Part shown: positions 1 through 64,000 of the stretch, one piece after another | How the letters are laid out: the number at the start of each line of letters is the position of its first letter | Position numbering within the stretch: position 1 is the first letter of the stretch | Origin: a virus | Taxonomy: Duplodnaviria; Heunggongvirae; Uroviricota; Caudoviricetes | IMG/VR virus record: IMGVR_UViG_3300033153_006784 | Location: 10,375-74,374 of that record | DNA: 64,000 bases | Direction: 5' to 3' (one strand) | Program-made: the position numbers and the translations under genes | The notes under the pieces: generated by a model | What the model was told of the DNA's origin: nothing | Databases searched by the model: none | What the model saw: only the letters and a program-made list of their open reading frames with translations

Positions 1-9134: not shown

Positions 9135-9182
9135 CTACGTTTTGCAGACGTATGACCTCGCCTATGATCTTGCTTGTCCGGC
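9106..9182 (-). tRNA. tRNA-Cys (GCA), noncanonical D region
   Basis: Minus-strand reading shows the anticodon arm tacgt-ctGCAaa-acgta, T-arm ggggg-ttcgact-ccctc and a mostly paired acceptor stem. No encoded CCA. Overlaps the 3' end of the 8292-9134 ORF. Confidence 0.5.
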
Positions 9183-9225
9183 TTAGTAATATTTATATAT
9201 AACCCTGCTTATATATCTTACTATA

Positions 9226-9954
9226 TTGAGCCTCATTGAGAAAATTGCTGACTTAAAAGGACTTAAAAATAAAGGCGGTGTCTATAAGATCAGTACAGGA
9301 GAAATAATTTTTATCAGCGATGAAGAAGCATACAGTAAAAGATATGCCAATGAACCTCGAATGTTTGTAGGAGATTGGGGTTATTTTGAGAGGACATTTA
9401 CATATTATCAACTATTAATGGGCGTTGGATTAAAAGAAGATAGTAAAGTTCTTGATATCGGTTGTGGCATGTTAAATATGGGTAGACTTTTAATACCTAT
9501 CCTATCACCTGCTTGTTTCTACGGAATAGAACCTAACAAACACCTTATACGTGTCGGATTTGAAACACAGCTTGGATTTGACATAATTCCAACAAAAAGA
9601 CCCAAGTTCAGTACGAACCATGACTTTAACTTAGACGTTTTCGGTGTAGAGTTTGATTATATAATTTCACATTCAGTATTTTCTCATGCCGCACCTGCTC
9701 AGATTCAAAAATGTTTGTCACAAATAAAGAAAGTTTTAAAGGTTGGTGGCGTAGGATTTATCAGCTATGTAAACTCTACTAAAGATATCTTTAGCAGTGA
9801 ATGGGTTTATCCCGGTATTAATCAGTACAAATTTGCAACGATGCGTAAATGGATAGAAGCTGAAGGATTGAATATGGGATTTATTAAGAAAGGTGATAAT
9901 GCATTACAAACTCCAGACAACCAAGTTGTCTTTACCGTCCAGCAAAAAACATAA
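9226..9954 (+). CDS. Class I SAM-dependent methyltransferase
   Basis: Motif I VLDIGCGMLNMG. Confidence 0.7.
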   Translation: MSLIEKIADLKGLKNKGGVYKISTGEIIFISDEEAYSKRYANEPRMFVGDWGYFERTFTYYQLLMGVGLKEDSKVLDIGCGMLNMGRLLIPILSPACFYGIEPNKHLIRVGFETQLGFDIIPTKRPKFSTNHDFNLDVFGVEFDYIISHSVFSHAAPAQIQKCLSQIKKVLKVGGVGFISYVNSTKDIFSSEWVYPGINQYKFATMRKWIEAEGLNMGFIKKGDNALQTPDNQVVFTVQQKT

Positions 9955-10251
9955 CATTTTTATATAAGATGATATATTAAGTATTGCCTAAGTCCTGCCT
10001 ATAGGTTAAAGTTTGGGACAAACCCCGCCTTTGGATGTGTGTCTTAGGAACTGCGGGTAGGGTTGAGACATACTTGTGGGAAAACGAGTGAACAGTGAGA
10101 CGGTAAGGTATAAATCCTGATTCCCGATCAACACCCTTGAAAGTGTTGAAACCTCGGTTGAGTCATAGAGTTTTGAACTCCTGTCATAGTCGGCTTTTCC
10201 CAAAGCCTTGACTACATTGTTTGTCTCCCCTATATTTAGAAGAGTGATAAT

Positions 10252-10476
10252 ATGAGTGAAGAAAGACCGAAACATCCACCAAAATTCTGTCCTAACTGTG
10301 GTAAACCCACTACAAATTGTGTTGAACTTATGACAAACTTTAGAGGTAGCATTGTCTGGGATACTTATTGTAAGGGATGTGAGTGGAGTGGCGATATACG
10401 ACCAGACTCAGACCTTGATTACTACCGTGTTGAAGCCCTAGAGACACATAAACGGTTTAGTTCAGTGATTAAATGA
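10252..10476 (+). CDS. Zinc-ribbon protein
   Basis: CPNCG...C and YCKGC pairs. Confidence 0.4.
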   Translation: MSEERPKHPPKFCPNCGKPTTNCVELMTNFRGSIVWDTYCKGCEWSGDIRPDSDLDYYRVEALETHKRFSSVIK

Positions 10477-11384
10477 GCATACTAATAGCGACATCAACAA
10501 AACTTCACTACTTGGATAATGATAGAAAATTACATTCACTTGTACCGTATAGTTTTGTATATGGAATTACATGGGATAAAAACCAACTATACCTTGGGTT
10601 GCGGAGACATCCGTACATATCAGAACAATCGATAGGAGTGTTTGACGATCAATTTGAATTTGTAAAGAGATTACCTACTAAAGACTTGGATGATATACAT
10701 CAAATAATTTATCACGATGAAAAAATTTACATTACAAACACACGACATGAACGTGTTGATATAGTAGATAAAGATTATAATCAATCACAGCTTATTTATA
10801 CAGGCAAACCACAAAAGGGATTACATTTAAACTCGGTGTGGATAAATGATGATAAGATTTACCTAGTAGAACATAGACGCTCCGCAGGAAGTCGAGTTAG
10901 AATTCTTTATGGATATGATCCAGCTACTACTATTAGAACTACTAGAACTATAGATATAGGAAAAGGTGTACATGGAGTCTATGAAGAAGATAATTTCTTA
11001 TACGTATGTTCAAGCGAAAGAAATAAAATACTCAGATATGATTTAGATACAAAGAAAACTGAAATAGTTGTAAACTTTGCTGAGTTTATCAAAGGACATT
11101 GTAGAGGTATATGTCGGACTAAAGATAAATGGTACATCGGTATGTCTATGACAGGGCCAAAAGCCAGCAGACACCAGCTAAAAGGTTCAGCAGTTTTTGT
11201 ACTGGATAATAACTTTGAGATATTAGAACACATCAAGTTGAAGAAAACATACGGACAATTGAATGAGCTTCGAATCGTTGATGAGACAGATTACGCACAT
11301 AATCAGATACCATTCCCATACGATATAGAAAAGTTTATATATGATCGTGACCACATACTAGATGATCAAAATGAACTTGAATAG
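10473..11384 (+). CDS. Hypothetical protein
   Basis: 303-aa ORF with no recognised motif. Confidence 0.35.
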   Translation: MSILIATSTKLHYLDNDRKLHSLVPYSFVYGITWDKNQLYLGLRRHPYISEQSIGVFDDQFEFVKRLPTKDLDDIHQIIYHDEKIYITNTRHERVDIVDKDYNQSQLIYTGKPQKGLHLNSVWINDDKIYLVEHRRSAGSRVRILYGYDPATTIRTTRTIDIGKGVHGVYEEDNFLYVCSSERNKILRYDLDTKKTEIVVNFAEFIKGHCRGICRTKDKWYIGMSMTGPKASRHQLKGSAVFVLDNNFEILEHIKLKKTYGQLNELRIVDETDYAHNQIPFPYDIEKFIYDRDHILDDQNELE

Positions 11385-11637
11385 AAAAGAAAGAGACACT
11401 ACTCTCATCACTGTTGAAGTTAGTTGAAACACTGATCCACGTTCTGTTAAGAAAATGATCTCGAAAGAGATGAATACCGCATCAAATATTAAAGCAAAGA
11501 AAACTAGGTTGAAGGTTTCCACCGCACTACGTAGAATATTTTCGTTATTTAGCGAAAGTTTCGGTAATTACCGAAAATCTGGTGTGTTTGTTTTCTCGGC
11601 ACACGATGGTATCTGAACAATTTATCCAGATATACCA

Positions 11638-11979
11638 TTGACCGTGAACAATTATCATTGTGGTAAAACTTTTAAGATCGATTTGCTTCAGCTTCATTTA
11701 AATCCGAAGCAAAAAGAATACGTTATAGATGTCAATGAAAAGACAGCAAAGCTTCTAATTAAACAAGGAGATTTTATATCTACAGTTGAAACTTTAGCTT
11801 CAGGTATATCTTCAGACCATAATCAAGGTGGACAGTCTCAAAATAGATTTCATAGGAAACGAGAGCAAGCAATCAAACAGTTCTGTAAAAGGATACTGAA
11901 AAGAAGTAAAGAGTTAGAGTTTATAGAACCTAAATATACTGGAAACGAAAGACTTATAAATATCTTAGAAGATATATAG
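11638..11979 (+). CDS. Hypothetical protein
   Basis: ORF only. Confidence 0.3.
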   Translation: MTVNNYHCGKTFKIDLLQLHLNPKQKEYVIDVNEKTAKLLIKQGDFISTVETLASGISSDHNQGGQSQNRFHRKREQAIKQFCKRILKRSKELEFIEPKYTGNERLINILEDI

Positions 11980-12042
11980 AATGACATAGGAAGTTCCTAA
12001 AAAACAAGCCTGTTAAGCTATAATTACTTCCCGTCAATCCAT

Positions 12043-12723
12043 GTGATAACGATGAGAGAAGTTACGACAAGTATTTTAAAGAATATAGAATATGGAAAAT
12101 ATATACCCGTAATACATAACTATACCAGTAGAGATATTAATATTCAGCGTTCACAAGTTCTGCGAGATTTCTTAATATGGGATGAGACTAAAAGAGGTTT
12201 AGTTGCAGACGTAGGTATAGGTTACGGACAAATGGCAGCAGAATTTGCAAAACTTGGGTGGATGGTTCACGGTTACGATCCAGACCCTTTTCAGTTAGTA
12301 TTATCTGCTACCTATATTAATTACTTATTAGGTCAACCGTACATTGCAAACCTAATTGACATAAGTAAAGAACCATTGCCTTCAATGTACGATTATGTTG
12401 TATGCGGTCAAGTTTTAGAACATATACCAAATGAAGGAGAGGCTTTAAAAAATCTAGCTTCTGGAGTTATGCGTGGAGGGTGGTTGATTATAGATGTACC
12501 TTTGAATGAGACACTTAAAACGACAGATAATCCTCCAAAAGAAGTAGAGACACCGTTCCCAGAGAAATATTATACGTATGATCATTTAAGAACATATACA
12601 GATGCTAAAAGAATTGTGTCACGATTAGAAGAATGTGGATTATCGTATTATAATACAAGAATTATAGAGGGAACAAAACCTGAACCTTGGGAAGTATTAT
12701 TTTTATGGATGCGAAGAAAATGA
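12043..12723 (+). CDS. Class I SAM-dependent methyltransferase
   Basis: VADVGIGYGQMAAEFAKLGWMVHGYDPD (motif I plus the acidic residue). Confidence 0.7.
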   Translation: MITMREVTTSILKNIEYGKYIPVIHNYTSRDINIQRSQVLRDFLIWDETKRGLVADVGIGYGQMAAEFAKLGWMVHGYDPDPFQLVLSATYINYLLGQPYIANLIDISKEPLPSMYDYVVCGQVLEHIPNEGEALKNLASGVMRGGWLIIDVPLNETLKTTDNPPKEVETPFPEKYYTYDHLRTYTDAKRIVSRLEECGLSYYNTRIIEGTKPEPWEVLFLWMRRK

Positions 12724-13142
12724 AAAGACCAGAATTAAAAGACAAAGAGAAAATTCAGTTCTTATCTAAAATTTTAGCAAGACTGTTCGGATATTCCGGA
12801 TCTGTTAAGTTAGATTGGAGACAAGAAATGTTTGGTGAATATCATCAACTAACATTAAAAAATGTAGATTTAAGTTATGACAATATAAGATTATTAGAAC
12901 CTTTATCTGCAATGTTTGATTTACAGTTAGATAACAGAGCTTATATTGGTGAAGAAGTTCTTGATAGTGATGATGGAAAGATTAGACTCATACATACTGA
13001 TCAAGATTTAGTTATAACAGAAAACTATGAGACACATCTACTAAGACTGTCACCAAAAAAATTCAAGAAAGAAAGAAGTCATTACGAGATAGAGTGGACA
13101 AAAGAAGACGAAGAAAAGTACGACCACAACACCGTAGAATAG
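12687..13142 (+). CDS. Hypothetical protein
   Basis: ORF overlapping its neighbour by 37 nt. Confidence 0.3.
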   Translation: MGSIIFMDAKKMKRPELKDKEKIQFLSKILARLFGYSGSVKLDWRQEMFGEYHQLTLKNVDLSYDNIRLLEPLSAMFDLQLDNRAYIGEEVLDSDDGKIRLIHTDQDLVITENYETHLLRLSPKKFKKERSHYEIEWTKEDEEKYDHNTVE

Positions 13143-13170
13143 AAATATTTTTATATAGGTTCATCTATTT

Positions 13171-14128
13171 ATGTACAAACATGAGATTTGAAAACGCAGA
13201 AATATTAATTTCTGGCGGTGCTGGATTTATTGGTTCATGGTTATGTGAATACCTCCTAGATGAAGGAGCAAGAGTTATCAGCATCGACAATATGAGTACA
13301 GGTAGTTGGAATAATGTCCGGCACTTAAAAAATAATCCGAATTTTACTCAGTACGTATATGACGTTCAAGACCCAAAAATAGTAGATGATTTCAAGGTAG
13401 CATGCTTTGATATTGTAATGCATTTTGCATCCCTTGCGTCACCATTCCACTTTCCAGAATATCCCATTGAAATTCTAGATACGAATCTTTTGGGAACGAG
13501 AAATATGTTAGAGATTGCACGTTCTAGTGACGCTAGATTTATGTTTGCATCTACAAGTGAAGTATATGGAGATACAGATGTTATTCCTATTCCTGAAACT
13601 TATAGAGGTAACGTAAATCTTGAAGGTGTCAGAGGGTGCTATGACGAAGGTAAACGTGGCGGAGAAGCATACTGCTACGCATATAAAAGAAAATATGACT
13701 TGGATGTTCGCATTGCGAGAATATTTAATACATACGGTGAACGGATGCCGAAAGATAGGAGAGTTGTGCCTAACTTTTTAGGGAGAGCGTTGGCAGGTAA
13801 ACCTTTACACATCTTTGGAGATGGTACACAAACAAGAGCATATATGTACATCGAAGATTTAATTGAAGGGTTACTCTTACTGTTAGAGGCTGAAGATATG
13901 TCCGGGATACCAGTAAATCTTGGACAACAAAAGGAAACCACAGTCCTGAACTTGGCAGAAATAGTTCTGAATCTTACAAAGAGTAAGTCCGATCTTGAGT
14001 ACCACCCGCTCCCTGAAGACGACCCGAAGAGACGACTACCTGACATCACTAGAGCTAGAGAAATGCTTGGATGGGAACCTATTATCGATCTGAACGAAGG
14101 CATACGTAGAACCCTTGAAGAATGGTAA
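13171..14128 (+). CDS. UDP-glucuronate decarboxylase (UDP-xylose synthase)-like NAD-dependent epimerase/dehydratase
   Basis: GGAGFIGSWL Rossmann motif, YxxxK, and the near-exact UXS block RIARIFNTYGERM. The likely start is MRFENAEIL at 13171, although the ORF frame opens at 13094. Confidence 0.85.
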
Positions 14129-14159
14129 AACTTATAAGCCAGTTCTACACCAATAAGTT

Positions 14160-14231
14160 GTCGCTATAGCCTAATGGGAGAGCGGGAGGCTGTTAACCTT
14201 CGAGGAGTGGGTTCGATTCCTACTAGCGACG
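14160..14231 (+). tRNA. tRNA-Asn (GTT)
   Basis: Acceptor gtcgcta/tagcgac, anticodon arm ggagg-ctGTTaa-ccttc, T-arm gtggg-ttcgatt-cctac. Confidence 0.8.
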
Positions 14232-14235
14232 CTAT

Positions 14236-14312
14236 GGGGAAGTGAGCTAGTGGTCTATGCTTCCTGACTTGGACTCAGGTTATCGTCAGTTCGAATCTGA
14301 CCTTCCCCACCA
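14236..14312 (+). tRNA. tRNA-Pro (TGG), CCA encoded
   Basis: Acceptor ggggaag/cttcccc, anticodon arm cctga-ctTGGac-tcagg, T-arm gtcag-ttcgaat-ctgac, 3' CCA. Confidence 0.8.
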
Positions 14313-14345
14313 TAATGTTTTTATATAAGCTATTGTATTTATCTC

Positions 14346-14927
14346 ATGATCAAAATGAAAGCAGGGTTAATAATAGTTATAGTTATCACAATGTTGGTAT
14401 TATCTTCTGTTACGTGGGTAATAACAACTAATAATATGTTAATTAATGCACACGAAGAAACAAACAGACTACATGCTGAGATAGGCAACCAATATGAGAG
14501 AAGATATACTCTGATTCCTAGACTTGTAAATGCTACAAAGTTATACATCAATTATGAAACAAAGTTACTCACGGATATAACCGAAGCAAGAAGTCAATGG
14601 GGTAAAGCTCTAGCGTCTGGACAAAACTTAGAAAATGCAGCGTCAGGATTAGAAAACGTTGCCAATAGATTAATGGTGCTAGTTACAACAGAAAATTATC
14701 CTGAACTTAAAGGAGATACATTGGTTATAGGATTGATGGATGAATTGGCAGGTACAGAAAATAGATGCTCACACGCTAGAAGAAATTATAATGATGCGGT
14801 CATATCATATAACAAACAAGTTAGATATTTCCCAAATTCATTGATTGCAGGAATGTTCGGATTCCAACTTAGAGAAACATTTGAAATTAATGGTAATGCG
14901 TGGAATGCTCCACAGGTGGTAATATGA
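14346..14927 (+). CDS. LemA-family protein
   Basis: N-terminal TM and the LemA C-terminal block RRNYNDAVISYNKQVRYFPNSLIAGMFGF. Confidence 0.75.
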   Translation: MIKMKAGLIIVIVITMLVLSSVTWVITTNNMLINAHEETNRLHAEIGNQYERRYTLIPRLVNATKLYINYETKLLTDITEARSQWGKALASGQNLENAASGLENVANRLMVLVTTENYPELKGDTLVIGLMDELAGTENRCSHARRNYNDAVISYNKQVRYFPNSLIAGMFGFQLRETFEINGNAWNAPQVVI

Positions 14928-16078
14928 GACAGAAAAAATTATACTACTCTATACTTTTAGCTATAGCGATGGCACTTGCACTTGCAAGTAATGTAAAAGG
15001 AATCAGACCAAACTATGTCTACGATGAAGAGGGTTTGTTATTCGAATATCAAGAAGATCAACTTGAGGAATTCTTAACTGCAATAGATACTAACTATAGT
15101 GTTGAAATAGTCGTGGTAACTTTGAAAGTCTTCCCGAACAACATCACAGGCGATGATGCAAAGTACGTAGTCTTTAACGATATAGAACTTGATAACAGAA
15201 CAGGTATCGGCAATCCTGAGACAGATAAAGGCGTATTATTCTTAATGTCTTGGGCTGAGAACTATGTAGGAATCGAAGTCGGATATGGACTAGAAGGAGA
15301 CTTGACAGATGCACAGGCAGGAAGAATACTTGATGAATTTATACCAATCTATTTAGAAGATACATACAAAGGATTTGAATATGTAGTTGAAGCTATCGCA
15401 GGACATGTAGGATATGAAGAACCATCACAACCACAAGGAGAAGATAATACAATGACGTACATATTCATAGGAGTATTAGTGTTTGTAGGTATAGCATTTT
15501 TGTGGATTGTATCATCGTGGAATCAAAGAGCGATGAAAAAAGCAAGATCAGTCCGACGACTAAGAGATGCAGATAAGATGAAGTACAATTCTTTACAGTC
15601 AGAAATATATAGAACCAGAGAAAACTATGAACAGAAATTAAAAGAAGCCGAAGCGAGACTTAAACCAAAGCCCGTAGAAGTACATCAATGTCCACATTGT
15701 AACGATACACGTAGAGTACAAGTTCAAAATTCTAAACCTGATGAAGAAGTTCGAAATGGTTGGTGGTGGTACTTTGTAGGACTTAGTTTAATGTGTCTCA
15801 CATGTGGTACTTACTTTGGCATGAAACAGAATGAAAAACGTGTCGAAGGCATTAAAACTAGAAGATCAAGATTGAAAAGAGAAGCTAAAGAAGCCGAAGA
15901 AGAAAGACAAAGACGACGAAAAATACAAGAAGAGGAAGATGAACGAAGAGCTAGAGATAGACGAAGAAGAATGTCAAGCCCATCCAGATCCAGTAGCCCA
16001 TCCAGTAGCCCATCTAGGTCTAACTTTGGTGGCGGAAGGTCTGGCGGTGGCGGAGCAAGCAGGACTATCAGACCCTAA
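14900..16078 (+). CDS. TPM-domain (DUF477 / methanol-dehydrogenase-repair-like) protein with TM, Zn-ribbon and Arg/Ser-rich tail
   Basis: Signal/TM, then a TPM-like core (GDDAKYVVFNDIELDNRTG...GVLFLMSWAENYVGIEVGYGLEGDLTDAQAGRILDEF). Followed by a TM helix, CPHCND...C..C and a C-terminal RRRRMSSPSRSSSPSSSPSR low-complexity tail. Confidence 0.7.
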   Translation: MECSTGGNMRQKKLYYSILLAIAMALALASNVKGIRPNYVYDEEGLLFEYQEDQLEEFLTAIDTNYSVEIVVVTLKVFPNNITGDDAKYVVFNDIELDNRTGIGNPETDKGVLFLMSWAENYVGIEVGYGLEGDLTDAQAGRILDEFIPIYLEDTYKGFEYVVEAIAGHVGYEEPSQPQGEDNTMTYIFIGVLVFVGIAFLWIVSSWNQRAMKKARSVRRLRDADKMKYNSLQSEIYRTRENYEQKLKEAEARLKPKPVEVHQCPHCNDTRRVQVQNSKPDEEVRNGWWWYFVGLSLMCLTCGTYFGMKQNEKRVEGIKTRRSRLKREAKEAEEERQRRRKIQEEEDERRARDRRRRMSSPSRSSSPSSSPSRSNFGGGRSGGGGASRTIRP

Positions 16079-16083
16079 TCTCA

Positions 16084-16154
16084 CGCCCTGTATATAACGG
16101 ACAGTTCCAAAGTCTTCGAAACTTTGGGTTTGGGTTCAATTCCCGACAGGGCGA
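16084..16154 (+). tRNA. tRNA-Arg (TCG), compact D arm
   Basis: Acceptor cgccctg/cagggcg, anticodon arm (cc)aaagt-ctTCGaa-acttt(gg), T-arm ttggg-ttcaatt-cccga. Followed by a T-run. The D arm is short and noncanonical. Confidence 0.5.
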
Positions 16155-16238
16155 TACTTTTTTATATCGATTTACTCTCAATTTAGTACAAGTCGATACC
16201 TTTTTATATAAGAAGTTCATAATAATACTTGATACTTA

Positions 16239-16667
16239 ATGAAGAAAATTGGAAATTTAACATTAGATATTGTACTACCACTTCTTCTTATGGATGCTAA
16301 TAAACCTATGACCAAAAAAGAACTTTATGGAAAAGTAAAACATAAAGTTACTGTTAAAGAATTCAATACATCATTAAAAAATGCTTATGAGAGGGATCAA
16401 CTTTGGATAACATTCGAGCCTAATAAGGGAACTGGTAAATCTAAAAGACTCTATGAAGCAAGAGATATTTACGGATCGTTACGAAGTATGCACTCCATAT
16501 ATATGTACAAAGTTATAGAAGAATTAAACAACAATACTTTAATGCAACCAAGAGAGTCACTATTATTGTTAGAAGTTAAAATTAAAGATATCCATGTGAA
16601 CAGACTTATAAAGCATATAAATTCGTTACCTTACGCAGAGGTAGAAGTAGATGGAAAAAGCGGATAG
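16239..16667 (+). CDS. Hypothetical protein
   Basis: ORF only. Confidence 0.3.
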   Translation: MKKIGNLTLDIVLPLLLMDANKPMTKKELYGKVKHKVTVKEFNTSLKNAYERDQLWITFEPNKGTGKSKRLYEARDIYGSLRSMHSIYMYKVIEELNNNTLMQPRESLLLLEVKIKDIHVNRLIKHINSLPYAEVEVDGKSG

Positions 16668-17583
16668 AAAGAAACTAGCATCAGGTGACTATAAACTTAG
16701 AACTATCGACCCAGATGCTTTAAAGAAATCACGTTCAATTAAACAGAAATGGGATGAAGAGTTTGGATTCAGACCTAAGAGTATATGGAATGTTAAAACT
16801 AAAGCTAATTTTGGGCAGGATAAGGAATTACAAGAGTTACTTTTTCCTAAAACTTTAGCAAGTGGTTCATACGTAACGGGCAACACTAAAGAAGGATATA
16901 TGTTAGTTCCGAAAAAGAAATCCTTATCACAGTTCCCTCTCGACTTGGGTATGAGACTTGTTAAATTTTATACCGATGAATTCGACAATGTTTTTGATCC
17001 ATTTGCAGGCATGGGTGAAAGGATGCAAATTACAGCATATTTAAATAGGTGTTATACAGGGTACGATATTAGTAGATTATTTTATTATCAACGAGAAAAC
17101 TTGATATCTTGTACAAACTTGAAAGGAATTAGAAAACATTATCTGAGAGATAGTAGAAATGTAGACTTAGAACCTAAAGAATTTTATGATTATATTTTAA
17201 CATCACCGCCATATTATAATGTAGAAGTTAAAGCATACGGAAATGAACCTGAACAGTTAGGTAACGCTGGAAGTTATCAAAGATTTTTAGACGATTATAA
17301 GTTCATAATTCTTCAACTTTATCGGATACTAAAACCGGGAAGATTCTGTACGTTTGTAGTTGGTAATTTTAGAAGAGGAAAGAAGCTAACACCATTCACA
17401 GAAGATACTGTTAAAATATTTACAGATGTTGGTTTTGATTATCACGACAACGTAGTGTATGAACACAGCACGTTCTCAGCTATGTTTACAAAGGCAATCC
17501 TTAAATACAGGAGAATGGGTAAGACTCATGAGAATATCTTAACATTCCGCAAGCCGGGAGATTGGCACGAATTTGATGAATAG
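16651..17583 (+). CDS. DNA methyltransferase (N6-adenine / N4-cytosine, DPPY class)
   Basis: Motif I DPFAGMG and motif IV TSPPYYN (the (D/S)PPY amino-methyltransferase signature). Confidence 0.8.
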   Translation: MEKADRKKLASGDYKLRTIDPDALKKSRSIKQKWDEEFGFRPKSIWNVKTKANFGQDKELQELLFPKTLASGSYVTGNTKEGYMLVPKKKSLSQFPLDLGMRLVKFYTDEFDNVFDPFAGMGERMQITAYLNRCYTGYDISRLFYYQRENLISCTNLKGIRKHYLRDSRNVDLEPKEFYDYILTSPPYYNVEVKAYGNEPEQLGNAGSYQRFLDDYKFIILQLYRILKPGRFCTFVVGNFRRGKKLTPFTEDTVKIFTDVGFDYHDNVVYEHSTFSAMFTKAILKYRRMGKTHENILTFRKPGDWHEFDE

Positions 17584-17869
17584 AGATAATATTAAAGGAC
17601 AAAACATCTGGCGAGAAGATAGATCCACTTCAAACAAAGACGGTACTATCACAGTTTTACCTACATGGTATATGGCAATGCCTTGCTCTGTACATAGTGA
17701 ATTAAAAAGCTGTATTGTAAAAATTATGTTGGTTCCATACAGAACAAGTATGCATGGTACGTGTATATATAGGGTTCCAACAGGAAAAGCGGGAGATTTT
17801 ATACGGGGAAGATTAAATGATATCTTGTGTGGAAATAAAAAGTGTCCGTTTTATGATGAGGATATCTGA
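17573..17869 (+). CDS. Hypothetical Cys-containing small protein
   Basis: ORF only. Confidence 0.25.
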   Translation: MMNRDNIKGQNIWREDRSTSNKDGTITVLPTWYMAMPCSVHSELKSCIVKIMLVPYRTSMHGTCIYRVPTGKAGDFIRGRLNDILCGNKKCPFYDEDI

Positions 17870-17879
17870 TAACTGGTAA

Positions 17880-18029
17880 GCCTTGGTGAACGGTGAACTA
17901 ACGAAGGGAAAGTATAAGTCACATGGACTTTAACTTGTCGAGTAATTACGGAACTGAATGGAGTTCAAAGAGCTTGCTTCCTGTCATGTAAGGGAAGTAA
18001 TGATGTGGGTTCAATTCCCACCCAAGGTA
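17880..18029 (+). ncRNA. tRNA-like element of about 150 nt with a canonical T-arm and paired termini, possibly an intron-containing or noncanonical tRNA
   Basis: T-arm gtggg-ttcaatt-cccac, then ccaaggt pairing with gccttgg at 17880. Internal hairpin cttcc-tgtcatgtaag-ggaag (11-nt loop containing TCA). No clean cloverleaf could be built by eye. Confidence 0.3.
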
Positions 18030-18041
18030 TCACAAATATTT

Positions 18042-18117
18042 GGGGTAGTAGCTAAATGGTTAAGGCACTCGGCTCCAGACCGAAAGATTGTTGGTTCGAA
18101 TCCAGCTTACCCCACCA
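18042..18117 (+). tRNA. tRNA-Trp (CCA), CCA encoded
   Basis: Acceptor ggggtag/ttacccc, anticodon loop ctCCAga, T-arm gttgg-ttcgaat-ccagc, 3' CCA. Confidence 0.7.
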
Positions 18118-18153
18118 ATACATTTATATTTAACTTAATGTTTTATATAACAG

Positions 18154-19224
18154 ATGTCAGAAATTATATTTTTAGGAGAAGATATTCTTAGTTATCCCAA
18201 CGTAATAGGATACAGCAGACGCTTACAACAAAGAATCAAAAACGGTGTCACTCTAGACGATGGAAAAGAAGTCATACGAATATACGTGGCTAAGAAAATT
18301 CCATTAATACTTTTGAATGGCAATGATATGCTCCCATACTCTATCAACGGAATACCCGTAGATATCGTAGAGATAGGATATCCACACATATTTTCAGATC
18401 CAGACCCGCTACCCAATCAAGGTAAATTTCGACCACTAACTCCGGGTTCTAGTATTGGTAATTGGGGGATTACAGCAGGAACACACGGTTGGTATAGTCA
18501 GAAGAATGGTAGTAGTGAAATCTTACCAGACTCTAACGCTCACGTTCTCGTAGACTTCCCAGATAGAAATGAAGCATACGAGAAGCGTATCGTCCAACCC
18601 GGAAAAGCAGACGGTGGGACACTTACCGACATGATAGGTGTCTACGGATGGCATGATCCAATACTCAGACCAGCAATACCCGAACCACCAGAAACACCTA
18701 GCAATTGCCCTGTAACTAGAGGGATTCAAGGATTCCTCAACGGTACATATAGGGTATTCGGTAGAGAATCACACTGGAAAGCATATACATTATCAGGAGC
18801 TAGCCAACCAATCGCACCAGTAAACCATCACGACTTTGCGGTGATGATTCCAGACAACGAAATCGAAATGAACTTTAATACGGTGGACTTTGATATAACA
18901 GACAAGCACAAGTTTGTTGGAAGAGTGTTCGCAGGAAACATATACGTTTCATTAATGTGTAAAGCAAAATATCAGGTAGCAGCCGGATACCAGCCTTACG
19001 GTGTTGAAGTGTACGATGATTCAGATTTAACTTTCTATAAAACTCACTTAATCAAGAGTGGTAGAACGACAGGGTTAAAAGAGAAATTCTTATGGGACTC
19101 AGATGCAGTTGTATCAATCAACTATGGAGACTTTATCGCAAGATTTGAGGATATCATTATCTGTACTCAGCCATTCAGTGCAGGCGGAGATAGCGGATCA
19201 TCGGTGTGGACTATTGTAGAATAG
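18154..19224 (+). CDS. Putative trypsin-like serine peptidase
   Basis: C-terminal GDSGSSVW (the GDSG serine motif) and a possible His block ITAGTHGW. Otherwise unrecognised. Confidence 0.4.
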   Translation: MSEIIFLGEDILSYPNVIGYSRRLQQRIKNGVTLDDGKEVIRIYVAKKIPLILLNGNDMLPYSINGIPVDIVEIGYPHIFSDPDPLPNQGKFRPLTPGSSIGNWGITAGTHGWYSQKNGSSEILPDSNAHVLVDFPDRNEAYEKRIVQPGKADGGTLTDMIGVYGWHDPILRPAIPEPPETPSNCPVTRGIQGFLNGTYRVFGRESHWKAYTLSGASQPIAPVNHHDFAVMIPDNEIEMNFNTVDFDITDKHKFVGRVFAGNIYVSLMCKAKYQVAAGYQPYGVEVYDDSDLTFYKTHLIKSGRTTGLKEKFLWDSDAVVSINYGDFIARFEDIIICTQPFSAGGDSGSSVWTIVE

Positions 19225-19254
19225 TATCAGAACGATACTACCTCATAGTATCAC

Positions 19255-19268
19255 AACCTTTTTATATA
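19255..19268 (+). promoter_or_regulatory. BRE/TATA-like promoter AACCTTTTTATATA (example of the recurrent motif)
   Basis: The TATA-like box ends about 15 nt before the ATG at 19283, implying a leaderless or short-leader transcript. Confidence 0.5.
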
Positions 19269-19282
19269 ACTATTTATAAGAT

Positions 19283-19726
19283 ATGCTAGGTGTTAGTTTG
19301 AGCGATAAAATATATCACTTTTCAAGTCAAAGTCTTCTTGTAATATTAATTATGATGGGTATTGTAGGATCATGTGTAGGTTACATATTCGGACATACGG
19401 CTGGATACAATAAAGGTTTTGATAAAGGTTATGATGATCTATTTTCAGAAGGAGCTATCTATGCAGAGATACAAATCCAACAAGACATGTATATGTCAGG
19501 AGTGCAAGCTGTACTTGATGATGCGTTAGATCAGTTATATAATGCAGAAGATCATATCTATGAGGTATCAGATCAACGGTTACAATCGTTCGCAAAGTCT
19601 ATGAGAGATAACTTCCTTAACTTAGAAGCAACAACATCTTGGCAAATAGATGAAATGAGAGAATACATTGTTGATCGTTTAGATTTAAATACAACTTGTG
19701 TCTATCCGCCTTGGTGTGATGAATGA
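19283..19726 (+). CDS. Hypothetical membrane-anchored protein
   Basis: N-terminal TM helix. ORF only. Confidence 0.3.
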   Translation: MLGVSLSDKIYHFSSQSLLVILIMMGIVGSCVGYIFGHTAGYNKGFDKGYDDLFSEGAIYAEIQIQQDMYMSGVQAVLDDALDQLYNAEDHIYEVSDQRLQSFAKSMRDNFLNLEATTSWQIDEMREYIVDRLDLNTTCVYPPWCDE

Positions 19727-19882
19727 TGTTATCCGCTCACATAGCGATACAAGCAACACAAAGACAAAGACAACGTAGGAAAAGAATAAGTGAACTAGCT
19801 ACCAACCCAGAACTAAGAAAACTTTTGATAGAAGAGAAAATCATAGAGTAACCTTTTTAAGTGACCTCACCACATCCTTTAT

Positions 19883-20052
19883 AGCCGGAGTAGCACAGTG
19901 GTAGTGCGTCTCCCTTGTAGCGGAGATGGAAAAAGGTAGTAGTCCTTAACACCTTGGTATATAGGTTTTGGAAGTTATGAGACGAACCCACCCTCATATA
20001 TGCCCCGCAAGATAGGAGATGGTCGGGTGTTCGATCCACCCTTCCGGCCCCA
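19883..20052 (+). tRNA. tRNA-Thr (TGT) with an intron of about 95 nt in the anticodon loop, CCA encoded
   Basis: Acceptor gccggag/ttccggc, D-arm gcac-agtggta-gtgc, anticodon stem tctcc with loop ctTGTa. The intron runs about 19919-20013 and begins gcggaga, which is complementary to the anticodon stem. The 3' anticodon stem ggaga follows, then T-arm gggtg-ttcgatc-caccc and CCA. Confidence 0.65.
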
Positions 20053-20056
20053 TTTA

Positions 20057-20130
20057 CGCCTTATGGTTCAATGGTAGAATGTCTCGTTGACATCGAGATG
20101 ATTCCGGTTCGATTCCGGGTAGGGCGACCA
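20057..20130 (+). tRNA. tRNA-Val (GAC), CCA encoded
   Basis: Acceptor cgcctta/tagggcg, D-arm gttc-aatggta-gaat, anticodon arm tctcg-ttGACat-cgaga, T-arm tccgg-ttcgatt-ccggg, CCA. Confidence 0.8.
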
Positions 20131-20165
20131 TAACCTTTATATATGAATTTAAATACATAAAAGAT

Positions 20166-20489
20166 ATGAGACTCAAAGACAATACTGATAGTGAAGCTGT
20201 TCAATTTCTCAGGAAATATGTAACAGATACACATGAAGAATACTACAAAATATTGTTGCGAGATGTTGAAACTTGGGATGCTTGGGATCGAACATACGCT
20301 GAATATTACAGTCCTAAACATTGGAAAGAAGCAGACATGCAAGCATTGTGTGTAGAAGCACATCAGATTTGTTGGGACACAGGAGATTTCGGTGAATCAA
20401 AACTAACATTTGTGTATGAACTGGTCAAAAAAAGAGGTTGGAGAGTCGTACTCGAAACGTTTAAATGTACGAAAGAACACTCACATTAG
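20166..20489 (+). CDS. Hypothetical protein
   Basis: ORF only. Confidence 0.35.
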   Translation: MRLKDNTDSEAVQFLRKYVTDTHEEYYKILLRDVETWDAWDRTYAEYYSPKHWKEADMQALCVEAHQICWDTGDFGESKLTFVYELVKKRGWRVVLETFKCTKEHSH

Positions 20490-20490
20490 A

Positions 20491-20567
20491 AGCCCAGTGG
20501 CCAAGTTGGAAAGGCTCCTCCCTGATAAGGAGGTAATGCGACGGTTCAAATCCGTCTTGGGCTACCA
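20491..20567 (+). tRNA. tRNA-Ile (GAT), CCA encoded
   Basis: Acceptor agcccag/ttgggct, anticodon arm cctcc-ctGATaa-ggagg, T-arm gacgg-ttcaaat-ccgtc, CCA. Confidence 0.8.
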
Positions 20568-20572
20568 CTCGA

Positions 20573-20647
20573 AGCCCTATAGCTTAATGGAAAAGTGCTC
20601 TCCTTATAAGGGAGTGAGTATCGGTTCGATTCCGGTTAGGGCTACCA
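20573..20647 (+). tRNA. tRNA-Ile (TAT, AUA-decoding), CCA encoded
   Basis: Acceptor agcccta/tagggct (perfect), anticodon arm ctctc-ctTATaa-gggag, T-arm atcgg-ttcgatt-ccggt, CCA. Confidence 0.65.
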
Positions 20648-20683
20648 CAATCTTTTTATAGAGGCAATGGTATAATAAAATTA

Positions 20684-21286
20684 ATGCAAAATTCTGTTAA
20701 AAAGTGGAGCAAGAATGCCGAGCAAAATTGGGTCGGACTCCGTGAAGGAAAAATAAACGAAGGTTTTCGAAGATATGATTGGATTCTTGAAAGGATGCCT
20801 CCACCACCTGCGAAAGTTTTAGAAATAGGTATCAGTTCTGGAGAAGCGTTGGCAAGATTAGCCGACAAGGGTTATGAATGTACTGGTATTGATCAAGAAA
20901 GTGAAATCACGATGTTATTCAACAGAGAGTTGGATCATCCAAAGATTAAATATTATGGAATGAATATGGATATACCACCGTTGTACAATCCAAAAGATGA
21001 GGAATTTATGAATCAATTTGATGTCGTGATAATTTGTGAAGTGTTGCAACATTTAATATTTGATGTGAATCTATTGTATTTGGCATGGTCTTATTTAAAA
21101 GATGATGGACATCTATTCATAACAACAGAAAATAAGAGGCTAGTAAAACATTCAGTGCGTTATTATCCCGACAAAATTATATTAAAAATGCTTGAAGTTC
21201 TACAGTACAAAACAAAAGAACACACTACACAAGGACAAACGAATTACATCTGGGTGCATGCCCAGAAAGTTCCGAATGCCGACTAA
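20684..21286 (+). CDS. Class I SAM-dependent methyltransferase
   Basis: VLEIGISSGEALARLADKGYECTGID (motif I plus the acidic loop). Confidence 0.65.
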   Translation: MQNSVKKWSKNAEQNWVGLREGKINEGFRRYDWILERMPPPPAKVLEIGISSGEALARLADKGYECTGIDQESEITMLFNRELDHPKIKYYGMNMDIPPLYNPKDEEFMNQFDVVIICEVLQHLIFDVNLLYLAWSYLKDDGHLFITTENKRLVKHSVRYYPDKIILKMLEVLQYKTKEHTTQGQTNYIWVHAQKVPNAD

Positions 21287-21428
21287 CTCTCTACCAATAA
21301 CCCATTGGGTATGTGAGAGATGTGGAAAAACAGCAAAGACATTTACAGCACCTTATCCTAAATGTTGCAAAATGGAAATGAAATGGTTATTTACTAGAGA
21401 TGAAGCTGTTTATGACCAAAAGACTTAA
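21258..21428 (+). CDS. Small zinc-ribbon protein
   Basis: CERCGK...CCK motif. The ORF track's frame starts at 21192 and overlaps the upstream gene, so the in-frame ATG at 21258 is preferred. Confidence 0.35.
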   Translation: MPRKFRMPTNSLPITHWVCERCGKTAKTFTAPYPKCCKMEMKWLFTRDEAVYDQKT

Positions 21429-21451
21429 ATACTACCTTTACCTTTAGTAAA

Positions 21452-22873
21452 GTGTGCTGTACTAGAATGAAAGTAGCAGACTTTGTAGGAATAGAATTAG
21501 GAACTCCTTGGAAACTAAACAACAGTTCAAGGGGTACTGTAATACCAGTTCTTTTACGAGAAGGATTTAGATTCGACAGAAGTTATTTACTTAACACTGA
21601 AGCTGAAGCAGATGTATCTATTAAAGATACGGGAAGCATCAATAGAGTTAGAGTAACAAACAGTTCTGATATGTATATCTTTTTCAGAAAAGGAACAATA
21701 TTTGAGGGTAAAACTCAAGAAAGAACAGTTGTTAATAGCGTGGCTGTACCTCCACATACCAGTGTAAACGTCAATGTTAGATGTGTTCACTCGTCCAAGC
21801 CAATATTCGGTGGTACTATCATGTATGCAATGAGTGCCTTGGCTCCGTTACATGTTGAAAAGACATTAACAAGCAAAGGAAATCAGAGCGATACATGGAG
21901 ATCAATATCTAGCGGAGGATCTGGTGGAGAGACAACATCTGATAATGAAAGATATCGAAGTAACTCAGGTATATCTTCTACACACGCTGGATCGAGAACT
22001 TACGGTTTGGTAGGTAGTAATTACTTTAGACCAAGACCGATGCCGATGCCATTTCCAACGATAGTTAGTGACGACCTTGTAACTAGACTAAAAAATTCAG
22101 ATTCAAGTAAGATAGATGAGATACTAAAGAAAATGCCAGCGAACCATGAAAGACAAATAGGAATGTTTGTAATTGAATGGAAAAGTATCAAGGCATTAGA
22201 AATGTTCGATCATCCTGACGCATGGGAAGCATTGTCTCAACAAGTTACTAAAAACTATGCTGATATACTAAATTCAATCCATAAAGATGAAAAGAAAGGA
22301 CAATTATCTGATGAAGATGCAATAAGAATGTGTCAAGCCTTCTTAGCAGATTTCCAAGTATCCATTGGATCAAGAGTGTTCAAGGCTGATAATGTCGCAA
22401 CATACGAAATCAGTAACAACAAACTAACCGGAGAATTTACAATCATCGATGATATGATGGTACACCTTATAGGTAAGCCGTCACATGTTTGGAGATACGA
22501 TAAAAAGAAAACCAAAACACGACCCATTGTACAACCTCACCCTTTTGCTAGACGCACTACTTCGAGAAGATATGGAGCATCAGTAGTGCCTAGTGCGATT
22601 AGTGCTCATCACACAGTCAAATTCATGACAATGAAGAGAGGATACATGACTCTAGCAACACTTCAAAATAATAACCAAGGATTGACCTTTACAGAATTAT
22701 TAAAGGAAACCGGTATGTCTTCAAGGACAGTAGATAGAGGATTAAGTGAAGCTCAAGACCTCGATCTAGTAGAAAAACTTGTTCGTGTAGGTAATGGACA
22801 ACCTGTTTACAAACTGACAAATGCTGGCAGAGATTTAGACCCAAAAAAGTTTAAAGCCTACTATTCCCAATAG
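21452..22873 (+). CDS. Hypothetical protein with Gly/Ser-rich linker and C-terminal winged-helix-like DNA-binding domain
   Basis: C-terminus LTFTELLKETGMSSRTVDRGLSEAQDLDLVEKLVRVGNGQPVYKLT resembles wHTH regulators. Confidence 0.4.
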   Translation: MCCTRMKVADFVGIELGTPWKLNNSSRGTVIPVLLREGFRFDRSYLLNTEAEADVSIKDTGSINRVRVTNSSDMYIFFRKGTIFEGKTQERTVVNSVAVPPHTSVNVNVRCVHSSKPIFGGTIMYAMSALAPLHVEKTLTSKGNQSDTWRSISSGGSGGETTSDNERYRSNSGISSTHAGSRTYGLVGSNYFRPRPMPMPFPTIVSDDLVTRLKNSDSSKIDEILKKMPANHERQIGMFVIEWKSIKALEMFDHPDAWEALSQQVTKNYADILNSIHKDEKKGQLSDEDAIRMCQAFLADFQVSIGSRVFKADNVATYEISNNKLTGEFTIIDDMMVHLIGKPSHVWRYDKKKTKTRPIVQPHPFARRTTSRRYGASVVPSAISAHHTVKFMTMKRGYMTLATLQNNNQGLTFTELLKETGMSSRTVDRGLSEAQDLDLVEKLVRVGNGQPVYKLTNAGRDLDPKKFKAYYSQ

Positions 22874-22908
22874 AAATACTTATAAATAACCCTACCCTTT
22901 TTTTATAT

Positions 22909-23016
22909 ATGAAAATACCTAGTCTTACATACAAAGAAGTAGATGGTAAACTTGTTCTTGTTAAATCAGAAATGATTGAACTCGACACCGAAACCTTTTT
23001 AAAGCTAAATATGTAA
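22909..23016 (+). CDS. Small ORF (35 aa) downstream of a consensus promoter
   Basis: ATG 13 nt after cccttttttttatatat. No similarity assessed. Confidence 0.2.
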   Translation: MKIPSLTYKEVDGKLVLVKSEMIELDTETFLKLNM

Positions 23017-23025
23017 TAATAATTT

Positions 23026-23102
23026 AGTCCTATCGTCTAGTGGACAAGGATACCGGGCTTTGAACCCGGAGATCGTGAGTTCGAATCTCTCTAGGACTAC
23101 CA
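23026..23102 (+). tRNA. tRNA-Gln (TTG), CCA encoded
   Basis: Acceptor agtccta/taggact (perfect), anticodon arm ccggg-ctTTGaa-cccgg, T-loop ttcgaat, CCA. Confidence 0.75.
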
Positions 23103-23142
23103 CTCACCAATACCTTTAAATATAACATTTTATATAATCTGT

Positions 23143-23592
23143 ATGATTAAGATGAACTGGATTACATCATACCTAGCCGTAGGAGACTTTGACGACCTGC
23201 GTAGAACTGAAAACCTCAGAAAAAATGTGGACGCTGTCATAGATATTCGAGATGCTTTTTATATTACTGGCGATAATGTTTGGACTATTGATGCTGGATT
23301 AGCGTTTGGATATGTCACTATGATTGATTCTATGACATCAAAGAAAAAGAAAGTAATGATACATTGTCAAGGAGGAATAGATCGTTCTCCATTTATCGCT
23401 GCACTTTATCTAGTTCATAGAAAAGAAAACCCAATGAATGAGGAAGATGCTTACGAACTTGTCAAACAGAAAAGACCACAGACATTTAAACACTTAGAAT
23501 GGTTTAGTCAAATTCGTGATGCTATGGAAGAGGTAAATACTGATGTTGAAATTGAGGTAGATACTGATGTCGAAATTGACACTGAATTATGA
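23143..23592 (+). CDS. Dual-specificity (Tyr/Ser/Thr) protein phosphatase
   Basis: CX5R P-loop VMIHCQGGIDRSPFIAALYL. Confidence 0.85.
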   Translation: MIKMNWITSYLAVGDFDDLRRTENLRKNVDAVIDIRDAFYITGDNVWTIDAGLAFGYVTMIDSMTSKKKKVMIHCQGGIDRSPFIAALYLVHRKENPMNEEDAYELVKQKRPQTFKHLEWFSQIRDAMEEVNTDVEIEVDTDVEIDTEL

Positions 23593-24379
23593 TAAATTTT
23601 CATTTGATGTAGATCCAAAAGACCTGTTATTCTTAGCTGTCAGTGGATCACACTCATACGGAACCAATAAACCTGACTCTGACTTGGATTTGCGAGGTGT
23701 TTTCATGCCCTCATTCCGAGACGCTATTCAAATTCAAGGCTCATCAATGAAAACAGAATTTTACAAACTTACACCGGACATAGATGTAGAATTTGTACCT
23801 ATTAGAAAGTGGCTTCAAATATTGCTCAAAGGTAATGGAAACTATTTAGAGAACCTATGGCAAACAAAAGTATATCCAAGATCACGACTTGTATATTACA
23901 AAAAAGAAGCAGGAAAAGAAAGAGACATCATCAAGTTAAAACAGCTAGTCATGCAATATGGTCTATCAAAGAAATTCAGAAACCATTATATAGGATTCGC
24001 AAAGTCTCAACAAAAAGACTTCTTCCAAAAGTATAAGACAAAATGTTTACTGTATGTATATAGAGTATTGTTATCAGGTATTATACTATATAAACGTGGC
24101 GTGGTAGAATTTAATCTCCCGAAGATAATCAACACACCAGAATATAGAGTATGTTATCCTATAAGTGTTACAAAACATGTAGACCTGTTACTAAGTAACT
24201 TTGACAATGAAAAATCACTCGTAAATGATATCTTTAAAAGTAGAGTACAAACTGACTTTGACGAATTAGAACACACATTAAATATGTATGCTGATGCAAG
24301 TGATTTGCCCGACAAACCAAACTATGAACCATTCAACGATTGGTTAGAGAACTGGTATTTATCAGAACGCCAATCGTAA
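23567..24379 (+). CDS. Pol-beta-superfamily nucleotidyltransferase
   Basis: hG[GS]x9-13DhD motif LFLAVSGSHSYGTNKPDSDLDLRGVF. Confidence 0.55.
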   Translation: MSKLTLNYDKFSFDVDPKDLLFLAVSGSHSYGTNKPDSDLDLRGVFMPSFRDAIQIQGSSMKTEFYKLTPDIDVEFVPIRKWLQILLKGNGNYLENLWQTKVYPRSRLVYYKKEAGKERDIIKLKQLVMQYGLSKKFRNHYIGFAKSQQKDFFQKYKTKCLLYVYRVLLSGIILYKRGVVEFNLPKIINTPEYRVCYPISVTKHVDLLLSNFDNEKSLVNDIFKSRVQTDFDELEHTLNMYADASDLPDKPNYEPFNDWLENWYLSERQS

Positions 24380-24415
24380 CATTTATTAATAACTAACATA
24401 TAAGTATTGTATAGA

Positions 24416-24577
24416 ATGACTAAGACAACAATAGCAATAATTCAAGAGTCTAGGAAATCCTTGGGTAAAATTAAATGTGAATTAGAAAGACGTAGTGGTG
24501 GTAGGTTTGTAGATATGGATGAAGTTGTCCAGTATCTATTAGACAACATGCCGTCTGATATGCAAGACTTACTTTAA
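24416..24577 (+). CDS. Small ORF (53 aa), hypothetical
   Basis: Complete ATG-to-stop frame in an otherwise empty 240-nt gap. Below the ORF-track size cut-off. Confidence 0.25.
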   Translation: MTKTTIAIIQESRKSLGKIKCELERRSGGRFVDMDEVVQYLLDNMPSDMQDLL

Positions 24578-24618
24578 CCGAAGGTTTTAATAGACACTAA
24601 AACTATAATTAAAGCACA

Positions 24619-25158
24619 ATGGGAAGAGATTACAAATCTGCAATTCGTAGAAGTTTTGATACTGACATTGACGCACTTAGAACTATAGATCCTACACACG
24701 GTATGATACATAGAGGTAGACACCTTAATAGGGATATTTATAGTAGCGACATTGACACATCACAAGGAAGTAGAATTGCGTTTTTATCTACGAAAGAAGC
24801 CCACGTATTACCTATTGGTAACTGGTCTGCTGGTTCTAGGTTGGAGATTTGGGAAGATGTCACACTCACAAGTACAGGTGTAGCTTTAACTAGCTATAAT
24901 AGTAAAAGAAGTAGCACCTATGTTCAGGGATTGACCGTGTTCTCAGGTATTGCAATTTATGATATATCTAAAAGTGGTACAAACATTAGAACGTACTACG
25001 ATGGTTCAGCAGGTGGAGGGCCTAATAAAAACTCTGGTACTGTTAGAGCTAATGAAATAGAAATCTTAGAAGATATTTACTACATAGCTTGGTTAATTCC
25101 AGATGCAGATAATACAAAAGGCGTAGTCGGTGTAGACTGGTACGAACCAGAAAAATAG
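24619..25158 (+). CDS. Hypothetical protein
   Basis: ORF only. Confidence 0.3.
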   Translation: MGRDYKSAIRRSFDTDIDALRTIDPTHGMIHRGRHLNRDIYSSDIDTSQGSRIAFLSTKEAHVLPIGNWSAGSRLEIWEDVTLTSTGVALTSYNSKRSSTYVQGLTVFSGIAIYDISKSGTNIRTYYDGSAGGGPNKNSGTVRANEIEILEDIYYIAWLIPDADNTKGVVGVDWYEPEK

Positions 25159-25219
25159 CACCATCCATCTTTTTTTCCGATAGCTTTAAATACTAATACA
25201 TATTATATTATTTCCGGTA

Positions 25220-25561
25220 ATGAATATGTATAATGATAATGAATTTCATTATGGATTTCAATTTAGCCCGATAGCCTCTAGTGACAAAGGAGTAGCGATA
25301 GTTAAAGCTACACCTGAAGATGTGTGGAATGCTATATATGAAAAAACATTAGCCTATGATACAGAGGTATTAGGTAAAATAATAATTACTCCTTTGGAAG
25401 TGACATACATAGTCTATACACCAAAACTGATACGTGACGGGAACGATTGGAGAGATCACCTTAAAATAAATACAAGAAAGGTAGATCACAAAGATGCAAA
25501 CATCTTAAACAAGGCGTTGTACAAAATAAACAAGCCTATTTACGATCTCTTACCTTCTTAG
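25220..25561 (+). CDS. Hypothetical protein
   Basis: ORF only. Confidence 0.3.
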   Translation: MNMYNDNEFHYGFQFSPIASSDKGVAIVKATPEDVWNAIYEKTLAYDTEVLGKIIITPLEVTYIVYTPKLIRDGNDWRDHLKINTRKVDHKDANILNKALYKINKPIYDLLPS

Positions 25562-26129
25562 GTGTGCTCAATATATCTAATATTGAACCCGTATTATTTC
25601 TTTTTTCGTAAGTATCTTTAATAGCCGAATAGTCTTTAAGTACACTGGTCATTCTTTTAGCAATCCTAGAAGACACTTCATGTAACTCTAAGTTTTCATA
25701 TCCATTCTCTGTATCAAAATATGGTTCTAATTTTCTGTATCGTTGCATTTCTGTTTGAACTATTTCTTCTGCAAATGTTTTTATACTGTTAAGTGAATCT
25801 AAATTGATATCAGTTTTCAATTGATAGTCACATACTTTCTTTCCTTCCTCATGATATTTACATCCGTCTGCTAATGCACATTTATCGCACTCTTTTCTAG
25901 TCTTAGTATAGAATCCATGTTTCTCATTGGGAGGCCCTGATCGTGCTTCTCTTGCTATTTTTAATTGATCTAATAATACTTGTCTATCTGGTCTATGTGC
26001 ATTGCAAAATCTACTGCCTCTTCTCTTTACTGCTCTACATTGTTCGCCTACTCTTATGTGATCTTCCGGGTATATATGTTCACAAAACTGTTCTGGCTTT
26101 AGTTTCTTACGTGGGTTTCTTTTGCTCAT
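25536..26129 (-). CDS. Cys-rich basic protein (possible Zn-binding regulator); one of two clearly reverse-strand protein genes
   Basis: 197-aa minus-strand ORF with no competing plus ORF. Cys clusters CEHIY...CRAV...CNAH and CDKCALADGCKYHEEGKKVC. The divergent intergenic region contains a TATA element. Confidence 0.45.
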   Translation of the reverse strand: MSKRNPRKKLKPEQFCEHIYPEDHIRVGEQCRAVKRRGSRFCNAHRPDRQVLLDQLKIAREARSGPPNEKHGFYTKTRKECDKCALADGCKYHEEGKKVCDYQLKTDINLDSLNSIKTFAEEIVQTEMQRYRKLEPYFDTENGYENLELHEVSSRIAKRMTSVLKDYSAIKDTYEKRNNTGSILDILSTPKKVRDRK

Positions 26130-26219
26130 TACTATACTAAAACCATTACTTCTTAATAAAAGTACCGTTCTGTATAGGTTTATAAGCGGAATGTTTATAT
26201 ATAAGTTTTTATAACTATA

Positions 26220-26429
26220 TTGTTAATGAGTAATCCTAGACAGAACCCTTTAAGAATTAGACGAAAATCAAAGAAAGAATTTTCTAGAGTCGCATCAATT
26301 TTGGACAGTAGAATTGAAGCAATTGAAATTAAACAAGCAGAGATAGATGCACGATTAGATGCTTTAGAAAGTAAAAAAAGAAAAAGAGGAAGACCAAAGA
26401 AAGTCGAAAAACCTGAACCAAAGGAATAA
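26220..26429 (+). CDS. Small basic coiled-coil protein with AT-hook-like C-terminus
   Basis: KKRKRGRPKKVEKPEPKE (GRP AT-hook core). Confidence 0.4.
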   Translation: MLMSNPRQNPLRIRRKSKKEFSRVASILDSRIEAIEIKQAEIDARLDALESKKRKRGRPKKVEKPEPKE

Positions 26430-26434
26430 TAACA

Positions 26435-27145
26435 ATGGTTCAAGCAATAATTCTTGCAGCCGGAGGAGGAGCAAGACTATACCCTCTCACAGATGTTATC
26501 CCGAAAATTATGGTGCCTGTAGGTGTTGAACAATATCCACTAGCACACATGATAGTAGATCACTGTATGGATCACGGTATAACTGAGTTTTTATTTTGCT
26601 TGAATGACCAAAGCGGTAAACAAGTCATGAATTATCTTGGCAACGGTGCAAGATTTGGTTGTAATGTTCAATATTCGTTTAGCTCTGAACCACAAGGCAC
26701 AGCAGGAGAGTTAAAGCTAGCGTGGGAAAAAGGATTAGTACAAACTCCTGCAATAATTTATTATGGAGACACTTTATGTTCAACTAATCTGAGTCTCATG
26801 ATGCAGATGCATGAAAAAAGAGATGCAGATGTTTCTATTGTCATTAAACAAGTTCGAATAGCCGTCGGTTACATTGAAGATGACAAAGATGGAAACGTTA
26901 TGAAGATAGTAGAAAAACCTCACATTGGAGACATGGTTAAAAATGCTGGAGGTGTCCTACCCATTTTCTACGTTGAAGATGATGAATTTTTCATGGTCTT
27001 TTGTAGAAGAGACACCGATGTTATGCGAGATGTCTTCCCTATAATGATCCAAAACAGTTATAAGTTAGTAACGTTCCGTGATACACAGCCGTTCCTTGAC
27101 TTGGGGAATTGGAAAAATTATGAGAAGGCTAAAAAATGGGTATGA
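26435..27145 (+). CDS. Sugar-1-phosphate nucleotidyltransferase (G1P thymidylyl/uridylyl-transferase family)
   Basis: N-terminal AIILAAGGGARLYPLT (the GxGxRL motif of NDP-sugar pyrophosphorylases). Confidence 0.8.
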   Translation: MVQAIILAAGGGARLYPLTDVIPKIMVPVGVEQYPLAHMIVDHCMDHGITEFLFCLNDQSGKQVMNYLGNGARFGCNVQYSFSSEPQGTAGELKLAWEKGLVQTPAIIYYGDTLCSTNLSLMMQMHEKRDADVSIVIKQVRIAVGYIEDDKDGNVMKIVEKPHIGDMVKNAGGVLPIFYVEDDEFFMVFCRRDTDVMRDVFPIMIQNSYKLVTFRDTQPFLDLGNWKNYEKAKKWV

Positions 27146-27687
27146 AAGACGAGAACAAAACAAAGAAAATTTCAACCAAAGTGGGTATCACTGGAGCACA
27201 CAGTAGCGGTAAAACTACTAGAATTGAATTCATAACAGAAGTTTGTAAATTAATGAGATATCCATATATTATTGTTCCTGAATCAGCTAGGAGAGCTAAA
27301 GAAGTAGGGTTGGATATCAACAAAGAAGCTGATTATAAAGTTCAAAAGTGGATTATGGATGATCAAATAGTAAATGAACTTGATGCAGAACAAGACAGTA
27401 GATATAACACATTAATATTGTGTGATAGGACTGTGTGGGATGTAGTCGTTTATTCTTCATTTGCATTACAACGAGATATGCTAACACTTCCACAATATAA
27501 TATCTTAGAAGGACAAGCTAGACAACATGCAGTATTGTCTCCTTATGATAAAATTTATCTTTGTAAGCCTAGACCAATGATTGATGATGGTATCCGTGAT
27601 ACTGATGTCGAATGGCAAAGGCAACTCTTTGAAAGATTTGAATATTACTTTGCTATCAATGGTATAAGATACGAACTTCTCCGATAG
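27136..27687 (+). CDS. P-loop kinase/ATPase of the NadR C-terminal (ribosylnicotinamide kinase, AAA_28) type
   Basis: Walker A VGITGAHSSGKTT resembles the NadR ribosylnicotinamide-kinase (RNK) domain G(G)ESSGKST. Small size at 183 aa. Confidence 0.45.
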   Translation: MGMKDENKTKKISTKVGITGAHSSGKTTRIEFITEVCKLMRYPYIIVPESARRAKEVGLDINKEADYKVQKWIMDDQIVNELDAEQDSRYNTLILCDRTVWDVVVYSSFALQRDMLTLPQYNILEGQARQHAVLSPYDKIYLCKPRPMIDDGIRDTDVEWQRQLFERFEYYFAINGIRYELLR

Positions 27688-27719
27688 ATTTATAAATAAC
27701 CTCTTTCTATATAGGGTTA

Positions 27720-27793
27720 GTCCTGTTGGTAGAGCTTGGTAACATATCTGCTTGTCGAGCAGATGGTCGTGGGTTCAAATCCCGCACAGGACG
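27720..27793 (+). tRNA. tRNA-Asp (GTC), D arm atypical, no CCA
   Basis: Acceptor gtcctgt/acaggac (perfect), anticodon arm atctgc-ttGTCga-gcagat, T-arm gtggg-ttcaaat-cccgc. Confidence 0.65.
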
Positions 27794-27810
27794 CTTTCAA
27801 GGTGAATAAA

Positions 27811-28110
27811 ATGGATGAACAAAAAACGCAAACACTCATGTACGCAGCACTTCTAGTTAATGCTGGAGGATATGAAATTACAGAAGCAAGATTGCTAAGT
27901 GTAATAAATTCTGCTGGAATAGTGTTTGATAAAATTGAAATAAACAAAGTAGTAACAGCGTTACAGGGTATTGACATCCAAGAGGTTATCAAGAATCCTT
28001 TTGTAGCAGTTGAAAGTGCAGCAATTCTTCCAGAAGAAGAGGATGAAGAAGAAGTTATCGAACCAGAAATAGTAACAGGATTTGACATTCTGTTCGGAAA
28101 GGGCGAGTAA
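27811..28110 (+). CDS. Ribosomal stalk protein P1 (aP1/L12e)-like protein
   Basis: N-terminal YAALLVNAGGYEITEARLLSVINSAGIVFDKIEINKVVTALQGIDIQEVI, acidic EEEDEEE linker and C-terminal GFDILFG. This is the domain order and C-terminal motif (G[FL]xxLFG) of archaeal/eukaryal P1/P2 stalk proteins. The start is placed at the ATG at 27811 to clear tRNA-Asp. Confidence 0.7.
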   Translation: MDEQKTQTLMYAALLVNAGGYEITEARLLSVINSAGIVFDKIEINKVVTALQGIDIQEVIKNPFVAVESAAILPEEEDEEEVIEPEIVTGFDILFGKGE

Positions 28111-28178
28111 TTCAGTCTGGTATGTGAGCCTGTCTTGCAAACAGGAGGTCGTGAGTTCAAATCTCACCTCGTCCACCA
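28101..28178 (+). tRNA. tRNA-Ala (TGC), CCA encoded
   Basis: Acceptor gggcgag/ctcgtcc, anticodon arm cctgt-ctTGCaa-acagg, T-arm gtgag-ttcaaat-ctcac, CCA. The D region is 2 nt longer than canonical. Confidence 0.6.
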
Positions 28179-28185
28179 TTAAAAG

Positions 28186-28779
28186 ATGATTAACATGAGT
28201 AAAGTCGGAGATTATTGGAAAAGTCATATTAATAAAACTAACATGAATTATGAAAAAGATTATGGCGGAGTAGATTATACTGATGCCGTAGTCCTTGATG
28301 TTGGTTGTTCTTTTCACACGCCTGATTTCTTTTTAGATAAAGGTGCAAAGCATGTAATAGGTATAGAAGCAATGCCTTCACGCATGGAAACGATTATAAA
28401 ATATGCCGAGAAGTTTGGTACAGTTACACCTATCACTAAATGGATCAAAAAAGTAGAACATTTAGAAGAAATATATCTAGCACACCCAGAAATAACACAT
28501 GCCAAATATGATTGTGATGGTTGCGAAACTGTCATTATAGATATGAAGCCTGAAATTTTTAGGATACCTAAATATTATGTGATGGAAGTTCATCAACATT
28601 ATTTACCTGTTATGGATTACTATGACAATCCTAAAGTTATAGGTATCTATCAAAAACTCCTTGACAAGTTCGAAGAGTGTGGTTATGAAATTATCTCAGC
28701 CAGTGAGGGCCCACCTGCTAAAGTCCTTGGAGGAAGAGTTTCAGCCGGAAATATTAAAGCCGTGAGAAAAGATGATTAG
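28186..28779 (+). CDS. Putative SAM-dependent methyltransferase (FkbM-like)
   Basis: VVLDVGCSFHTPDFFLDKGAKHVIGIEA (motif-I-like). Confidence 0.4.
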   Translation: MINMSKVGDYWKSHINKTNMNYEKDYGGVDYTDAVVLDVGCSFHTPDFFLDKGAKHVIGIEAMPSRMETIIKYAEKFGTVTPITKWIKKVEHLEEIYLAHPEITHAKYDCDGCETVIIDMKPEIFRIPKYYVMEVHQHYLPVMDYYDNPKVIGIYQKLLDKFEECGYEIISASEGPPAKVLGGRVSAGNIKAVRKDD

Positions 28780-29431
28780 ACATATAGAAGATGTCAGTTT
28801 AGTTGATTATCCCGAACATGTTGCTTCAGTTTTATTTTATGAAAACTGTAACCTGAGATGCCCTTATTGTCACAATCCTGAACTGCTAAGTCCGGGAAAT
28901 GGTCTATATTTTATGGATGTCTTGAAAAAATTAAAAGAGAACCGACTCATTGATGGTGTAGTATTTACTGGTGGTGAACCTTTACTTACCAATGGTCTTG
29001 CGTATGATTTGGCTCAGATAGATGCTCTAGGGTTAGATATTAAACTTGACACAAATGGTCTATTAACATCTAAATTGAAAAATGTATTTATACTGTTAGA
29101 TTATATTGCAATGGATATCAAATCAGACAAATGGGGATACAAACATTTAGGAGCTACCGATCTAGATTTTACGATGGTTCAAGCCAGTATCAAAGCTATC
29201 ATGGATTCTGGAATAGATTACGAGTTTAGATGTACTGCTGTAGATCCGTTCCTTACTGAAAGGTCTACTGATAGTATTGGAAAGTTGGTAGAAGGAGCCA
29301 AGCTGTTTTATATTCAACAACCTAACCTAGTTCATGTGCTTAATCCTGCGTTTTCTATGCGTCCAACCGAAAATCTTATAAAGATCAAAGATATATTAAG
29401 TTCATACGTCAACGAAGTGATAATAAGGTGA
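28772..29431 (+). CDS. Radical SAM protein of the glycyl-radical-activase / QueE-like small type
   Basis: YENCNLRCPYCHN (CxxxCxxC cluster at the N-terminus) plus VVFTGGEPLL. Confidence 0.7.
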   Translation: MIRHIEDVSLVDYPEHVASVLFYENCNLRCPYCHNPELLSPGNGLYFMDVLKKLKENRLIDGVVFTGGEPLLTNGLAYDLAQIDALGLDIKLDTNGLLTSKLKNVFILLDYIAMDIKSDKWGYKHLGATDLDFTMVQASIKAIMDSGIDYEFRCTAVDPFLTERSTDSIGKLVEGAKLFYIQQPNLVHVLNPAFSMRPTENLIKIKDILSSYVNEVIIR

Positions 29432-29597
29432 AAGTCGAAACTATCAGAAGTGATGGAAGAAGATCCGTTGATGATGATATAAAAGATATATTAAGAGGAA
29501 TTGTTGAATGGATTCCTTTTGCTGAATATGGAGAGACTTTGACACTTAAAATATTAATAGAAGACGACATGATAAAGATGATAAAAAAAAGTAGAAA

Positions 29598-29671
29598 GCG
29601 GTTGTGATGTAGTGGTCGCATGGGGGCCTTCCAAGCCCTTCGAGCGGGTTCGATTCCTGCCAACCGCACCA
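29598..29671 (+). tRNA. tRNA-Gly (TCC), CCA encoded
   Basis: Acceptor gcggttg/caaccgc (perfect), anticodon arm ggggc-ctTCCaa-gccct, T-arm gcggg-ttcgatt-cctgc, CCA. Confidence 0.8.
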
Positions 29672-29769
29672 TTTATAGCTAAATTATAATTGAAAACTTT
29701 TAAATATAACTAATCATTTATATAACATGAGAGTCATACCCGTTGTTGAGTGGATACTTCTCTCCACCA

Positions 29770-29783
29770 CAACCTTTTTATAT
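29770..29783 (+). promoter_or_regulatory. BRE/TATA-like promoter AACCTTTTTATATA
   Basis: Exact copy of the recurrent motif in an intergenic region. Confidence 0.45.
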
Positions 29784-29988
29784 AAGTTTAGGAAATTATA
29801 AATTATGTCAACTAAAGAAGAATTCAGTGTAATGAAATATTTGAAAGAAAATAAGTGGAGTACAGGTGTACAAGATGCTATGATAGATTTCATTGCTAGA
29901 ACTATTGAAGGATATGATATGTGTGAAAATGATCTGATAAAACTTTTGTTAGCATGTTCACCACCGCCTCAATCATAAGGATTACATC

Positions 29989-30345
29989 ATGATTGAACTG
30001 TTAATATTAATAATATTTAAATTACTGTGTGGACATGCAATAGCAGACTTTGCACTACAATCTGAATGGATGGCGAAGAATAAGAATCGGAACAATAAAT
30101 CAACCTATGTTCCCGAAGGACAAACGTATGTTGAAACTTGGTTCTATGTCTTGGGAGCACATGGATTCATACATGGTTTCATGGTATATGCTTTAACTGG
30201 TAGTCTATTCCTTGGTATAATAGAAACCATATCACACTTTACAATAGACTTTTTGAAATGTGATAACTACATGAACCCACATCAAGATCAACTATTACAC
30301 ATAGGTTGGAAACTGCTCTATGCTGTGTCTCTGGTATTCATATAG
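29989..30345 (+). CDS. Hypothetical membrane protein
   Basis: Three hydrophobic segments. ORF only. Confidence 0.3.
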   Translation: MIELLILIIFKLLCGHAIADFALQSEWMAKNKNRNNKSTYVPEGQTYVETWFYVLGAHGFIHGFMVYALTGSLFLGIIETISHFTIDFLKCDNYMNPHQDQLLHIGWKLLYAVSLVFI

Positions 30346-30479
30346 AAATATACCGCTAACTCAATTAGTATATAAAGGAAACAGGTATATATCGAATTTT
30401 AGATATATCTCTATTGTCGATCCTTTATATACTATAGCTACATATACATTTATATATGAGTCCTGTACAATATACTGGT

Positions 30480-30665
30480 AGTGAGATAGAACAGTCAGGT
30501 AGTTCGCAAGGCTCATAATAGGGGCAAGAGTGTAAGTAGGCCAACCTTGGATGATGGACACTGGAAACGGTGCTGAACGATTAATTCAAGGCTCTCACCA
30601 TTCTCTCCAATGAGAAACCTTGAGGCGGTAATCCGGTTCCGGAGGTTCAAATCCTCCTCTCGCTA
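30480..30665 (+). tRNA. Intron-containing tRNA with anticodon CAU (Met or Ile2-type) and an extended variable region
   Basis: Acceptor agtgaga/tctcgct, D-arm gaac-agtcaggta-gttc, anticodon stem caagg with loop ctCATa. A roughly 100-nt insert ends in ...aATGAGaa, complementary to the anticodon loop (anticodon-intron pairing). Then the 3' stem ccttg, an 18-nt variable region and T-arm ggagg-ttcaaat-cctcc. No CCA. Identity uncertain. Confidence 0.45.
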
Positions 30666-30677
30666 CCTTTAAGTTAT

Positions 30678-30752
30678 AGCTCTGTAGCTTAATGGTCAAA
30701 GCGGGTGGTTGAAGTCCACTTGTACCATGTTCGATTCATGGCAGGGCCACCA
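30678..30752 (+). tRNA. tRNA-Phe (GAA), CCA encoded
   Basis: D-arm gctt-aatggtca-aagc, anticodon arm ggtgg-ttGAAgt-ccact, T-arm ccatg-ttcgatt-catgg, CCA. Pair 1-72 is an A/C mismatch. Confidence 0.75.
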
Positions 30753-30757
30753 TCAAT

Positions 30758-30834
30758 GGGTGTGTAACTTAGTCAGGTAGAGTATCAGGCTCTTAACTTG
30801 AAGGTCGGGAGTTCAAATCTCTCCATGCCCGCCA
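30758..30834 (+). tRNA. tRNA-Lys (CTT), CCA encoded
   Basis: Acceptor gggtgtg/catgccc with two G.U pairs, anticodon arm tcagg-ctCTTaa-cttga, T-arm gggag-ttcaaat-ctctc, CCA. Confidence 0.7.
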
Positions 30835-30840
30835 AGTCAA

Positions 30841-30916
30841 CTGGATGTAGCAAAATGGTTAATGCATTGGTCTGTAGAGCCAAAAGGTGCAGGTTCGAAT
30901 CCCGCCATCCAGACCA
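30841..30916 (+). tRNA. tRNA-Tyr (GTA), type I (short variable arm), CCA encoded
   Basis: Acceptor ctggatg/catccag (perfect), anticodon arm ttggt-ctGTAga-gccaa, 5-nt variable loop, T-loop ttcgaat, CCA. Confidence 0.75.
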
Positions 30917-30950
30917 CAACACTTAAATATTATAAACGTTTTATAAACTT

Positions 30951-31421
30951 ATGAAACCTATACTTGTCAAGAACTTAGATATAATTAGCTCATTAAAGAC
31001 TAACAAAGAAGCATATAAAGAATTATATGATGCTTTATTGATAGAATGGAAAATTTTAGATGAAGCATACATTAAAGAATATCAAGATTATTCAATAAAA
31101 TATGCTAGGAAAGAATTAACAGAAAACGATGATGAACCATGCCCTCCGCCAAAACCTGTTGACAGAAATAAAGATTACGATTTCTATATTGGATATTTAA
31201 ATACAGATTTAAGAAGCAAATCAGCACAATTAGGACATCAAGAATTACACGAACAAGATTATAGAAAATTCTTCTTAGATGAATGGACTTGGACAGCAGG
31301 ACATTGGAATAACGTAGCTTTCTACGCAAATGCTGTATCTGCGGATAGTATTGGAGTAGCCTCTATTAAATCTAGCTCCGCAAATGTAATACGTAGAGCG
31401 TATAGTGCATACACTCTTTAA
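30951..31421 (+). CDS. Hypothetical protein
   Basis: ORF only. Confidence 0.3.
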   Translation: MKPILVKNLDIISSLKTNKEAYKELYDALLIEWKILDEAYIKEYQDYSIKYARKELTENDDEPCPPPKPVDRNKDYDFYIGYLNTDLRSKSAQLGHQELHEQDYRKFFLDEWTWTAGHWNNVAFYANAVSADSIGVASIKSSSANVIRRAYSAYTL

Positions 31422-31495
31422 TTCCCTTTTTTCTAGTTAAATCTTATAAAAACCTTTATATATTACAGTCTCGCAATATTTATTAGTGAAAAACA

Positions 31496-32515
31496 ATGCA
31501 CATTGTACCACTTATGATATTAGGAATATGTTTATTATCAGCAGGGCTGTTAATATTTAGGAAATACACACAGTATCAAAAAGACGGAGAAATTTCTAAC
31601 AGAGAAGGATACACTCTAGGAATAATGATCTTTTTAATAGCCGTAGTAGCTATCTTAGGAATGAATTCGTTTACAACAGTTGAAGTAGTGCATGCAAAGC
31701 TAGTCATTGACCCGATTACAGGTAAGATTGAAGGGCCTCATCTCGGAGAGAAATGGTTCTTTAGAGCACCTTGGACAAGAACAATGGATATTTACTATGC
31801 TACACTCAGTACAGAAATGTGGACAAACAACGAATTAGATATTGGTCATAAAGATAGAACAGGTGAATATTCAGCAGTTAAAGTTCTTAGTAAAGATGGA
31901 CTTGATATTGAAGTAGACATCTTAATCAGATACAGCTTAGATCCATCAAAATTAATACAGTTATTCCAGAAATATCCAGACCTAATGTACGAGAGAAAAG
32001 CAATATCCTCAGTTGTTAGGGAAGATGTAAGAGATGTAATCAGTAACTATTTAACACTTGAAATTATTGAAGAACGTGAAACACTCAGCGTAGAAATGAC
32101 ACAAAAAATTGTACAGTCACTATCAACAACACCATCACTCGTAGGAGCACTTATAGATATACAAATCGACCTAAGAGACATCGACCCACCTGCATCATTC
32201 AAAACAGCCGTAGCTGAAAAGAAGAAAGCAGAGCAACAAAAATTACAGGCTGAACACGAAAGAGAAACAAAACTTATTCAAGCAGACGCAACAGCACAAG
32301 AATCTATACTGTTAGCATCAGGTTTAGCAGAAGCATCAATCATCCAAGCAAACGCAACTAGACAGGCACTTGAAACAATCACAACACAGATTCCGGCAGA
32401 CATTTATTATAGTCTACAACAGCTAGAGAAAATTGCACCGTATGTTAAGTTCCTAATCTTGAATTCAGGCGATGATGGCGTACCTATTTACTACCAAGTA
32501 CCCACCACACCTTAA
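31496..32515 (+). CDS. SPFH/band-7 (prohibitin/stomatin-like) membrane protein
   Basis: N-terminal TM helices, an SPFH-like core and a C-terminal coiled coil (AEKKKAEQQKLQAEHERETKLIQADATAQES). Confidence 0.65.
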   Translation: MHIVPLMILGICLLSAGLLIFRKYTQYQKDGEISNREGYTLGIMIFLIAVVAILGMNSFTTVEVVHAKLVIDPITGKIEGPHLGEKWFFRAPWTRTMDIYYATLSTEMWTNNELDIGHKDRTGEYSAVKVLSKDGLDIEVDILIRYSLDPSKLIQLFQKYPDLMYERKAISSVVREDVRDVISNYLTLEIIEERETLSVEMTQKIVQSLSTTPSLVGALIDIQIDLRDIDPPASFKTAVAEKKKAEQQKLQAEHERETKLIQADATAQESILLASGLAEASIIQANATRQALETITTQIPADIYYSLQQLEKIAPYVKFLILNSGDDGVPIYYQVPTTP

Positions 32516-32519
32516 CCAC

Positions 32520-32534
32520 AACCTTTTTATAAAA
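32520..32534 (+). promoter_or_regulatory. BRE/TATA-like promoter AACCTTTTTATAAAA
   Basis: Variant of the recurrent motif about 22 nt upstream of the ATG at 32556. Confidence 0.4.
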
Positions 32535-32555
32535 CTCTATCCCTTTATTTATTTA

Positions 32556-33029
32556 ATGAGCAACTCAGAAAAACTTATCGAATTTTGGACTAGAAAATTA
32601 GAAGAAGTATTTCCTAACAGATTGACAACAAGAAATGTTGTTATTAGAGGTGGTAATGGCGTTGAAAGACCTGTATTCACCATTGATAGAGCAATGCGAC
32701 CTGAATTAGATGTGTTAGAGATTGTTGGACAATATCGACTAGGTGCAAGACAGATGGTAAATATGTTTGATTTAGAATCTAGAAATATGGATGCAATGGG
32801 AATAGTGACAGATTCAGCCGAAAGAATGGTACGTAGGGCTTTAGCAGGTAGGTTAATGCAGGATGCAGTAGACTTACTCAGAGAAGGATCTGAAAGATCA
32901 GGTCATATTATGGATAGAGAAATTTTAGTTACTACAAATATGCCCCAAAATATCGGTGCAGTTGTACATCCATTGATACATTCGATGTTATTATCAACAC
33001 CACAATTCTTAAATATGAGAAGATCATAG
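32556..33029 (+). CDS. Hypothetical protein
   Basis: The ORF track frame opens at 32472 inside the upstream gene. The ATG at 32556 (MSNSEKLIEF) follows a promoter motif. Confidence 0.35.
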   Translation: MSNSEKLIEFWTRKLEEVFPNRLTTRNVVIRGGNGVERPVFTIDRAMRPELDVLEIVGQYRLGARQMVNMFDLESRNMDAMGIVTDSAERMVRRALAGRLMQDAVDLLREGSERSGHIMDREILVTTNMPQNIGAVVHPLIHSMLLSTPQFLNMRRS

Positions 33030-33039
33030 AGTTATTGAT

Positions 33040-35625
33040 ATGGTTGTCGGGAGAATAGTCTCCGCTTTCTATAAAGCACAGAAAGGTAGGTTTCCAAGAG
33101 TACATTTTGCTATTAGAACGCCAGAAGGTAAAAAAGTATTTCCTGAACCAGTGTACGTAACTGAAAAGCCTTACTTTTATATTAGAGATGAAGACAGAGA
33201 AGTTGCTAGAGTTACCATGATCTTACTAGGTATGGACTTGGGCGAAGATTTTAAATTTGTTGAGACTGATTATAGTTTTGGCATGGCTAACGGAAAAGTT
33301 GTCAGAGTAGAGTTGTGGGAACCTTGGAGAATAGGAGGTTTAAAAAAGCTATTTAGAAAGAAAAGTATAGAAATATATGAAGCAGACATACCTTATATTA
33401 GGAGACTAAAGATAGATAATGATATCTATTCTGGTATAAAGATTGAAAATGGTAAGTTTTCAGCATATAATGGTGAATTACCAGCACCTAGAATGTTATA
33501 CATTGACATTGAAGTAGACGATTCAAACGGTTTTCCTGAAACTCCCGGTGAGTTTTCAATTTTATGTATAGGAACAACCAATGATAAGGGAATAAACAAA
33601 TATTTCACATGGCAGTGGCCTAATACCACCGAATCAGCTATGATGAAAGACTTCTTTGATTATGCTAAAGAATATGATTATTTGATTGTATGGAATAAAG
33701 ACTTTGAATCAAAACATATACCTATGAGAGCGAGAAAATTAAATATCTGGGTAGAGTGGAAAATATTTAGATGGGTAGACTTGGCAGAATACTACAAGAT
33801 GTACAATCTTCAGTCTCACTATGAAAAATTACCTTATGCTTATCAAAAAACATTAGGAAAATTTAGAAAGAAAATGAAAGATGCAGGCGTTATAAAGTAT
33901 GAAAAGTTAGAAAGGCTCCCGAACTATTACAAGGCATGGAAGTCTAGCCCTGACAGGATGAGGGAAGTAAACATTTCACATGCCTATGCTTTATATGCTA
34001 TGGAGACAGCGATGGAAGTCATAAAGCTATACTCCAGCGTCGCAGATGAAGTTGGAATATTCCCGGACTACACTCACTTAAATTCTCACATAGTAGATAC
34101 AATGGCACTTAGAAAAATTAAGAACAGTAACAAGAGATGGATTATTAACTCATCAGGAGAATTCAGAGGTGGAAAGAAAGGATTCTCTGGAGCGGTAGTT
34201 TTCAAAGCAAAACGAGGAGTACACCCATTCGTGTTTCTGTTCGACTTTACATCACTGTATAATAGAATCATTCAATCTTATCTACTTGATCCAATTGCAT
34301 ATTTCCACTGGAAAGGAACGTTTACAGAAAACGGAGTAGATGAGTATATCAAGTTTGCGAGGACGTTTGGAGAAGTTTATGGTATCGAAGTAGAGTTTGA
34401 AGACGGTATAAAACGGCTACCCATTTTTCCTGCAATTCTACACCAACTAGAACAACGTAGAAACTTTTTAAAAGACGAAAGAAAAAAGCACCCTTACGGC
34501 TCACCACAGTATGAGATGTATGACTCTTTACAGAAAGCAGCCAAAGTAATTCTGCTGGCATGTTATGGAGTCCTTGGGATGTCTTCGAGCAGATGGGCAA
34601 TTGAAAAGGACATACCTGAATCAATGATATTAGTTACCGACAATGTTAGGACACTAGAAGATATTGAAATTGATTACAGAGTTCCCAATAAGCCACAAGA
34701 AAAATTTGTAGGGATGGTAACTTATATTGCAAGGAGTGCGTTGATTGGTTCAAAGGAATTCTTCGATGAAGATAAGAATGTAAACGTAATATATGGCGAC
34801 ACCGATTCAGACTTTGTAAATCCTGTCGATTTGATTGATCCATTGAAATCATACAAAACACTCACCAAAGAGGATTTGGAAAAGCTCTTCGCTTTCGGTA
34901 TGGAATACGGAGACAAGCTAGCAACGTTCTTCTCTGAACGATTCGAGGCAGGAATCGACATGAAACTTGAAAAGATATTCGATAGAGGAGTGTTTGGCAA
35001 AGTTAAAAAGCAATATTATTGTAGGACAATTTGGGATGAGGACTCAGGTTGGCAACTAGATGAAGATGGTAACTTAACATGGTATGAATATACTAAGGGA
35101 CTCCCCCTTGTTCGTTCAGACAGAACGACCTTCTTGAAAAATACACAAAGAGGTACTTTAAAAACGATGTTAGATAATCCACAAGAATTAGAAGCAATGT
35201 GGTCTGTGTTAGCCGAGGACTTTTACAAAAACAAATACGATCACGAACTTATACTAAGGATTGGAATTAAAAGAAGACTTGAAACCTATATCAAAAACAT
35301 AACACCTGTAATCCGAGCAGCTAGAAAGTTAGAAGCCAGAGGTGAAAAGATACGTCCCGGTGAAAAGGTGTCGTTTATAATACAAGACGTTGTAAATAAG
35401 AAAAAAGTATCTGAACCAATAGACGAAGGCTTAGAACCAAAAGACGCTGTAGCTATGTATCCACCTATCACGAAAGCCGCATTAGATTATTACTGGAAGG
35501 ATAGAATATGGAAAAATATCAAGCCTTTCTTAGAGCTAGTGCTGACAGAAAGAGAAATTGTAAAGATAGAACTGGCGAAAAAGAGAATGAAAAGTTTAGA
35601 TTCGTGGTTTAAACCTCAACCGTAA
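33040..35625 (+). CDS. polB: Family B DNA polymerase
   Basis: Exo I LYIDIEVDD, polymerase motif C VIYGDTDSDF (YGDTDS) and a 3'-5' exonuclease-plus-polymerase domain layout at 861 aa. Confidence 0.9.
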   Translation: MVVGRIVSAFYKAQKGRFPRVHFAIRTPEGKKVFPEPVYVTEKPYFYIRDEDREVARVTMILLGMDLGEDFKFVETDYSFGMANGKVVRVELWEPWRIGGLKKLFRKKSIEIYEADIPYIRRLKIDNDIYSGIKIENGKFSAYNGELPAPRMLYIDIEVDDSNGFPETPGEFSILCIGTTNDKGINKYFTWQWPNTTESAMMKDFFDYAKEYDYLIVWNKDFESKHIPMRARKLNIWVEWKIFRWVDLAEYYKMYNLQSHYEKLPYAYQKTLGKFRKKMKDAGVIKYEKLERLPNYYKAWKSSPDRMREVNISHAYALYAMETAMEVIKLYSSVADEVGIFPDYTHLNSHIVDTMALRKIKNSNKRWIINSSGEFRGGKKGFSGAVVFKAKRGVHPFVFLFDFTSLYNRIIQSYLLDPIAYFHWKGTFTENGVDEYIKFARTFGEVYGIEVEFEDGIKRLPIFPAILHQLEQRRNFLKDERKKHPYGSPQYEMYDSLQKAAKVILLACYGVLGMSSSRWAIEKDIPESMILVTDNVRTLEDIEIDYRVPNKPQEKFVGMVTYIARSALIGSKEFFDEDKNVNVIYGDTDSDFVNPVDLIDPLKSYKTLTKEDLEKLFAFGMEYGDKLATFFSERFEAGIDMKLEKIFDRGVFGKVKKQYYCRTIWDEDSGWQLDEDGNLTWYEYTKGLPLVRSDRTTFLKNTQRGTLKTMLDNPQELEAMWSVLAEDFYKNKYDHELILRIGIKRRLETYIKNITPVIRAARKLEARGEKIRPGEKVSFIIQDVVNKKKVSEPIDEGLEPKDAVAMYPPITKAALDYYWKDRIWKNIKPFLELVLTEREIVKIELAKKRMKSLDSWFKPQP

Positions 35626-35637
35626 CCTTTTTATATA
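35624..35637 (+). promoter_or_regulatory. BRE/TATA-like promoter AACCTTTTTATATA
   Basis: Spans the polB stop. About 23 nt upstream of the ATG at 35661. Confidence 0.45.
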
Positions 35638-35660
35638 AGAAATATATCATTATATACATA

Positions 35661-36677
35661 ATGACTTTAAAAGATAATACTTCTGGTATTCTTTTGGATC
35701 AAAGTTCTGTAAGGACTATTGAAATTGATCTTCCGCTTTTAAATAGACAAAGAACTTACACATATATGAACAATGAAACCGTCATAAACGATATTTATGG
35801 CGAAACTATGTTCTTTGGCGACTGGCACCTTGGAAGCTCTGGATTTTCTAACAACTCTTTCAATGCCCACCTAACTTTGTTAAAACAGAACCCTCACATG
35901 AGAACTTTATTAACGGGAGACTACTTTGAATTTTCAGGAAAGACAAATTATATATCTGATGAAATCTTAGATATTGATGATCAGATTGACTTGTTTGTTA
36001 AGACTTTGAAACTTTTGAAACATCAAGTTATTGGAATTTTAGCTGGTAATCACGATAATCGTATTACAAAATATACTGGAATTAAAAAATACCTAAGACA
36101 TTATGCTAAAGAAGCAGGAATCGATGTCGATAAAATATATATTGGAGATCCGCAAAGAGGAATAAATATATTTTTCAGTGCTGGAGACTTTGTTTATTCC
36201 GCATACGGCATACATGGAAGTACAAGTGCTTGGAGAAATAAAAACACACAGCTAAAAAGAATGGCTGTTGGTAGAAGACATACATTGTTATTCATGGGAC
36301 ATGTTCATCAAATCTTGTGGGAACCTGTATTGTATCTAGAACCTACAAACAAAGGTGAAGTAGAAGCACGATTACAATACTGGTTAGCAACTGGTGGATT
36401 CTTAAAAGATGCTTCATACGCAGAAGCAAAAAGCTATCCTCCTAGTTTAGTCGGTGCTCCTATTGTTAGATTCTTCGCTAATAAAAATGAACTTGACATG
36501 TGGACAATGCCATACAGAAGCCACTACATACAAGGCGGAACTACTCCTCTTACGGGAATAGAAGGAAGTAACTTTATCGCTCGAAAAGATGAACGGAAGC
36601 GAAAACAGTTTCCAGTTTTGAATACTTTGAGCGAAAAATATACACCAAAATCTAAAACATCGGTCTTACCTCCATAG
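35661..36677 (+). CDS. Calcineurin-like metallophosphoesterase (Mre11/SbcD-like)
   Basis: Phosphoesterase motifs GDWHLG, GDYFE, GNHDNR and GHVHQ in order. Confidence 0.65.
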   Translation: MTLKDNTSGILLDQSSVRTIEIDLPLLNRQRTYTYMNNETVINDIYGETMFFGDWHLGSSGFSNNSFNAHLTLLKQNPHMRTLLTGDYFEFSGKTNYISDEILDIDDQIDLFVKTLKLLKHQVIGILAGNHDNRITKYTGIKKYLRHYAKEAGIDVDKIYIGDPQRGINIFFSAGDFVYSAYGIHGSTSAWRNKNTQLKRMAVGRRHTLLFMGHVHQILWEPVLYLEPTNKGEVEARLQYWLATGGFLKDASYAEAKSYPPSLVGAPIVRFFANKNELDMWTMPYRSHYIQGGTTPLTGIEGSNFIARKDERKRKQFPVLNTLSEKYTPKSKTSVLPP

Positions 36678-36678
36678 A

Positions 36679-36692
36679 AACCTTTTTATATA
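36679..36692 (+). promoter_or_regulatory. BRE/TATA-like promoter AACCTTTTTATATA (followed by a second cttttttataat box)
   Basis: Upstream of the ATG at 36721. Confidence 0.45.
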
Positions 36693-36720
36693 CCTTTTTT
36701 ATAATATCTATTGAATTAAC

Positions 36721-37284
36721 ATGAACAAATATAATGTTAAAGCCAAAGGTGTAACTGATCTTTTACCTCACAAATATATTGGGATTAGTCAAGCTAAAGA
36801 AGCTAACCAGTTGACAGATGATAAAGAGCGAGCAGAACGATTCACTTACAGAGATAAAAATGGTATGTTATGCATTCCCGTTGAATGTATAAGAGCAACA
36901 ATTATCAATGGATTTGTTGGAACTGCTGGGCCCAAGCAAAAAACTAAAACAAAGATGCACGTATCACCACGCATTAGAGTACAGTCTCTATCAGATTATG
37001 ATCTTACCAATGTTCCTCTGATGCTTAATGGAGAACATATAACATCTTATGAAATAGATAGAAGAAGTTATTCTGCTGGAGGCAGAAGCGGTGGAATCAG
37101 AGATTTCTGTGTCAGAGCAAAAATTCCAGAGTGGGAAATAGAATTCCAACTAATATCCACAGTTGACATTTCAAAGAAAGATTTGAAATATAAACTAGAT
37201 TTTGCTGGTTCAGATGTTGGCGTACTAAGTAATAGAGTAAATGGCTATGGTCGTTTCGAAATTACAAATCTTCAAAAAATCTAA
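36721..37284 (+). CDS. Hypothetical protein
   Basis: ORF only. Immediately upstream of the AGTNN array. Confidence 0.3.
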   Translation: MNKYNVKAKGVTDLLPHKYIGISQAKEANQLTDDKERAERFTYRDKNGMLCIPVECIRATIINGFVGTAGPKQKTKTKMHVSPRIRVQSLSDYDLTNVPLMLNGEHITSYEIDRRSYSAGGRSGGIRDFCVRAKIPEWEIEFQLISTVDISKKDLKYKLDFAGSDVGVLSNRVNGYGRFEITNLQKI

Positions 37285-37297
37285 TTTTTTGATACAA

Positions 37298-37975
37298 TAA
37301 AGTAGAGTTTAGTGAAGTCTAGTGTAGTGTAGTGCAGCCAAGTAGAGTGTAGTGCAGCTAAGTCTAGCAAAGTACAGTAAAGTGTAGTGCAGTATAGTCG
37401 AGTTTAGTGAAGTAGAGTGCAGTTAAGTCAAGTAAAGTACAGTAAAGTAGAGTGCAGTGAAGTTGAGTCGAGTGAAGTGGAGCATAGTGAAGTAAAGTAA
37501 AGTTGAGTGCAGTATAGTGGAGTTCAGTAGAGTGAAGTAAAGTACAGTCTAGTAAAGTTTAGTTCAGTAAAGCGAAGTTAAGTGGAGTGAAGCAGAGTAA
37601 AGTCAAGTAGAGTACAGTAAAGTACAGTCAAGTACAGTGAAGTAAAGTTCAGCGTAGTCTAGTGGAGTGAAGTTGAATTTAGCATTAGTTCAGTTGAGCT
37701 AAGTTAAGTGTAGTCGAGTAGAGTAAAGTTGAGTGAATTAAAGTACAGTACAGTAAAGTGAAGTGAAGTCAAGTAAAGTCAAGTAAAGTAAAGTGTAGTG
37801 GAGTATAGTGAAGTATAGTAAAGTCTAGCGAAGTTGAGTCGAGTGAAGTTTAATAGAGTTAAGTACAGTGGAGTATAGTTCAGTTAAGTGGAGTATAGTT
37901 TAGCGAAGTAAAGTGTAGTCAAGTACAGTAAAGTGAAGTAGAGTCCAGTATAGTGAAGTAAAGTGTAGTATAGGA
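37298..37975. repeat. Pentanucleotide array (AGTNN)n of about 136 units with an invariant AGT and a degenerate dinucleotide
   Basis: Strict 5-nt periodicity over about 680 nt. AGT (rarely AGC) is fixed and positions 4-5 use all 16 dinucleotides. There is one single-base phase slip near 37683. Stop codons in all frames. Lies between 36721-37284 and terL. Confidence 0.9.
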
Positions 37976-38012
37976 ATCCTTTTATACTACCTTTTATTTA
38001 TATATAACACTA

Positions 38013-39497
38013 ATGAGTTTAACCTCCGATGATCTAGCACCTGACCAGATGGAAGAGTTGCTAAGACTACAAACAGATCCACCGTATCTGTACGACAAAT
38101 TTTTCGCAACAGAAGATGAACCTTTTCCTTTTGTATATCAAACAGAAGTTTTAAGAGACGTTGCTAGTAAAAAATTTACCGAGTTAGTTATCCTGAAAGG
38201 CAGACAAATTGGTATGTCTTGGACTATGGGAATTCTTGCATGTTGGTATGGTATTATGAACCCAAACAAGACAATTTTAGTAGTAGCGTTCAACTTAGAC
38301 CAAGGACAGATTATATTAAATTATTGTAAACAGTTTTTATCACGGCTCAAAGTTTTAGGTGTCCACAGTTTATTCGTAGATGGTGCTAGTGCAAGAGAGA
38401 TTAGATTTACAAACGGTAGCAAAATCAAATGTTTCGGATGTACAGTCCCGGACGCTTATAATGTTCGTGGGCAGAAAGCAGACTTACTTTTAGTAGACGA
38501 AGCCGCATTTATCTATGATAGAATGTTCCCATCAATCACACCAACGACAGCAAACACAGGTGGAATTACAGTATTCTTATCTACTGCGGGTTCAGTTGGT
38601 TCATATTTCTACAGAAAATGGAGTGAAGGTAACAGAGCAAACGAATGGAGAAGAAAGTTAAAGAAAGGTTTTGAAATAGAAATAGATGAAAAAGACATAC
38701 CTAGTATCAAATCTTATACTATACCTTCAATTGAATGTAAGAGATTAACTCCGAAAAAATTAGAAGCTGAAAGGCGTGGTCTAGGCGAGATGAAATTCAA
38801 AAGAGAATACGAATGTATGTGGGCAGGTACAGCAGACCAAGTATTCATGAGAATCCCAACATACACCATGACAAAATCTATTACAAAATCAAATAGAATG
38901 TGCTTCGGAGGCATAGATGTAGGTAAAGTAAATGATCCTACAGTTCTTATGATCATTGAAGTATATATGGCTGAGATGAAAATAATACAAGAAGGCGTTA
39001 GAATGAGTGTTCAAGTACCATATAGAGTCATACATGGGAAATCGTGGGAACGTGCAACTCAGAAGGAAATTGCCGTAGATATTGCTACAAATATACATCC
39101 TCGTTTTCCGTGTAGATTGTACTCAATTGACGCTACGGGAGGATATGGAGAAGAATTACTAGGTACTTTGATAAACTTCGAGTTAAATTGTCGTGGACTT
39201 AAAGTTAAAACTAAAATGAAGAATGAAATGATGTTAGGAAGCCGAGCAATTAAAGGATTGTCAGATGCTTTCCAAGAAGAATTGCTTTGGGTCAACAATG
39301 ACGTTAATGACATCGTATCAACAGAACTTCTCTTTGAATTAAATGCTTATGTTGGAAAGCTCCGGGCTACTGGTCTTTATGTATTTGACTCAGTTATTGA
39401 CCGTGATCACATGGTCGATGCCCTTGCTCATGCATGGTCAGCACTCCAAGCTGGAGCATTTGATCCCTATTTATCAATAAAAAAGAGCAAATTTTAG
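38013..39497 (+). CDS. terL: Terminase large subunit
   Basis: Lambda-gpA-like deviant Walker A KGRQIGMSWT, Walker B LLLVDEAAFI and a C-terminal RNaseH-like nuclease block GGIDVGKVNDPTVLMIIE. Confidence 0.8.
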   Translation: MSLTSDDLAPDQMEELLRLQTDPPYLYDKFFATEDEPFPFVYQTEVLRDVASKKFTELVILKGRQIGMSWTMGILACWYGIMNPNKTILVVAFNLDQGQIILNYCKQFLSRLKVLGVHSLFVDGASAREIRFTNGSKIKCFGCTVPDAYNVRGQKADLLLVDEAAFIYDRMFPSITPTTANTGGITVFLSTAGSVGSYFYRKWSEGNRANEWRRKLKKGFEIEIDEKDIPSIKSYTIPSIECKRLTPKKLEAERRGLGEMKFKREYECMWAGTADQVFMRIPTYTMTKSITKSNRMCFGGIDVGKVNDPTVLMIIEVYMAEMKIIQEGVRMSVQVPYRVIHGKSWERATQKEIAVDIATNIHPRFPCRLYSIDATGGYGEELLGTLINFELNCRGLKVKTKMKNEMMLGSRAIKGLSDAFQEELLWVNNDVNDIVSTELLFELNAYVGKLRATGLYVFDSVIDRDHMVDALAHAWSALQAGAFDPYLSIKKSKF

Positions 39498-39550
39498 GTA
39501 GTTTTGGGTAAAGCAAAGTTTAAATATAGGTATCACGTTGATCATTAGTA

Positions 39551-41374
39551 ATGTCCGAAGAAGATATTGTTACATTTTCAAAAGATGCTTGTCTAGGACG
39601 ACTAAATGATGAAGAAGTCGGAGACACAATTTATTTTTTGAGAATTGAGAGAATAGGAGATAGAAAATTAAGATCAAATATCCAAACCGAGAGTGGAAAA
39701 GATGATTGGAATTTAATCGGTGGATATGTACACACAAAAATTGAAGATTTATTAACAAAATTAACCAAGAAAAATAGTCCAATAGCTGAAGAAATATGTG
39801 ATCAATTTTTCATGGCAGATGGATTAGACGCTAGTATGAAACAACGAATAAGATTAATTGCAGGTAAAGTTCAACAAGAGTGGATGAACAAACCATTTTT
39901 TACTGACGATACAGGCGGAGTAATGGAACCGTTAATCAATGAAGAAGATTTTAATAGACACAAGTTACGTGCAATGGAAGATGCTGAAAAGATTTTATCA
40001 TCGCCAGATCCATCAAAAGGAGTTTTAGAACACCTTCATAATCTTATTGCCGGAGAAGATAACAATAAAATGTTAGTTTTTACTCTTGCCATTACTGGTA
40101 AGGTTAGAAATAAGAAAAAGAAAGCAGTTATTTGTGCTTTACATGAAGCTGGTGCAGGAAAAACATGGACTTTGAAAAATATTGCATCGTTATACAACAC
40201 CCACGAAGCTTCACACTTAACTAAGAAAGCCTTAAATTATATGGCTGAACAGTTGAGAGGAGTAGTTGATGAGAATGGTAATCAAGTACCGCCAGATGAA
40301 GTAAAACCAAAGGAAATCTTATATCTACAAGAATTAGGATTGATGGATCAAGAAGCTGGTGGTACAGGAAACGCAAGTATTAAAGGATTATCTACCGATG
40401 ATGGTGGACTTATTACTACATATACTATCAGAGACGATAACGGAAGATTCAGAACAGTTACAGTTAGAACAGATCCAATTACAGTTCTCACAAGTTCAAC
40501 AAGAACAATGGCTCAGATAGATCCACAGTTTGTTAGAAGATATTGGGTATATTCTCCTGACGCTTCTTATGCACAGACTATCAGAATCAAAAAATTCCAA
40601 GTTAGAAACAACATACAAGAAGACGATGTGATGCTAAATATCAGAGAATATACTGATTTAGACTATTCAAGATGGGTTCTTAAATGTGTTGTTGATGGGT
40701 TAGAAGAGAAATATATTGTAGTACCATTCCACGCTAGTATTTATGACATCATGGATCTACAACAAATTCGAGTACGTGGTGACTTTGCTAAGATTAAAAT
40801 TCTACTAGAGATGTATGGTACATTGAATTTTAGAAACTTACCATTTAAACAGTTTGATGATAAAATTGTATATTTCTTAACACCTGAAAAGGCATTGGAT
40901 ATATTGCTAATTGCGAGACAATCTTTGATATTCATGGCAAGAGATACTGAACAGAGAACATTTGACTTTATAGATATATTGTTACAGATGGGATATGAAA
41001 AACCAGATGATATCGGTATGAATATAATAGACTTGGATGCACAACAAAAAATAATGAAGAGAATGAAGAAGAGTCGAAAATCATTATTGAGATACTTTAA
41101 AGATTTGGTTGAGATAGGATTTGCAAAGGCTGAAACCACTGGTACGTCTACCTCATATACATTATTAATGAATCCATTAGAAATGTATGAATCTCTTTCT
41201 GCATATAAAAACTTAGATAGTTATGATGAAATTGAAAAGATATACAAGAATATGATTGAAGAAGCTAACCTTTCATTTGAAAGGCGTGGATATGATATCA
41301 GATATCACGTAGATTATTCTTATCTAGCAAAGTATGCTGGATTAGGAGTAGCAGCAAAACTTTTAAACTCTTAA
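39551..41374 (+). CDS. P-loop NTPase (possible replicative/SF3-type helicase partner of the primase)
   Basis: Walker-A-like LHEAGAGKTW in a 607-aa protein. No further motifs assigned. Confidence 0.35.
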   Translation: MSEEDIVTFSKDACLGRLNDEEVGDTIYFLRIERIGDRKLRSNIQTESGKDDWNLIGGYVHTKIEDLLTKLTKKNSPIAEEICDQFFMADGLDASMKQRIRLIAGKVQQEWMNKPFFTDDTGGVMEPLINEEDFNRHKLRAMEDAEKILSSPDPSKGVLEHLHNLIAGEDNNKMLVFTLAITGKVRNKKKKAVICALHEAGAGKTWTLKNIASLYNTHEASHLTKKALNYMAEQLRGVVDENGNQVPPDEVKPKEILYLQELGLMDQEAGGTGNASIKGLSTDDGGLITTYTIRDDNGRFRTVTVRTDPITVLTSSTRTMAQIDPQFVRRYWVYSPDASYAQTIRIKKFQVRNNIQEDDVMLNIREYTDLDYSRWVLKCVVDGLEEKYIVVPFHASIYDIMDLQQIRVRGDFAKIKILLEMYGTLNFRNLPFKQFDDKIVYFLTPEKALDILLIARQSLIFMARDTEQRTFDFIDILLQMGYEKPDDIGMNIIDLDAQQKIMKRMKKSRKSLLRYFKDLVEIGFAKAETTGTSTSYTLLMNPLEMYESLSAYKNLDSYDEIEKIYKNMIEEANLSFERRGYDIRYHVDYSYLAKYAGLGVAAKLLNS

Positions 41375-41383
41375 ATTATTTTA

Positions 41384-41481
41384 ATCCATCCGTGAGGGTA
41401 TTTGTCCACGTACATGTCCCATTTGGGACATTTTATTCTATTTAGAACACTTTAATAGACAAACTAGGGTACGGATGGATG
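41384..41481. repeat. About 100-nt inverted-repeat-bounded element (copy 2 of 2)
   Basis: aatccatccgtgagggtatttgtccacgtacatgtcccatttgggacattttattctattt...tagggtacggatggatg. About 80% identity to 8158-8256. Internal hairpin atgtccc-attt-gggacat. Confidence 0.6.
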
Positions 41482-41528
41482 ATTATTTAGAAAGATTTAA
41501 ATATTAGTAATACTAACTATTATTACTA

Positions 41529-41825
41529 ATGCCTTTAAGGGAACCTAGGTTAGAAGAAGATAGACAACGAATCAATGTATTGTTGGGTTGGTCTGGAGTT
41601 ACAATTGGCTCGATATGTAAGTTTATAAGAAACGTTGCAGAGGCTTCTTCTGTTAAAATAAATCAAAAATTTGTATATAATAGAGGTCATGTACAACTAG
41701 AAGACACTGATCGCAGACCTAGAGACTGTTTTATAATCAGTATATGGAGTCATTCTATTGATTCTAAAGACTCTGAGTGTCTATTTCAACAACCAGTCCC
41801 TATAAAATTAAGATTTACCGACTAA
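41529..41825 (+). CDS. Hypothetical protein
   Basis: ORF only. Confidence 0.3.
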   Translation: MPLREPRLEEDRQRINVLLGWSGVTIGSICKFIRNVAEASSVKINQKFVYNRGHVQLEDTDRRPRDCFIISIWSHSIDSKDSECLFQQPVPIKLRFTD

Positions 41826-41829
41826 CCAA

Positions 41830-41842
41830 AACCTTTTTATAG
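41830..41842 (+). promoter_or_regulatory. BRE/TATA-like promoter AACCTTTTTATAG
   Basis: About 21 nt upstream of the ATG at 41864. Confidence 0.4.
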
Positions 41843-41863
41843 TCGGAAATTATAAGATTTCAC

Positions 41864-42964
41864 ATGTCGTACTCTCTGTGTGAACCAGATATTTCCACAT
41901 TTTTAAATCAATGGTTCGGAAATGGTGAATTCCAATTCGGATTAAAGAGAGGAGTTAGATGTCAAAACGTAGATGAAATAAAAAGATTCATGTACAGGTC
42001 TAGGTTAAGTGGTGAGCCAGCATTTCATTCAGTTCAGCCACGTTTAAGAATTGAAAAAGTTTTCTGGGAATTTGATACAAAACTTGAAGCAAAAAAGTTT
42101 ACATACGATTCACCATTGTTAGATAGTGTTTGGGATCAGGCACATAAACTTGCTACAAAAATAACACAGTTAGGTGCAAAACCTTTACTTGTATATTCAG
42201 GTAATAGAGGATTTCACGTTTGGGTATTTATGCAATCAGAGAAAGTATTTGCGTATGAAGAGAAAGATTTTTACAAGAAAGGTACAACAGAAATCGATTA
42301 CATTAAAAAAGTTTTGATAGGATCTGCATACAAAGGTGTGCTTATGGCTGTCTTGGGTAATTTAAAAGATTATCCCAACTTTGATAGGATGCCTACAAAC
42401 ATTAATTCAATGGCGAGGATACCTTTTTCATGGCATCAAAAATCAGACAATCAATGTGTTCCGTTGACGATGGATAGAAAACCATACATACCAAATCTAG
42501 TAGATATTATATCTAAACCATTACCCAAGTCTTTAGTAGATTCATGGATAATTAGTTTAGAAGGCATTGAAGACACCGATGATTACAAGAGATTTAGAGA
42601 TAGAAAATTAAAATCATTGGAAATAAAGGATTGGAATATCAGAGAATCTATTAAATCAGCCCTTTCAAAAAATGCAACTCATTATGTCAGATTAGCGTTC
42701 CTATTAGATGCTATTTATGCCGGATGGTCTGATGAACAAATACATGATGCAATGAAAAGCGTCTCTGATAAATATGATCCACAACTCACACAATATCAAA
42801 TATCACATACTCGAACACAAGTAGAATTAACAGGAGTCTTACCTATATCCTCACGAAAATTGATAGAGTGGGGTATTAAAAAAGAAAATGTGTTTCTTAA
42901 AAAGAAAACACTTGATATATCACGGGTATTAAAAAGTAGTACAGTGAAAAATGCGGTGGAATAA
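41864..42964 (+). CDS. Archaeo-eukaryotic primase (AEP) / primase-polymerase domain protein
   Basis: Motif I VFWEFDTK (the hhhDhD type) and motif II LLVYSGNRGFHVWVF (the sG.rG.HhW signature). Confidence 0.75.
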   Translation: MSYSLCEPDISTFLNQWFGNGEFQFGLKRGVRCQNVDEIKRFMYRSRLSGEPAFHSVQPRLRIEKVFWEFDTKLEAKKFTYDSPLLDSVWDQAHKLATKITQLGAKPLLVYSGNRGFHVWVFMQSEKVFAYEEKDFYKKGTTEIDYIKKVLIGSAYKGVLMAVLGNLKDYPNFDRMPTNINSMARIPFSWHQKSDNQCVPLTMDRKPYIPNLVDIISKPLPKSLVDSWIISLEGIEDTDDYKRFRDRKLKSLEIKDWNIRESIKSALSKNATHYVRLAFLLDAIYAGWSDEQIHDAMKSVSDKYDPQLTQYQISHTRTQVELTGVLPISSRKLIEWGIKKENVFLKKKTLDISRVLKSSTVKNAVE

Positions 42965-43438
42965 ATGAATCTAAGACTGTTAGATGTAATTATAGATGAA
43001 AGAGCCAGAGACGGTACATGGTGTAGATTACCATATTATAATCATCCAAATGGATGTCCTAATCTTGACAAGAGAGACACATGCCCGACTAAGGCTCCAA
43101 AATTCGAGGATATATTAGATCCTCCATATTATGCTGTTGTTGAAACATTCGATTTGTTACATCATGCAAGACTTATGAAATCTAATCATGCTCATTGGTC
43201 TGATAAGCAATGTAGAAATGTTTTATATTGGCAAGGTCGAGTTAGAAAGAACCTGAGAAATAAATCACAGAATATGAAGTGTTTCTTAGAGGAATCCTTC
43301 GGAGTTGAATTTTTAATTTTAGAAATACCTGAAGCAAATGGTGTAAATATGTTTGCGACGATGGCAAAAACAGGATTGATGTTAAAGTCTAACCCAGATA
43401 CGGTTCATAAAATAATGATAGTAGGTAAAAAGAAATGA
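42965..43438 (+). CDS. Hypothetical protein
   Basis: ORF only. Confidence 0.3.
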   Translation: MNLRLLDVIIDERARDGTWCRLPYYNHPNGCPNLDKRDTCPTKAPKFEDILDPPYYAVVETFDLLHHARLMKSNHAHWSDKQCRNVLYWQGRVRKNLRNKSQNMKCFLEESFGVEFLILEIPEANGVNMFATMAKTGLMLKSNPDTVHKIMIVGKKK

Positions 43439-43773
43439 ATATAAAAGAATTAATAGAGTGGTCAGACAAAGTAACAGATGCTTTCCAAAATATAGGAGAT
43501 ATTAGATACACTTTTGAAGATGTTATGAGACATCATGGAGACGAACTGCGAGAGTTTGCCGATGAACGATATATATATTCAGTAATGACTAATGCGAACA
43601 TACCTAATGATGCTAATAAGAAAAAATTAATTGATGAATTTTGGGATTGTATGTTTACCGTCTTAATGTATTTATCGATAGATGAAGCTAAAAGTATAAC
43701 TCATGAAGAATGGTTGGAAGGTTTCAAGAGAACAGTGATAAAAGTTAATGGGAGAGCGATGACGAATGGATAG
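43435..43773 (+). CDS. Possible MazG-like nucleotide pyrophosphohydrolase
   Basis: Small all-alpha-type protein with acidic pairs (DELREFADER, DEFWD). Weak. Confidence 0.3.
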   Translation: MNIKELIEWSDKVTDAFQNIGDIRYTFEDVMRHHGDELREFADERYIYSVMTNANIPNDANKKKLIDEFWDCMFTVLMYLSIDEAKSITHEEWLEGFKRTVIKVNGRAMTNG

Positions 43774-43990
43774 AACAAATTTAAGAAAAGGATTGTATAG
43801 AACATTTGATGAAATCTTGGTAGATTTAGGAGCAGATGGGTATCAAGAACCAACCATAACAATACAGGCTATTAAAGATAAATCAATGCACATACTTGTC
43901 AGGACAAGACAAGTTATAGGTGGCGATGGTGATTGGGAAGTTCACTTAATCGTTGAAAACGGAAATTTTCCTAATAAAAAGCGGGCGTAG
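43766..43990 (+). CDS. Hypothetical small protein
   Basis: ORF only. Confidence 0.25.
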   Translation: MDRTNLRKGLYRTFDEILVDLGADGYQEPTITIQAIKDKSMHILVRTRQVIGGDGDWEVHLIVENGNFPNKKRA

Positions 43991-44056
43991 CAGGGAATCG
44001 AACCCTATCCTTGAGGATCACAACCTCCTATGCACCACTTTCGTGCCAGTTACACC
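43983..44056 (-). tRNA. tRNA-His (GTG), minus strand
   Basis: Minus-strand reading: acceptor ggtgtaa/ctacgcc (6 of 7 paired), anticodon arm (g)gagg-ttGTGat-cctc(a), T-arm taggg-ttcgatt-ccctg, discriminator C. A TATA-like tatataaatc lies about 20 nt upstream and a T-run downstream. The D region is irregular. Confidence 0.45.
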
Positions 44057-44100
44057 TCTAGCCCAAAGATTTATATACGTGCTAATATATAAGAGTTACG

Positions 44101-45420
44101 ATGATACTTTACTCAATCCGACGACATGTTAGTAAACATGTGTGGGATCGTAGCGGTAAAATCATGGGAAGAGTCTATGATTATAGGATATCTAAAAGAA
44201 GATTGTCCGGATTAATTATGAATTCTGAACGAGATGCGTTTTACAGTCCTTGGATATCTTATGACGGTACATTTTATTGTGACTGTCAAGGGTATGAAGG
44301 TTCCGACAATATATGTAGCCATATTTTAGCATTGTTAAAAAAGGCTGATTTTGAAGGAGACGATGTAAGCCCGTTTGTAAATGGGTTGAATAAAGTTCCT
44401 AATGAGGTAGAAGATATGAAATATGAAACACAGTTAAAATGTTACGATGATTTGTTTGGCGGTTTACGTACAGGACAAATTTCTGGTGTAGTATCAGCAC
44501 CAGAGGTAGGAAAAAGTCTGCTCATTGCTACGTTAGCGGTAGACATGATGAAGAATCATGGAAAGAACGCATTAGTCATTGATACAGAAGGTGGATTCAC
44601 AGCAGAGTGGTTAGAAGGTATTGCTGAAAGATATGGATTAGAAGAATTTGATGTTGTCAACATAAAGTGGAGAGTTAAAGTTGAAAGACGAGGAGGTACT
44701 GCGGAACAATTAGTACCTATGACTAATGAACCAAAATACCTGAAAAAAGAAGACGGTACAAGAGGAAAAATGACTAGAAAATCTACATTTGATTACAAAA
44801 AGTTTAAACTTCCAAAAGAAACAGATAAACCTACGGTGTATATTTACAATGCAAGACATGCAGTTCAAATATATCCGTTTTTTGGTAGACCACAAATGAT
44901 GAGGATCAAAGGCGGAGTAATTGAGCCTACAGAATATGGTGCAATGACATCTATCTGGGATAGTCCTGTTGGTATGCTTGTAGATAAGAGAAATATAGGA
45001 TTTGTTGCACTAGACTCAATCTCTACTCCAATGGAAAGTCTGTTCACAGGTGGACAGATTAACTTCCGTACAAGAGGAAAAGCACAATCAGTTCTATTTG
45101 GAAGAGCACAAGATTTGGTAGATGAATATCCTGTTGTATTTATGACAACTGTACATGCAACAATTAATCACGCTAATGAATATGCTAAACCACAACATAC
45201 TGGTGGAAAATCTATTTTACACAACGTAAAATGGGTAGCTTATCTAGAAAAATATGAAGGTAAAGCTGTAGCAAAAGCAGCCGGATTAAACTTTAGAAAT
45301 CTCCGGGCAATGTACGTTTACAGACATCCAATGAAAACTCCTTGGGAAGATAAAACATATTGTCAAACCACTGGTCAAGGTATTCAAGATTTTGATAGGA
45401 GTGCATACGTAAATGACTGA
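44101..45420 (+). CDS. RecA/RadA-fold ATPase with N-terminal SWIM zinc finger
   Basis: SWIM CxCxnCxH YCDCQGYEGSDNICSHILAL. RecA-like Walker A GQISGVVSAPEVGKSLL and LVIDTEGG. Confidence 0.55.
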   Translation: MILYSIRRHVSKHVWDRSGKIMGRVYDYRISKRRLSGLIMNSERDAFYSPWISYDGTFYCDCQGYEGSDNICSHILALLKKADFEGDDVSPFVNGLNKVPNEVEDMKYETQLKCYDDLFGGLRTGQISGVVSAPEVGKSLLIATLAVDMMKNHGKNALVIDTEGGFTAEWLEGIAERYGLEEFDVVNIKWRVKVERRGGTAEQLVPMTNEPKYLKKEDGTRGKMTRKSTFDYKKFKLPKETDKPTVYIYNARHAVQIYPFFGRPQMMRIKGGVIEPTEYGAMTSIWDSPVGMLVDKRNIGFVALDSISTPMESLFTGGQINFRTRGKAQSVLFGRAQDLVDEYPVVFMTTVHATINHANEYAKPQHTGGKSILHNVKWVAYLEKYEGKAVAKAAGLNFRNLRAMYVYRHPMKTPWEDKTYCQTTGQGIQDFDRSAYVND

Positions 45421-45578
45421 ATTTGAACAGTGTCCTAGTTGCGGTTCTGATACAGATCAAGGTATATTTACTTGCGAAGATTGTGGATGTTCTCTATGTG
45501 AAAGCTGTGAGACTGAACCTTATCTTTGCGAGGGATGTGTTGACGCAAGATCCGATAAAGAAGATCCAAACATTTAAA
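45414..45578 (+). CDS. Cys-rich zinc-ribbon mini-protein (54 aa)
   Basis: MTEFEQCPSCGSDTDQGIFTCEDCGCSLCESCETEPYLCEGCVD. This alternative frame is preferred over the ORF-track 45423-45644 frame, which runs into tRNA-Ser. Confidence 0.4.
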
Positions 45579-45602
45579 TACTCCTTTTTTTATATATGTT
45601 TT

Positions 45603-45768
45603 GACGGGTTAGCCAAGTCTGGCCGTAAGGCGTTACACTGCTAAGCAGGACGAAACTCGAAAGCAGGGCGATACTTGAATCAGAACGAAACTGGAACGGT
45701 CTGCACAGAAATGTAATCACTCCGTAACCAATCGGAGTGCAGGGGTTCAAATCCCCTACCCGTCGCCA
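45603..45768 (+). tRNA. tRNA-Ser (GCT), type II, with an intron of about 67 nt, CCA encoded
   Basis: Acceptor gacgggt/acccgtc (perfect), anticodon stem ttaca/tgtaa with loop ctGCTa(a). Insert about 45644-45710. Long variable arm cactccg-taaccaat-cggagtg, T-arm agggg-ttcaaat-cccct, CCA. Confidence 0.65.
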
Positions 45769-45786
45769 ATCAAAGAGGTATGATGT

Positions 45787-45996
45787 ATGGGAACTACTGG
45801 ATTTAGAATTGAATATTGGAAACGTGAACAGAAAAAAGGAGAATCACATAGTACGTTGAGACTTGTTAAATATCAACATTCAAGCTCTGCAATAGATATA
45901 GGAACGTATGCTAAAAACAAGATGAAAGAGATGGATGCTAGAGATCAAATTATAATTAAAAAAGGAAAATTAGTAATTAATTTCGAGGAAAAGTAA
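45787..45996 (+). CDS. Hypothetical small protein
   Basis: ORF only. Confidence 0.3.
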   Translation: MGTTGFRIEYWKREQKKGESHSTLRLVKYQHSSSAIDIGTYAKNKMKEMDARDQIIIKKGKLVINFEEK

Positions 45997-46827
45997 ATGG
46001 AAACATTCACAGTTATGATTGGAGATAGATCATGTTACAACAAGTGTATGGTCTGTATATCTAATATGACACCCGAAGTAGGTATTACGAGAGAATTCAA
46101 TTATTCAAAATTTATAGACGCTGTACGTATAGCCAAACGTAGAGGATGTAAAAATGTACTTATTACTGGTAAGGGAGAACCTTTATTATTCCCCAATACT
46201 CTTAGTCGGATTACTGAAAGATTACATGATGAAAGATCATTTGATCGTATAGAATTACAGACATCAGGATTCCCGTTCAATATTGATGAATTTGAAGAAT
46301 ATGCTACACACGGATTAGATTTAGTTTCACTTAGCATTTATCATTTCAACCATAAAAACAGAGATATTTATAGAAACAATATCCGTGATGTTGCCGAGAT
46401 GATAAAAGACCTTAGAGATATTGGATTAGAAGTTCGACTGTCTTGTAACATGGCTATGGGTTATATTGATGATCCTGTTGATGTTTCAAGATTGATAGAT
46501 TTTTGTAAGGTCAACGATGTCATGCAACTCACTCTTAGAGAATTAGGAGCACCCAATAACATAGTTGATACGAAACTTGCCAGAAAGACTAAAGGTTATG
46601 TAGATACATTTAGAGTTAGAAAAATTAATAAAATTTATGAATATCTCAACGATGAGGGACATCTTTGTTATACGATGCCACACGGAGCATTGGTTTATGA
46701 AGTTGATGGACAGAATATTTCAATAACAACATGTCTCGACACTGAGCCTAATAGACACTTGATCTATTTACCTAGCGGAATTCTCACGACAAGTTGGGAA
46801 TATGTAGCAGGAAATAGGATTCTTTAG
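45997..46827 (+). CDS. Radical SAM protein (second copy, different family)
   Basis: CX3CX2C cluster DRSCYNKCMVCIS and VLITGKGEPLLF. Confidence 0.55.
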   Translation: METFTVMIGDRSCYNKCMVCISNMTPEVGITREFNYSKFIDAVRIAKRRGCKNVLITGKGEPLLFPNTLSRITERLHDERSFDRIELQTSGFPFNIDEFEEYATHGLDLVSLSIYHFNHKNRDIYRNNIRDVAEMIKDLRDIGLEVRLSCNMAMGYIDDPVDVSRLIDFCKVNDVMQLTLRELGAPNNIVDTKLARKTKGYVDTFRVRKINKIYEYLNDEGHLCYTMPHGALVYEVDGQNISITTCLDTEPNRHLIYLPSGILTTSWEYVAGNRIL

Positions 46828-46893
46828 TTATTTTTTTATATAAATTAGCTATCATAACATTTATATACTACATATATATATGTATATGTTGCT

Positions 46894-47547
46894 ATGAGTT
46901 GGATAACTGGAGCAAAAAGAACATACCTGCCAAGCCTTCAAATACAAGGTGACGCATTTGCTGTTGTTGAGTTTTTAGAAGAACCAGTACCTCAAAATTT
47001 CGGAACTAAAAAAGTTACCAGAGATAAGATTGAGATAGAAGTCCCAGACATTAGAGTTAGGGCTAAGGTTCGATATTTAAGCGGAACATGCAGAAGCAAG
47101 CAAAGTAAGCAAGATTCACTACCTGCGAAAGCTGGAAATGAATACACGCTTTGGATAGGATCTGTTCTTTCTGGAAAAATTTTAGATGCACTAAATTGGA
47201 ATGATTCAAATAGTGCACCTGAATTAATAGGAACACAATGGAGAGTTTGGAGAGGAGCAGTAGGATCTTTCGGAAGAAGAGTCTACGAAACTGAAATAGT
47301 CTCTGTTGAAGGATATGAACCACCTGCACCACCTACACCGGAGGATCAGGATGCACTTCTAATAGATTCGTTGAAAAAAGCAATCATAAGATTAGCAGAT
47401 ATTGACACGGTTACTTGGTACAATTTCTGTAAGGAAAAAGGAGCCAAAGATGAAGCCGATGCAATCAGAATTACTAAGCTAATGGAAGAGCAAGGAATCG
47501 TAAGAATCGAAGCAACACAAATATTCTATATAGAACCACCACAGTAG
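46894..47547 (+). CDS. Hypothetical protein
   Basis: ORF only. Confidence 0.3.
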   Translation: MSWITGAKRTYLPSLQIQGDAFAVVEFLEEPVPQNFGTKKVTRDKIEIEVPDIRVRAKVRYLSGTCRSKQSKQDSLPAKAGNEYTLWIGSVLSGKILDALNWNDSNSAPELIGTQWRVWRGAVGSFGRRVYETEIVSVEGYEPPAPPTPEDQDALLIDSLKKAIIRLADIDTVTWYNFCKEKGAKDEADAIRITKLMEEQGIVRIEATQIFYIEPPQ

Positions 47548-47556
47548 AACACAACC

Positions 47557-48291
47557 ATGTCAGCTAAAAATTGGAGCAACCCGAACGCCAAAGGCATTCT
47601 AATAGGTTTACACCTATTACCTACGCCTATTGTTGAACACATGAGAAGAACAATTGGTGGAAGACCAGCAATTGAAAATGTGTATCACGTTACAGAACTT
47701 CTTTACTGTTTGCGAAAAGCATACAATAGAAGAATATACAGTAATGGTGATGGATTTGACAATAGCAGTTTGTGGAACATATATAGAGGAACTACATTTG
47801 ATTATAAGTTTTCACCTCTATTTGACATTAATCAAAAGACATATCACATAACAAAAGAACATTTAACTATTACAGGTACGTTGGACTTTGTATGGATAGA
47901 TGAAAAGAACTTCGATCCGATATTATATGACTTGAAAATGCCGAAGAATACTTTCTACAAGAAAAGTTCTGGAGCAGGAAAGTTCTATACTGAACAAGTA
48001 CAAACATACCTAGCAATGGCACACGCTAATAACGAATTAATGCATGTACATAGAGCAAGAGTATTAATGTTAGCAGATGATCTTGTAATACAAGAAGTAC
48101 AAGAGAATGATGAAATATTAAACTATCTATGGGAAAGAGCATTCATATTAGATGATGCAGTAAAGACACATAAAACTGATCCACTGGAACCATTAACAAT
48201 AGTGGGCCCAGAAGAAGAGTGGGAATGTCGAGAACCGTTCTGTCCCGGAGATTTGCTATATCGATTAGAATGTAAAAAATATCCTAAATAA
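47557..48291 (+). CDS. Cas4-like / RecB-family PD-(D/E)xK nuclease with Fe-S Cys cluster
   Basis: One N-terminal Cys (LLYCLRKAY), DFVWIDEKN...LYDLKM (the D..E.K core), QxxxY motif TEQVQTYLAMA and a C-terminal CREPFCPGD...C cluster. Confidence 0.65.
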   Translation: MSAKNWSNPNAKGILIGLHLLPTPIVEHMRRTIGGRPAIENVYHVTELLYCLRKAYNRRIYSNGDGFDNSSLWNIYRGTTFDYKFSPLFDINQKTYHITKEHLTITGTLDFVWIDEKNFDPILYDLKMPKNTFYKKSSGAGKFYTEQVQTYLAMAHANNELMHVHRARVLMLADDLVIQEVQENDEILNYLWERAFILDDAVKTHKTDPLEPLTIVGPEEEWECREPFCPGDLLYRLECKKYPK

Positions 48292-48355
48292 CCCTTTTTT
48301 TATTATAATTACCGAAATACTTTTATATCAGGACTTCCTATAAGTTATTAATAAT

Positions 48356-49525
48356 ATGAAGATTATGCTAATGTCGGATTCTTGGCACACCATTTCTGGT
48401 TTTGGTACTGCCTCACGAAATCTTGCTACATACTTGCATAACGTAGGTCATGATGTTTATTATTTAGGATGGCAAACGTTTGGGCAAAAACAGATAGCAA
48501 CATTTCACGATAAAATTCTTGGATTTAAAGGTTTACCCAACGTTGGAGGTAAACAATTTGGACAGGATGCTTGGAAATACTGGCTTCCTAAGATAGAACC
48601 AGACGTTTTCTTATGTCTTTCAGATTTCTGGATGCTTTTAGAACTCTTTAAACAAAATGAGATTCCTTATCCTTGGCTTATGTGGTATCCTATAGATGGA
48701 TTCCCTGTAACAGACCAAATGCAAGCTATGTTAAAGAAACTTGACTATAGAGTTTGTATCTCTGAATATGGAGGTAAATTAGTTAAAGACATGGGAATTT
48801 CTACAGGAGTAGTACCTCACGGATGTAACACTGATGTGTTTAAACCTTACCACAAAACTGTAATTAAAAGTATGAAGAGAAGATTAGGTATTCCTGAAAA
48901 TAAGTTTGTGATTGGTCGTGTTGACAGAAATCAAAGCAGAAAAAAGGTTCCGAGACTAATCAGAGCCTTTATAAAGTTCCGTAAAGATTACCCAGACAGT
49001 GTTTTATATTTACACATGGATAAGAGAGATACCCAAGGGTGGGATCTTGAGTACATTGTGAAAAGAATGGGACTGATAGAGGGTAAAGATGTATTCTTCC
49101 CACCATCGGACATGATGGCTAACTTTATGTATGGAGTTCCTGAAGAGGAATTAGCACATATAATGAATGTTATCGACATACACGGTTGGACAACAGGTGG
49201 AGAAGGATTCGGACTTACGGGACTAGAAACAATGGCTTGTGGTACTGTCAACGTAGCTACAGATTACACAACTCCTCAAGAAATTTTTGGAGATTGGACA
49301 TGTGGACTACCAATTAAGGTTGAAACATTTGAAATCGGAAATGCTGGAGTAGATAGAGCACTTGTAGATATCGATGATTGCTACGGCAAGATGAAATATC
49401 TAAGAGAGAATCTAGATGAAATGAAAGCACTCAGCGATGCAGGAGTCAAGCGGGCGAGAGATGTCTATGATTGGCAAATAATCTCCAAAGGATTCGATCA
49501 CTGGATGAGGGATAATATAGTATGA
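48356..49525 (+). CDS. Glycosyltransferase (GT1/GT4-like)
   Basis: C-terminal EGFGLTGLETMACGTV (the EX7E-type donor-binding block). Confidence 0.75.
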   Translation: MKIMLMSDSWHTISGFGTASRNLATYLHNVGHDVYYLGWQTFGQKQIATFHDKILGFKGLPNVGGKQFGQDAWKYWLPKIEPDVFLCLSDFWMLLELFKQNEIPYPWLMWYPIDGFPVTDQMQAMLKKLDYRVCISEYGGKLVKDMGISTGVVPHGCNTDVFKPYHKTVIKSMKRRLGIPENKFVIGRVDRNQSRKKVPRLIRAFIKFRKDYPDSVLYLHMDKRDTQGWDLEYIVKRMGLIEGKDVFFPPSDMMANFMYGVPEEELAHIMNVIDIHGWTTGGEGFGLTGLETMACGTVNVATDYTTPQEIFGDWTCGLPIKVETFEIGNAGVDRALVDIDDCYGKMKYLRENLDEMKALSDAGVKRARDVYDWQIISKGFDHWMRDNIV

Positions 49526-49758
49526 TAGACTATATACCTGTACGGTCAGACCACTTTGCGGAAATGGCAGCACTGTTAATTACCAAAAGAGACAGGGATG
49601 TGTTAAACGCTTTCATAGAACTATTACCAGAAAACGTAAAACTAAACAACACTCATTTTAATAACATAAGAATGGCTTCACAACTATCTCCGGGAAATAC
49701 ACTAAAACATCTTGATGAACTTATTGAAGTCTTAAAAGAAGAGGATAGATGGGAATGA
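49522..49758 (+). CDS. Hypothetical small protein
   Basis: ORF only. Confidence 0.3.
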   Translation: MIDYIPVRSDHFAEMAALLITKRDRDVLNAFIELLPENVKLNNTHFNNIRMASQLSPGNTLKHLDELIEVLKEEDRWE

Positions 49759-50957
49759 AAATATTAGTTCAAAATCCATACATGAAAGCTGGTGGTGCAG
49801 AATCCAGAATCAGAACATTACTACAATCTCTAGTTCGTAGACCAGATATAGATCAAGTACACTTTATGTTCAAAGGAGATCAACCCATACATCAAGTAGA
49901 AGCTGATGGAAAGTTTCATTACTGGCAAATTCGACCAAAGACAACTAAAGAAATGACCAAGAAAGTAATCAAAGACTTTGACATCGATATTGTACAGCTA
50001 CATAACAATCAATTTATAGGCACTGGCGGAATTGAATATGCTCAGAAACTAGGAATCCCTACTGTATGGATAATGCACGATTTTTGGCCCTTATGCTCTC
50101 AAAGATTCATGACTAAAGTTTGGGCTGCTGACAGTTCAGAACTATGTTATGACTTAAATATGTCTAAATGTCAAAAATGTGTAGGTAATTATCAAACACT
50201 TTTAACCAAAAGACAGAGGGATATCATCAATAAATGTGATGTAGGTATAGTTCCATCGGAAAATATTAAGAGCATATTTGAAAGAAACGATGTCTTAAAA
50301 GGAAAATTGAAGATAATCAAGCCTTGGATAGACTTGGGAATCTTCGCTCCTGATCCAAGTATAAATAGAAAACCATTTCAAATCTTATTTGCAAGCGGAA
50401 ACTATATTCCTCACAAGGGAATCAATGTTTTACTAAAGGCTTGGGAATATGTTCAAAGAAGATTACCACAAGCAAATCTCATAGCAATCGGAGATCAAAG
50501 ATGTGCAAATGAAACCATATCTAAAGCAAAACAATTACAATTACAAAATGTAAACTTCTTGAATAGGGTAGAACAATCACAGCTTAAAAGATTTTATAAT
50601 GAATCTGCACTAACAATATTCCCTTCAATATGGGAAGAAACCATAGGGTTAGTTTGGATAGAATCTTTAGCTTGTGGAACACCAGTTATATGTTCAGATA
50701 CAGGTAGCATGAAAGAATTGCTATTGTTCGGTGGCGAAATGTTTGAACCTAGAAACCACGTAGCATTAGCAGAAAAAATAGTAGATTTATTATTGTCTCC
50801 GAGCAAAAGAAACATCTACGCACAGCAAGGTCACAAATATGTAACTACAAGTTTTCAACCAACTAGAGCAGCCAATGACTTTGCACATCTTTATTATAAA
50901 TTAGAGGTAGAAAAAATTGACAAAGATAACAAAAGCGGAATTAAAAAAGAAAATTGA
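49749..50957 (+). CDS. Glycosyltransferase family 4
   Basis: EETIGLVWIESLACGTPVICSDTGS. Confidence 0.8.
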   Translation: MGMKILVQNPYMKAGGAESRIRTLLQSLVRRPDIDQVHFMFKGDQPIHQVEADGKFHYWQIRPKTTKEMTKKVIKDFDIDIVQLHNNQFIGTGGIEYAQKLGIPTVWIMHDFWPLCSQRFMTKVWAADSSELCYDLNMSKCQKCVGNYQTLLTKRQRDIINKCDVGIVPSENIKSIFERNDVLKGKLKIIKPWIDLGIFAPDPSINRKPFQILFASGNYIPHKGINVLLKAWEYVQRRLPQANLIAIGDQRCANETISKAKQLQLQNVNFLNRVEQSQLKRFYNESALTIFPSIWEETIGLVWIESLACGTPVICSDTGSMKELLLFGGEMFEPRNHVALAEKIVDLLLSPSKRNIYAQQGHKYVTTSFQPTRAANDFAHLYYKLEVEKIDKDNKSGIKKEN

Positions 50958-51207
50958 GGGAGTAATGGAAATTGCTCCTTATATCAATACATCCAATATG
51001 CATAGAGCATTATTGGAAAAATATCAATACGTGGATATTGAAGAAATAATGGATGAAATAGATAAAGAGAAATTAGCTTCTCTTATGAAAGCACCTGCGA
51101 CTATCATGGTCAAAGGTAACAAATCCCTTGAAGAAGTGGTAAAAAATGCCGAGAGGAAGAAAAAGAAAAAGCTCGAAGAAGAACGAGAAAAAGAAAAAGA
51201 TAAATGA
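50917..51207 (+). CDS. Lys/Glu-rich small protein
   Basis: ORF with a low-complexity KKKKKLEEEREKEKDK tail. Confidence 0.3.
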   Translation: MTKITKAELKKKIEGVMEIAPYINTSNMHRALLEKYQYVDIEEIMDEIDKEKLASLMKAPATIMVKGNKSLEEVVKNAERKKKKKLEEEREKEKDK

Positions 51208-51583
51208 GCGTGTGCCAGAAGCAGAAATGCCCAAGACACAAGCACTCTTCTCAGAAGAGCAGTATGGACTTAGCTTAATGGAAAGTTTCATGAAATCTGA
51301 TATGGATATGATAGCCATAGCTTATAGAGTTCCAACTGGAGATATGGGAAGAGAAGATGTCACAAGAAGGTATCGTAGTCAAATGATTTCGGCACTACAA
51401 ACATTAGGTAAGAGGAGAGGATTAGTAATATCAGTTCAACACATTCATTTTAGAGCTTTACCTATTGGAGAAGATACCATTATAAAAGCATTTGCGGTAA
51501 ATAAAAATATAAATAAAGCAAGAGATAATAAACCGCTTGAGAAAAAAGAAAAAGATGTATTTGATTGGAAAGTGAACGTATGA
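51146..51583 (+). CDS. Hypothetical protein with basic N-terminus
   Basis: ORF only. Confidence 0.3.
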   Translation: MPRGRKRKSSKKNEKKKKINERVPEAEMPKTQALFSEEQYGLSLMESFMKSDMDMIAIAYRVPTGDMGREDVTRRYRSQMISALQTLGKRRGLVISVQHIHFRALPIGEDTIIKAFAVNKNINKARDNKPLEKKEKDVFDWKVNV

Positions 51584-52659
51584 AAATATTAGCAATAGGA
51601 CATAGTATAGCCCACTATCGACAAAGAAAGATGTGGGAAACGATAGCAGAACAGGGACACAAAGTTGATACTGTTGTTGTTCCTAGATACCAGAACGAGG
51701 TATATGAGGAAATTGTTAAAGGCTCTTTCCATCAACACCTAGTTCCGGCATATAACTCAGACAATAATAATTTTTGGTATTTCCCTGCTTTACATGATTT
51801 AGTCATGAAGCTGAAACCAGAAATTATTTTCTGTATGCAGGAACCTTGGACTTATGCGGCATATCATGCTATGAATGTAGCAAAGATATTCGATATTCCT
51901 TATGGGTTCTTTACTTGGGAAAATATTCCTAAACCTTGGCCCCAACCTTGGAGGAACATTGAAAGTGAAGTCATTAAAAATAGTGACATAGCTGTAGGTG
52001 GAAACAAAGATGCATGTGAAATTCTTGTACTGAAAGGTGCAAAGCATGTAGCAAAAGTATTACAATCAGGGTTAGATCCAAATCTATTCTTCCCTGAACC
52101 AGAGTTACAGTTTGAGGAAAAACTAAGACCTAAAAGAATACTGTTTGTAGGTAGATTAACTGCCGCTAAAGGTATAGATATAATTCTAAAATCATTTGAC
52201 AAATTACCAAAAGATGAGTACATACTCAGATTTGTTGGTGGTCGAGGAGAACAAGAAGGACTTATTAGAAAGCACCCAGAATTCGGTAAAAGAATAACAC
52301 TAGAACCTTGGACACAATATGAAAGATTACCAGCAATTTACAATTGGGCAGATGTATCACTTATGACTTCCGTTGATCAACCAATGTGGATTGAACAATG
52401 TGGATATGTCGTAGGAGAATCATTGTTATGTCACGTACCTGTAATCACATCATTTAGTAAGAGTATTCTTGAACTTTGGAAGATGCCGGGAGTATTCTTT
52501 ACACCACAGGGAGACGTAGACTTATTAGCAGATACACTAACACACGAAGAACTATTTAACAAAGAACTGCCGAAAAAAGGTAGACAAGCAGTAATAGACA
52601 ACTACTCAGTAGAAAAGATAGCACAAACATATATAGATATATTCGAGGCAACAATATGA
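51565..52659 (+). CDS. Glycosyltransferase (GT4-like)
   Basis: GESLLCHVPVITS and RLTAAKGIDIIL blocks. Confidence 0.55.
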   Translation: MESERMKILAIGHSIAHYRQRKMWETIAEQGHKVDTVVVPRYQNEVYEEIVKGSFHQHLVPAYNSDNNNFWYFPALHDLVMKLKPEIIFCMQEPWTYAAYHAMNVAKIFDIPYGFFTWENIPKPWPQPWRNIESEVIKNSDIAVGGNKDACEILVLKGAKHVAKVLQSGLDPNLFFPEPELQFEEKLRPKRILFVGRLTAAKGIDIILKSFDKLPKDEYILRFVGGRGEQEGLIRKHPEFGKRITLEPWTQYERLPAIYNWADVSLMTSVDQPMWIEQCGYVVGESLLCHVPVITSFSKSILELWKMPGVFFTPQGDVDLLADTLTHEELFNKELPKKGRQAVIDNYSVEKIAQTYIDIFEATI

Positions 52660-52997
52660 GTATGGATAAAGTGGAAGACACAAAAGTATCATACATGTAC
52701 TCTGCTAGAAACCCGATTGAAATAGTCGAAGACGGAGAGACAAAACTTATTTATGATGTTAAAACTAAAGATTTTACTATAACAAAAGAATTAAAGTTTA
52801 AAATACTACACGCAATTGGAAAAGCACATGGAGAACTAATGGAGATTCCATTTATTATTTTGATTCCTCAAAAACTTGTGAAACATGGATTGTCTAAATA
52901 TGTCAAATCATTTTTAAAATTTAGAGGACACAAATTATACATAGTTCCAACAATTAAAGATATCATAGTTTATGAAGATGGGTGGTTATTTAAATGA
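52656..52997 (+). CDS. Hypothetical protein
   Basis: ORF only. Confidence 0.3.
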   Translation: MSMDKVEDTKVSYMYSARNPIEIVEDGETKLIYDVKTKDFTITKELKFKILHAIGKAHGELMEIPFIILIPQKLVKHGLSKYVKSFLKFRGHKLYIVPTIKDIIVYEDGWLFK

Positions 52998-53148
52998 GTG
53001 AAGAATTTAAGAGTATAGTCGTAAAAGATGGTTTAGAATATTGTCCTCATTGTGAAAAGCATATTGGTTATACTATTGATTGGATTGAACGAAATACTGT
53101 CGGTGTAAAACCTAAGAAAATTCTAAAATTTAAAATGGTGAGAATAGA

Positions 53149-54120
53149 ATGAGTGAAGAAAAACCAATATTAACAGTATGCCCAGAGGCATATCCCGGAA
53201 CAACATCTGTACTTAAACACTACAGTGTATCAAATTTAGTAGAACACAGTGATGAAATATCACCACAAACAGTAGAGGGAAAGAAGCTAGTCATACTTGG
53301 TGGATGGCATCCTATCTATTACGAAGCTGTTAAGAAAATTCATGCTGCCAACGTACCGATAGGAATGTTCTGGACAAGTTCAGTAGGACAGAATGACTTT
53401 TCAAACAATGGAATAGAAATATCATTTATACACATAATCACAGATATGCTCAACTCAGGAATGGTTGATAAATTATTTGTAGCTACACCATCAGTTAAAA
53501 GTATGTATGATCAAATAGTTGATCCTGAGAAGGTTATACTTTTACCATACGCTTTTGATTGGGATGACGTTCAAAAGAGCCTTAAACCAGACGTTCCAGT
53601 AGGGGATGATTGGGTAGATTTATTCTGTCCGGGAGACACTAGAAAGAATATTCTAGTTCAGACACTTGGAACGAAATTAGCAGGTGGTCACTTACATTAC
53701 AGTGGATTAAAACCAAGATATAAATGGTTCGCAGATTTAATTAAATCTAAATACACAGACATGGGATGGATGGGAAAACCCGATCCATATTACACAGCAG
53801 TTCAAACTATGAAGTTAGGTTTACAGGTAACTTACGCTGAAACATTTGACTACGTAGTAGCAGAACACTTTGCATTGAAAAGACCTTGCTTAATTTCGAC
53901 AGTAATGACACAATGGGTAGACAACAAAAGACTTCTAAAGGATATCCTAGTTCATAATCTTGACGAACCGCTAGAAGTAGCAGAAAAAATCGAACATGTG
54001 TTAAATATGAGCAATAAAAGATGGAAAAACTTAAATAATAGATGCCACTCTTTTATGAAAGATGAAGCTAAAAAGAGAAATGATATCGCTACTGAAGTGC
54101 TCAGAGGAGAAGTAGAATGA
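53149..54120 (+). CDS. Hypothetical protein (within the glycosylation island)
   Basis: ORF only. Confidence 0.3.
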   Translation: MSEEKPILTVCPEAYPGTTSVLKHYSVSNLVEHSDEISPQTVEGKKLVILGGWHPIYYEAVKKIHAANVPIGMFWTSSVGQNDFSNNGIEISFIHIITDMLNSGMVDKLFVATPSVKSMYDQIVDPEKVILLPYAFDWDDVQKSLKPDVPVGDDWVDLFCPGDTRKNILVQTLGTKLAGGHLHYSGLKPRYKWFADLIKSKYTDMGWMGKPDPYYTAVQTMKLGLQVTYAETFDYVVAEHFALKRPCLISTVMTQWVDNKRLLKDILVHNLDEPLEVAEKIEHVLNMSNKRWKNLNNRCHSFMKDEAKKRNDIATEVLRGEVE

Positions 54121-55133
54121 ATATATTAATTACCGGAGGAGCCGGATTTATCGGATTTGCATCTGCCGTTGAGTTGATAAACAAAGGGCATGATGTTACT
54201 ATTTTAGACAAAGTTGTTGGCGGTAGAAATGAACTTAATTGGAACATGGCTAAACAAATGGGTATTCCTAGAATTCATGCTAACATCAATGACTTGAATA
54301 TTTTACCAGAATTAATCAATATTGGTAAAGATTTTGATGCAATTTTACACTGTGCCGCACAAACAGCAGTTACACATTCATTGGAAGATCCTAGAGCAGA
54401 CTTTATAGACAATGCTAGAGGAACATTCGAAGTGTGTGAGTATGCTAGAAAGAACGATTTGGCAATACTGTACACCAGTACAAATAAAGTATATGGTGAA
54501 AATCCAAACAAAGTACAACTTGTTGAACAAGATACCAGATATGAATATGGCAATCCAAAATTTTGCATCGATGAAACATTCTTAATTGATCTGACAGGAC
54601 ATACACCGTACGGTACATCAAAACTTACAGCCGACCTCTATGTTCAAGATTATAGATACACCTATGGATTACGAACACTCGTATTTAGACAGAGTTGTAT
54701 CTATGGAACTAGCCAACAAGGTACTGAAGATCAAGGATGGGTATCTCACATGGTTAAAAGTTGGGTAAATAGAAAACCAATAAAAGTTTTCGGAAATGGT
54801 AAACAGGTAAGAGACATGCTCCACGTAGATGATTTAACTGATTTAATAATTAAAGGTTTAGAATCTGATAGGTCAGGAGTCTTTAATGTTGGTGGAAGTC
54901 TACTAAATACAATATCAATATTAGAATTATTTGAACTTCTTAATAAACTAGCTCCGAGAGAGGATGCGTATTCGTTCTTCCCTTGGAGAGAAGGAGATCA
55001 GAAAGTCTTTATATGCAACATTAGAAAAGTAATCAAACAATTCGATTGGATACCAAAAATATCTCCCGTAGAAGGAATTACACACATGGTCAGATATGAA
55101 GAAATGTTACAAAATGCTGTTAAAGTTAGGTGA
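54117..55133 (+). CDS. NAD-dependent sugar epimerase/dehydratase (SDR family)
   Basis: TGGAGFIGFA Rossmann motif and catalytic YGTSKLTADLY (YxxxK). Confidence 0.85.
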   Translation: MNILITGGAGFIGFASAVELINKGHDVTILDKVVGGRNELNWNMAKQMGIPRIHANINDLNILPELINIGKDFDAILHCAAQTAVTHSLEDPRADFIDNARGTFEVCEYARKNDLAILYTSTNKVYGENPNKVQLVEQDTRYEYGNPKFCIDETFLIDLTGHTPYGTSKLTADLYVQDYRYTYGLRTLVFRQSCIYGTSQQGTEDQGWVSHMVKSWVNRKPIKVFGNGKQVRDMLHVDDLTDLIIKGLESDRSGVFNVGGSLLNTISILELFELLNKLAPREDAYSFFPWREGDQKVFICNIRKVIKQFDWIPKISPVEGITHMVRYEEMLQNAVKVR

Positions 55134-55825
55134 ATAAAATGGAAATACCGTATGAAGAAATAATGAAATATTACCACACTGGAAAACTACCTCCAGTGCA
55201 GACACTACCCGTATTCAGAAGAGAATACGATGATATAGAACAAGTTGTAGGTAAAGGATACAAAGTCTTAGACTTTGGATGTGGAAGAGGATTAGTTTAC
55301 ACCAAATTCTTGCAAGCACTTCCCTATGATATCGAATACGTTGGTATAGATATTGATCCAAGTTTGAAAGGCAAAGTACCTTTCCCACTCTATGAATCTC
55401 TAGAAGAATTTGAAGACACATATTCACCACGACACTTTGATGGACTATTTTTACTAGATGTCTTGGAACATTTATCTTTAAAAGAAGGTTACGATACACT
55501 GGCAAGATTAAACAAATATATCGATGGCGATATTGTATTAATGACACCCAACGCAAGTTGTTTAGATTACATATACAACGATCCACAACATGTAACAATA
55601 TATCCTTCACATTGGATTTATGGATTACTTAAACATTTAGGTTTCGATAAAATAATAATGAAAAGAGGTAAAGGGCTACATGCACGAAGAGAACAATTAG
55701 CTAGGGAAAACCCTAATCAAGCAGAACAATACAAAGTTATGAATGAAAGTCAACGACAGATATGTGCTTCTATGGGACTAGATTGGTATGGAAATCTGCT
55801 AGCTATAGGTAAGCGTGATGAATAA
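55130..55825 (+). CDS. Class I SAM-dependent methyltransferase
   Basis: VLDFGCGRGLV motif I. Confidence 0.75.
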   Translation: MNKMEIPYEEIMKYYHTGKLPPVQTLPVFRREYDDIEQVVGKGYKVLDFGCGRGLVYTKFLQALPYDIEYVGIDIDPSLKGKVPFPLYESLEEFEDTYSPRHFDGLFLLDVLEHLSLKEGYDTLARLNKYIDGDIVLMTPNASCLDYIYNDPQHVTIYPSHWIYGLLKHLGFDKIIMKRGKGLHARREQLARENPNQAEQYKVMNESQRQICASMGLDWYGNLLAIGKRDE

Positions 55826-56720
55826 GAAAATACTTGTCATGAGCACTTTTCAAGAGGGTGCTTATGGACACTTAATTGTCAAAGCCCTACGTGAAATGGG
55901 ACATCGTGTATTAGGTATAGATCATAGAATGCTCCAAGCTGTCAATTTTGGAAAGCAACACAAAAGTGACCAAATGGTAAAATTCTATGTGAACGGGTTT
56001 GAACCAGATATATTGTTTACAATTAAAGGAAGAGGAATTAGTCCGAGAGTTATCAAAGATATTACCGCATTCAAGGTGAACTGGTGGCTAGATAATGCTA
56101 ACAGGTTTGCTGAGTTTGAAGGTCTAATTGAACATTATGATAAATATTATCTTTGTGAGGACAGTCAAGGACACCCTTGGATGTCGGTAGGAATAGATCC
56201 AGATTGGCATAAACCAGTTTACAGTGATGATCCAAAATATAAAAGCGATATTGTCTTCGCAGGAACGGCACACGTACATAGAAGCCCTAGAATTCTTAAA
56301 ATATTAGCAGGATTACCCTACGAAGTAGCTATCTGGGGTAATAGTTGGCCACCAAATACACCATATCTCCGAGGAGAGGCTAGATATCTCAATGAGGACT
56401 TTATGACAATCATGACAAATTCTAATTTTGTGTTGAACAATCACTATGTTCCCGGCATTACTCCTAATATGAGAACAATAGAAGGCCCTGCAAGCGGTAC
56501 TGCATTGCTCTCAGACACAGGAGAAGGCATAGAGAAAACTTTAAATAAGGGAACTGAATATATTGCTTATGACACTCCCAAGGAAGCCAGATATTTGATC
56601 TATAAATATTTAGAAGAACCTGAAGAAAGAGAGAAAATAGCAAAGGCTGGACTTGATAGAGTCAATAAAGATCATCTATTAAAAGATAAGTTGGTTAAAA
56701 TGTTATGTCTAAACCAGTAG
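55815..56720 (+). CDS. CgeB-like glycosyltransferase-family protein
   Basis: C-terminal region IEGPASGTALLSD resembles the CgeB / GT group-1-like domain. Confidence 0.45.
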   Translation: MMNKKILVMSTFQEGAYGHLIVKALREMGHRVLGIDHRMLQAVNFGKQHKSDQMVKFYVNGFEPDILFTIKGRGISPRVIKDITAFKVNWWLDNANRFAEFEGLIEHYDKYYLCEDSQGHPWMSVGIDPDWHKPVYSDDPKYKSDIVFAGTAHVHRSPRILKILAGLPYEVAIWGNSWPPNTPYLRGEARYLNEDFMTIMTNSNFVLNNHYVPGITPNMRTIEGPASGTALLSDTGEGIEKTLNKGTEYIAYDTPKEARYLIYKYLEEPEEREKIAKAGLDRVNKDHLLKDKLVKMLCLNQ

Positions 56721-57049
56721 TAATAACGAAAGAAATAATCCTTAGAAGTCAGCGAGGTATGATGAATGATTGTTATCTGTATTGCGTTGACTGTCCACAA
56801 GCAGAGGAACAAATTCAGATGCTAGGAGAGGAAGATAATAAAAAGAATAAAAAAGTTCCCATCACTAAAATAATTTTTTATCGTTGTGCAATGCCTCCGG
56901 GAAATTCTGTCACTTATAACAATAAGGAGAGAGGGAGAGGAAAGTTTGTTAAATTAACACCAGAACAAATCGAAGAACGAAATGAACTCCTTAAAAAACT
57001 TCCAACACTTGAAACGGATAAACTTCTAAATAAGATTGGTAAAAAATGA
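56705..57049 (+). CDS. Hypothetical protein
   Basis: ORF only. Confidence 0.3.
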   Translation: MSKPVVITKEIILRSQRGMMNDCYLYCVDCPQAEEQIQMLGEEDNKKNKKVPITKIIFYRCAMPPGNSVTYNNKERGRGKFVKLTPEQIEERNELLKKLPTLETDKLLNKIGKK

Positions 57050-58131
57050 AAGTAACTTATACAGGCAAGATGGATATCGGTGGCTCCGGTATTGGAACAA
57101 CTGCTTGGCATCAAGTTAAACCTTTACTTGACAATAACTTAATTGAACAAATATACACTACTAAGATGTCAAAACCAGTTAATGATGATAGATTAGTTAC
57201 TTATATTCCCGAATTGAAATATAGCTATCCTATTGGTTATTTAGCTGGAGATATCTTCTTTGATGGTGTTACAGCATTAGGAATGGAAAACCCAGAGGTT
57301 ATTCACACATGGGGAGCACAATGTTTGTATCAATTACAGACGCATCCCGACGCAGTTTCAATTGTAAATCTTTATAGTGCTCATCCATATATTCAAGATC
57401 AACTGTTAAAAAATTCACCATTATACCGTCCAAATCATCTACACATGAAAAAGTTTGCAGAAGAATTAGAACTTTGTGACCATATATTTATACCTTCTGA
57501 TTTTATTTTATCCTCTCTTAAAGATGTAGGGTTACATAGAAAAGCTAAAATTGTACCATTCGGAGTTGACTTAGAAAAGTTCAATGTTCCTAAAAACAAT
57601 GAAAAAGCTGAAGAATTTCAAGTAGTTTTTGTAGGATCAAACTGGAAAAGAAAAGGCTTAATGACTCTTTTACAAGCGTGGGACAATTTAAAATTTGAAA
57701 AAGCCAAGTTATATGTTTGTGGTGTTCCAGATAATCTAGGAGCATGGCTTAAAGAAAATACACCATTTGAATCTGACAACGTACACTTTGGATGGGTAGA
57801 TGATTTAGTTGAACTTTACCAAAAATCACACGTATTTTGTTTACCTGCATACGAAGATGGCTGTCCTTTAGCTACATACGAAGCTATGGCTTGCGGAACT
57901 TTACCCATCATAACAAACACTACAGGAACTAGGCAACATGTCTATAATGGTAGAAATGGATTCGTTCTTAACGCTGGAAATGTAAAAGAACTAGGTGAAT
58001 TATTATCTGGTCTGTATGATGATAGAAATGCTTGTGTTGATATAGGACTGAAAGCTAGACAACATATTGAAGCATTTCCTTGGGAAAGACATGAACAAGA
58101 TTATCTGAATTGGATTAAAGGTTTACTTTAA
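57046..58131 (+). CDS. Glycosyltransferase family 4
   Basis: CLPAYEDGCPLATYEAMACGTLPIITN. Confidence 0.8.
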   Translation: MKVTYTGKMDIGGSGIGTTAWHQVKPLLDNNLIEQIYTTKMSKPVNDDRLVTYIPELKYSYPIGYLAGDIFFDGVTALGMENPEVIHTWGAQCLYQLQTHPDAVSIVNLYSAHPYIQDQLLKNSPLYRPNHLHMKKFAEELELCDHIFIPSDFILSSLKDVGLHRKAKIVPFGVDLEKFNVPKNNEKAEEFQVVFVGSNWKRKGLMTLLQAWDNLKFEKAKLYVCGVPDNLGAWLKENTPFESDNVHFGWVDDLVELYQKSHVFCLPAYEDGCPLATYEAMACGTLPIITNTTGTRQHVYNGRNGFVLNAGNVKELGELLSGLYDDRNACVDIGLKARQHIEAFPWERHEQDYLNWIKGLL

Positions 58132-58293
58132 TCTGTATCTTGCTTTCATCAATCTTAAAGTGTCTATTTCATTCATCATTTTTGTAAATAACTCAGTCCA
58201 ACTTTCCCCGAATTCTCCATATTCTTTCAATCTTTCCTTGATATGAATAGGTACAGATATAGAAGTATAGCCAACTTTGCGTTTTCTAGGCAT
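58129..58293 (-). CDS. Putative ribbon-helix-helix (CopG/Arc-like) small regulator, minus strand
   Basis: 54 aa (MPRKRKVGYTSISVPIHIKERLKEYGEFGESWTELFTKMMNEIDTL...) with a beta-strand then two helices. Sits in the only sizeable gap before the tail module. TATA-like ttaattatatatt directly upstream on the minus strand. Confidence 0.35.
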
Positions 58294-58370
58294 AATATAT
58301 AATTAAACCAATTACTCTAATTTAAATCTTTCGAAGGATTTATTAAGGAGAAAGCCTTACTTTTAATTAA

Positions 58371-58751
58371 ATGTCAGTAGCAAAGAGAACATGGGAAGGG
58401 CACATACTTAAAGGAGCCGTAGAAATAGGCTTCGCAAACGGATCTATATCAATTGACAGAGGACTACAAATATTCACGCAGATTGGTGACTATGATATGA
58501 CAGCCCGTAGAGAGGCTATCAGAGAAATCACAGGAACAATCGATCATGGATTTATTGACGTATCTCTGTTTGGTTCGGCAGCACTATCCACATTAGTTAA
58601 TCCAGTATCTTTCGATATTGCAGCATCATTCTCAGACACAGCAATCGTGTTAAGCGGTTGTTCAGTTGAGAGTTGGGACTTGGACTTACCGCAAGACGGT
58701 TGGATTACAGAATCAGTCAACTTCAGAGCTAAGACAATTAAGAGTTATTAG
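58371..58751 (+). CDS. Putative tail tube / major tail protein (paralog 1)
   Basis: 126 aa. Shares the C-terminal SGC..(E/D)..D..(D/N)GW.T..V block with 58762-59190. Lies upstream of the chaperone and tape measure genes. Confidence 0.35.
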   Translation: MSVAKRTWEGHILKGAVEIGFANGSISIDRGLQIFTQIGDYDMTARREAIREITGTIDHGFIDVSLFGSAALSTLVNPVSFDIAASFSDTAIVLSGCSVESWDLDLPQDGWITESVNFRAKTIKSY

Positions 58752-58761
58752 GTGATATGAA

Positions 58762-59190
58762 ATGGCAACAGTACAAGTTGGAAGAGACTTCACGGTTTAT
58801 TACGCAGAAGGCGATGACATACATGGTCTAGTGGGACACGATTTCGCAAGTGGGACACAGATTGGGTTAGTCAATGTTTTATCATATACTCAGGAACACA
58901 ACGTTGATGTTTATCACGGTGTAGGAAAGAGAGAAGGATGGGGTATTAAAGCGGGAGCATACGACGTTTCGGCACACTTAGAAGGACTCTGGATTGACTC
59001 TGGAGCATTGGGATTCTTTATGGATCAAAGTTTAGTTACTGGAGCATTGACTCCGTTCGCAATCGCTTTTAGCGGTACGGATAGAGGAATTGCATTCAGT
59101 GGGTGTAGATTAGGGACGTATGATGCTGAAATAAATTCAGACGGGTGGGCTACAAATACTGTAGACATACCTGCATTAGTAGTGGTTTAA
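58762..59190 (+). CDS. Putative tail tube / major tail protein (paralog 2)
   Basis: 142 aa and paralogous to the preceding ORF. Confidence 0.35.
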   Translation: MATVQVGRDFTVYYAEGDDIHGLVGHDFASGTQIGLVNVLSYTQEHNVDVYHGVGKREGWGIKAGAYDVSAHLEGLWIDSGALGFFMDQSLVTGALTPFAIAFSGTDRGIAFSGCRLGTYDAEINSDGWATNTVDIPALVVV

Positions 59191-59205
59191 AAATAAGGTG
59201 AGAAT

Positions 59206-59685
59206 ATGAGCATAGATGAAGGAAAAAAGCAAGCAGAAAAGCAAGCAAAAAAGCAAGCATCTGCTGAAAGAGTTCAGGCAGCAAAAGTAAAAATCCAGAA
59301 AAAGAAGAAAGTGGATAAAGCAAAAGGTATCAGAATTACCGCAAAACTTCTTAAAGGAAAATCTGTTACAGATGAAGTTCCTGTTAAGTTGATTACAGGT
59401 GAGGTTGGTCTTTTACCGATAAGAGCACTCGGAGAGGGTGAAATTATTGAAATATTCGCTGATGTCGGAATGGATAGGATTAATAACATGGGTTCTGGCG
59501 AATTAGATGCTAAAGACTATGACTTCTTTTGGAGTTTAGTTTCTGTATCTTCAGGAATCAAAAAAGCATTAATCAAACAATCATTTGCATTGGGCGAATC
59601 AGCAAAAGCAGGGCAAGCAGTTCTGGAACTGAGTGGGTTCGGAGCCGACGCAGAGACAGAAGTAGAGTCCTTTCCTAAAGAGTGA
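59206..59685 (+). CDS. Putative tail assembly chaperone
   Basis: Small Lys-rich protein immediately upstream of the tape measure gene. Assigned by position only. Confidence 0.3.
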   Translation: MSIDEGKKQAEKQAKKQASAERVQAAKVKIQKKKKVDKAKGIRITAKLLKGKSVTDEVPVKLITGEVGLLPIRALGEGEIIEIFADVGMDRINNMGSGELDAKDYDFFWSLVSVSSGIKKALIKQSFALGESAKAGQAVLELSGFGADAETEVESFPKE

Positions 59686-59851
59686 TCAAGGGTTAGCTTA
59701 TACCATCATGATACTTGAAGGTCATAAGCTATCAAACCATTCTATTGTGGATATGACCAGATACCAAAAAATAGCCTATCTTAGTGCTTACAAGATTAGG
59801 AATGAAGCAGAGAAAGAAGCCCAACGAAGAGCAAACAGGAAGATGAGATAA

Positions 59852-62422
59852 ATGTCAACAAATAGAAAGAAAGTCCAAATTGATATTGGCGGAGACGCAT
59901 CTGAGTACGCTGGAGTAGCTAAAGTAGTTAAAAACGCCAATGATACAATGGAGAAGTCTTTTACGAAATTAGCCACTGCAAACAAAGAATTTGCTACATT
60001 GACTACGTTTCCTCATCTTAAAAATTTCCCTAAAATTCTAAATGTAATGGACAAAATTAAAGAAGCAAGTAAAGTTAGGGATGTTGTCATGGGGCCAAAT
60101 AAAACTGCACCAAACTTTCCAATAGTACCTTATGTTGATCCGAAAGCATTAGCTAAAATCGATCCCAATATACAACACCACTTGGCGACAGTAGGTAAGA
60201 AAATGTCAACATTTAAAGTGCTTCAGAATCATTTAATAAATGCTCAAAAAGGATATGGAAATTTAAAAACTAGAGTGCAAGGTGCACATGCAGGATTTTT
60301 AGGTTTTATTAATGGTATAAATAATGCAGGATTTGCAATGGGAAATACAACAAATCAAGCTGGACAATTAGATCAAGAACTGCAACAAAAACCTAAAGAT
60401 ACAAAGAAAGCAGGTATAGGTTTTGGAAATCTAGCAAAAATGCTTAAAGGTGCAGGTAGAACATTAGCATGGTTCGGGTTCCGTCTTACAATGATGGGAA
60501 GGATGATGACCAGATTTTTAACTGGAGTTTTAAGTAAAGCATTAGCAAACTTTGGAAATTGGGAAAAAATGATCCAAGACGTAGGATTTGCACTGGCTTG
60601 GATGTCAGCACAAGGAACATTAACTGATCGAACACAACAAGCATTTATCGATACAATATCAGAAGGCCCAAAAGCAGCGTATGATTTCCAAGCTGCAATG
60701 ACGGACTTGAACAATGCTTTTGGAAAAATTGGAGGAGATATCGCAGGAATATTTGTACCAGCAATTCACAAACTTGCAAGCATATTAAGAATCATCTGGG
60801 ATGAAGCAGGGCCTCAAGTTATAGCAGTTATGGAATCATTAGTTGGGCCTGAAGGGCCTCTCACCAAGCTGTTCGATTTGTTAGAAAAACATGGCGGAAA
60901 TATGTTAATAGCATTCGCTGATGGGTTAACAATTGCAGCAAATGCTATGACATGGTTGTTTGGAGTATTAGAACCATATCTACCAGAGATAGCTAAATTC
61001 TTAGGTATATTAATTGGTTTGTCACCAATATTAGTTTTGGTAGGATTAGCACTATTCACAATGTCAGTACCTCTACAAGCGTTAGGAGTTATATTGGGGC
61101 CTGTAATTTCGCTTGTATCTACATTGTTTGGTGGGTTCTTAGGACTTATGGGTGGAATCCCTCTATTAATTGCGGCATTTGCATTGGCAGCACTTGGATT
61201 AGATGCATTTGGTGTTGATGTAGATGACATATTAGATAAAATAGAAGAATACTTTGTGATTGCAGCAGATTATATTTGGGGTGTCCTTTCAGGAATTGAT
61301 TGGGCAGGAGCATTTGAAACATTAAAAACTTTTACAAGTAAAATATTATTAAGAATGGCAGAATGGATAGGTAGTGCTTATGAATGGGCATTTAACACGT
61401 TTGGAAAAATAGATTGGGAACAAGTATTCTATGATCTATCGGTATTTGCAATGAACTTACTTACATGGATATTTGATTTAATTGGAGATATTGGTAGAAC
61501 ATTTAAAGGACATTTCGATAAAGTCTATTGGCCATCAGTTTTTGAATCACTTGTAAATTTCATCTTAGGTATAGGAACTCTTATAGCAAATACAATTGGA
61601 ACTGCTGTAGTATTGGTTGCACAAAATTTACCAACATGGTTAAAAGATTGGACGGCAGCGTTTGATAAAGTTTGGTCAGGTATGAAAGATGGTATAAGTA
61701 GAGCAGTTTTCAAAGCAATACAAGGATTATTAAATAAATTGCCGACTTGGTTAAAGAAATTATTAGGCATAGACGGAGCAAAAATTGATTACTCAAGTGG
61801 AGGAGCTAGAACAGGAAACGAATCATTACCTACACATATAGCAACAGAAGACGAATTAAATGAAATGTCAGAGATGGAAAGAGCAATATTAGCACAAAAT
61901 AAAGCATTAGCAGAAGAAGCAGCAGCAAAAATACAATTAGGTGTGATTAATAATACTCTTGCAGACTCACTTGGAAATTTCTCAGATGAAGAATTAATAG
62001 CAACACAAAGAGCAAACGATATGATGCTAACAACAGCCGAAATTGCAGATCAATTACAACTAGCACGAAAAGCAATGGAAGATGCAACTAATGCAACCGA
62101 TGATATGTCAGATTCTCAATCAAATTTCCAAAAAACCACAGATGAAATATATATGCGTAGCATAGGCGATGACATATTTAGAAACATGTCACTGGCGACA
62201 AAGGGATATGATATGGCGAGAAATTCATTATTAGGATTTACATCAGCACAGACAAGTATGGGAATCATTGGTGGAATTGGACAACCTACACCTATAACAC
62301 AAACTAATGCTTTCGATATAGTATTTAGAGAATTCACATTAACATCAAACGCTGACATAGACTACTTAGTAGACGAAGTTAGCAGAGCAATAGCAGAAAA
62401 AGTAGAGAGTGTATCACGATGA
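59852..62422 (+). CDS. Tail tape measure protein
   Basis: 856 aa. Helical N-terminal and C-terminal parts, a central Gly/hydrophobic membrane-like stretch (LSPILVLVGLALFTMSVPLQALGVILGPVISLV...), and the typical position after the chaperone. Confidence 0.75.
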   Translation: MSTNRKKVQIDIGGDASEYAGVAKVVKNANDTMEKSFTKLATANKEFATLTTFPHLKNFPKILNVMDKIKEASKVRDVVMGPNKTAPNFPIVPYVDPKALAKIDPNIQHHLATVGKKMSTFKVLQNHLINAQKGYGNLKTRVQGAHAGFLGFINGINNAGFAMGNTTNQAGQLDQELQQKPKDTKKAGIGFGNLAKMLKGAGRTLAWFGFRLTMMGRMMTRFLTGVLSKALANFGNWEKMIQDVGFALAWMSAQGTLTDRTQQAFIDTISEGPKAAYDFQAAMTDLNNAFGKIGGDIAGIFVPAIHKLASILRIIWDEAGPQVIAVMESLVGPEGPLTKLFDLLEKHGGNMLIAFADGLTIAANAMTWLFGVLEPYLPEIAKFLGILIGLSPILVLVGLALFTMSVPLQALGVILGPVISLVSTLFGGFLGLMGGIPLLIAAFALAALGLDAFGVDVDDILDKIEEYFVIAADYIWGVLSGIDWAGAFETLKTFTSKILLRMAEWIGSAYEWAFNTFGKIDWEQVFYDLSVFAMNLLTWIFDLIGDIGRTFKGHFDKVYWPSVFESLVNFILGIGTLIANTIGTAVVLVAQNLPTWLKDWTAAFDKVWSGMKDGISRAVFKAIQGLLNKLPTWLKKLLGIDGAKIDYSSGGARTGNESLPTHIATEDELNEMSEMERAILAQNKALAEEAAAKIQLGVINNTLADSLGNFSDEELIATQRANDMMLTTAEIADQLQLARKAMEDATNATDDMSDSQSNFQKTTDEIYMRSIGDDIFRNMSLATKGYDMARNSLLGFTSAQTSMGIIGGIGQPTPITQTNAFDIVFREFTLTSNADIDYLVDEVSRAIAEKVESVSR

Positions 62423-63291
62423 GTTGGACATTTGGTAGAGTAACGTTTCCGAAGCCACCTAATAAAGTGGCATTTAAATCAAAACTTACATCACAAAAGA
62501 TTCCTAGATTCTTAGAGGCTCCTATGTTACTACACATGGGCCCAGATAATAAACAAATATCTATGGAAGGAGAATTCTTTGATAATATTAGTCCGTTATC
62601 AACAATTTACAGTACATATATAGAACCAATAGAAAGATATGCAAGCACACGTATGGTTATAGATTTACCACTGTTGGGAGATGCCTTTGGTTCAGGTGTA
62701 ACAGCACAAACTTCTACATGGCACGAAGAAAACACTAGCATGTTTAAAATGACAGGTAACGATCAAGTACAATATGAAAAATCTGTCAGGGTAAGATTTG
62801 ATGGAGGTGGATTAATATATCGAGACTTCGATACAAATCAAGATTTTAAACATCATAACTTTGTAAGTATTTGGCACAAAGGAGACAACGATAGATCATT
62901 CCAAGTCACCTTTTATAACGAAGTAGAATCAGGTAAAACTAACGGATATAGATTTTACTTTACAACAGATCAAACTTGGGAACAAGCCTTTATAGCAATC
63001 TCAACAGCAGATTACACATCATCTATCGTAAATACAGTTGGATCTCCTACAGGTTGGGACAAAATTAGAAGCATAGTTATTGAACCATCAACATCATCAG
63101 GTACAGCTAACGATTATTGGTTTGATGCAATGTATGTTGGACAGGGTTGGAAATTAAACGCTCCCGGATCAAGATACGATGGAATCTATACAATCATGGA
63201 TTGGACAATTGAAGAGGAAGGCGGAAACACTAGAAGCCTATCATGGAAACTAACATTAGCTGATAAAACTCAGAGCTTTGGTGATATATAA
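62419..63291 (+). CDS. Putative distal tail protein
   Basis: Position directly after the tape measure gene with a 4-nt overlap. No motif. Confidence 0.3.
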   Translation: MSWTFGRVTFPKPPNKVAFKSKLTSQKIPRFLEAPMLLHMGPDNKQISMEGEFFDNISPLSTIYSTYIEPIERYASTRMVIDLPLLGDAFGSGVTAQTSTWHEENTSMFKMTGNDQVQYEKSVRVRFDGGGLIYRDFDTNQDFKHHNFVSIWHKGDNDRSFQVTFYNEVESGKTNGYRFYFTTDQTWEQAFIAISTADYTSSIVNTVGSPTGWDKIRSIVIEPSTSSGTANDYWFDAMYVGQGWKLNAPGSRYDGIYTIMDWTIEEEGGNTRSLSWKLTLADKTQSFGDI

Positions 63292-63962
63292 TGACGTATG
63301 CGGTTTATTTAAATGGAGCTTATCTTCCTGCAACAGTAAAAGAAATTAGGCAAGAATTAAATGGTATTGAATATGCAATTATATCTTTAGAAAATAATGA
63401 ATCTAATAGAAGCCTAGTAGATGTTGATGTATCAGTAGAAATTAAATTTTTCAATACTTCAATTTTTGAAGGGACATTACAGAAAGTTAAATATTTAGAT
63501 AGCACTTTAGAATGTACCATTTTTGACACAGTATATGATAAGTTAAGTAAAAAATATATTAACGGAGATTATGATTATGCTACAGCTACAGGAAACTCAA
63601 TCTTGACAGCTATTGCAACAGCCGGAGGAGTATCTTCAGGAGGAGCTACTGCTGATCCAGTTTCAGTAAGATATAATAGAACAATTTGTATGGATGCAGT
63701 TAAATTCTTAGCACAATCTTTAAATCTTGACTATTATCCTGAAACTGGAACACATATTACTATCGGTACAAGAGGATCTCCAAAAGGAGTTATACCTGTT
63801 AGAACAGTTTCACGTAGAGCAGTTGATAGACACGCAAAAAGAGATAAAGTAGAAATTCGTGGATATGACCTAGATGGAAACGACATATTAGGAGAAGCTG
63901 GTGCAGGAACAGATGTCGCAGTATTCACAGAGAAAAGAATTGCAGACGAAGATTCACTTTAA
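63291..63962 (+). CDS. Putative tail-associated (baseplate/tip) protein
   Basis: Position after the distal tail protein. No motif. Confidence 0.25.
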   Translation: MTYAVYLNGAYLPATVKEIRQELNGIEYAIISLENNESNRSLVDVDVSVEIKFFNTSIFEGTLQKVKYLDSTLECTIFDTVYDKLSKKYINGDYDYATATGNSILTAIATAGGVSSGGATADPVSVRYNRTICMDAVKFLAQSLNLDYYPETGTHITIGTRGSPKGVIPVRTVSRRAVDRHAKRDKVEIRGYDLDGNDILGEAGAGTDVAVFTEKRIADEDSL

Positions 63963-64000
63963 ACAAAGAATCAAGTGGAGTAAAATTAGCTATAGATATG

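What the first reader, a model, noticed from the sequence alone, without database searches (positions are those of the whole stretch)
19883..20052. tRNA-Thr(UGU) interrupted by a roughly 95-nt intron in the anticodon loop, with encoded CCA
The tRNA has a clean acceptor stem, D arm and T arm. The anticodon stem tctcc and loop ctTGTa are followed by an insert that begins gcggaga, complementary to the anticodon stem, before the 3' half ggaga resumes with normal spacing to the T-arm. The insert is placed by eye between positions 37 and 38, which is the splicing-endonuclease type of site used in archaea and eukaryotes, not bacterial group I. With the other intron-bearing tRNAs here, it implies the virus depends on a host splicing endonuclease and replicates in an archaeal-type host.
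Basis: seen in the sequence. Interest (0 to 1): 0.6.

Follow-up and report, generated by a model that had tools for sequence, protein, structure and literature searches.

The report
Spliced tRNA-Thr gene in archaeal virus
A virus-encoded threonine tRNA gene is interrupted by a 94-base intron with the exact fold that archaeal tRNA-splicing enzymes cut, so this tailed virus infects an archaeon and relies on the host to mature its own tRNA; the kind of intron is well known, and its presence in viral tRNAs has only sparse precedent.

Summary
ARAGORN with intron search calls tRNA-Thr(UGU) at 19884..20052: a 75-nt mature tRNA with encoded CCA and a 94-nt intron (19920..20013) between positions 37 and 38. 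The junctions form a strict bulge-helix-bulge motif. C32-G35 pairs 4/4 with intron CAAG, the 3-nt bulges are UA|G and AU|A, and a 3-bp outer helix and the intact anticodon stem flank them. Shuffled introns reach this in 0.16% of trials. A related contig carries an intronless tRNA-Thr in the same Thr-Val-Ile order, with the same loop (CUUGUAA) that splicing predicts.

The window is a tailed virus with archaeal-type genes: T4-type terminase, tail tube, PolB, PCNA, PriS-like primase and RadA-like recombinase. It also has a TATA-like motif about 27 nt before gene and tRNA starts. Relatives encode TFIIB, Hjc and Thg1. No splicing endonuclease or RtcB was found among the window's ORFs of 100 aa or more, so host EndA and ligase are inferred.

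Two more tRNAs in the window and several in relatives carry introns at 37/38, and the intron segment tracks the anticodon (31/36 pairs in register, 12-16 when slid). It is a new member of a known kind. The precedent is haloarchaeal virus HGTV-1, which has one intron-bearing tRNA. The host lineage is unresolved.

The parts
19850..19859 (+). Promoter-like motif AACCTTTTTA. Its TATA-like part is centred about 27 nt before the first base of the tRNA.
   Evidence: There are 11 exact copies in the window, all on the + strand, most 28-45 nt before a gene or tRNA start. Allowing one mismatch gives 44 matches against 20.7 expected. The spacing of 34 nt is the same before tRNA-Gln (22992 to 23026).
19884..19919 (+). 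5' exon of tRNA-Thr(UGU): acceptor 5' strand, D arm, anticodon-stem 5' strand, and loop positions 32-37 (CTTGTA; anticodon TGT at 19916..19918).
   Evidence: ARAGORN -i.
19920..20013 (+). 94-nt intron between tRNA positions 37 and 38.
   Evidence: ARAGORN -i and BHB geometry. Its interior is not unusually structured (z = -1.15). It has no C/D boxes, no Rfam family and no other copy in the window or in the loci held at that call.
19914..19917 (+). Central BHB helix, 5' strand (C32 U33 U34 G35). It pairs with 20008..20011.
   Evidence: 4/4 Watson-Crick pairs, CTTG/CAAG.
19918..19920 (+). 5' bulge U36 A37 | G. The predicted 5' cleavage site lies after 19919.
   Evidence: BHB definition from PMC4090602.
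19921..19923 (+). Outer helix h', 5' strand (CGG). It pairs with 20005..20007 (CCG).
   Evidence: This helix is also present in the unconstrained minimum-free-energy fold.
20008..20011 (+). Central BHB helix, 3' strand (CAAG, intron nt 89-92).
20012..20014 (+). 3' bulge A U | A38. The predicted 3' cleavage site lies after 20013.
20014..20052 (+). 3' exon: A38, anticodon-stem 3' strand GGAGA, variable loop, T arm, acceptor 3' strand, C73, and encoded CCA (20050..20052).
   Evidence: The spliced product is recognised as tRNA-Thr.
20057..20130 (+). tRNA-Val(GAC), 4 nt downstream, probably in the same transcript as tRNA-Thr.
   Evidence: The same Thr-Val-Ile order is found in relative L006.
30480..30667 (+). 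Second intron-bearing tRNA (CAU anticodon). Intron 30518..30616 (99 nt) at 37/38, central helix CTCA/TGAG 4/4.
45603..45768 (+). Third intron-bearing tRNA, Ser(GCU) by BHB register. Intron 45644..45710 (67 nt) at 37/38, central helix 3/4, outer helix 5 bp.
   Evidence: Rfam tRNA 37.9 bits.

Best explanation
This is a functional, virus-encoded tRNA-Thr(UGU) gene of an uncultivated archaeal tailed virus, interrupted at the canonical 37/38 position by a 94-nt bulge-helix-bulge (BHB) intron.

Shown:
- The gene, the exon boundaries and the BHB fold.
- The archaeal character of the virus.
- An intronless ortholog in a relative.

Inferred:
- Transcription starts at an archaeal-type promoter about 27 nt upstream and probably runs through tRNA-Val.
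- In the precursor, loop positions 32-35 pair with the last part of the intron. This presents two 3-nt bulges, four base pairs apart, to the host's RNA-splicing endonuclease (EndA).
- EndA cuts after A37 and after the last intron base, leaving a 2',3'-cyclic phosphate and a 5'-OH.
- A host RtcB-type ligase joins the exons into a 75-nt tRNA that already carries CCA. The intron is released, probably as a circle.
- The mature tRNA reads ACA, the virus's most used Thr codon.
For: - ARAGORN -i calls the gene with a 94-nt intron at 37/38. The spliced sequence is a normal tRNA-Thr.
- Strict hBHBh': central helix 4/4, bulges UA|G and AU|A, outer helix 3 bp, anticodon stem 5 bp plus 2. Only 0.16% of shuffled introns match this.
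- The BHB-constrained fold is only 3.4 kcal/mol above the minimum-free-energy fold, which itself keeps the cloverleaf and the outer helix.
- The motif matches the published definition: a 4-bp helix between two 3-nt bulges, with the first two anticodon bases paired to the intron (PMC4090602).
- The intronless ortholog in L006 has the same Thr-Val(GAC)-Ile(GAT) order and the loop CTTGTAA, identical to the predicted spliced loop.
- Across nine intron entries (eight distinct) from the window and relatives, 31/36 central-helix positions pair in register, against 12-16/36 when slid. Neighbouring Lys(CUU) and Lys(UUU) genes have GGAG versus GAAG, a compensatory change.
- Archaeal context in the window: PCNA, PolB, PriS-like, RadA-like, TerL and tail tube. 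In relatives: TFIIB, Hjc and Thg1. The promoter motif sits at about -27. Homologs of two window proteins are mainly in archaeal MAGs and genomes.
- The identical intron allele was assembled from two other samples, and from a third with one interior substitution.
- ACA makes up 393 of 735 Thr codons.
Against: - There are no RNA data, so splicing itself is not shown.
- The host is unknown. The one scan of genome collections found no provirus or co-binned contig.
- At least 20 kb of the 84-kb contig is outside the window, so a virus-encoded endonuclease or ligase cannot be excluded. One relative has an Rnl2-type RNA ligase fragment.
- The unconstrained minimum-free-energy fold does not draw the two bulges exactly.
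- The intron start repeats GGAGATGG of the 3' exon and could compete for the anticodon stem.
- C73 is an unusual discriminator base for tRNA-Thr (my own knowledge).
Confidence: 0.85

Rival explanations
1. The gene is a dead tRNA, disrupted by insertion of about 93 nt of foreign or duplicated DNA. The 8-nt direct repeat GGAGATGG would be a target-site duplication, and the gene would make no working tRNA.
For: GGAGATGG occurs at 19922..19929 and at 20015..20022. The start of the intron weakly resembles a tRNA 3' half in the Rfam partial alignment.
Against: Removing the insert together with one repeat copy leaves an aberrant 8-nt loop, CTTGTAGC. BHB splicing gives CTTGTAA, the loop of the intronless ortholog. 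The strict BHB is expected in 0.16% of random inserts. Every stem of the tRNA is intact. The allele is unchanged across samples. It is the only tRNA-Thr in the window, and it serves the commonest Thr codon. There are no other copies of the insert.
Confidence: 0.05
2. The intron is removed without host EndA, either by self-splicing or self-cleavage (group I-like or a small ribozyme) or by a virus-encoded endonuclease and ligase located outside the window.
For: Part of the viral genome is unseen. A relative carries an Rnl2-family RNA ligase fragment. HGTV-1 encodes RtcB and Rnl2 ligases (PMC8651126). The window has an RlaP nucleotidyltransferase and a phosphatase next to the tRNAs.
Against: At 94 nt, the intron is far below group I size. 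Rfam finds no ribozyme or intron family at E up to 10. The interior fold is no better than shuffles. The three window introns share no sequence. No EndA or RtcB domain was found in about 69 window ORFs scanned. The BHB geometry is exactly what EndA requires, and a self-splicing intron would not explain it.
Confidence: 0.07
3. The virus infects a bacterium or a eukaryote, and the BHB-like fold is a coincidence.
For: The terminase's nearest isolate matches are bacteriophages at 23-29% identity. The encoded CCA is more typical of bacterial tRNA genes (my own knowledge).
Against: The window encodes PCNA, PriS-like and RadA-like proteins, and relatives encode TFIIB, Hjc and Thg1. A TATA-like motif sits at about -27 before start codons, with no room for a bacterial -35/-10 plus leader. 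A tail tube and terminase exclude eukaryotic giant viruses. BHB complementarity recurs in eight distinct introns.
Confidence: 0.03

Closest known systems
Canonical archaeal pre-tRNA introns (hBHBh' motif at 37/38, cut by EndA, joined by RtcB)
   Same: Same position, 4-bp central helix using positions 32-35, two 3-nt bulges cut after their second base, and flanking helices.
   Different: The gene sits in a viral genome, not a cellular one. At 94 nt, the intron is at the long end of the reported 11-129 nt range, whose median is mostly 12-25 nt (PMC4090602). CCA is encoded.
Haloarchaeal tailed virus HGTV-1 (Halomagnusvirus): 34-36 tRNA genes, one with an intron
   Same: It is an archaeal member of Caudoviricetes with a large tRNA set that includes an intron-bearing tRNA (PMC13532342; PMC8651126).
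   Different: There is no detectable close relationship: no archaeal virus is among the listed matches, and all 409 terminase matches in the phage collection are below 60% identity, with those listed at 23-29%. This virus is low in G+C (35.8%), and it and its relatives come from sediment and other environmental metagenomes, not salterns. It has at least 3 introns in 20 tRNAs. No RtcB, Rnl2 or CCA-adding enzyme was seen in the window, whereas HGTV-1 encodes them.
Bacterial and phage group I introns in tRNA anticodon loops
   Same: They also interrupt the anticodon loop of a tRNA gene.
   Different: Group I introns are several hundred nt long with a conserved catalytic core. This one is 94 nt, has no Rfam hit, and has BHB junctions instead of P1/P10 pairing.
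Haloferax tRNA-Trp intron carrying a box C/D guide RNA
   Same: It is a long (about 65-100 nt) BHB intron at the canonical site (PMC4090602).
   Different: This intron has no C box or D box.

Membership tests
Archaeal BHB (splicing-endonuclease) tRNA intron | The intron lies within a tRNA gene whose exons join into a complete cloverleaf; the canonical site is between positions 37 and 38. | tested here: met
   ARAGORN -i gives i(37,94). The spliced sequence is called tRNA-Thr(tgt). The spliced loop equals that of the intronless ortholog.
Archaeal BHB (splicing-endonuclease) tRNA intron | A central 4-bp helix is flanked by two 3-nt bulges on opposite strands, with each splice site inside a bulge. 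| tested here: met
   CTTG/CAAG pairs 4/4, with bulges TA|G and AT|A. The chance with shuffled introns is 0.0016.
Archaeal BHB (splicing-endonuclease) tRNA intron | The first two anticodon bases pair with the intron as part of the central helix. | tested here: met
   U34 and G35 pair with A and C of intron CAAG. Definition from PMC4090602.
Archaeal BHB (splicing-endonuclease) tRNA intron | Flanking helices lie on both sides (strict hBHBh'). | tested here: met
   The anticodon stem is 5 bp plus 2 further pairs. The outer helix CGG/CCG is 3 bp and is also present in the unconstrained fold.
Archaeal BHB (splicing-endonuclease) tRNA intron | Cleavage by EndA and ligation by RtcB give the mature tRNA and a free (circular) intron. 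| not testable with these tools
   No RNA or enzyme data are available.
Archaeal BHB (splicing-endonuclease) tRNA intron | The element resides in an organism, or a virus of an organism, that has EndA (archaea or eukaryotes). | tested here: inconclusive
   The host was not identified. The archaeal character of the virus is well supported.
Group I self-splicing tRNA intron | A conserved catalytic core (P3-P9), typically more than 200 nt, recognisable by Rfam RF00028. | tested here: not met
   The intron is 94 nt. There is no hit at the gathering threshold or at E up to 10 over 19800..20140.
Box C/D guide RNA nested in a tRNA intron | A C box (RUGAUGA) and a D box (CUGA). | tested here: not met
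   Neither box has an exact match in the intron.

The most novel reading that the evidence does not exclude
The unusually long introns in this viral family's tRNAs (16-106 nt, and 94 nt here) may be kept because they do something for the virus. One option is that the excised, RtcB-circularised intron acts as a stable regulatory or anti-defence RNA. Another is that the intron gates tRNA maturation on host EndA/RtcB activity, or shields the viral tRNA gene or transcript from anticodon nucleases, CRISPR targeting or integration by rival elements. The intron's presence in this virus and absence from the orthologous tRNA-Thr of a relative, together with the tandem hairpin repeats in the Ser introns, would then reflect an evolving functional module and not neutral baggage.
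Probability: 0.12. Interest if true: 0.7.

Novelty: new member of a known kind. Interest (0 to 1): 0.42.

Why it matters
A BHB intron in a viral tRNA is a sequence-only marker that the virus replicates in a cell with a tRNA-splicing endonuclease. Here it agrees with independent protein and promoter evidence, and it assigns an undescribed family of sediment tailed viruses to archaeal hosts. That family has at least 20 tRNA genes in 64 kb, close to the archaeal-virus record of 34-36 in HGTV-1. The finding also shows that viral tRNA supply can depend on host RNA-processing enzymes. Finally, the family offers a natural set of intron-plus and intron-minus orthologs for asking why archaeal tRNA introns persist.

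Tried and rejected
- ARAGORN in default mode and Rfam at the gathering threshold do not see the gene. Only the intron-aware search does.
- An exact-pattern scan of IMG/VR for an intron-bearing tRNA-Thr with the same anticodon arm found nothing.
- A single-protein terminase scan of IMG/VR found nothing. The alignment-based scan found only one family member there.
- The genome-collection scan gave only two distant bacterial matches and no host clue.
- blastn of the region against isolate phage and archaeal-virus records found only an unrelated tRNA match.
- blastn of the three window introns against the loci held at that call found no other copies and no similarity among them.
- A search for a second, non-canonical BHB intron in the long extra arm of the CAU tRNA found nothing convincing.
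- Host lineage could not be narrowed from homologs of the NAL1-like protease or of NAD synthase. The hits are archaeal but spread over Bathyarchaeia, Desulfurococcaceae, Acidilobaceae, DPANN, Thermococcales and methanogens, at 36-45% identity.
- The contig beyond the window ends could be read only in part. A look-up with the first ORF failed, and the others returned shorter contigs.
- The group I, C/D-box and target-site-duplication readings were considered and rejected.

Full report
**Observation**

The region reads as a complete tRNA split by an insert. Default ARAGORN lists 17 tRNAs in the window but not this one. Rfam's tRNA model at its gathering score also misses it. In a permissive local search it aligns only the D arm, the anticodon arm and a pseudo T arm, at 21 bits.

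With intron search switched on, ARAGORN calls tRNA-Thr(tgt) at 19884..20052. The call has these features:
- a 94-nt intron at 19920..20013, between positions 37 and 38;
- a 7-bp acceptor stem with one G-U pair;
- a 4-bp D stem, a 5-bp anticodon stem and a 5-bp T stem;
- C73 as discriminator base and an encoded CCA.

The spliced 75-mer is called as a plain tRNA-Thr(tgt). Everything else in the description holds.

**Junction structure**

Loop positions 32-35 (CUUG) pair perfectly with intron bases 89-92 (CAAG). The 5' splice site lies in the 3-nt bulge U36 A37 | G, and the 3' splice site lies in the 3-nt bulge A U | A38. Beyond the bulges, intron CGG pairs with CCG (3 bp), and the anticodon stem is intact.

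This is the strict hBHBh' form of the archaeal splicing motif as defined in the literature: a 4-bp helix between two 3-nt bulges, with the first two anticodon bases paired to the intron (PMC4090602).

- Shuffling the intron 200,000 times gives a 4/4 central helix plus an outer helix of at least 3 bp in 0.16% of trials.
- The fold constrained to the BHB is -49.5 kcal/mol, against -52.9 for the unconstrained minimum. The unconstrained fold keeps the cloverleaf and the outer helix and differs only in how it draws the bulged region.
- The intron interior folds no better than shuffles (z = -1.15).
- The intron has no C or D box, matches no Rfam family, and has no other copy in the window or in the loci held at that call.

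If it is treated as a target-site duplication, excision would leave an 8-nt loop. I therefore read it as an alternative pairing or a coincidence, not as the scar of an insertion.

**Comparative evidence**

The neighbouring 356-aa gene (18154..19224) is a NAL1-like protease with many archaeal homologs. Its closest relative, at 52% identity, lies on a 3.7-kb contig (L006). That contig carries tRNA-Thr(tgt), tRNA-Val(gac) and tRNA-Ile(gat) in the same order as the window, but the Thr gene has no intron. Its anticodon loop is CTTGTAA, exactly the loop predicted by splicing at 37/38.

The intron-bearing allele itself was assembled identically from two other samples. A third sample has a single interior A-to-G change.

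**The virus**

The window is densely coded on one strand. The genes fall into three groups.
- Virion and packaging: a T4-type large terminase and a tail tube protein.
- Replication and recombination: family B DNA polymerase, PCNA, a PriS-like primase and a RadA/Rad51-like protein.
- Auxiliary: a block of NAD-salvage genes and many glycosyltransferases.

No isolate virus is close: the listed terminase matches are at 23-29% identity, all to bacteriophages.

Terminase homologs at 47-72% identity define a family of uncultivated contigs. They come from several JGI metagenomes and from the Loki's Castle deep-sea sediment assemblies SDBU and SDBV. Family members encode TFIIB, a Holliday-junction endonuclease of the archaeal Hjc type, and Thg1.

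A motif AACCTTTWTA occurs 11 times exactly, always on the coding strand. Most copies lie 28-45 nt before a start codon or a tRNA 5' end, including 34 nt before both tRNA-Thr and tRNA-Gln. This places a TATA-like box at about -27, as in archaeal promoters with leaderless transcripts; that comparison rests on my own knowledge of archaeal promoters.

Named homologs of the protease and of the NAD synthase are almost all archaeal, but they are spread over many lineages at 36-45% identity. The host domain is therefore well supported and the host lineage is not.

**Introns across the family**

Two further tRNAs in the window carry introns at 37/38.
- A CAU-anticodon tRNA at 30480..30667 has a 99-nt intron, with central helix CUCA/UGAG 4/4.
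- tRNA-Ser(GCU) at 45603..45768 has a 67-nt intron, with central helix 3/4 and a 5-bp outer helix. ARAGORN places this intron differently and reads the anticodon as AGA; the BHB register gives GCU.

Relatives carry intron-bearing Ser(GCU), Lys(CUU), Lys(UUU), CAU and UGC-anticodon tRNAs, with introns of 16-106 nt.

Across nine intron entries (eight distinct sequences), 31 of 36 central-helix positions pair in the canonical register. Sliding the intron strand by 1-4 nt gives 12-16 of 36. The adjacent Lys(CUU) and Lys(UUU) genes of L094 have intron partners GGAG and GAAG, a compensatory change with C34 and U34. The intron segment thus tracks the anticodon, as expected if the BHB is under selection.

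**Mechanism**

Shown: the gene structure, the BHB fold, the archaeal character of the virus and the intronless ortholog.

Inferred:
- Transcription starts from the motif at 19850, probably through tRNA-Val, which begins 4 nt after the CCA.
- Host EndA cleaves after 19919 and after 20013.
- An RtcB-type ligase joins the exons.
- The tRNA is used for ACA, which makes up 393 of 735 Thr codons in the window's ORFs.

No EndA or RtcB domain was found in about 69 window ORFs of 100 aa or more. The longest contig holding this virus is 84 kb, so part of the genome is unseen. One relative has an Rnl2-type RNA ligase fragment.

**Comparison with what is known, and novelty**

BHB introns at 37/38 are textbook archaeal biology. 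A viral precedent exists. HGTV-1, a haloarchaeal tailed virus with 34-36 tRNA genes, has one intron-bearing tRNA and encodes RtcB and Rnl2 ligases (PMC13532342; PMC8651126).

My searches of the held literature found no other report of BHB introns in viral tRNAs. That is an absence in the library, not proof.

What is new here is the setting:
- an undescribed, low-G+C family of tailed archaeal viruses from sediment and other environmental metagenomes;
- a large tRNA set, with about 15% of the window's tRNAs interrupted;
- introns much longer than the archaeal median;
- intron presence or absence differing between orthologs.

I rate this a new member of a known kind, of moderate interest.

Noticed in passing
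window 19850..19859, 22992..23001, 20132..20141, 19255..19264, 31451, 35624, 36679, 41830 and others: The motif AACCTTTWTA has 11 exact copies, all on the + strand, mostly 28-45 nt before gene or tRNA starts. It looks like an archaeal BRE/TATA-type promoter at about -27, implying mostly leaderless transcripts.
   Followed up: partly
window 30480..30667: This CAU-anticodon tRNA has A1:U72 (an initiator-like feature), A73 and an 18-nt extra arm that is unusual for Met or Ile tRNAs, plus a 99-nt BHB intron. No second intron explains the extra arm. The L094 counterpart has a normal 5-nt variable loop.
   Followed up: partly
window 45644..45710; L004 7224..7287; L097 about 6611..6713: The tRNA-Ser(GCU) introns of the window and relatives contain two or three tandem units of about 20-25 nt (GCAGGGYNANACUNGAANC), each able to form a small hairpin (sequences). 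Their function is unknown.
   Followed up: no
window 23143..24379: A dual-specificity phosphatase and an RlaP ('RNA repair pathway' Pol-beta-family nucleotidyltransferase) overlap as a gene pair right after tRNA-Gln. This is a possible RNA-end healing or repair module.
   Followed up: no
window 11638..11979: A 113-aa ORF matches eRF1 domain 2 and baeRF release-factor-like families.
   Followed up: no
window 250..3822: An NAD-salvage block: isochorismatase (nicotinamidase-like), NAD synthase, NUDIX hydrolase and a cytidylyltransferase-like (NMNAT-like) protein, with PCNA in between.
   Followed up: no
window 23026..23102 (+) and 23041..23118 (-): ARAGORN calls tRNA-Gln on the + strand and an overlapping tRNA-Arg on the - strand. 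Rfam supports only the + strand call, so the - strand call is probably a mirror artefact.
   Followed up: no
window 48356..58131: A long run of group-1 glycosyltransferases, epimerases/dehydratases and methyltransferases sits between the replication and tail genes. It suggests virus-directed glycan synthesis or modification.
   Followed up: no
L094 4126..4299: ARAGORN calls this Ser(tga) with a 102-nt intron. The BHB register (CTTG/CAAG 4/4, 6-bp outer helix) instead gives a UGC anticodon at 37/38. Its anticodon arm resembles that of the window's tRNA-Thr, but its acceptor stem pairs poorly.
   Followed up: partly
L007 2562..3296; L008 2566..3459 and 3870..4220: Relatives of the virus encode Thg1 (tRNA-His guanylyltransferase), TFIIB and an Hjc-type resolvase.
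   Followed up: no

Follow-up and report, generated by a model that had tools for sequence, protein, structure and literature searches.

A homolog of the archaeal ribosomal stalk protein P1 encoded among the tRNA genes of an uncultivated tailed archaeal virus

The open reading frame (ORF) 27811..28110 of the window, which is the whole 64,000-nucleotide stretch of viral DNA analyzed here (from IMG/VR record IMGVR_UViG_3300033153_006784), is confirmed by profile, PDB-sequence and fold evidence to encode a homolog of the archaeal ribosomal stalk protein aP1. P1 is the archaeal/eukaryotic-type stalk protein that brings the factors for elongation, initiation and recycling to the ribosome. The replicon that bears this ORF is a tailed virus, and the host of the virus is archaeal. 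The most probable role of the product, with a probability of about 0.6, is that of a virus-adapted aP1 homolog of this uncultivated tailed archaeal virus, which would replace or supplement host P1 on the stalk. The gene, its signals and the tRNA genes on either side of it are as follows.

27689..27698, + strand: TATA-box-like element TTTATAAATA, recognized from the sequence, 22-31 nt upstream of the 5' end of tRNA-Asp
27720..27794, + strand: tRNA-Asp (GTC), found by ARAGORN and by Rfam RF00005 (55.3 bits), ending 16 nt upstream of the P1 ATG
27801..27805, + strand: Shine-Dalgarno sequence GGTGA of P1, read from the sequence, 5 nt before the ATG
27811..28110, + strand: P1 coding sequence, 99 amino acid residues plus TAA (28108-28110), with the ATG at 27811
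27811-28008, + strand: N-terminal 4-helix domain of P1, residues ~1-66
28009-28068, + strand: acidic disordered hinge of P1, residues 67-86
28078-28098, + strand: factor-binding motif GFDILFG of P1, residues 90-96
28099-28107, + strand: extra KGE at the P1 C-terminus, 3 residues beyond GFDILFG
28101..28178, + strand: tRNA-Ala (TGC), found by ARAGORN and by Rfam (49.4 bits), with a G3:U70 pair and an encoded CCA end

The archaeal P1 model TIGR03685 (ribo_P1_arch) matched residues 10-80 of the viral protein with an E-value of 1.6e-12, PF00428 matched residues 22-70 with an E-value of 2.8e-4 and the acid-free N-terminal domain of Pyrococcus horikoshii aP1 (3a1y_A, 58 amino acid residues) matched residues 10-62 with an E-value of 2.6e-7. 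Because these significant matches fall in the non-acidic N-terminal domain, a purely compositional likeness to P1 is ruled out. The PF00428 profile, to which the original prediction had pointed as a check, was matched, but the score of 21.8 bits was below its curated cut-off of 28.1 bits, and the score against TIGR03685 was 47.7 bits with a curated cut-off of 100 bits. Thus, the viral protein is a divergent homolog and not an 'equivalog'. The relatives P0002-P0004 were also under the family cut-offs, and P0088 passed with 37.3 bits. An exhaustive HMMER search of 1.84e9 representative proteins returned 82 matches, nearly all of which were 70-135 amino acid residues long. They aligned in the same way as archaeal P1, and those with names were annotated as P1/L12. 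Moreover, a profile of the viral clade recovered more than 100 cellular P1s, the best of them with an E-value of 3e-20.

In the AlphaFold (AF2) model of P1, the N-terminal domain was predicted with a pLDDT of 82-92 and contained four core helices. The model had a further short helix at residues 63-70 and a short C-terminal helix at residues 90-94, and hinge residues 67-86 had a pLDDT of <50. The best Foldseek match of the model was 3a1y_A, the N-terminal domain of aP1 as bound in the aP0 complex (TM 0.92, rmsd 0.8 Å over 56 columns, 39% identity), and the matches after it were P1/P2 proteins. The profile, PDB-sequence and Foldseek results bear out the original prediction that the 99-residue product is a P1 homolog, and all three parts of the layout that it described, i.e., N-terminal domain, acidic hinge and C-terminal GFDILFG, are present.

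The predicted G[FL]xxLFG pattern also fitted the conserved columns of 50 cellular P1s. GFDILFG aligned with their G-L-x-x-L-F-G, of which the G, L, L, F and G are 100% conserved; G90, L94, F95 and G96 of viral P1 are identical to these columns, and F91 stands in place of L. V88, F91, L94 and F95 are the equivalents of L100, L103, L106 and F107 of P. horikoshii aP1, in which L103S, L106S and F107S abolish the binding of aEF1A and the same residues bind aEF2 (PMC4267659). As far as can be judged from the alignment, the C-terminal motif of viral P1 keeps the hydrophobic residues needed for aEF1A/aEF2 binding. In addition, the carboxylate of the terminal Gly of P. horikoshii aP1 forms a salt bridge with K324 of aEF1A, and the K324L mutant loses binding (PMC4267659). 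As KGE follows the motif Gly in P1 of the window, its terminal carboxylate is not free there, and the affinity for aEF1A may be altered. P0002 and P0004, in contrast, have LFG as their last residues. Both the KGE past the motif and the overlap of the P1 end with tRNA-Ala had been missed in the first reading of the sequence.

Similar to the cellular aP1s of P. horikoshii (3a1y, 3wy9) and Bathyarchaeia, viral P1 has a three-part architecture of about equal length, a common N-terminal fold and an acidic disordered hinge followed by G-(L/F)-x-x-L-F-G with the equivalents of L103, L106 and F107. It also keeps most of the residues that are invariant in the cellular proteins, including Y11, A12, L14, E25, G36, L51, I56, L94, F95 and G96. 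Different from the cellular aP1s, however, K45, which is 100% conserved in the 50 cellular P1s, is replaced by N in the window copy and by Q, Q and R in the other viral copies. Moreover, H17 is replaced by N and L91 by F in the window copy, the hinge is shorter than the cellular hinges and without their Ala/Pro-rich stretch, and extensions of 9 residues at the N-terminus and 3 residues at the C-terminus are found. The differences in K45, H17 and the hinge, the KGE and the sub-threshold scores would be just as compatible with a protein that has no function on the ribosome.

Viral P1 might act off the ribosome, as a free dimer whose exposed C-terminal tails soak up stalk-binding proteins, which we consider unlikely. 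The proteins sequestered could be host translational GTPases or ABCE1, with host shut-off or re-timed translation as the result, or a host defense toxin that docks on the stalk tail in the way that ribosome-inactivating proteins dock on eukaryotic P proteins. Such a decoy would agree with the retention of the C-terminal motif in a protein whose K45 (N/Q/Q/R), H17 (N) and shortened hinge are altered in ways that may matter for stalk assembly, and with the sub-threshold scores against the cellular family models. It would also agree with the binding of aEF1A by aP1 in its GDP- and GTP-bound forms alike (PMC4267659) and, according to two reports, with the recruitment of ribosome-inactivating proteins by the C-terminus of eukaryotic P proteins (PMC4379515, PMC3794596). 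The tail alone would be sufficient for a decoy, however, yet the N-terminal hydrophobic core is conserved and the model fits P0-bound aP1 at 0.8 Å. Moreover, sequestration of elongation factors would starve viral translation too, and the investment of the virus in 15-20 tRNAs argues for the boosting of translation and against a decoy. To our knowledge, no stalk-targeting defense toxin is known in archaea, which also counts against this reading.

The JGI gene call for P1 begins at a GTG 9 nt further upstream, within the Shine-Dalgarno sequence, and gives a protein of 102 amino acid residues. The GGTGA sequence is also found ahead of other internal genes in the window and ahead of P1 in the related viral contig L010. 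The TTTATAAATA box is a putative archaeal promoter for a transcription unit of tRNA-Asp, P1 and tRNA-Ala. Boxes like it, with the consensus aaCCTTTTTATATA, were found again 25-40 nt upstream of many ORFs. The pattern CYTTWWATA occurred at 29 sites, 23 of which were on the + strand, compared with 12.9 expected, and none of 100 shuffles had as many. At the other end of the gene, the P1 ORF and tRNA-Ala overlap by 10 nt, and the TAA occupies positions 8-10 of the tRNA. If RNase P cuts at the 5' end of tRNA-Ala, the P1 mRNA would be without a stop codon. The stop codon of ORF 29428-29607 is likewise at positions 8-10 of a downstream tRNA.

The original prediction had also treated the ORF as a viral gene, and this is supported by a PolB gene in the window as well as by the following genes.

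38013..39497, + strand: large terminase subunit, a hallmark of tailed viruses (phrog_2, E=7.3e-33; Pfam Terminase_6N)
58371-58751: minor tail protein (phrog_290, E=3.5e-5)
59852..62422, + strand: tail tape-measure protein (phrog_58, E=1.2e-10)

The 607-residue ORF after the terminase gene, which is a candidate for the portal protein, had no Pfam or PHROG match, and no ORF of the window was identified as the major capsid protein. No close relative was present in INPHARED, with identities of at most 29% for the terminase and about 22% for PolB.

It is extremely improbable that the contig instead comes from an archaeal plasmid or small archaeal genome, with P1 as the cell's own stalk protein. P1 is universal in archaea, and the window contains many auxiliary genes of cellular type, such as those for NAD salvage, glycosyltransferases and epimerases, all of which would agree with a cellular origin. 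Such an origin is, however, at odds with the terminase and the two tail proteins of the window, with the portal protein encoded in the more distant relative L011 and with the location of nearly all genes on one strand. Neither rRNA genes (Rfam) nor other ribosomal proteins (Pfam/PHROGs for most ORFs of >=120 amino acid residues, and the JGI precomputed Pfam calls) were found in the 64 kb. Furthermore, the one annotated Bathyarchaeia P1 locus (L012, n=1) is surrounded by ribosomal-protein and aminoacyl-tRNA synthetase genes, whereas the viral P1 loci are flanked by tRNA genes and have no such neighbors. Finally, the ~50 kb around P1 were assembled at 99.7-100% identity from several samples (at least six for the contig). 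This repeated assembly and the three other viral contigs with P1 give the viral origin of this region firmer support than is usual.

That the host is archaeal, which the original prediction had proposed with a eukaryal host as the alternative, is backed by tRNA, promoter, PolB and aRF1 signals that are independent of P1. The features concerned are listed below.

11644..11979, + strand: stand-alone fragment of the aRF1 middle domain with the GGQ motif, 111 amino acid residues (Pfam eRF1_2, 30.4 bits with a cut-off of 27.1)
19884..20052, + strand: tRNA-Thr (TGT), found by aragorn -i, with a 94-nt intron (19920-20013) at position 37/38
30841..30916, + strand: tRNA-Tyr (GTA), with a short variable arm and a C1:G72 pair seen in the sequence (Rfam, 68 bits)

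The tRNA-Thr intron is bounded by a canonical bulge-helix-bulge (hBHBh'), TCTCC|CTTG|TA^G|CGG ... CCG|CAAG|AT^A|GGAGA. The distinction between class I and class II tRNA-Tyr is established, and the tRNA-Tyr of the window is of class I, which is the archaeal/eukaryal type. In addition, tRNA-Gly has an A73 and is of the archaeal type, BRE/TATA-like boxes are enriched upstream of window genes, and PolB is nearest to the PolBs of haloarchaeal tailed viruses. The GGQ fragment, which is the second translation-related gene of the virus, matched residues 122-207 of Aeropyrum pernix aRF1 (3agk_A) with an E-value of 1.1e-3, and a homolog search for its ORF returned only the ORF itself. A eukaryotic host was rejected, because the terminase, the tail genes and the usage of Shine-Dalgarno sequences point to a prokaryotic tailed virus.

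The search for further viral copies that the original prediction had proposed was successful, as three more viral contigs (L006, L010, and L011) were found to carry P1 next to tRNA genes. Contigs L006 and L010 are syntenic with the window, with amino acid identities of 55-80% for the neighboring genes, and L011, in which a portal gene and nrdD were found, is from a more distant tailed virus. tRNA genes flanked P1 at all four viral loci, whereas none was nearby at any of the 42 cellular P1 loci. No relative was found when IMG/VR was scanned with two P1 alignments, tblastn of P1 against 50,697 INPHARED genomes gave no match at E<=1, and PHROGs contains no P1 family.

In a neighbor-joining (NJ) tree, P1 of the window formed a clade with P0002 and P0004 with a bootstrap value of 95.5%. 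The cellular sister of the viral clade received a support of only 11%, and for this reason a Bathyarchaeia host is not claimed. The nearest cellular P1s were of the Bathyarchaeia type, with identities of 50-52% over the N-terminal domain. Similarly, 47 of the 50 loci returned by a search of genome contigs with the N-terminal domain were from Bathyarchaeia, which only hints at the origin of viral P1, because Bathyarchaeia-like sequences had contributed to the pattern used for the search.

The identities among the viral P1 copies were 36-47% and are saturated. With neighboring proteins 55-80% identical, P1 is the most divergent gene of its neighborhood. This divergence, the sub-threshold family scores and the loss of the original stop position in the window copy, whose ORF extends into tRNA-Ala, would suit a functionless passenger, i.e., a host P1 gene that was gained by chance, for instance together with tRNA genes, and is now decaying. 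We regard this as very improbable. In four distinct viral contigs, and at no fewer than two different genomic positions, the ORF is intact and has a Shine-Dalgarno sequence ahead of it. The conservation among the copies is centered on the N-terminal core and on (L/F)xxLFG, whereas the hinge varies freely. Moreover, P1 has fully adopted the base composition of each virus. P1 of the window has a GC content of 36.7% (GC3 of 23%) in a virus of 35.8%, compared with 56-60% for the nearest cellular P1 genes, and the GC contents of the viral P1 genes follow those of their genomes (37, 46, and 46%). Co-capture of P1 with tRNAs is not supported either, because the cellular P1 loci are without adjacent tRNAs. 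The presence in four diverged contigs, the module-specific conservation and the matched base composition argue for the retention of P1 by selection, as far as comparisons of sequences can tell.

If viral P1 replaces or supplements host P1, the BRE/TATA promoter would drive its transcription together with tRNA-Asp and tRNA-Ala, and GGTGA would serve its translation. The protein would then dimerize via its N-terminal domain, dock on the C-terminal helices of host aP0 and replace or top up host aP1 in the aP0(aP1)2(aP1)2(aP1)2 stalk of existing ribosomes. Residues V88, F91, L94 and F95 of its tail would subsequently recruit aEF1A, aEF2, aIF5B and ABCE1. In concert with the 15-20 viral tRNAs, P1 would sustain or re-tune translation during infection. 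Viral P1 may in this way manipulate elongation or GTPase recruitment, as was originally suggested.

Viruses favor exchangeable ribosomal proteins, and ribosomes take up the bL12 and bS21 that phages encode (PMC6375957). Phage bL12 that was expressed in Escherichia coli was found in purified ribosomes by mass spectrometry, although affinity purification of tagged phage bL12 with ribosomes failed (PMC6375957). In yeast, cytoplasmic P1/P2 exchange with the ribosome-bound copies, according to one report (PMC3877244). Viral P1 would share the niche of phage bL12 (L7/L12), which is a virus-encoded, multi-copy, flexible and exchangeable stalk protein that recruits translational GTPases. The two are, however, analogous and not homologous, with bacteria as the hosts for phage bL12 and archaea for viral P1, whose role is predicted from its sequence and model. 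By analogy, the logic of stalk replacement by viral P1 would be that of phage bL12, in which peripheral, exchangeable ribosomal proteins are chosen.

It is also conceivable, albeit quite unlikely, that P1 is part of a virus-specific module for taking over translation, which would consist of the altered stalk protein, the viral tRNAs and the GGQ domain of aRF1. The replaced K45, the short hinge, F91 and, in this strain, the capped C-terminus could then shift which factors or mRNAs are favored; alternatively, the altered P1 could serve as a decoy for a stalk-directed host defense. The viral tRNA set, including its intron-containing tRNAs, would act alongside P1, and the GGQ protein might free peptides from the stop-less mRNAs made by tRNA processing.

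Ribosomal proteins have long been taken to separate cells from viruses. A small number of exchangeable ones are now known from phages. As of 2023, two were described as the only ones known from archaeal viruses, namely L21e of Hafunaviridae (PMC8651126) and bL19 of Kunpengvirus, a virus of Bathyarchaeia (PMC10541130). Similar to viral P1, L21e and bL19 are genes of tailed archaeal viruses and have been read as modifying the host translation apparatus. Different from P1, which belongs to the GTPase-associated stalk, they belong to other sites of the ribosome. No earlier report of a virus-encoded P1, stalk protein or PF00428 domain was found in the literature searched, a search that was incomplete and whose negative outcome is not proof of absence. 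A viral copy of P1 would make the GTPase-recruiting stalk a control point on which archaeal viruses and bL12-bearing phages converge. Moreover, the viral P1s constitute a natural set of variants, with changes at K45, an F for L in the motif, a shortened hinge and a capped C-terminus, for probing the stalk, and P1 would be usable as a marker for archaeal viruses in metagenomes.

The P1 ORF lies exactly where the original prediction had placed it and is preceded by a ribosome-binding site:

27811-28110, + strand: P1 ORF, ATG at 27811 to TAA at 28108-28110, 99 aa
27801-27805, + strand: Shine-Dalgarno sequence GGTGA of P1, 5 nt upstream of the ATG

The JGI automatic call of this gene (P0001) starts at a GTG within the GGTGA and is 102 aa long. 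The polypeptide matched the NCBIfam model of archaeal 50S protein P1, TIGR03685 (residues 10-80, E=1.6e-12), and Pfam PF00428 (Ribosomal_60s; residues 22-70, E=2.8e-4), with scores under both curated cut-offs (47.7 vs. 100 bits and 21.8 vs. 28.1 bits, respectively). The best match among all PDB sequences was 3a1y_A (residues 10-62, E=2.6e-7), followed by eukaryotic P2 and P1. The chain 3a1y_A comprises the N-terminal domain (58 residues) of Pyrococcus horikoshii aP1 and lacks the acidic tail, so composition does not account for the similarity to P1. When 1.84 billion cluster representatives were searched exhaustively with HMMER, 82 matches were obtained at E<=1e-3, nearly all of which were 70-135 aa long with archaeal-P1-like alignments; the named sequences among them, such as that of a Desulfurococcales MAG, were annotated as P1/L12. 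Moreover, a profile of window P1 and its three nearest relatives found >100 PF00428-carrying P1 proteins, down to E=3e-20, including those of Bathyarchaeia, Heimdallarchaeota, Methanoculleus, Methanosphaera and DPANN lineages. The two family models, the 3a1y_A match and the predicted fold identify the ORF as a P1 homolog; the finding is real and the interpretation first given to it is supported.

In an AlphaFold2 model based on an alignment of 55 sequences, residues 1-60 had pLDDT values of 82-92 and the core contained four helices (2-18, 25-34, 41-51 and 56-61), with an extra short helix at 63-70. The pLDDT of the hinge (residues 67-86) was below 50, and residues 90-94 were predicted to form a short C-terminal helix. 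The top Foldseek PDB match of this predicted model was 3a1y_A (TM 0.92 on target, rmsd 0.8 Å, 39% identity); the next-ranked matches were P1/P2 proteins of human, yeast and wheat. In a column-by-column comparison, the G, L, L, F and G columns of the C-terminal motif G-L-x-x-L-F-G were 100% conserved in 50 cellular P1s. The motif of window P1, G-F-D-I-L-F-G, aligned with these columns, the first L being replaced by F91. In P. horikoshii aP1, binding of the translation factor aEF1A is lost in L103S, L106S and F107S and weakened in L100S, and binding of aEF2 also depends on L103, L106 and F107 (PMC4267659). The viral equivalents of L103, L106, F107 and L100 are F91, L94, F95 and V88, respectively, all of which are hydrophobic.

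Window P1 nevertheless differs from cellular P1s in several respects. Lys45, invariant in the 50 cellular P1s, is N in window P1 and Q, Q or R in the other viral copies, and His17 is also replaced by N. The hinge is shorter, without an Ala/Pro-rich stretch, and the N-terminus is extended by 9 residues. Finally, the Gly that normally ends the protein is followed by KGE; in P. horikoshii aP1, the carboxylate of this Gly forms a salt bridge with K324 of aEF1A (PMC4267659).

The window has a GC content of 35.8%, carries nearly all ORFs on the + strand and encodes the following virion and replication proteins:

38013-39497, + strand: large terminase (phrog_2, E=7e-33; Pfam Terminase_6N)
59852-62422, + strand: tape-measure protein
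58371-58751: minor tail protein
33040-35625: family B DNA polymerase (PolB)

Further replication genes encode an exonuclease, a primase-like protein and a RadA/helicase-like protein, and there was a weak PCNA-like match. No rRNA gene was found in the window by Rfam scan, nor any ribosomal protein besides P1 with Pfam and PHROGs, covering most ORFs of >=120 aa, and JGI precomputed Pfam. About 50 kb of the window (7850-38026), together with the segment ~48356-49525, was assembled at 99.7-100% identity in at least six JGI samples. P1-bearing contigs were up to 84 kb long. That the contig is non-viral is very unlikely, and the terminase, tape-measure and minor tail protein in the same window confirm that this copy of P1 is virus-encoded, as had been proposed. 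The terminase was at most 29% identical to any in 50,697 deposited phage/archaeal virus genomes, and PolB matched haloarchaeal tailed viruses in 16 of 19 records at ~22% identity. Given these low identities, this is a deep-branching, uncultivated tailed virus.

The original prediction also held that the host is archaeal. This is borne out by features independent of P1:

19884-20052, + strand: tRNA-Thr(UGU) with a 94-nt intron at position 37/38
11644-11979, + strand: ORF of 111 aa with a GGQ motif (GGQ ORF), archaeal aRF1 fragment

The intron junctions of tRNA-Thr form the canonical hBHBh' motif, with the anticodon stem TCTCC/GGAGA, the 4-bp helix CTTG/CAAG, the outer helix CGG/CCG and bulges of 3 nt each (TA^G and AT^A), in which the cleavage site follows nucleotide 2. 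Bulge-helix-bulge introns are removed by the splicing endonuclease of archaea or eukaryotes, and a group I intron would be much longer than 94 nt. Three interrupted tRNA genes were found on the + strand (19884-20052, 30480-30667 and 45603-45768, with insertions of 94, ~99 and ~67 nt, respectively), all missed by default ARAGORN; Rfam found the last one only. Anticodon and intron placement are doubtful for the 'Met' gene at 30480-30667, which has a long variable arm, and the 'Ser' gene at 45603-45768 (anticodon AGA), both of which may contain non-canonical or multiple introns. The intron-bearing tRNAs imply dependence of the virus on the host splicing endonuclease. Moreover, two tRNAs are of the archaeal/eukaryal, not bacterial, identity type: the class I tRNA-Tyr, which has a C1:G72 pair and a short variable arm, and tRNA-Gly, which has A73. 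Many start codons are preceded, at a distance of 25-40 nt, by a BRE/TATA-like motif, aaCCTTTTTATATA; CYTTWWATA was counted at 29 sites vs. 12.9 expected (equalled in 0 of 100 shuffles), 23 of them on the coding strand. The ribosome-binding sites of internal genes are GGTGA. Among cellular P1s, those of Bathyarchaeia type are nearest (50-52% identity over the N-terminal domain), in a genome scan whose pattern was biased toward Bathyarchaeia, and the cellular sister group of viral P1 in the NJ tree had 11% support only.

Other tRNA calls varied in their support. At 23026-23118, the ARAGORN calls of tRNA-Gln (+) and tRNA-Arg overlap on opposite strands, and Rfam backed the + gene only. The minus-strand tRNA-Cys (9103-9179) and tRNA-His (43983-44055) had no Rfam support at the gathering threshold. 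Thus, the robust tRNA count is ~16, not 20. At 20491-20647 (+), tRNA-Ile(GAU) adjoins tRNA-Ile(UAU). Isoleucine tRNAs with a UAU anticodon are uncommon in prokaryotes, where AUA is usually decoded by a modified CAU tRNA; this one may aid AUA reading in an AT-rich virus genome. The sequence GTGGGTTCAATTCCCAC at 17990-18035 (+), upstream of tRNA-Trp, resembles a T-arm; neither ARAGORN nor Rfam called a tRNA there, and it may belong to a tRNA gene that is degraded or has been heavily interrupted.

P1 is also present on three other viral contigs, L006, L010 and L011. The three nearest database relatives of window P1 were without a precomputed Pfam match, and two of them, P0004 and P0002, are on contigs of clearly related viruses: L006, a 33-kb JGI contig collinear with the window at 44.5-55.4 kb (55-80% aa identity), and L010, whose RadA-like gene is 55-67% identical to that of the window. 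In the NJ tree, window P1 groups in one clade with P0002 and P0004 (bootstrap 95.5%). In both contigs, the RadA-like gene is followed by an intron-containing tRNA-Ser, P1 and an array of 4-5 tRNAs, with P1 and the array located before a radical SAM gene (1198-2239 in L006; 1603-2626 in L010). A small Cys-rich ORF (…KCY.CGMLFRR…RHPKEM) precedes P1 in L006 and follows it in L010. In the window (45420-45997), tRNA-Ser (45603-45768) is kept after the RadA-like gene and P1 lies in a different tRNA island, at a distance of 18 kb; P1 therefore moved yet stayed among tRNAs. Recombination appears to be concentrated in the tRNA islands. The fourth copy, P0088 on L011, scored above the Pfam threshold (37.3 bits). 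In addition to nrdD and four tRNAs, L011 carries a gene for a portal protein (phrog_9232, E=7.6e-16); it has little in common with the window except a methyltransferase and so represents a second, more distant viral lineage. Its P1 (8400-8681), 6 nt from the contig end, terminates in …GLGALFR, not …LFG, another natural variant of the factor-binding motif.

No tRNA gene was found within ±3 kb of cellular P1 in 42 loci examined. The composition of viral P1 genes is that of their viruses (36.7% GC and GC3 of 23% in the window; 46% GC in L006 and L010), while the nearest cellular P1 genes have 56-60% GC. Conservation among viral P1s is mostly confined to the N-terminal core and (L/F)xxLFG, and the hinge varies freely. 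Taken together, these observations argue for long-term retention under selection and against recent accidental capture; that P1 is a decaying passenger gene is unlikely.

At its locus, P1 is flanked by tRNA genes:

27689-27698, + strand: TATA-like box TTTATAAATA, 22-31 nt upstream of tRNA-Asp
27720-27794, + strand: tRNA-Asp; P1 starts 16 nt downstream
28101-28178, + strand: tRNA-Ala with a G3:U70 pair and encoded CCA

The 5' end of tRNA-Ala is 10 nt inside the end of the P1 ORF, so that the acceptor stem of the tRNA and its positions 8-10 supply the K-G-E-stop codons. The next ORF begins 7 nt past tRNA-Ala, and no oligo-T tract was found between tRNA-Asp, P1, tRNA-Ala and this ORF. P1 is probably co-transcribed with the tRNAs, and tRNA-Asp, P1 and tRNA-Ala would form a single precursor transcript punctuated by tRNA processing. 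If RNase P cut at 28100/28101, P1 would lose its stop codon; as a result, translation and tRNA-Ala maturation would compete for one molecule. The 59-aa ORF (29428-29607) has the same geometry, its stop TGA being positions 8-10 of tRNA-Gly (29598-29671); both stops thus coincide with tRNA positions 8-10 (U-R-A), with a 10-nt overlap each. Cleavage of the tRNA 5' ends would yield stop-less mRNAs at either locus, which may be tolerated, regulatory or tied to the GGQ protein.

The GGQ ORF contains only the middle domain of aRF1, with the motif HNQGGQSQNRF. It scored 30.4 bits against Pfam eRF1_2 (cut-off 27.1), matched acVLRF1 and baeRF families as well, and its best PDB match was residues 122-207 of A. 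pernix aRF1 (E=1.1e-3). A word-indexed search of 5.8 billion proteins found no homolog but itself. The protein may hydrolyze peptidyl-tRNA independently of codons or act in ribosome rescue.

Three other gene groups were observed on the + strand. A probable NAD+ salvage/regeneration module (250-3822 and 27136-27687) encodes an isochorismatase/nicotinamidase-like protein, NAD synthetase (phrog_11189, E=1e-44), a NUDIX hydrolase, a cytidylyltransferase-like (NMNAT-type) protein and an AAA_28 (NadR-like) kinase adjoining P1; the module may counter NAD-depleting host defence. The cluster at 6098-7662, with dCMP deaminase, nucleoside 2-deoxyribosyltransferase and a protein with the N-terminal domain of MazZ-like dATP/dGTP diphosphohydrolase (PF18909, E=5.5e-18), hints at a modified DNA base. 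The glycan/sugar-modification repertoire (~8292-14128 and 45997-58131) is unusually large for a virus, with at least five GT4-type glycosyltransferases, a Glyco_trans_1_2 protein, 2-3 NAD-dependent epimerases/dehydratases, several methyltransferases, a sulfotransferase, radical SAM enzymes and an NTP_transferase, and is mostly kept in L006 (70-80% aa identity).

[quoted passage not shown] Viral P1 keeps the N-terminal fold and hinge disorder, both in the predicted model, and the key C-terminal hydrophobic residues, and is co-located with tRNAs in a virus with an aRF1 fragment; P1, the tRNAs and this fragment are a translation module. The favored explanation, with a probability of about 0.6, is that viral P1 replaces or supplements host P1 on the stalk: it would dimerize, bind P0 and enter the ribosome, where it would recruit factors to the benefit of the virus. 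Given the K45 and H17 substitutions and the capped C-terminus, viral P1 may instead act as a decoy off the ribosome, which we consider clearly less probable than a role on the stalk.

P1 was not found in PHROGs, in INPHARED (tblastn, E<=1) or in IMG/VR (two pattern-plus-tblastn scans), and targeted searches of an incompletely covered literature found no report of virus-encoded P1/P2. L21e of Hafunaviridae, reported in 2021, was the first ribosomal protein in archaeal viruses (PMC8651126) and remained the sole one until bL19 of a Bathyarchaeia virus in 2023 (PMC10541130). [quoted passage not shown] Window P1 belongs with these virus-encoded exchangeable ribosomal proteins and, to our knowledge, is the first member of the P-stalk family in viruses.

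Follow-up and report, generated by a model that had tools for sequence, protein, structure and literature searches.

The intron-bearing tRNA gene at the head of a tRNA cluster in the window, the whole 64,000-nucleotide stretch of viral DNA analysed here, probably encodes a functional archaeal-type pre-tRNA(CAU), most likely a tRNA-Met, that would be spliced by the host and would retain a 13-nt arm in its variable region. Its intron is of the standard archaeal bulge-helix-bulge (BHB) type. The gene is thus of a known kind and its mechanism the ordinary archaeal one: BHB introns at position 37/38 are a textbook feature of archaea. Less common is their setting here, a virus clade of low GC and sediment type in which several tRNA genes carry introns of ~70-100 nt. 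The arm inserted into a class I CAU tRNA is an unusual variant of unproven significance.

The tRNA(CAU) gene and its intron

ARAGORN with intron detection (option -i), the check named in the earlier note, calls a tRNA-Met(cat) at 30480-30667 with a mature length of 89 nt including CC and an intron of 99 nt, which bears out the proposal of an intron-bearing tRNA with a CAU anticodon. Default ARAGORN reports 17 tRNA genes window-wide and makes no call at 30480-30667, and Rfam gives no match for the CAU gene, detecting only the three downstream tRNAs of that cluster; both miss the gene because of the intron. The features of the locus are the following:

30449-30456, plus strand: TATA-like box TTTATATA, 31 nt 5' of the mature end (read in the sequence)
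30480-30517, plus strand: 5' exon of tRNA(CAU), with the acceptor 5' strand, D arm, anticodon stem 5' strand and loop nucleotides 32-37 (ARAGORN -i, fold)
30514-30516, plus strand: anticodon CAT (ARAGORN -i)
30518-30616, plus strand: intron, 99 nt, at the canonical position 37/38 (ARAGORN -i, fold)
30617-30665, plus strand: 3' exon of tRNA(CAU), with A38, anticodon stem 3' strand, variable region, T arm, acceptor 3' strand and A73
30626-30638, plus strand: 13-nt insertion CGGUAAUCCGGUU, hairpin CGG-UAAU-CCG (alignment, orthologue, fold)
30678-30916, plus strand: tRNA-Phe(GAA), tRNA-Lys(CUU) and tRNA-Tyr(GUA), cluster members 3' of the CAU gene, each with an encoded CCA (ARAGORN, Rfam)

Without the intron, the sequence forms a complete cloverleaf in which the conserved tertiary nucleotides are present (ARAGORN -i; MFE identical to centroid). 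The acceptor stem pairs AGUGAGA (30480-86) with UCUCGCU (30658-64), including a U3.G70 wobble; the D arm has a GAAC/GUUC stem and the loop AGUCAGGUA; the anticodon stem pairs CAAGG (30507-11) with CCUUG (30618-22), and the T arm (30641-57) reads GGAGG-UUCAAAU-CCUCC. All stems are intact, as are U8, A14, G18G19, the T loop UUCAAAU and the G15/C48 pair. The discriminator is A at 30665, followed by CCT, so that CCA is not encoded. For the spliced 87-mer, MFE and centroid structures are both a five-arm cloverleaf (z = -2.1). In the MFE structure of the whole precursor the acceptor, D and T arms form, the anticodon helix is extended and a small hairpin makes a fifth arm; its folding energy is no better than that of shuffles (z = -0.67). 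The variable region spans 30623-30640 (ARAGORN -i) and has the 18 nt that had been reported for it. The gene also stands first in a tight cluster, as the earlier note had it: Phe, Lys and Tyr follow, with spacers of ~10, 5 and 6 nt from Met to Phe to Lys to Tyr. The TATA-like box at 30449-56 is a putative archaeal promoter of this Met-Phe-Lys-Tyr cluster.

The two halves of the BHB motif were read by hand and then scored against shuffles of the intron:

30512-30524, plus strand: BHB 5' half, with CUCA (30512-15), bulge UA|A (30516-18) and inner strand UAGGGG (30519-24)
30605-30617, plus strand: BHB 3' half, with inner strand CUCCAA (30605-10), UGAG (30611-14) and bulge AA|A (30615-17)

Together they form an hBHBh' motif whose outer helix is the 5-bp anticodon stem, whose central helix has four of four Watson-Crick pairs and whose inner helix has five pairs of six. 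The bulges, U36 A37|A and AA|A38, set the cuts exactly at 37/38, with predicted cleavage at 30517|30518 and 30616|30617. Among 200,000 intron shuffles, 0.5% have four central Watson-Crick pairs and 0.01% have those together with the inner helix. A "classic anticodon-intron helix" had been described here: the pairing itself stands, the intron 3' end (UGAG, 30611-14) facing the CUCA of the anticodon loop (30512-15), but the generic label does not, this being the central helix of an archaeal hBHBh' motif.

Archaeal pre-tRNAs with hBHBh' introns at 37/38 include Haloferax tRNA-Trp and elongator tRNA-Met (survey of Marck and Grosjean 2003). The CAU gene resembles them in intron position, in its two 3-nt bulges, in the 4-bp helix of nucleotides 32-35 with the intron 3' end, in an intron length within the known range and in the presumed EndA/RtcB pathway. 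It differs in being viral and in its mature tRNA with an extra variable arm and, unlike the tRNA-Trp type, its intron lacks a recognisable C/D-box guide. A C/D-box sRNA was considered and rejected: sR38 scores 11.4 bits against a gathering score of 50, which is noise, and only AUGAUGG and one CUGA are found, 15 nt apart, with no C'/D pair. The intron does contain an internal hairpin with an 8-bp stem (CCUUGGAU/AUUCAAGG) and, at 30587-94, an 8-nt copy of the exon sequence CAAGGCUC.

Other intron types can practically be dismissed, whether a self-splicing group I intron of bacterial or phage origin or an intron of the eukaryotic nuclear type, as in a giant virus. Group I introns are present in bacterial tRNA(CAU) genes, and an intron-containing tRNA-Tyr is known in giant viruses of eukaryotes, but 99 nt is about half the length of the smallest group I introns and the CAU gene has no match to the Rfam group I model even at E <= 10. 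No Rfam family was found for the intron, and no group I core (P3-P9, ~200 nt or more) is recognisable in it. The window moreover carries an HK97-type terminase and tail genes, not NCLDV genes, and the exact BHB geometry argues against both a group I and a nuclear-type reading.

Relatives, extra arm and identity of the tRNA

PolB homologues 51-61% identical to that of the window lie on syntenic metagenomic contigs, two of which come from the Loki's Castle deep-sea sediment assemblies of BioProject PRJNA504765; a PolB peptide search of IMG/VR gave no relative. Contig L003 is the same virus at 99.85% identity. A relative ~65% identical, from Loki's Castle sediment (L006), has a syntenic CAU tRNA, located between Gly/Arg and Tyr, with A1:U72, a 106-nt intron at the same 37/38 site and a 5-nt variable loop, AGGUC; L021 differs from it at one base. 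The L006 BHB has three of four central pairs, an outer helix of 5 and an inner helix of 5. By inspection, unaligned, its intron bears no obvious resemblance to that of the window, and the C/D boxes RUGAUGA and CUGA were not found in it. Among the relatives retrieved, L006/L021 is the only intron-bearing CAU orthologue: the CAU tRNAs of L007 and L010 lack introns and have short variable loops, and no CAU tRNA was found in the retrieved DNA of L009, L013, L016-L019 and L071-L073. Further hits of a DNA pattern search were discarded as orthologues, L001, L002 and L070 being two adjacent intronless tRNAs in bacteriophages and L064-L068 and L074-L076 chance matches. The sequences compared thus point to an intron position conserved in part of the clade and to a long variable region private to the window lineage.

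When six CAU tRNAs are aligned, the window gene is collinear with all others except for a clean insertion of 13 nt, absent from every other CAU tRNA compared, and deletion of 30626-30638 leaves a standard 5-nt variable loop. Since the L006 orthologue has the normal AGGUC loop, the long variable region appears to be a recent, lineage-specific hairpin insertion and not a family trait. There is no further copy of it within the window, and the idea of a repeated or mobile hairpin was dropped. To note, GGCGGU-AAUCCG resembles by eye the L006 T arm GGCGGUUCAAAUCCG; that the insertion arose by decay of a partial T-arm copy is speculation. The tRNA-Tyr of L012, otherwise of archaeal type, has a comparable plain hairpin, GCUC-UUCG-GAGC, in its variable loop. 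Such insertions therefore recur and are presumably tolerated, and by this analogy variable-loop arms may be tolerated in the clade. The only other copy of the window gene, in L003, is 99.85% identical, too close to reveal selection on the extra arm.

The arm is probably kept in the mature tRNA, since no BHB able to excise it was found. All splice-site pairs in 30618-30646 were scanned for a 4-bp central helix, 3-nt bulges and a flanking helix that would leave a valid T arm and variable loop, and nothing usable emerged. A second small intron, which the earlier note had offered as one explanation of the long variable region, is therefore not supported, neither a BHB nor a relaxed BHB yielding a valid tRNA there. 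In a modified form, the insertion would be a second intron of non-canonical type, which an endonuclease of broad specificity would remove to give an ordinary 74-nt tRNA-Met. Such introns have precedents in sediment and soil archaea: in Atabeyarchaeia and Freyarchaeia more than 90% of tRNA genes carry introns, often several per gene and at non-canonical sites; relatives of the window virus do come from Loki's Castle sediment, and removal would restore the standard loop. This reading is nonetheless unlikely, given the outcome of the systematic scan and the plain hairpin into which the insertion folds, like its L012 Tyr counterpart.

As to amino acid identity, CAU is the main Met determinant, Haloferax included, and Met charging of the window tRNA is predicted on this basis. 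Its A1:U72 pair (A30480 with U30664) is initiator-like and shared with the L006 orthologue; A1:U72 is also present in Gln and Ile tRNAs of the clade. The three G:C pairs 29-31:39-41 of true initiators are lacking, CAAGG/CCUUG providing only G30:C40 and G31:C39, and the tRNA may be either an initiator or an elongator. The variable arm of 18 nt (CGG-UAAU-CCG) exceeds the 10 nt that define class II; the body is otherwise class I, with a 4-bp D stem, a 9-nt D loop nearly identical to that of the neighbouring tRNA-Lys, and the anticodon CAU. The tRNA-Ser of the window, by comparison, has a class II body with a 3-bp D stem and an enlarged D loop.

The CAU anticodon is common to Met and Ile2, and an AT-rich genome (35.8% GC) probably has frequent AUA codons, which a tRNA-Ile2 with C34 converted to agmatidine by TiaS would read. 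This identity is quite improbable here: ARAGORN finds a tRNA-Ile(UAU) at 20573-20647 and no second CAU tRNA in the window, so that Ile2 is not needed and Met would be left without a decoder. To our knowledge A1:U72 is not a trait of Ile2. A suppressor-like or recoding tRNA, as suggested from the variable region, fares worse. A73 and a long variable arm are Leu determinants in Haloferax, and nematode nev-tRNAs prove that V-arm tRNAs with non-Leu/Ser anticodons exist, so that a substrate of LeuRS or SerRS that reads AUG as Leu or Ser could be envisaged. It is highly improbable, the class I body aligning end to end with ordinary CAU tRNAs apart from the 13-nt insertion, the short arm (3 bp and the tetraloop UAAU) lacking the A47c/G47d loop bases reported as read by archaeal (Haloferax) LeuRS, Ser requiring a G73 that is absent, and the L006 orthologue having no arm. 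A long variable arm on a class I body is rare, and here it could impair folding or the binding of MetRS or of the elongation factor. The gene might be a decaying pseudogene, inactivated by an insertion unique to the window lineage and persisting only while that lineage is young; its 3' CCT, where the three downstream genes encode CCA, would fit. Decay is improbable all the same in a gene with intact stems and conserved nucleotides, a near-perfect BHB, a promoter-like box kept upstream and the role of sole Met decoder in a tRNA set covering at least 18 amino acids. A tRNA-Met that retains its arm is the reading preferred here.

Archaeal context and proposed pathway

The window encodes TerL, a tape-measure protein and a family B DNA polymerase (PolB), as well as a PCNA-like clamp, NAD synthase, RlaP and many sugar-modifying enzymes. 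ARAGORN -i finds at least 19 tRNA genes, three of them with BHB introns. No close relative was found among deposited phages. In a tblastn search with PolB, 16 of the 19 matched deposited phage records are haloarchaeal tailed viruses, at ~22% identity. TATA-like boxes lie 30-31 nt upstream of the mature 5' end of seven tRNA genes or clusters, A/T boxes at -31/-30 preceding the Asp, Ser, Ile, Gln, Thr and Asn genes besides Met. The tRNA-Tyr of the window is class I, without a long arm, and has C1:G72, the archaeal/eukaryal tRNA-Tyr identity pair. Relatives encode TFIIB, Thg1, the ribosomal protein eS30 and a Ro60/TROVE protein. The PCNA-like clamp, the affinity of PolB, the TATA-like boxes, the C1:G72 tRNA-Tyr, the TFIIB, Thg1 and eS30 of relatives and the BHB introns together identify the window, as judged from its genes, as part of an uncultured archaeal tailed virus.

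The 40 window ORFs of 150 aa or more (of 53 ORFs in all) that were scanned against Pfam include neither EndA nor RtcB, which implies host enzymes for splicing. The CAU pre-tRNA would be transcribed from the TATA-box promoter ~31 nt upstream, probably jointly with Phe, Lys and Tyr, and its ends would be trimmed by RNase P and RNase Z. The 99-nt intron and the anticodon loop would form the canonical hBHBh' motif, in which host archaeal EndA would cut both 3-nt bulges, at 30517|30518 and 30616|30617. An RtcB-type ligase would join the exons, probably circularising the intron, and CCA would be completed. The 13-nt hairpin would most likely persist as a fifth arm of the mature 87-nt tRNA, in the variable loop, presumably the single tRNA position that tolerates an extra arm, and host MetRS would charge the product via CAU and A73. 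Splicing of the CAU pre-tRNA is thus predicted from the geometry of its precursor.

The haloarchaeal tailed virus HGTV-1 encodes 34-36 tRNAs, one of which has an intron (PMC13532342, PMC8651126). The window is like it in coming from an archaeal tailed virus whose tRNA set is nearly complete and counts at least one gene with an intron, and their PolB proteins are distantly related, at 22% identity. Unlike HGTV-1, the window is low in GC, unrelated to it at the nucleotide level and equipped with at least three intron genes (introns of ~70-100 nt), and neither RtcB nor Rnl was found in the window. Nematode nev-tRNAs have class II bodies, phylum-wide conservation and Leu charging (PMC3333845). The CAU tRNA shares with them the pairing of a long variable arm with a non-Leu/Ser anticodon and departs from them in its class I body, its recent 13-nt insertion and its lack of conservation.

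Anticodon cassettes in Ser and Leu introns

The two other BHB-intron genes of the window encode tRNA-Thr and tRNA-Ser:

19884-20052, plus strand: tRNA-Thr(UGU), second BHB-intron gene, with a 94-nt intron at 19920-20013 (ARAGORN -i, BHB scoring)
45603-45768, plus strand: tRNA-Ser, third BHB-intron gene, with the exon anticodon GCU (45640-42) and cassettes CGA, UGA and GGA in the intron
45658-60, 45676-78 and 45693-95, plus strand: the tRNA-Ser intron cassettes CGA, UGA and GGA, respectively

The Thr BHB lies at 37/38, with the central helix CUUG:CAAG and the bulges UA|G and AU|A. The Ser gene has canonical splice sites at 45643|45644 and 45710|45711. Its cassettes were noticed on listing all introns of the clade: the Ser introns contain tandem units of ~20 nt, 'A CU NGA A', in which N makes the remaining Ser anticodons of the cognate set, without repeats and without A34. 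The anticodons are distributed as follows:

Window, 45603-45768: GCU (exon) and CGA, UGA, GGA
L007: GCU and UGA, CGA, GGA
L006: GCU and UGA, GGA
L012: GCU and UGA, GGA
L069 (156-kb IMG/VR contig): GCU and UGA, GGA

A BHB scan finds, upstream of 11 of the 12 Ser cassettes and at bulge spacing, 4 nt complementary to exon nucleotides 25-28; further upstream of those 11 stands GCAG (GCGG in L007), complementary to the loop nucleotides 32-35, CUGC (CCGC in L007). The exception is the third cassette of L007, preceded by CACC, not GGUG. These elements create alternative strict BHB motifs with one common 5' splice site at 30/31. In the window the common 5' site falls after 45636 and the alternative 3' sites before 45655, 45673 and 45690. 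The central helices covary between loci: CGUU occurs with GACG, GGCG or AACG, CACC or CACU with GGUG, AGCC with GGCU, and CGCC with GGCG or GGUG. All 44 cells of this comparison are paired, with changes on both sides in all four pairs, and none of 500 shuffles reaches the observed covariation score; sliding the register lowers cassette pairing from 92% to 29-43%. Alternative use of these sites necessarily changes the anticodon, and selection on the pairing therefore implies selection for alternative tRNAs.

A second-step BHB at position 37/38 of the cassettes has an outer helix of 4-7 bp, two to four central pairs of four and usually an inner helix, its central helix being relaxed, with nucleotides 34 and 35 variable. 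The products of the two steps would have correct anticodon arms, e.g. UUACA-CUCGAAA-UGUAA. The Leu cases are less regular than Ser: removal of a strict 19-nt BHB intron from the Leu gene of L007 would turn UAA to UAG and leave the downstream BHB intact, and a CAA cassette there is preceded by GGUG, complementary to exon CACC. On this sequence evidence we lean somewhat towards a role in vivo, in which the BHB introns of class II genes would be no passive inserts but would switch tRNA splicing between alternatives in cis. In Ser the 5' site at 30/31 would pair with one of three 3' sites and the second BHB would remove the rest, so that one gene would yield the four isoacceptors GCU, CGA, UGA and GGA; the Leu genes of relatives would likewise switch UAA to UAG or CAA.

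This logic does not extend to the other two introns of the window. In Thr the candidate units CACC-UU-GGU and CACC-CU-CAU have no supporting BHB. In the CAU gene the exon copy, assessed at all in-register positions, gives one AU-rich 4-bp helix without flanking helices (flanks of 1 bp each), which chance would supply in about one of four such tests. It is very unlikely that this copy, CAAGGCUC-UCAC (30587-98), supplies a CUC (Glu) loop in the Met gene; a Glu tRNA was not found in the window. A Ser-like motif in the CAU intron, GACACUGGAA, has no complementary exon strand. In wider searches, the cassette pattern gave only four bacterial chance matches in 185,579 species genomes and only L069 in the IMG/VR scans, and no description of a cis cassette arrangement was found in the full-text literature searched.

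The nearest known system to the Ser cassettes is the tri-split tRNA-Gly of Caldivirga maquilingensis, in which separate transcripts are joined in trans (Fujishima 2009; summarised in PMC4390854). The shared principle is that BHB motifs bring invariant 5' and 3' portions together with one of several anticodon-loop pieces to give synonymous isoacceptors; unlike those of Caldivirga, the Ser pieces lie in cis, as tandem cassettes inside an intron, in a viral genome.

Taken alone, the CAU gene is of moderate interest, and the Ser and Leu cassette genes of much higher interest. A tailed virus with a near-complete tRNA set would depend on the archaeal splicing machinery of its host, which assigns it an archaeal host, and a clade with several intron-bearing tRNA genes joins the sole archaeal-virus case found in the literature searched, HGTV-1. 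A natural class I tRNA-Met with a fifth arm would test the tolerance of MetRS, aIF2/aEF1A and the ribosome for added structure. Should the cassettes be in use, they would be the first alternative splicing to choose a tRNA anticodon from one gene, a compact encoding of a full isoacceptor set in a small genome, and a cis counterpart of trans-spliced tri-split tRNAs in debates on the origin of tRNA.

tRNA genes of the window and their putative promoters

TATA-like boxes, among them TTTATATA, TTTATAAA and TTTAAATA, precede the 5' ends of mature tRNAs in the window by a constant ~30-31 nt, a placement that fits archaeal promoters with almost leaderless pre-tRNAs. They were located as follows:

30449-30456: TATA-like box of the cluster Met-Phe-Lys-Tyr
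-31 region of the genes at 14160, 19884, 20491, 23026, 27720 and 45603: TATA-like boxes

The AT-rich spacer 5' of the Met cluster also harbors a perfect 14-nt inverted repeat (30366-30379, TAGTATATAAAGGA, and 30421-30434, TCCTTTATATACTA), with more imperfect palindromes close by.

The anticodon of tRNA-Ile at 20573-20647, adjoining tRNA-Ile(GAU), is UAU, a rare solution for reading AUA that makes an agmatidine-modified CAU tRNA needless. In tRNA-Phe(GAA) (30678-30752), the top of the acceptor stem is an A1xC72 mismatch, non-canonical according to Rfam. At 23026-23118, the tRNA caller ARAGORN reports tRNA-Gln(UUG) on the plus strand; its overlapping minus-strand call, tRNA-Arg(UCG), is probably a mirror artefact. 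A further element received no ARAGORN call:

17880-18033: tRNA-like element directly 5' of tRNA-Trp

Its segments GCCUUGG and CCAAGGU pair in the manner of an acceptor stem, and its T arm, GUGGG-UUCAAUU-CCCAC, is good, but its interior of ~100 nt lacks resolved structure and contains GGUGAAC twice. The element is possibly a tRNA gene that has suffered heavy disruption; tRNAs for Leu and Glu are absent from the window.

Introns, an added arm and proteins of related viruses

ARAGORN mis-parses several intron genes on metagenomic or IMG/VR contigs of related viruses (L006 8888-8976, L006 8037-8210, L010 6932-7091). Its L006 call 'Ser(tga)' was rejected, the actual gene being Ala(UGC) with a 102-nt intron. 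The Gly(UCC) gene of L006 contains a 17-nt intron with a canonical bulge-helix-bulge (BHB) splicing motif, and that of L010 an 89-nt intron. The tRNA-Tyr of L012 (2522-2608) displays the archaeal C1:G72 pair and an inserted variable-loop hairpin, GCUC-UUCG-GAGC; it is this clade's second class I tRNA that bears an extra arm. The relatives also encode the following proteins:

L005 800-982: ribosomal protein eS30
L006 1-1247: Ro60/TROVE protein
L071 602-1495: TFIIB homologue
L072 2562-3296: Thg1 (tRNA-His guanylyltransferase)
L007 4489-5667: archaeal-type AdoMet synthase

Intron units of the Met, Thr and Leu genes

Within the intron of the Met gene, positions 30558-30570 (GGACACUGGAAAC) resemble GUGACACUGGAAUC, the GGA cassette of the L006 tRNA-Ser gene, a cassette being an intron unit that carries another cognate anticodon. 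Positions 30587-30594 are an exact 8-nt repeat of the exon CAAGGCUC, followed by UCAC (CUC loop). A convincing BHB using either GGACACUGGAAAC or the CAAGGCUC copy was not found. Intron units were also noted in tRNA-Thr and tRNA-Leu genes:

Window 19884-20052: tRNA-Thr(UGU) with a 94-nt intron, missed by default ARAGORN
L007 2206-2346: tRNA-Leu(UAA) gene with cassette-like logic
L069 12180-12335: tRNA-Leu(UAA) gene with cassette-like logic

The Thr intron possesses a perfect canonical BHB (CUUG:CAAG) and two like units, CACC-UU-GGU-AUAUAGG and CACC-CU-CAU-AUAUGCC, without any alternative BHB to support them. The Leu genes, both from relatives, follow the pattern less strictly than those for Ser. 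The L007 gene holds a strict 19-nt BHB intron whose predicted removal would convert UAA to UAG, and there GGUG, the complement of exon CACC, stands before a CAA cassette; one L069 cassette is AAG.

Anticodon cassettes of the tRNA-Ser genes

The introns of five tRNA-Ser genes contain tandem cassettes with the remaining cognate anticodons for Ser (CGA, UGA, GGA):

Window 45603-45768: tRNA-Ser gene with cassette intron
L006 20332-20486: tRNA-Ser gene with cassette intron
L007 2479-2706: tRNA-Ser gene with cassette intron
L012 13566-13746: tRNA-Ser gene with cassette intron
L069 12024-12167: tRNA-Ser gene with cassette intron

Neither the searched literature nor the species-genome collection yielded a match to this arrangement. 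An alternative BHB motif lies 5' of 11 of the 12 cassettes, the exception being the third cassette of L007, and these motifs share a single 5' splice site, 30/31. Their central helix covaries across loci (44/44 cells paired, 4/4 pairs doubly changed). These features suggest cis alternative splicing, by which a single tRNA-Ser gene would yield several isoacceptors.

What the first reader, a model, noticed from the sequence alone, without database searches (positions are those of the whole stretch)
37298..37975. About 680-bp array of around 136 pentamers (AGTNN)n with an invariant AGT and a fully randomised dinucleotide, immediately upstream of the terminase gene
The 5-bp period is strictly kept. 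One single-base slip occurs near 37683. AGT is conserved in almost every unit, while the two following positions sample all 16 dinucleotides. Selection or a copying mechanism therefore appears to act on the trinucleotide and its half-helical-turn spacing rather than on a repeated unit sequence. The array is non-coding, with stops in all six frames. It sits between a small unknown gene and terL, where pac/cos sites usually lie in tailed viruses. It could be a terminase recognition array, an origin or iteron field, a protein-titration array, or a transcribed (AGUNN)n RNA. I know of no described feature with this architecture.
Basis: seen in the sequence. Interest (0 to 1): 0.85.

Follow-up and report, generated by a model that had tools for sequence, protein, structure and literature searches.

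The report
Phage VIPR guide-RNA repeat array
The 5-base repeat array is real. It is the guide-RNA array of a phage VIPR system, in which a minimal Cas7-like protein binds (conserved trinucleotide + NN) repeat RNA; this kind of RNA-guided DNA recognition was first described in 2026 preprints, and it appears here in an unusually long, tail-less AGY form.

Summary
Window 37301-37971 carries 134 five-base units with A 134/134, G 131/134 and a pyrimidine 134/134 (T 123, C 11). All 16 NN dinucleotides occur, and one extra T at 37686 shifts the phase.

In 18 of 20 non-redundant vipr loci, a motif-blind period-5 detector finds such arrays within 1.5 kb of the gene. It finds none in the other 143 kb.

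The conserved trinucleotide covaries with the protein. The G-loop residue that reads G1 in SUSP1 (D177) is Asp in GG-type loci and Ser/Thr in all 11 AG-type loci.

This is therefore a VIPR locus (bioRxiv 10.64898/2026.04.26.720920 and .720927). It differs from the described systems in three ways: AGY instead of GGY; about 134 uninterrupted repeats against 9-16 (at most 30); and no interspersed tails.

A syntenic Mre11-like phosphoesterase (35661-36677) is the likely accessory gene. No DNA target was found. Verdict: a new variant of a recently described kind.

The parts
35661..36677 (+). Candidate vipr-accessory gene (vap): a 338-aa calcineurin-like/Mre11-SbcD-like phosphoesterase, a predicted nuclease
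   Evidence: It matches PHROG 7339 'DNA repair exonuclease' at E 6e-25. Its homologue in L116 hits Pfam Metallophos at 4.7e-06. A 336-348-aa homologue (30-41% identity, with conserved GDxH, GNHE and GHTH-type motifs) sits immediately upstream of vipr in the window, L074, L075 and L116, while the outer neighbours differ. Its role as a vap is inferred from this synteny only.
36721..37284 (+). vipr: a 187-aa minimal single-RRM RAMP (Cas7-like) protein
37271..37298 (+). Promoter-like site: TTCAAA, 16-nt spacer, TG-extended TACAAT. It would start transcription about 5-8 nt downstream, at the first repeat
   Evidence: Found by the consensus scan. This is a single match, and the count in the region is not enriched over shuffles (3 found against 5.1 expected). 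Only its position is suggestive.
37301..37685 (+). vrRNA-type array, block 1: 77 units of AGY-NN
37686..37686 (+). Single extra T that shifts the 5-nt phase by one. It lies next to two degenerate units, AATTT and AGCAT
37687..37971 (+). vrRNA-type array, block 2: 57 units of AGY-NN
37965..38005 (+). 3' hairpin followed by a U-rich run. The stem is 11 bp (37965-37975 pairing with 37980-37990) and its 5' arm is made of the last two repeat units. CTTTTATTTATATAT follows. It is a terminator-like or 3'-cap element
   Evidence: strand folding gives MFE -16.6 kcal/mol and z -3.3, with 1 of 200 shuffles folding as well. The stock terminator scan did not call it, because it has only 2 G-C pairs.

Best explanation
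The array is the guide-RNA (vrRNA) array of a phage-encoded VIPR (Viral Interference Programmable Repeat) system.

Proposed mechanism. The array is transcribed in the same direction as vipr, possibly from its own promoter at 37271-37298, and ends at the 37965-38005 hairpin. Vipr protomers (gene 36721-37284) bind one per pentamer. Each sequesters the conserved A-G-Y bases and exposes the two variable bases. The exposed NN dinucleotides together specify a double-stranded DNA target, read with gaps; in SUSP1 the target is xNN xNN..., with one base skipped per unit. The presumed target is a competing phage or other mobile element. The bound filament would repress the target, or hand it to the adjacent Mre11-like phosphoesterase (35661-36677) for cleavage.

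Shown here:
- the repeat anatomy;
- the RAMP fold and the homology to published Vipr;
- the exclusive association of such arrays with vipr genes;
- covariation between the repeat's first base and the protein's G1-reading residue.

Taken from the preprints for SUSP1 and P. fulva: one protomer per repeat, NN pairing with a 1-nt skip, and transcriptional silencing.

Inferred, not shown, for this locus: transcription, the skip rule, the targets, the role of the nuclease, and how (or whether) a 134-unit tract without internal tails is divided into individual guides.
For: 1. Anatomy. There are 134 AGY-NN units, and the NN string is non-repetitive.

2. Protein. The upstream gene is a Cas7-like RAMP. 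It is homologous to SUSP1 Vipr. In SUSP1 the same profile hit is flanked by GGY-NN arrays with structured tails, as published.

3. Association. In 18 of 20 non-redundant vipr loci a motif-blind detector finds period-5 arrays (3 conserved + 2 variable columns) within 1.5 kb of vipr: 3,912 array bases in 55.6 kb near the gene, against 0 in 143 kb elsewhere. AGY arrays lie on the vipr strand, with one weak low-diversity minus-strand chain in L110.

4. Specificity covariation. SUSP1 D177 hydrogen-bonds G1 of GGY. The aligned residue is Asp in SUSP1, in all 3 other GG-type loci, in L105 (no array detected) and in all 4 GCA-type loci. It is Ser or Thr in all 11 AG-type loci, spread over at least four clades and including the window.

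5. Modularity. The close relatives L115 and L116 share an 11-unit block inside otherwise different contiguous arrays. A block of that size matches a guide-sized module.

6. Boundaries. A promoter-like site and a 3' hairpin with a U-run bracket the array.

7. Published mechanism.
Against: - No target was found. The window itself holds none. Four 9-unit exact 1-nt-skip patterns gave either no hits or only chance hits that did not extend. A degenerate-codon peptide profile of all 134 units found nothing among 5.8 billion proteins.
- The published systems use GGY. In SUSP1 a GGY>AGY change was among the motif perturbations tested, and perturbing the motif abolished silencing.
- Published vrRNAs have 9-16 repeats (up to 30) and a conserved structured 3' tail. 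Here 134 units run on with no internal tail or punctuation.
- The window clade lacks about 12 residues, relative to SUSP1 Vipr, in the N-terminal helical region. The skip rule could therefore differ.
- NN composition does not separate 'codon positions 1-2' from genomic background: -518 against -517 bits.
- Transcription is not demonstrated.
Confidence: 0.87

Rival explanations
1. The array is Vipr-binding RNA that does not act as a guide. A 670-nt (AGUNN)134 transcript might nucleate one long Vipr filament that serves as a store or sponge, an autoregulator of vipr, or a decoy that titrates Vipr proteins of rival AGY-type systems. In that case the NN content would be unconstrained.
For: No target was found. 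Nothing internal would delimit guides. NN composition cannot be told apart from genomic background. The length is more than four times the longest reported natural vrRNA.
Against: The NN string has no repeats of 5 or more units. Slippage-grown filler would be expected to be repetitive. L115 and L116 conserve an 11-unit block exactly while the surrounding units differ, as expected for selected guide modules. All characterised vrRNAs are guides. The target search was shallow: exact matches only, with 4 windows tested.
Confidence: 0.08
2. The array is a terminase recognition (pac/cos) array. TerS or TerL would bind AGT triplets spaced by half a helical turn, upstream of terL.
For: The array lies 41 bp upstream of terL. 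In L116 a vipr array also lies about 1.8 kb upstream of a terL gene.
Against: Across relatives the arrays track vipr, not terL. SUSP1 has vipr and its arrays at about 27.5-29.5 kb and terL at 22-1623. In L060 the arrays sit among HicAB-like and other genes. In L107 and L114 the arrays lie upstream of vipr. The conserved trinucleotide covaries with a Vipr RNA-contact residue. The motif keeps to the vipr strand, which a dsDNA-binding site does not require.
Confidence: 0.02
3. The array is a replication origin or iteron field next to the replication module (DNA polymerase B at 33040-35625, exonuclease at 35661-36677).
For: It lies at the boundary between the replication genes and the packaging genes.
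Against: GC skew shows no inflection at the site; cumulative skew rises monotonically across the window. Iterons are 17-22-bp units of conserved sequence, not 3+2 pentamers. The same association arguments apply as for the pac hypothesis.
Confidence: 0.02
4. The array is an assembly or sequencing artefact.
For: A near-identical contig differs by 4 units and has an N gap inside its array. Several homologous short contigs end inside arrays.
Against: About 130 units are identical base for base in two independent contigs. Arrays of the same design occur next to vipr in dozens of independent assemblies and in the cultured phage SUSP1. Only the exact unit count is in doubt.
Confidence: 0.01

Closest known systems
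VIPR systems, type II as in Escherichia phage SUSP1 and a Pseudomonas fulva prophage (bioRxiv 10.64898/2026.04.26.720920 and 10.64898/2026.04.26.720927)
   Same: - The system is phage-encoded.
- The protein is a single RAMP of about 20 kDa with a G-loop and a thumb, and it is homologous by sequence profile.
- The adjacent, same-strand tandem pentanucleotide array has three conserved and two hypervariable positions, with a pyrimidine at position 3.
- An accessory gene lies next to vipr.
- The arrays are modular between relatives.
   Different: - The conserved motif is A-G-Y, not G-G-Y, and position 1 is A in 134/134 units.
- The G1-contacting Asp is replaced by Ser, and the G2-stacking Trp by Asn.
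- About 134 contiguous units, against 9-16 (up to 30 reported).
- No conserved structured tail after each guide; there is only one terminal hairpin.
- The neighbouring accessory candidate is a Metallophos nuclease-like protein, not the DNA-binding vap1.
- The N-terminal helical region is shorter.
- The preprint mentions 'a related consensus' and YNNNG-type repeats for other types. I could not see the figures, so the AGY clade may already be among its seven types.
Class 1 CRISPR backbone: Cas7 family (Csm3, Cmr4, Cmr6, Csf2) polymerised on crRNA
   Different: - The period is 5 nt with sequence-specific capture of 3 bases, against 6 nt with no sequence requirement.
- There are no CRISPR repeats or spacers.
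- No other RAMP or other recognisable cas gene was seen among the neighbours that were scanned.
- The guide is read discontinuously.
TRAP-type (G/U)AG-NN repeat RNA (Bacillus trp attenuation)
   Same: An RNA has a conserved triplet repeated every 5 nt, and each triplet is bound by one subunit of a protein oligomer. This comparison rests on my own knowledge of TRAP.
   Different: TRAP sites have 11 triplets of GAG or UAG. Here the base before AG is A 55, T 30, G 27 and C 22, so it is not enriched for G or U, and the conserved third base is a pyrimidine after AG. The partner protein is a RAMP, not a TRAP beta-sandwich ring.

Membership tests
VIPR system | Vipr protein: a small single-RRM RAMP with a glycine-rich loop and a thumb, outside any CRISPR-cas context | tested here: met
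VIPR system | Sequence homology to an experimentally characterised Vipr (SUSP1) | tested here: met
   The profile of the window and Bacteroidales-phage clades hits SUSP1 ORF (-)28477-29079 at E 7.9e-44. The window clade alone against SUSP1 Vipr gives hhalign 92%, E 6.8e-07, over the thumb-to-G-loop region. The window clade against the second clade gives 98.1%.
VIPR system | Tandem pentanucleotide repeats with a conserved trinucleotide alternating with a hypervariable NN, in an intergenic region flanking vipr | tested here: met
   The array starts 17 nt after the vipr stop codon and lies on the same strand.
VIPR system | GGY as the conserved trinucleotide (YNNGG register) | tested here: not met
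   The motif here is AGY: A 134/134, G 131/134, Y 134/134. The preprint allows 'a related consensus' (NNNGG, YNNNG, NNNNG). The change is matched by Asp to Ser at the G1-reading position.
VIPR system | Individual vrRNAs of 9-16 (up to 30) repeats, each capped by a conserved structured 3' tail | tested here: not met
   The array has 134 contiguous units with no internal tail, no punctuation motif and no repeated block. There is one hairpin at the 3' end only. The relatives L116 (70 units) and L115 (about 48) are also tail-less.
VIPR system | NN positions match DNA of competing mobile elements under the 1-nt skip rule | tested here: inconclusive
   No match of 8 or more out of 10 units occurs in the window at skip 0-2; at skip 3 there were two 8/10 windows, which I did not examine. 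Four exact 9-unit patterns gave 0 hits, or 6-7 chance hits without real extension. The degenerate-peptide profile gave no hit.
VIPR system | An accessory vap gene next to vipr with a predicted DNA-directed function | tested here: met
   A Metallophos/Mre11-like 336-348-aa gene lies directly upstream of vipr in the window, L074, L075 and L116. Its assignment as a vap rests on synteny only.
VIPR system | The vrRNA is expressed and co-purifies with Vipr, and the complex silences or restricts its target | not testable with these tools
   This needs RNA-seq, pull-down and reporter or plaque assays.
CRISPR-Cas (class 1) | An array of identical direct repeats separated by unique spacers | tested here: not met
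   TRF and the period-5 scan show only the 5-nt array; no 24-48-nt repeats are present.
Terminase pac/cos site | The element keeps its position relative to the terminase genes in related phages | tested here: not met
   The arrays co-localise with vipr wherever it lies, including far from terL in SUSP1.
TRAP-binding RNA | GAG/UAG triplets, with G or U preferred before AG | tested here: not met
   The base preceding AG is A 41%, T 22%, G 20% and C 16%. The partner protein has a RAMP fold.

The most novel reading that the evidence does not exclude
The roughly 134-unit, tail-less AGY/NN tract may be a vrRNA architecture not covered by the preprints. One possibility is a single 670-nt guide that assembles a filament of about 134 Vipr protomers and reads a DNA footprint of about 400 bp. 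The other is a maximally compact multi-guide array whose guides are delimited by a protein ruler or by random phasing rather than by RNA tails. In either case the Asp-to-Ser/Thr switch in the G-loop would be a natural determinant that re-programmes which base Vipr captures at repeat position 1. That would allow orthogonal GGY and AGY systems to coexist in one cell.
Probability: 0.3. Interest if true: 0.7.

Novelty: new variant of a known kind. Interest (0 to 1): 0.55.

Why it matters
VIPR is a newly reported, very small RNA-guided system for recognising double-stranded DNA. It has been proposed as an ancestor of the CRISPR RAMPs.

This locus extends the known range in three ways that bear on mechanism:
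- **A different captured trinucleotide (AGY), with a matching change in the protein's base-reading residue.** This gives a testable specificity rule and a route to orthogonal systems.
- **A repeat tract more than four times longer than any reported, with no tails.** This raises the question of how filament length and guide boundaries are set.
- **A phage-borne pairing with an Mre11-like nuclease.** The preprint associates nuclease vaps mainly with host defence islands.

The locus also shows that such arrays break short-read assemblies, so VIPR loci are probably under-counted in metagenomes.

Tried and rejected
- **Known RNA family.** Rfam gave only tRNAs, both at gathering threshold on the window and at E-value threshold on five related loci.
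- **Sequence annotation of the upstream protein.** Pfam, NCBIfam and PDB phmmer gave nothing. Only the fold search identified it.
- **TRAP- or HutP-like triplet-repeat RNA sponge.** I considered this first and dropped it on the base preceding AG and on the RAMP fold.
- **Relatives through TerL.** No relatives were found in IMG/VR. There was no DNA match in INPHARED. TerL is only 23-29% identical to cultured phages, so the host remains unknown.
- **Exact (AGTNN)x10 search of IMG/VR.** Of the 73 loci returned, most were simple low-entropy microsatellites. Only about 10 were true degenerate arrays, and those led to the gene association.
- **Target search.** A self-scan at skips 0-3 found nothing at skips 0-2 and two unexamined 8/10 windows at skip 3. 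Three viral, one metagenome and one genome scan used 9-unit 1-nt-skip patterns and returned nothing or chance hits only. A profile of 36 random codon-box decodings of the 134 NN, searched against 5.8 billion proteins, found nothing at E <= 10.
- **Codon-position test on NN composition.** It did not discriminate from genomic background.
- **Internal punctuation.** AGC, AAT and ATT units are irregularly spaced. Repeated unit k-mers are not significant: k=3 P=0.06, and none at k>=5.
- **Whole-array RNA fold.** The z of -5.2 comes from in-register pairing of a periodic sequence at only -0.2 kcal/mol per nt. I do not read it as a defined structure.
- **Supplementary tables of the preprint.** They are not held, so I could not check whether the AGY clade is among its seven types.

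Full report
**1. The observation**

Reading 37000-38300 and counting by position confirms the array. From 37301 to 37971 there are 134 five-base units.
- Position 1 is A in all 134 units.
- Position 2 is G in 131.
- Position 3 is always a pyrimidine (T 123, C 11).
- Positions 4 and 5 carry 0.13 and 0.10 bits, use all 16 dinucleotides, and are statistically independent (chi-square p = 0.90).

One extra T at 37686 shifts the phase once. Tandem Repeats Finder sees only multiples of five. No ORF of 40 aa or more crosses the tract on either strand. A motif-blind scan for 'three conserved plus two variable columns at period 5' finds exactly one such tract in the 64-kb window, at 37288-37983. The string of NN dinucleotides has no repeated block of five or more units, so it is not slippage filler.

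**2. Surroundings**

All long ORFs are on the plus strand, and the window carries 17 tRNA genes. It has no DNA match among 50,697 GenBank phage records.

Upstream of the array lie:
- a B-family DNA polymerase (33040-35625);
- a 338-aa 'DNA repair exonuclease' (35661-36677, PHROG 7339);
- a 187-aa ORF of unknown function (36721-37284).

Downstream lies terL (38013-39497).

**3. How the identification was reached**

An exact search for ten consecutive AGTNN units in IMG/VR returned 73 loci. Most were low-entropy microsatellites, but about ten held degenerate arrays like this one.

In those loci the arrays lay just downstream of an ORF of about 190 aa whose C-terminus resembled that of the window's 187-aa ORF. 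Profile-profile comparison of the two groups gave 98.1% probability, E 7.6e-14. Closer homologues of the window protein (45-61% identity) come from short contigs that carry, or end inside, (AGCNN)n arrays.

A literature search then found two 2026 bioRxiv preprints that describe this combination as VIPR systems. In summary, they report:
- a ~20-kDa phage-encoded RAMP (Vipr) polymerises along a vrRNA made of GGY/NN pentamers, one protomer per repeat;
- the GGY bases are sequestered and the NN bases pair with double-stranded DNA, skipping one target base per unit;
- natural guides target satellites and rival prophages;
- seven types exist, with various accessory (vap) genes.

**4. Tests of membership**

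- *Homology to the reference protein.* I fetched SUSP1 (KT454805). The profile of my family hits its ORF (-)28477-29079 at E 7.9e-44, and GGY-NN arrays with structured tails flank that ORF. The window clade alone aligns to SUSP1 Vipr at 92%, E 6.8e-07, over the thumb-to-G-loop region.
- *Association.* In 20 non-redundant vipr loci, 18 have period-5 arrays within 1.5 kb of the gene: 3,912 array bases in 55.6 kb. No array base occurs in the remaining 143 kb. AGY arrays lie on the vipr strand, with one weak low-diversity minus-strand chain in L110.
- *Specificity covariation.* The companion preprint states that in SUSP1, G1 is read by H17 and D177, G2 by R138 and W178, and Y3 by a narrow pocket. 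In my alignments the D177 position behaves as follows:
  - Asp in SUSP1, the three other GG-type loci and L105 (no array detected);
  - Asp in the four GCA-type loci, which instead have Phe at the R138 position;
  - Ser or Thr in all eleven AG-type loci, from at least four clades.
  
  The window protein reads L-S-N-R where SUSP1 reads G-D-W-R. This argues that the invariant A is read directly by the protein. It also explains why AGY works here, although GGY>AGY was among the motif perturbations that abolished silencing in SUSP1.
- *Accessory gene.* A 336-348-aa Metallophos (Mre11/SbcD-like) protein sits immediately upstream of vipr in the window, L074, L075 and L116 at 30-41% identity, while the outer neighbours differ. 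It is the likely vap, on synteny alone.

**5. What is different here**

- *Motif.* It is AGY, not GGY. The preprint mentions 'a related consensus' and lists NNNGG, YNNNG and NNNNG repeats. An invariant A is not described in the text I could read, and the supplementary data are not held.
- *Length and architecture.* Published vrRNAs have 9-16 repeats, 'some reaching up to 30', and each ends in a conserved structured tail. Here 134 units run without a tail, a punctuation motif or a repeated block. The relatives L116 (70 units) and L115 (about 48) are built the same way. L115 and L116 share one exact 11-unit block inside otherwise different arrays, which suggests guide-sized modules joined end to end.
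- *Other architectures in the family.* Other clades use tRNA-like minihelices (L060, L023), a ~70-nt hairpin element (L106), ~55-nt hairpins (L107, L114) or a 14-nt motif (L110) between tracts.
- *Array boundaries in the window.* The array is bracketed by a TG-extended promoter-like site (37271-37298) and by an 11-bp hairpin followed by a U-run (37965-38005; z -3.3). This is compatible with a discrete transcript of about 700 nt.

**6. Targets**

Under the 1-nt skip rule I found no match in the window itself. Exact 9-unit patterns gave the following:

| Units | Collection | Result |
|---|---|---|
| 40-48, 98-106, 14-22 | IMG/VR | no hits |
| 122-130 | JGI metagenomes | six hits, five with no extension and one extending by a single unit |
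| 14-22 | GTDB genomes | seven hits, none extending |

A profile of 36 random codon-box decodings of all 134 NN, which assumes that the skipped base is the wobble position, found nothing among 5.8 billion proteins.

NN composition fits codon positions 1-2 in sense better than the other frames or the antisense strand, but no better than genomic background. The guide function is therefore inferred from homology, not demonstrated. The search was shallow: it allowed exact matches only and covered about a quarter of the array.

**7. Reliability of the length**

A second metagenome contig has identical vipr (564/564) and terL (1484/1485). Its array has four additional units after unit 34 and a run of N inside it. 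Several homologous contigs stop inside arrays. The array is real, but its exact unit count is either polymorphic or limited by assembly.

**8. Verdict**

The pac and origin readings are rejected, and the 'transcribed repeat RNA' reading is right.

The feature belongs to a kind described in 2026 preprints (VIPR), so it is not categorically new. It is a distinct variant in three respects: AGY capture with a matching protein substitution, an uninterrupted tract of about 134 units, and a phage-borne Mre11-like partner.

Interest is moderate (0.55). It is high for anyone working on VIPR mechanism, but the main surprise has already been published.

Noticed in passing
window 45603-45765 (+): An Rfam tRNA match (37.9 bits) spans 163 nt, so this is a tRNA-like gene with a long insertion or intron. 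ARAGORN did not call it.
   Followed up: no
L060 (-) 7268-7445; L023 (-) 12825-13005: In Bacteroidales-phage VIPR loci, each ~10-15-unit AGT array is followed by a tRNA-like minihelix: an acceptor-like 7-bp stem plus a T-arm with a GTTCGAnTC loop. These tails could be cut by RNase P or RNase Z. The VIPR preprint text mentions hammerhead ribozymes but never tRNA.
   Followed up: partly
L106 3476-4162: Six ~10-unit AGT arrays alternate with a conserved, strongly folding ~70-nt element (z -3.75). The layout resembles a CRISPR array.
   Followed up: partly
L111, L112, L113, L114 (for example L114 153-496): These vipr loci have arrays whose conserved trinucleotide is GCA. Their Vipr keeps the G1-reading Asp but has Phe where SUSP1 has the G2-contacting R138. 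This is a second apparent covariation between the repeat motif and the protein.
   Followed up: partly
L110 4486-4925: GGC-type tracts here are separated only by a ~14-nt GCGAGGCTCGGAAC motif. The architecture is compact and lies between tailed arrays and tail-less ones.
   Followed up: no
L063 300-1000 (-), contig IMGVR_UViG_3300023256_000001: This locus has multi-block AGT arrays with interspersed ~45-nt elements, but no vipr homologue was detected within the 11 kb fetched. Either vipr lies further away or these are orphan arrays.
   Followed up: no
L117 3565-4376, compared with window 37285-38012: The two contigs have identical flanking genes, yet the L117 array has a 20-nt (4-unit) insertion bounded by the direct repeat AGTGAAGT, plus an N gap. 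The cause is either array polymorphism or assembly error.
   Followed up: yes
L118 (SUSP1) 27500-28030 and 29060-29510: Individual AGT units occur inside the GGY arrays of SUSP1 itself (for example GGTTC AGTCA GGTAA AGTGT). A at repeat position 1 is therefore tolerated at some positions even in a GG-type system.
   Followed up: no
L060 5864-6534 (-): A HicA/HicB-like toxin-antitoxin pair, recognised by eye from the sequences, lies directly downstream of the VIPR module. A conserved ~150-180-aa gene sits between the two arrays in L060, L023 and L106 and is probably that clade's vap.
   Followed up: no
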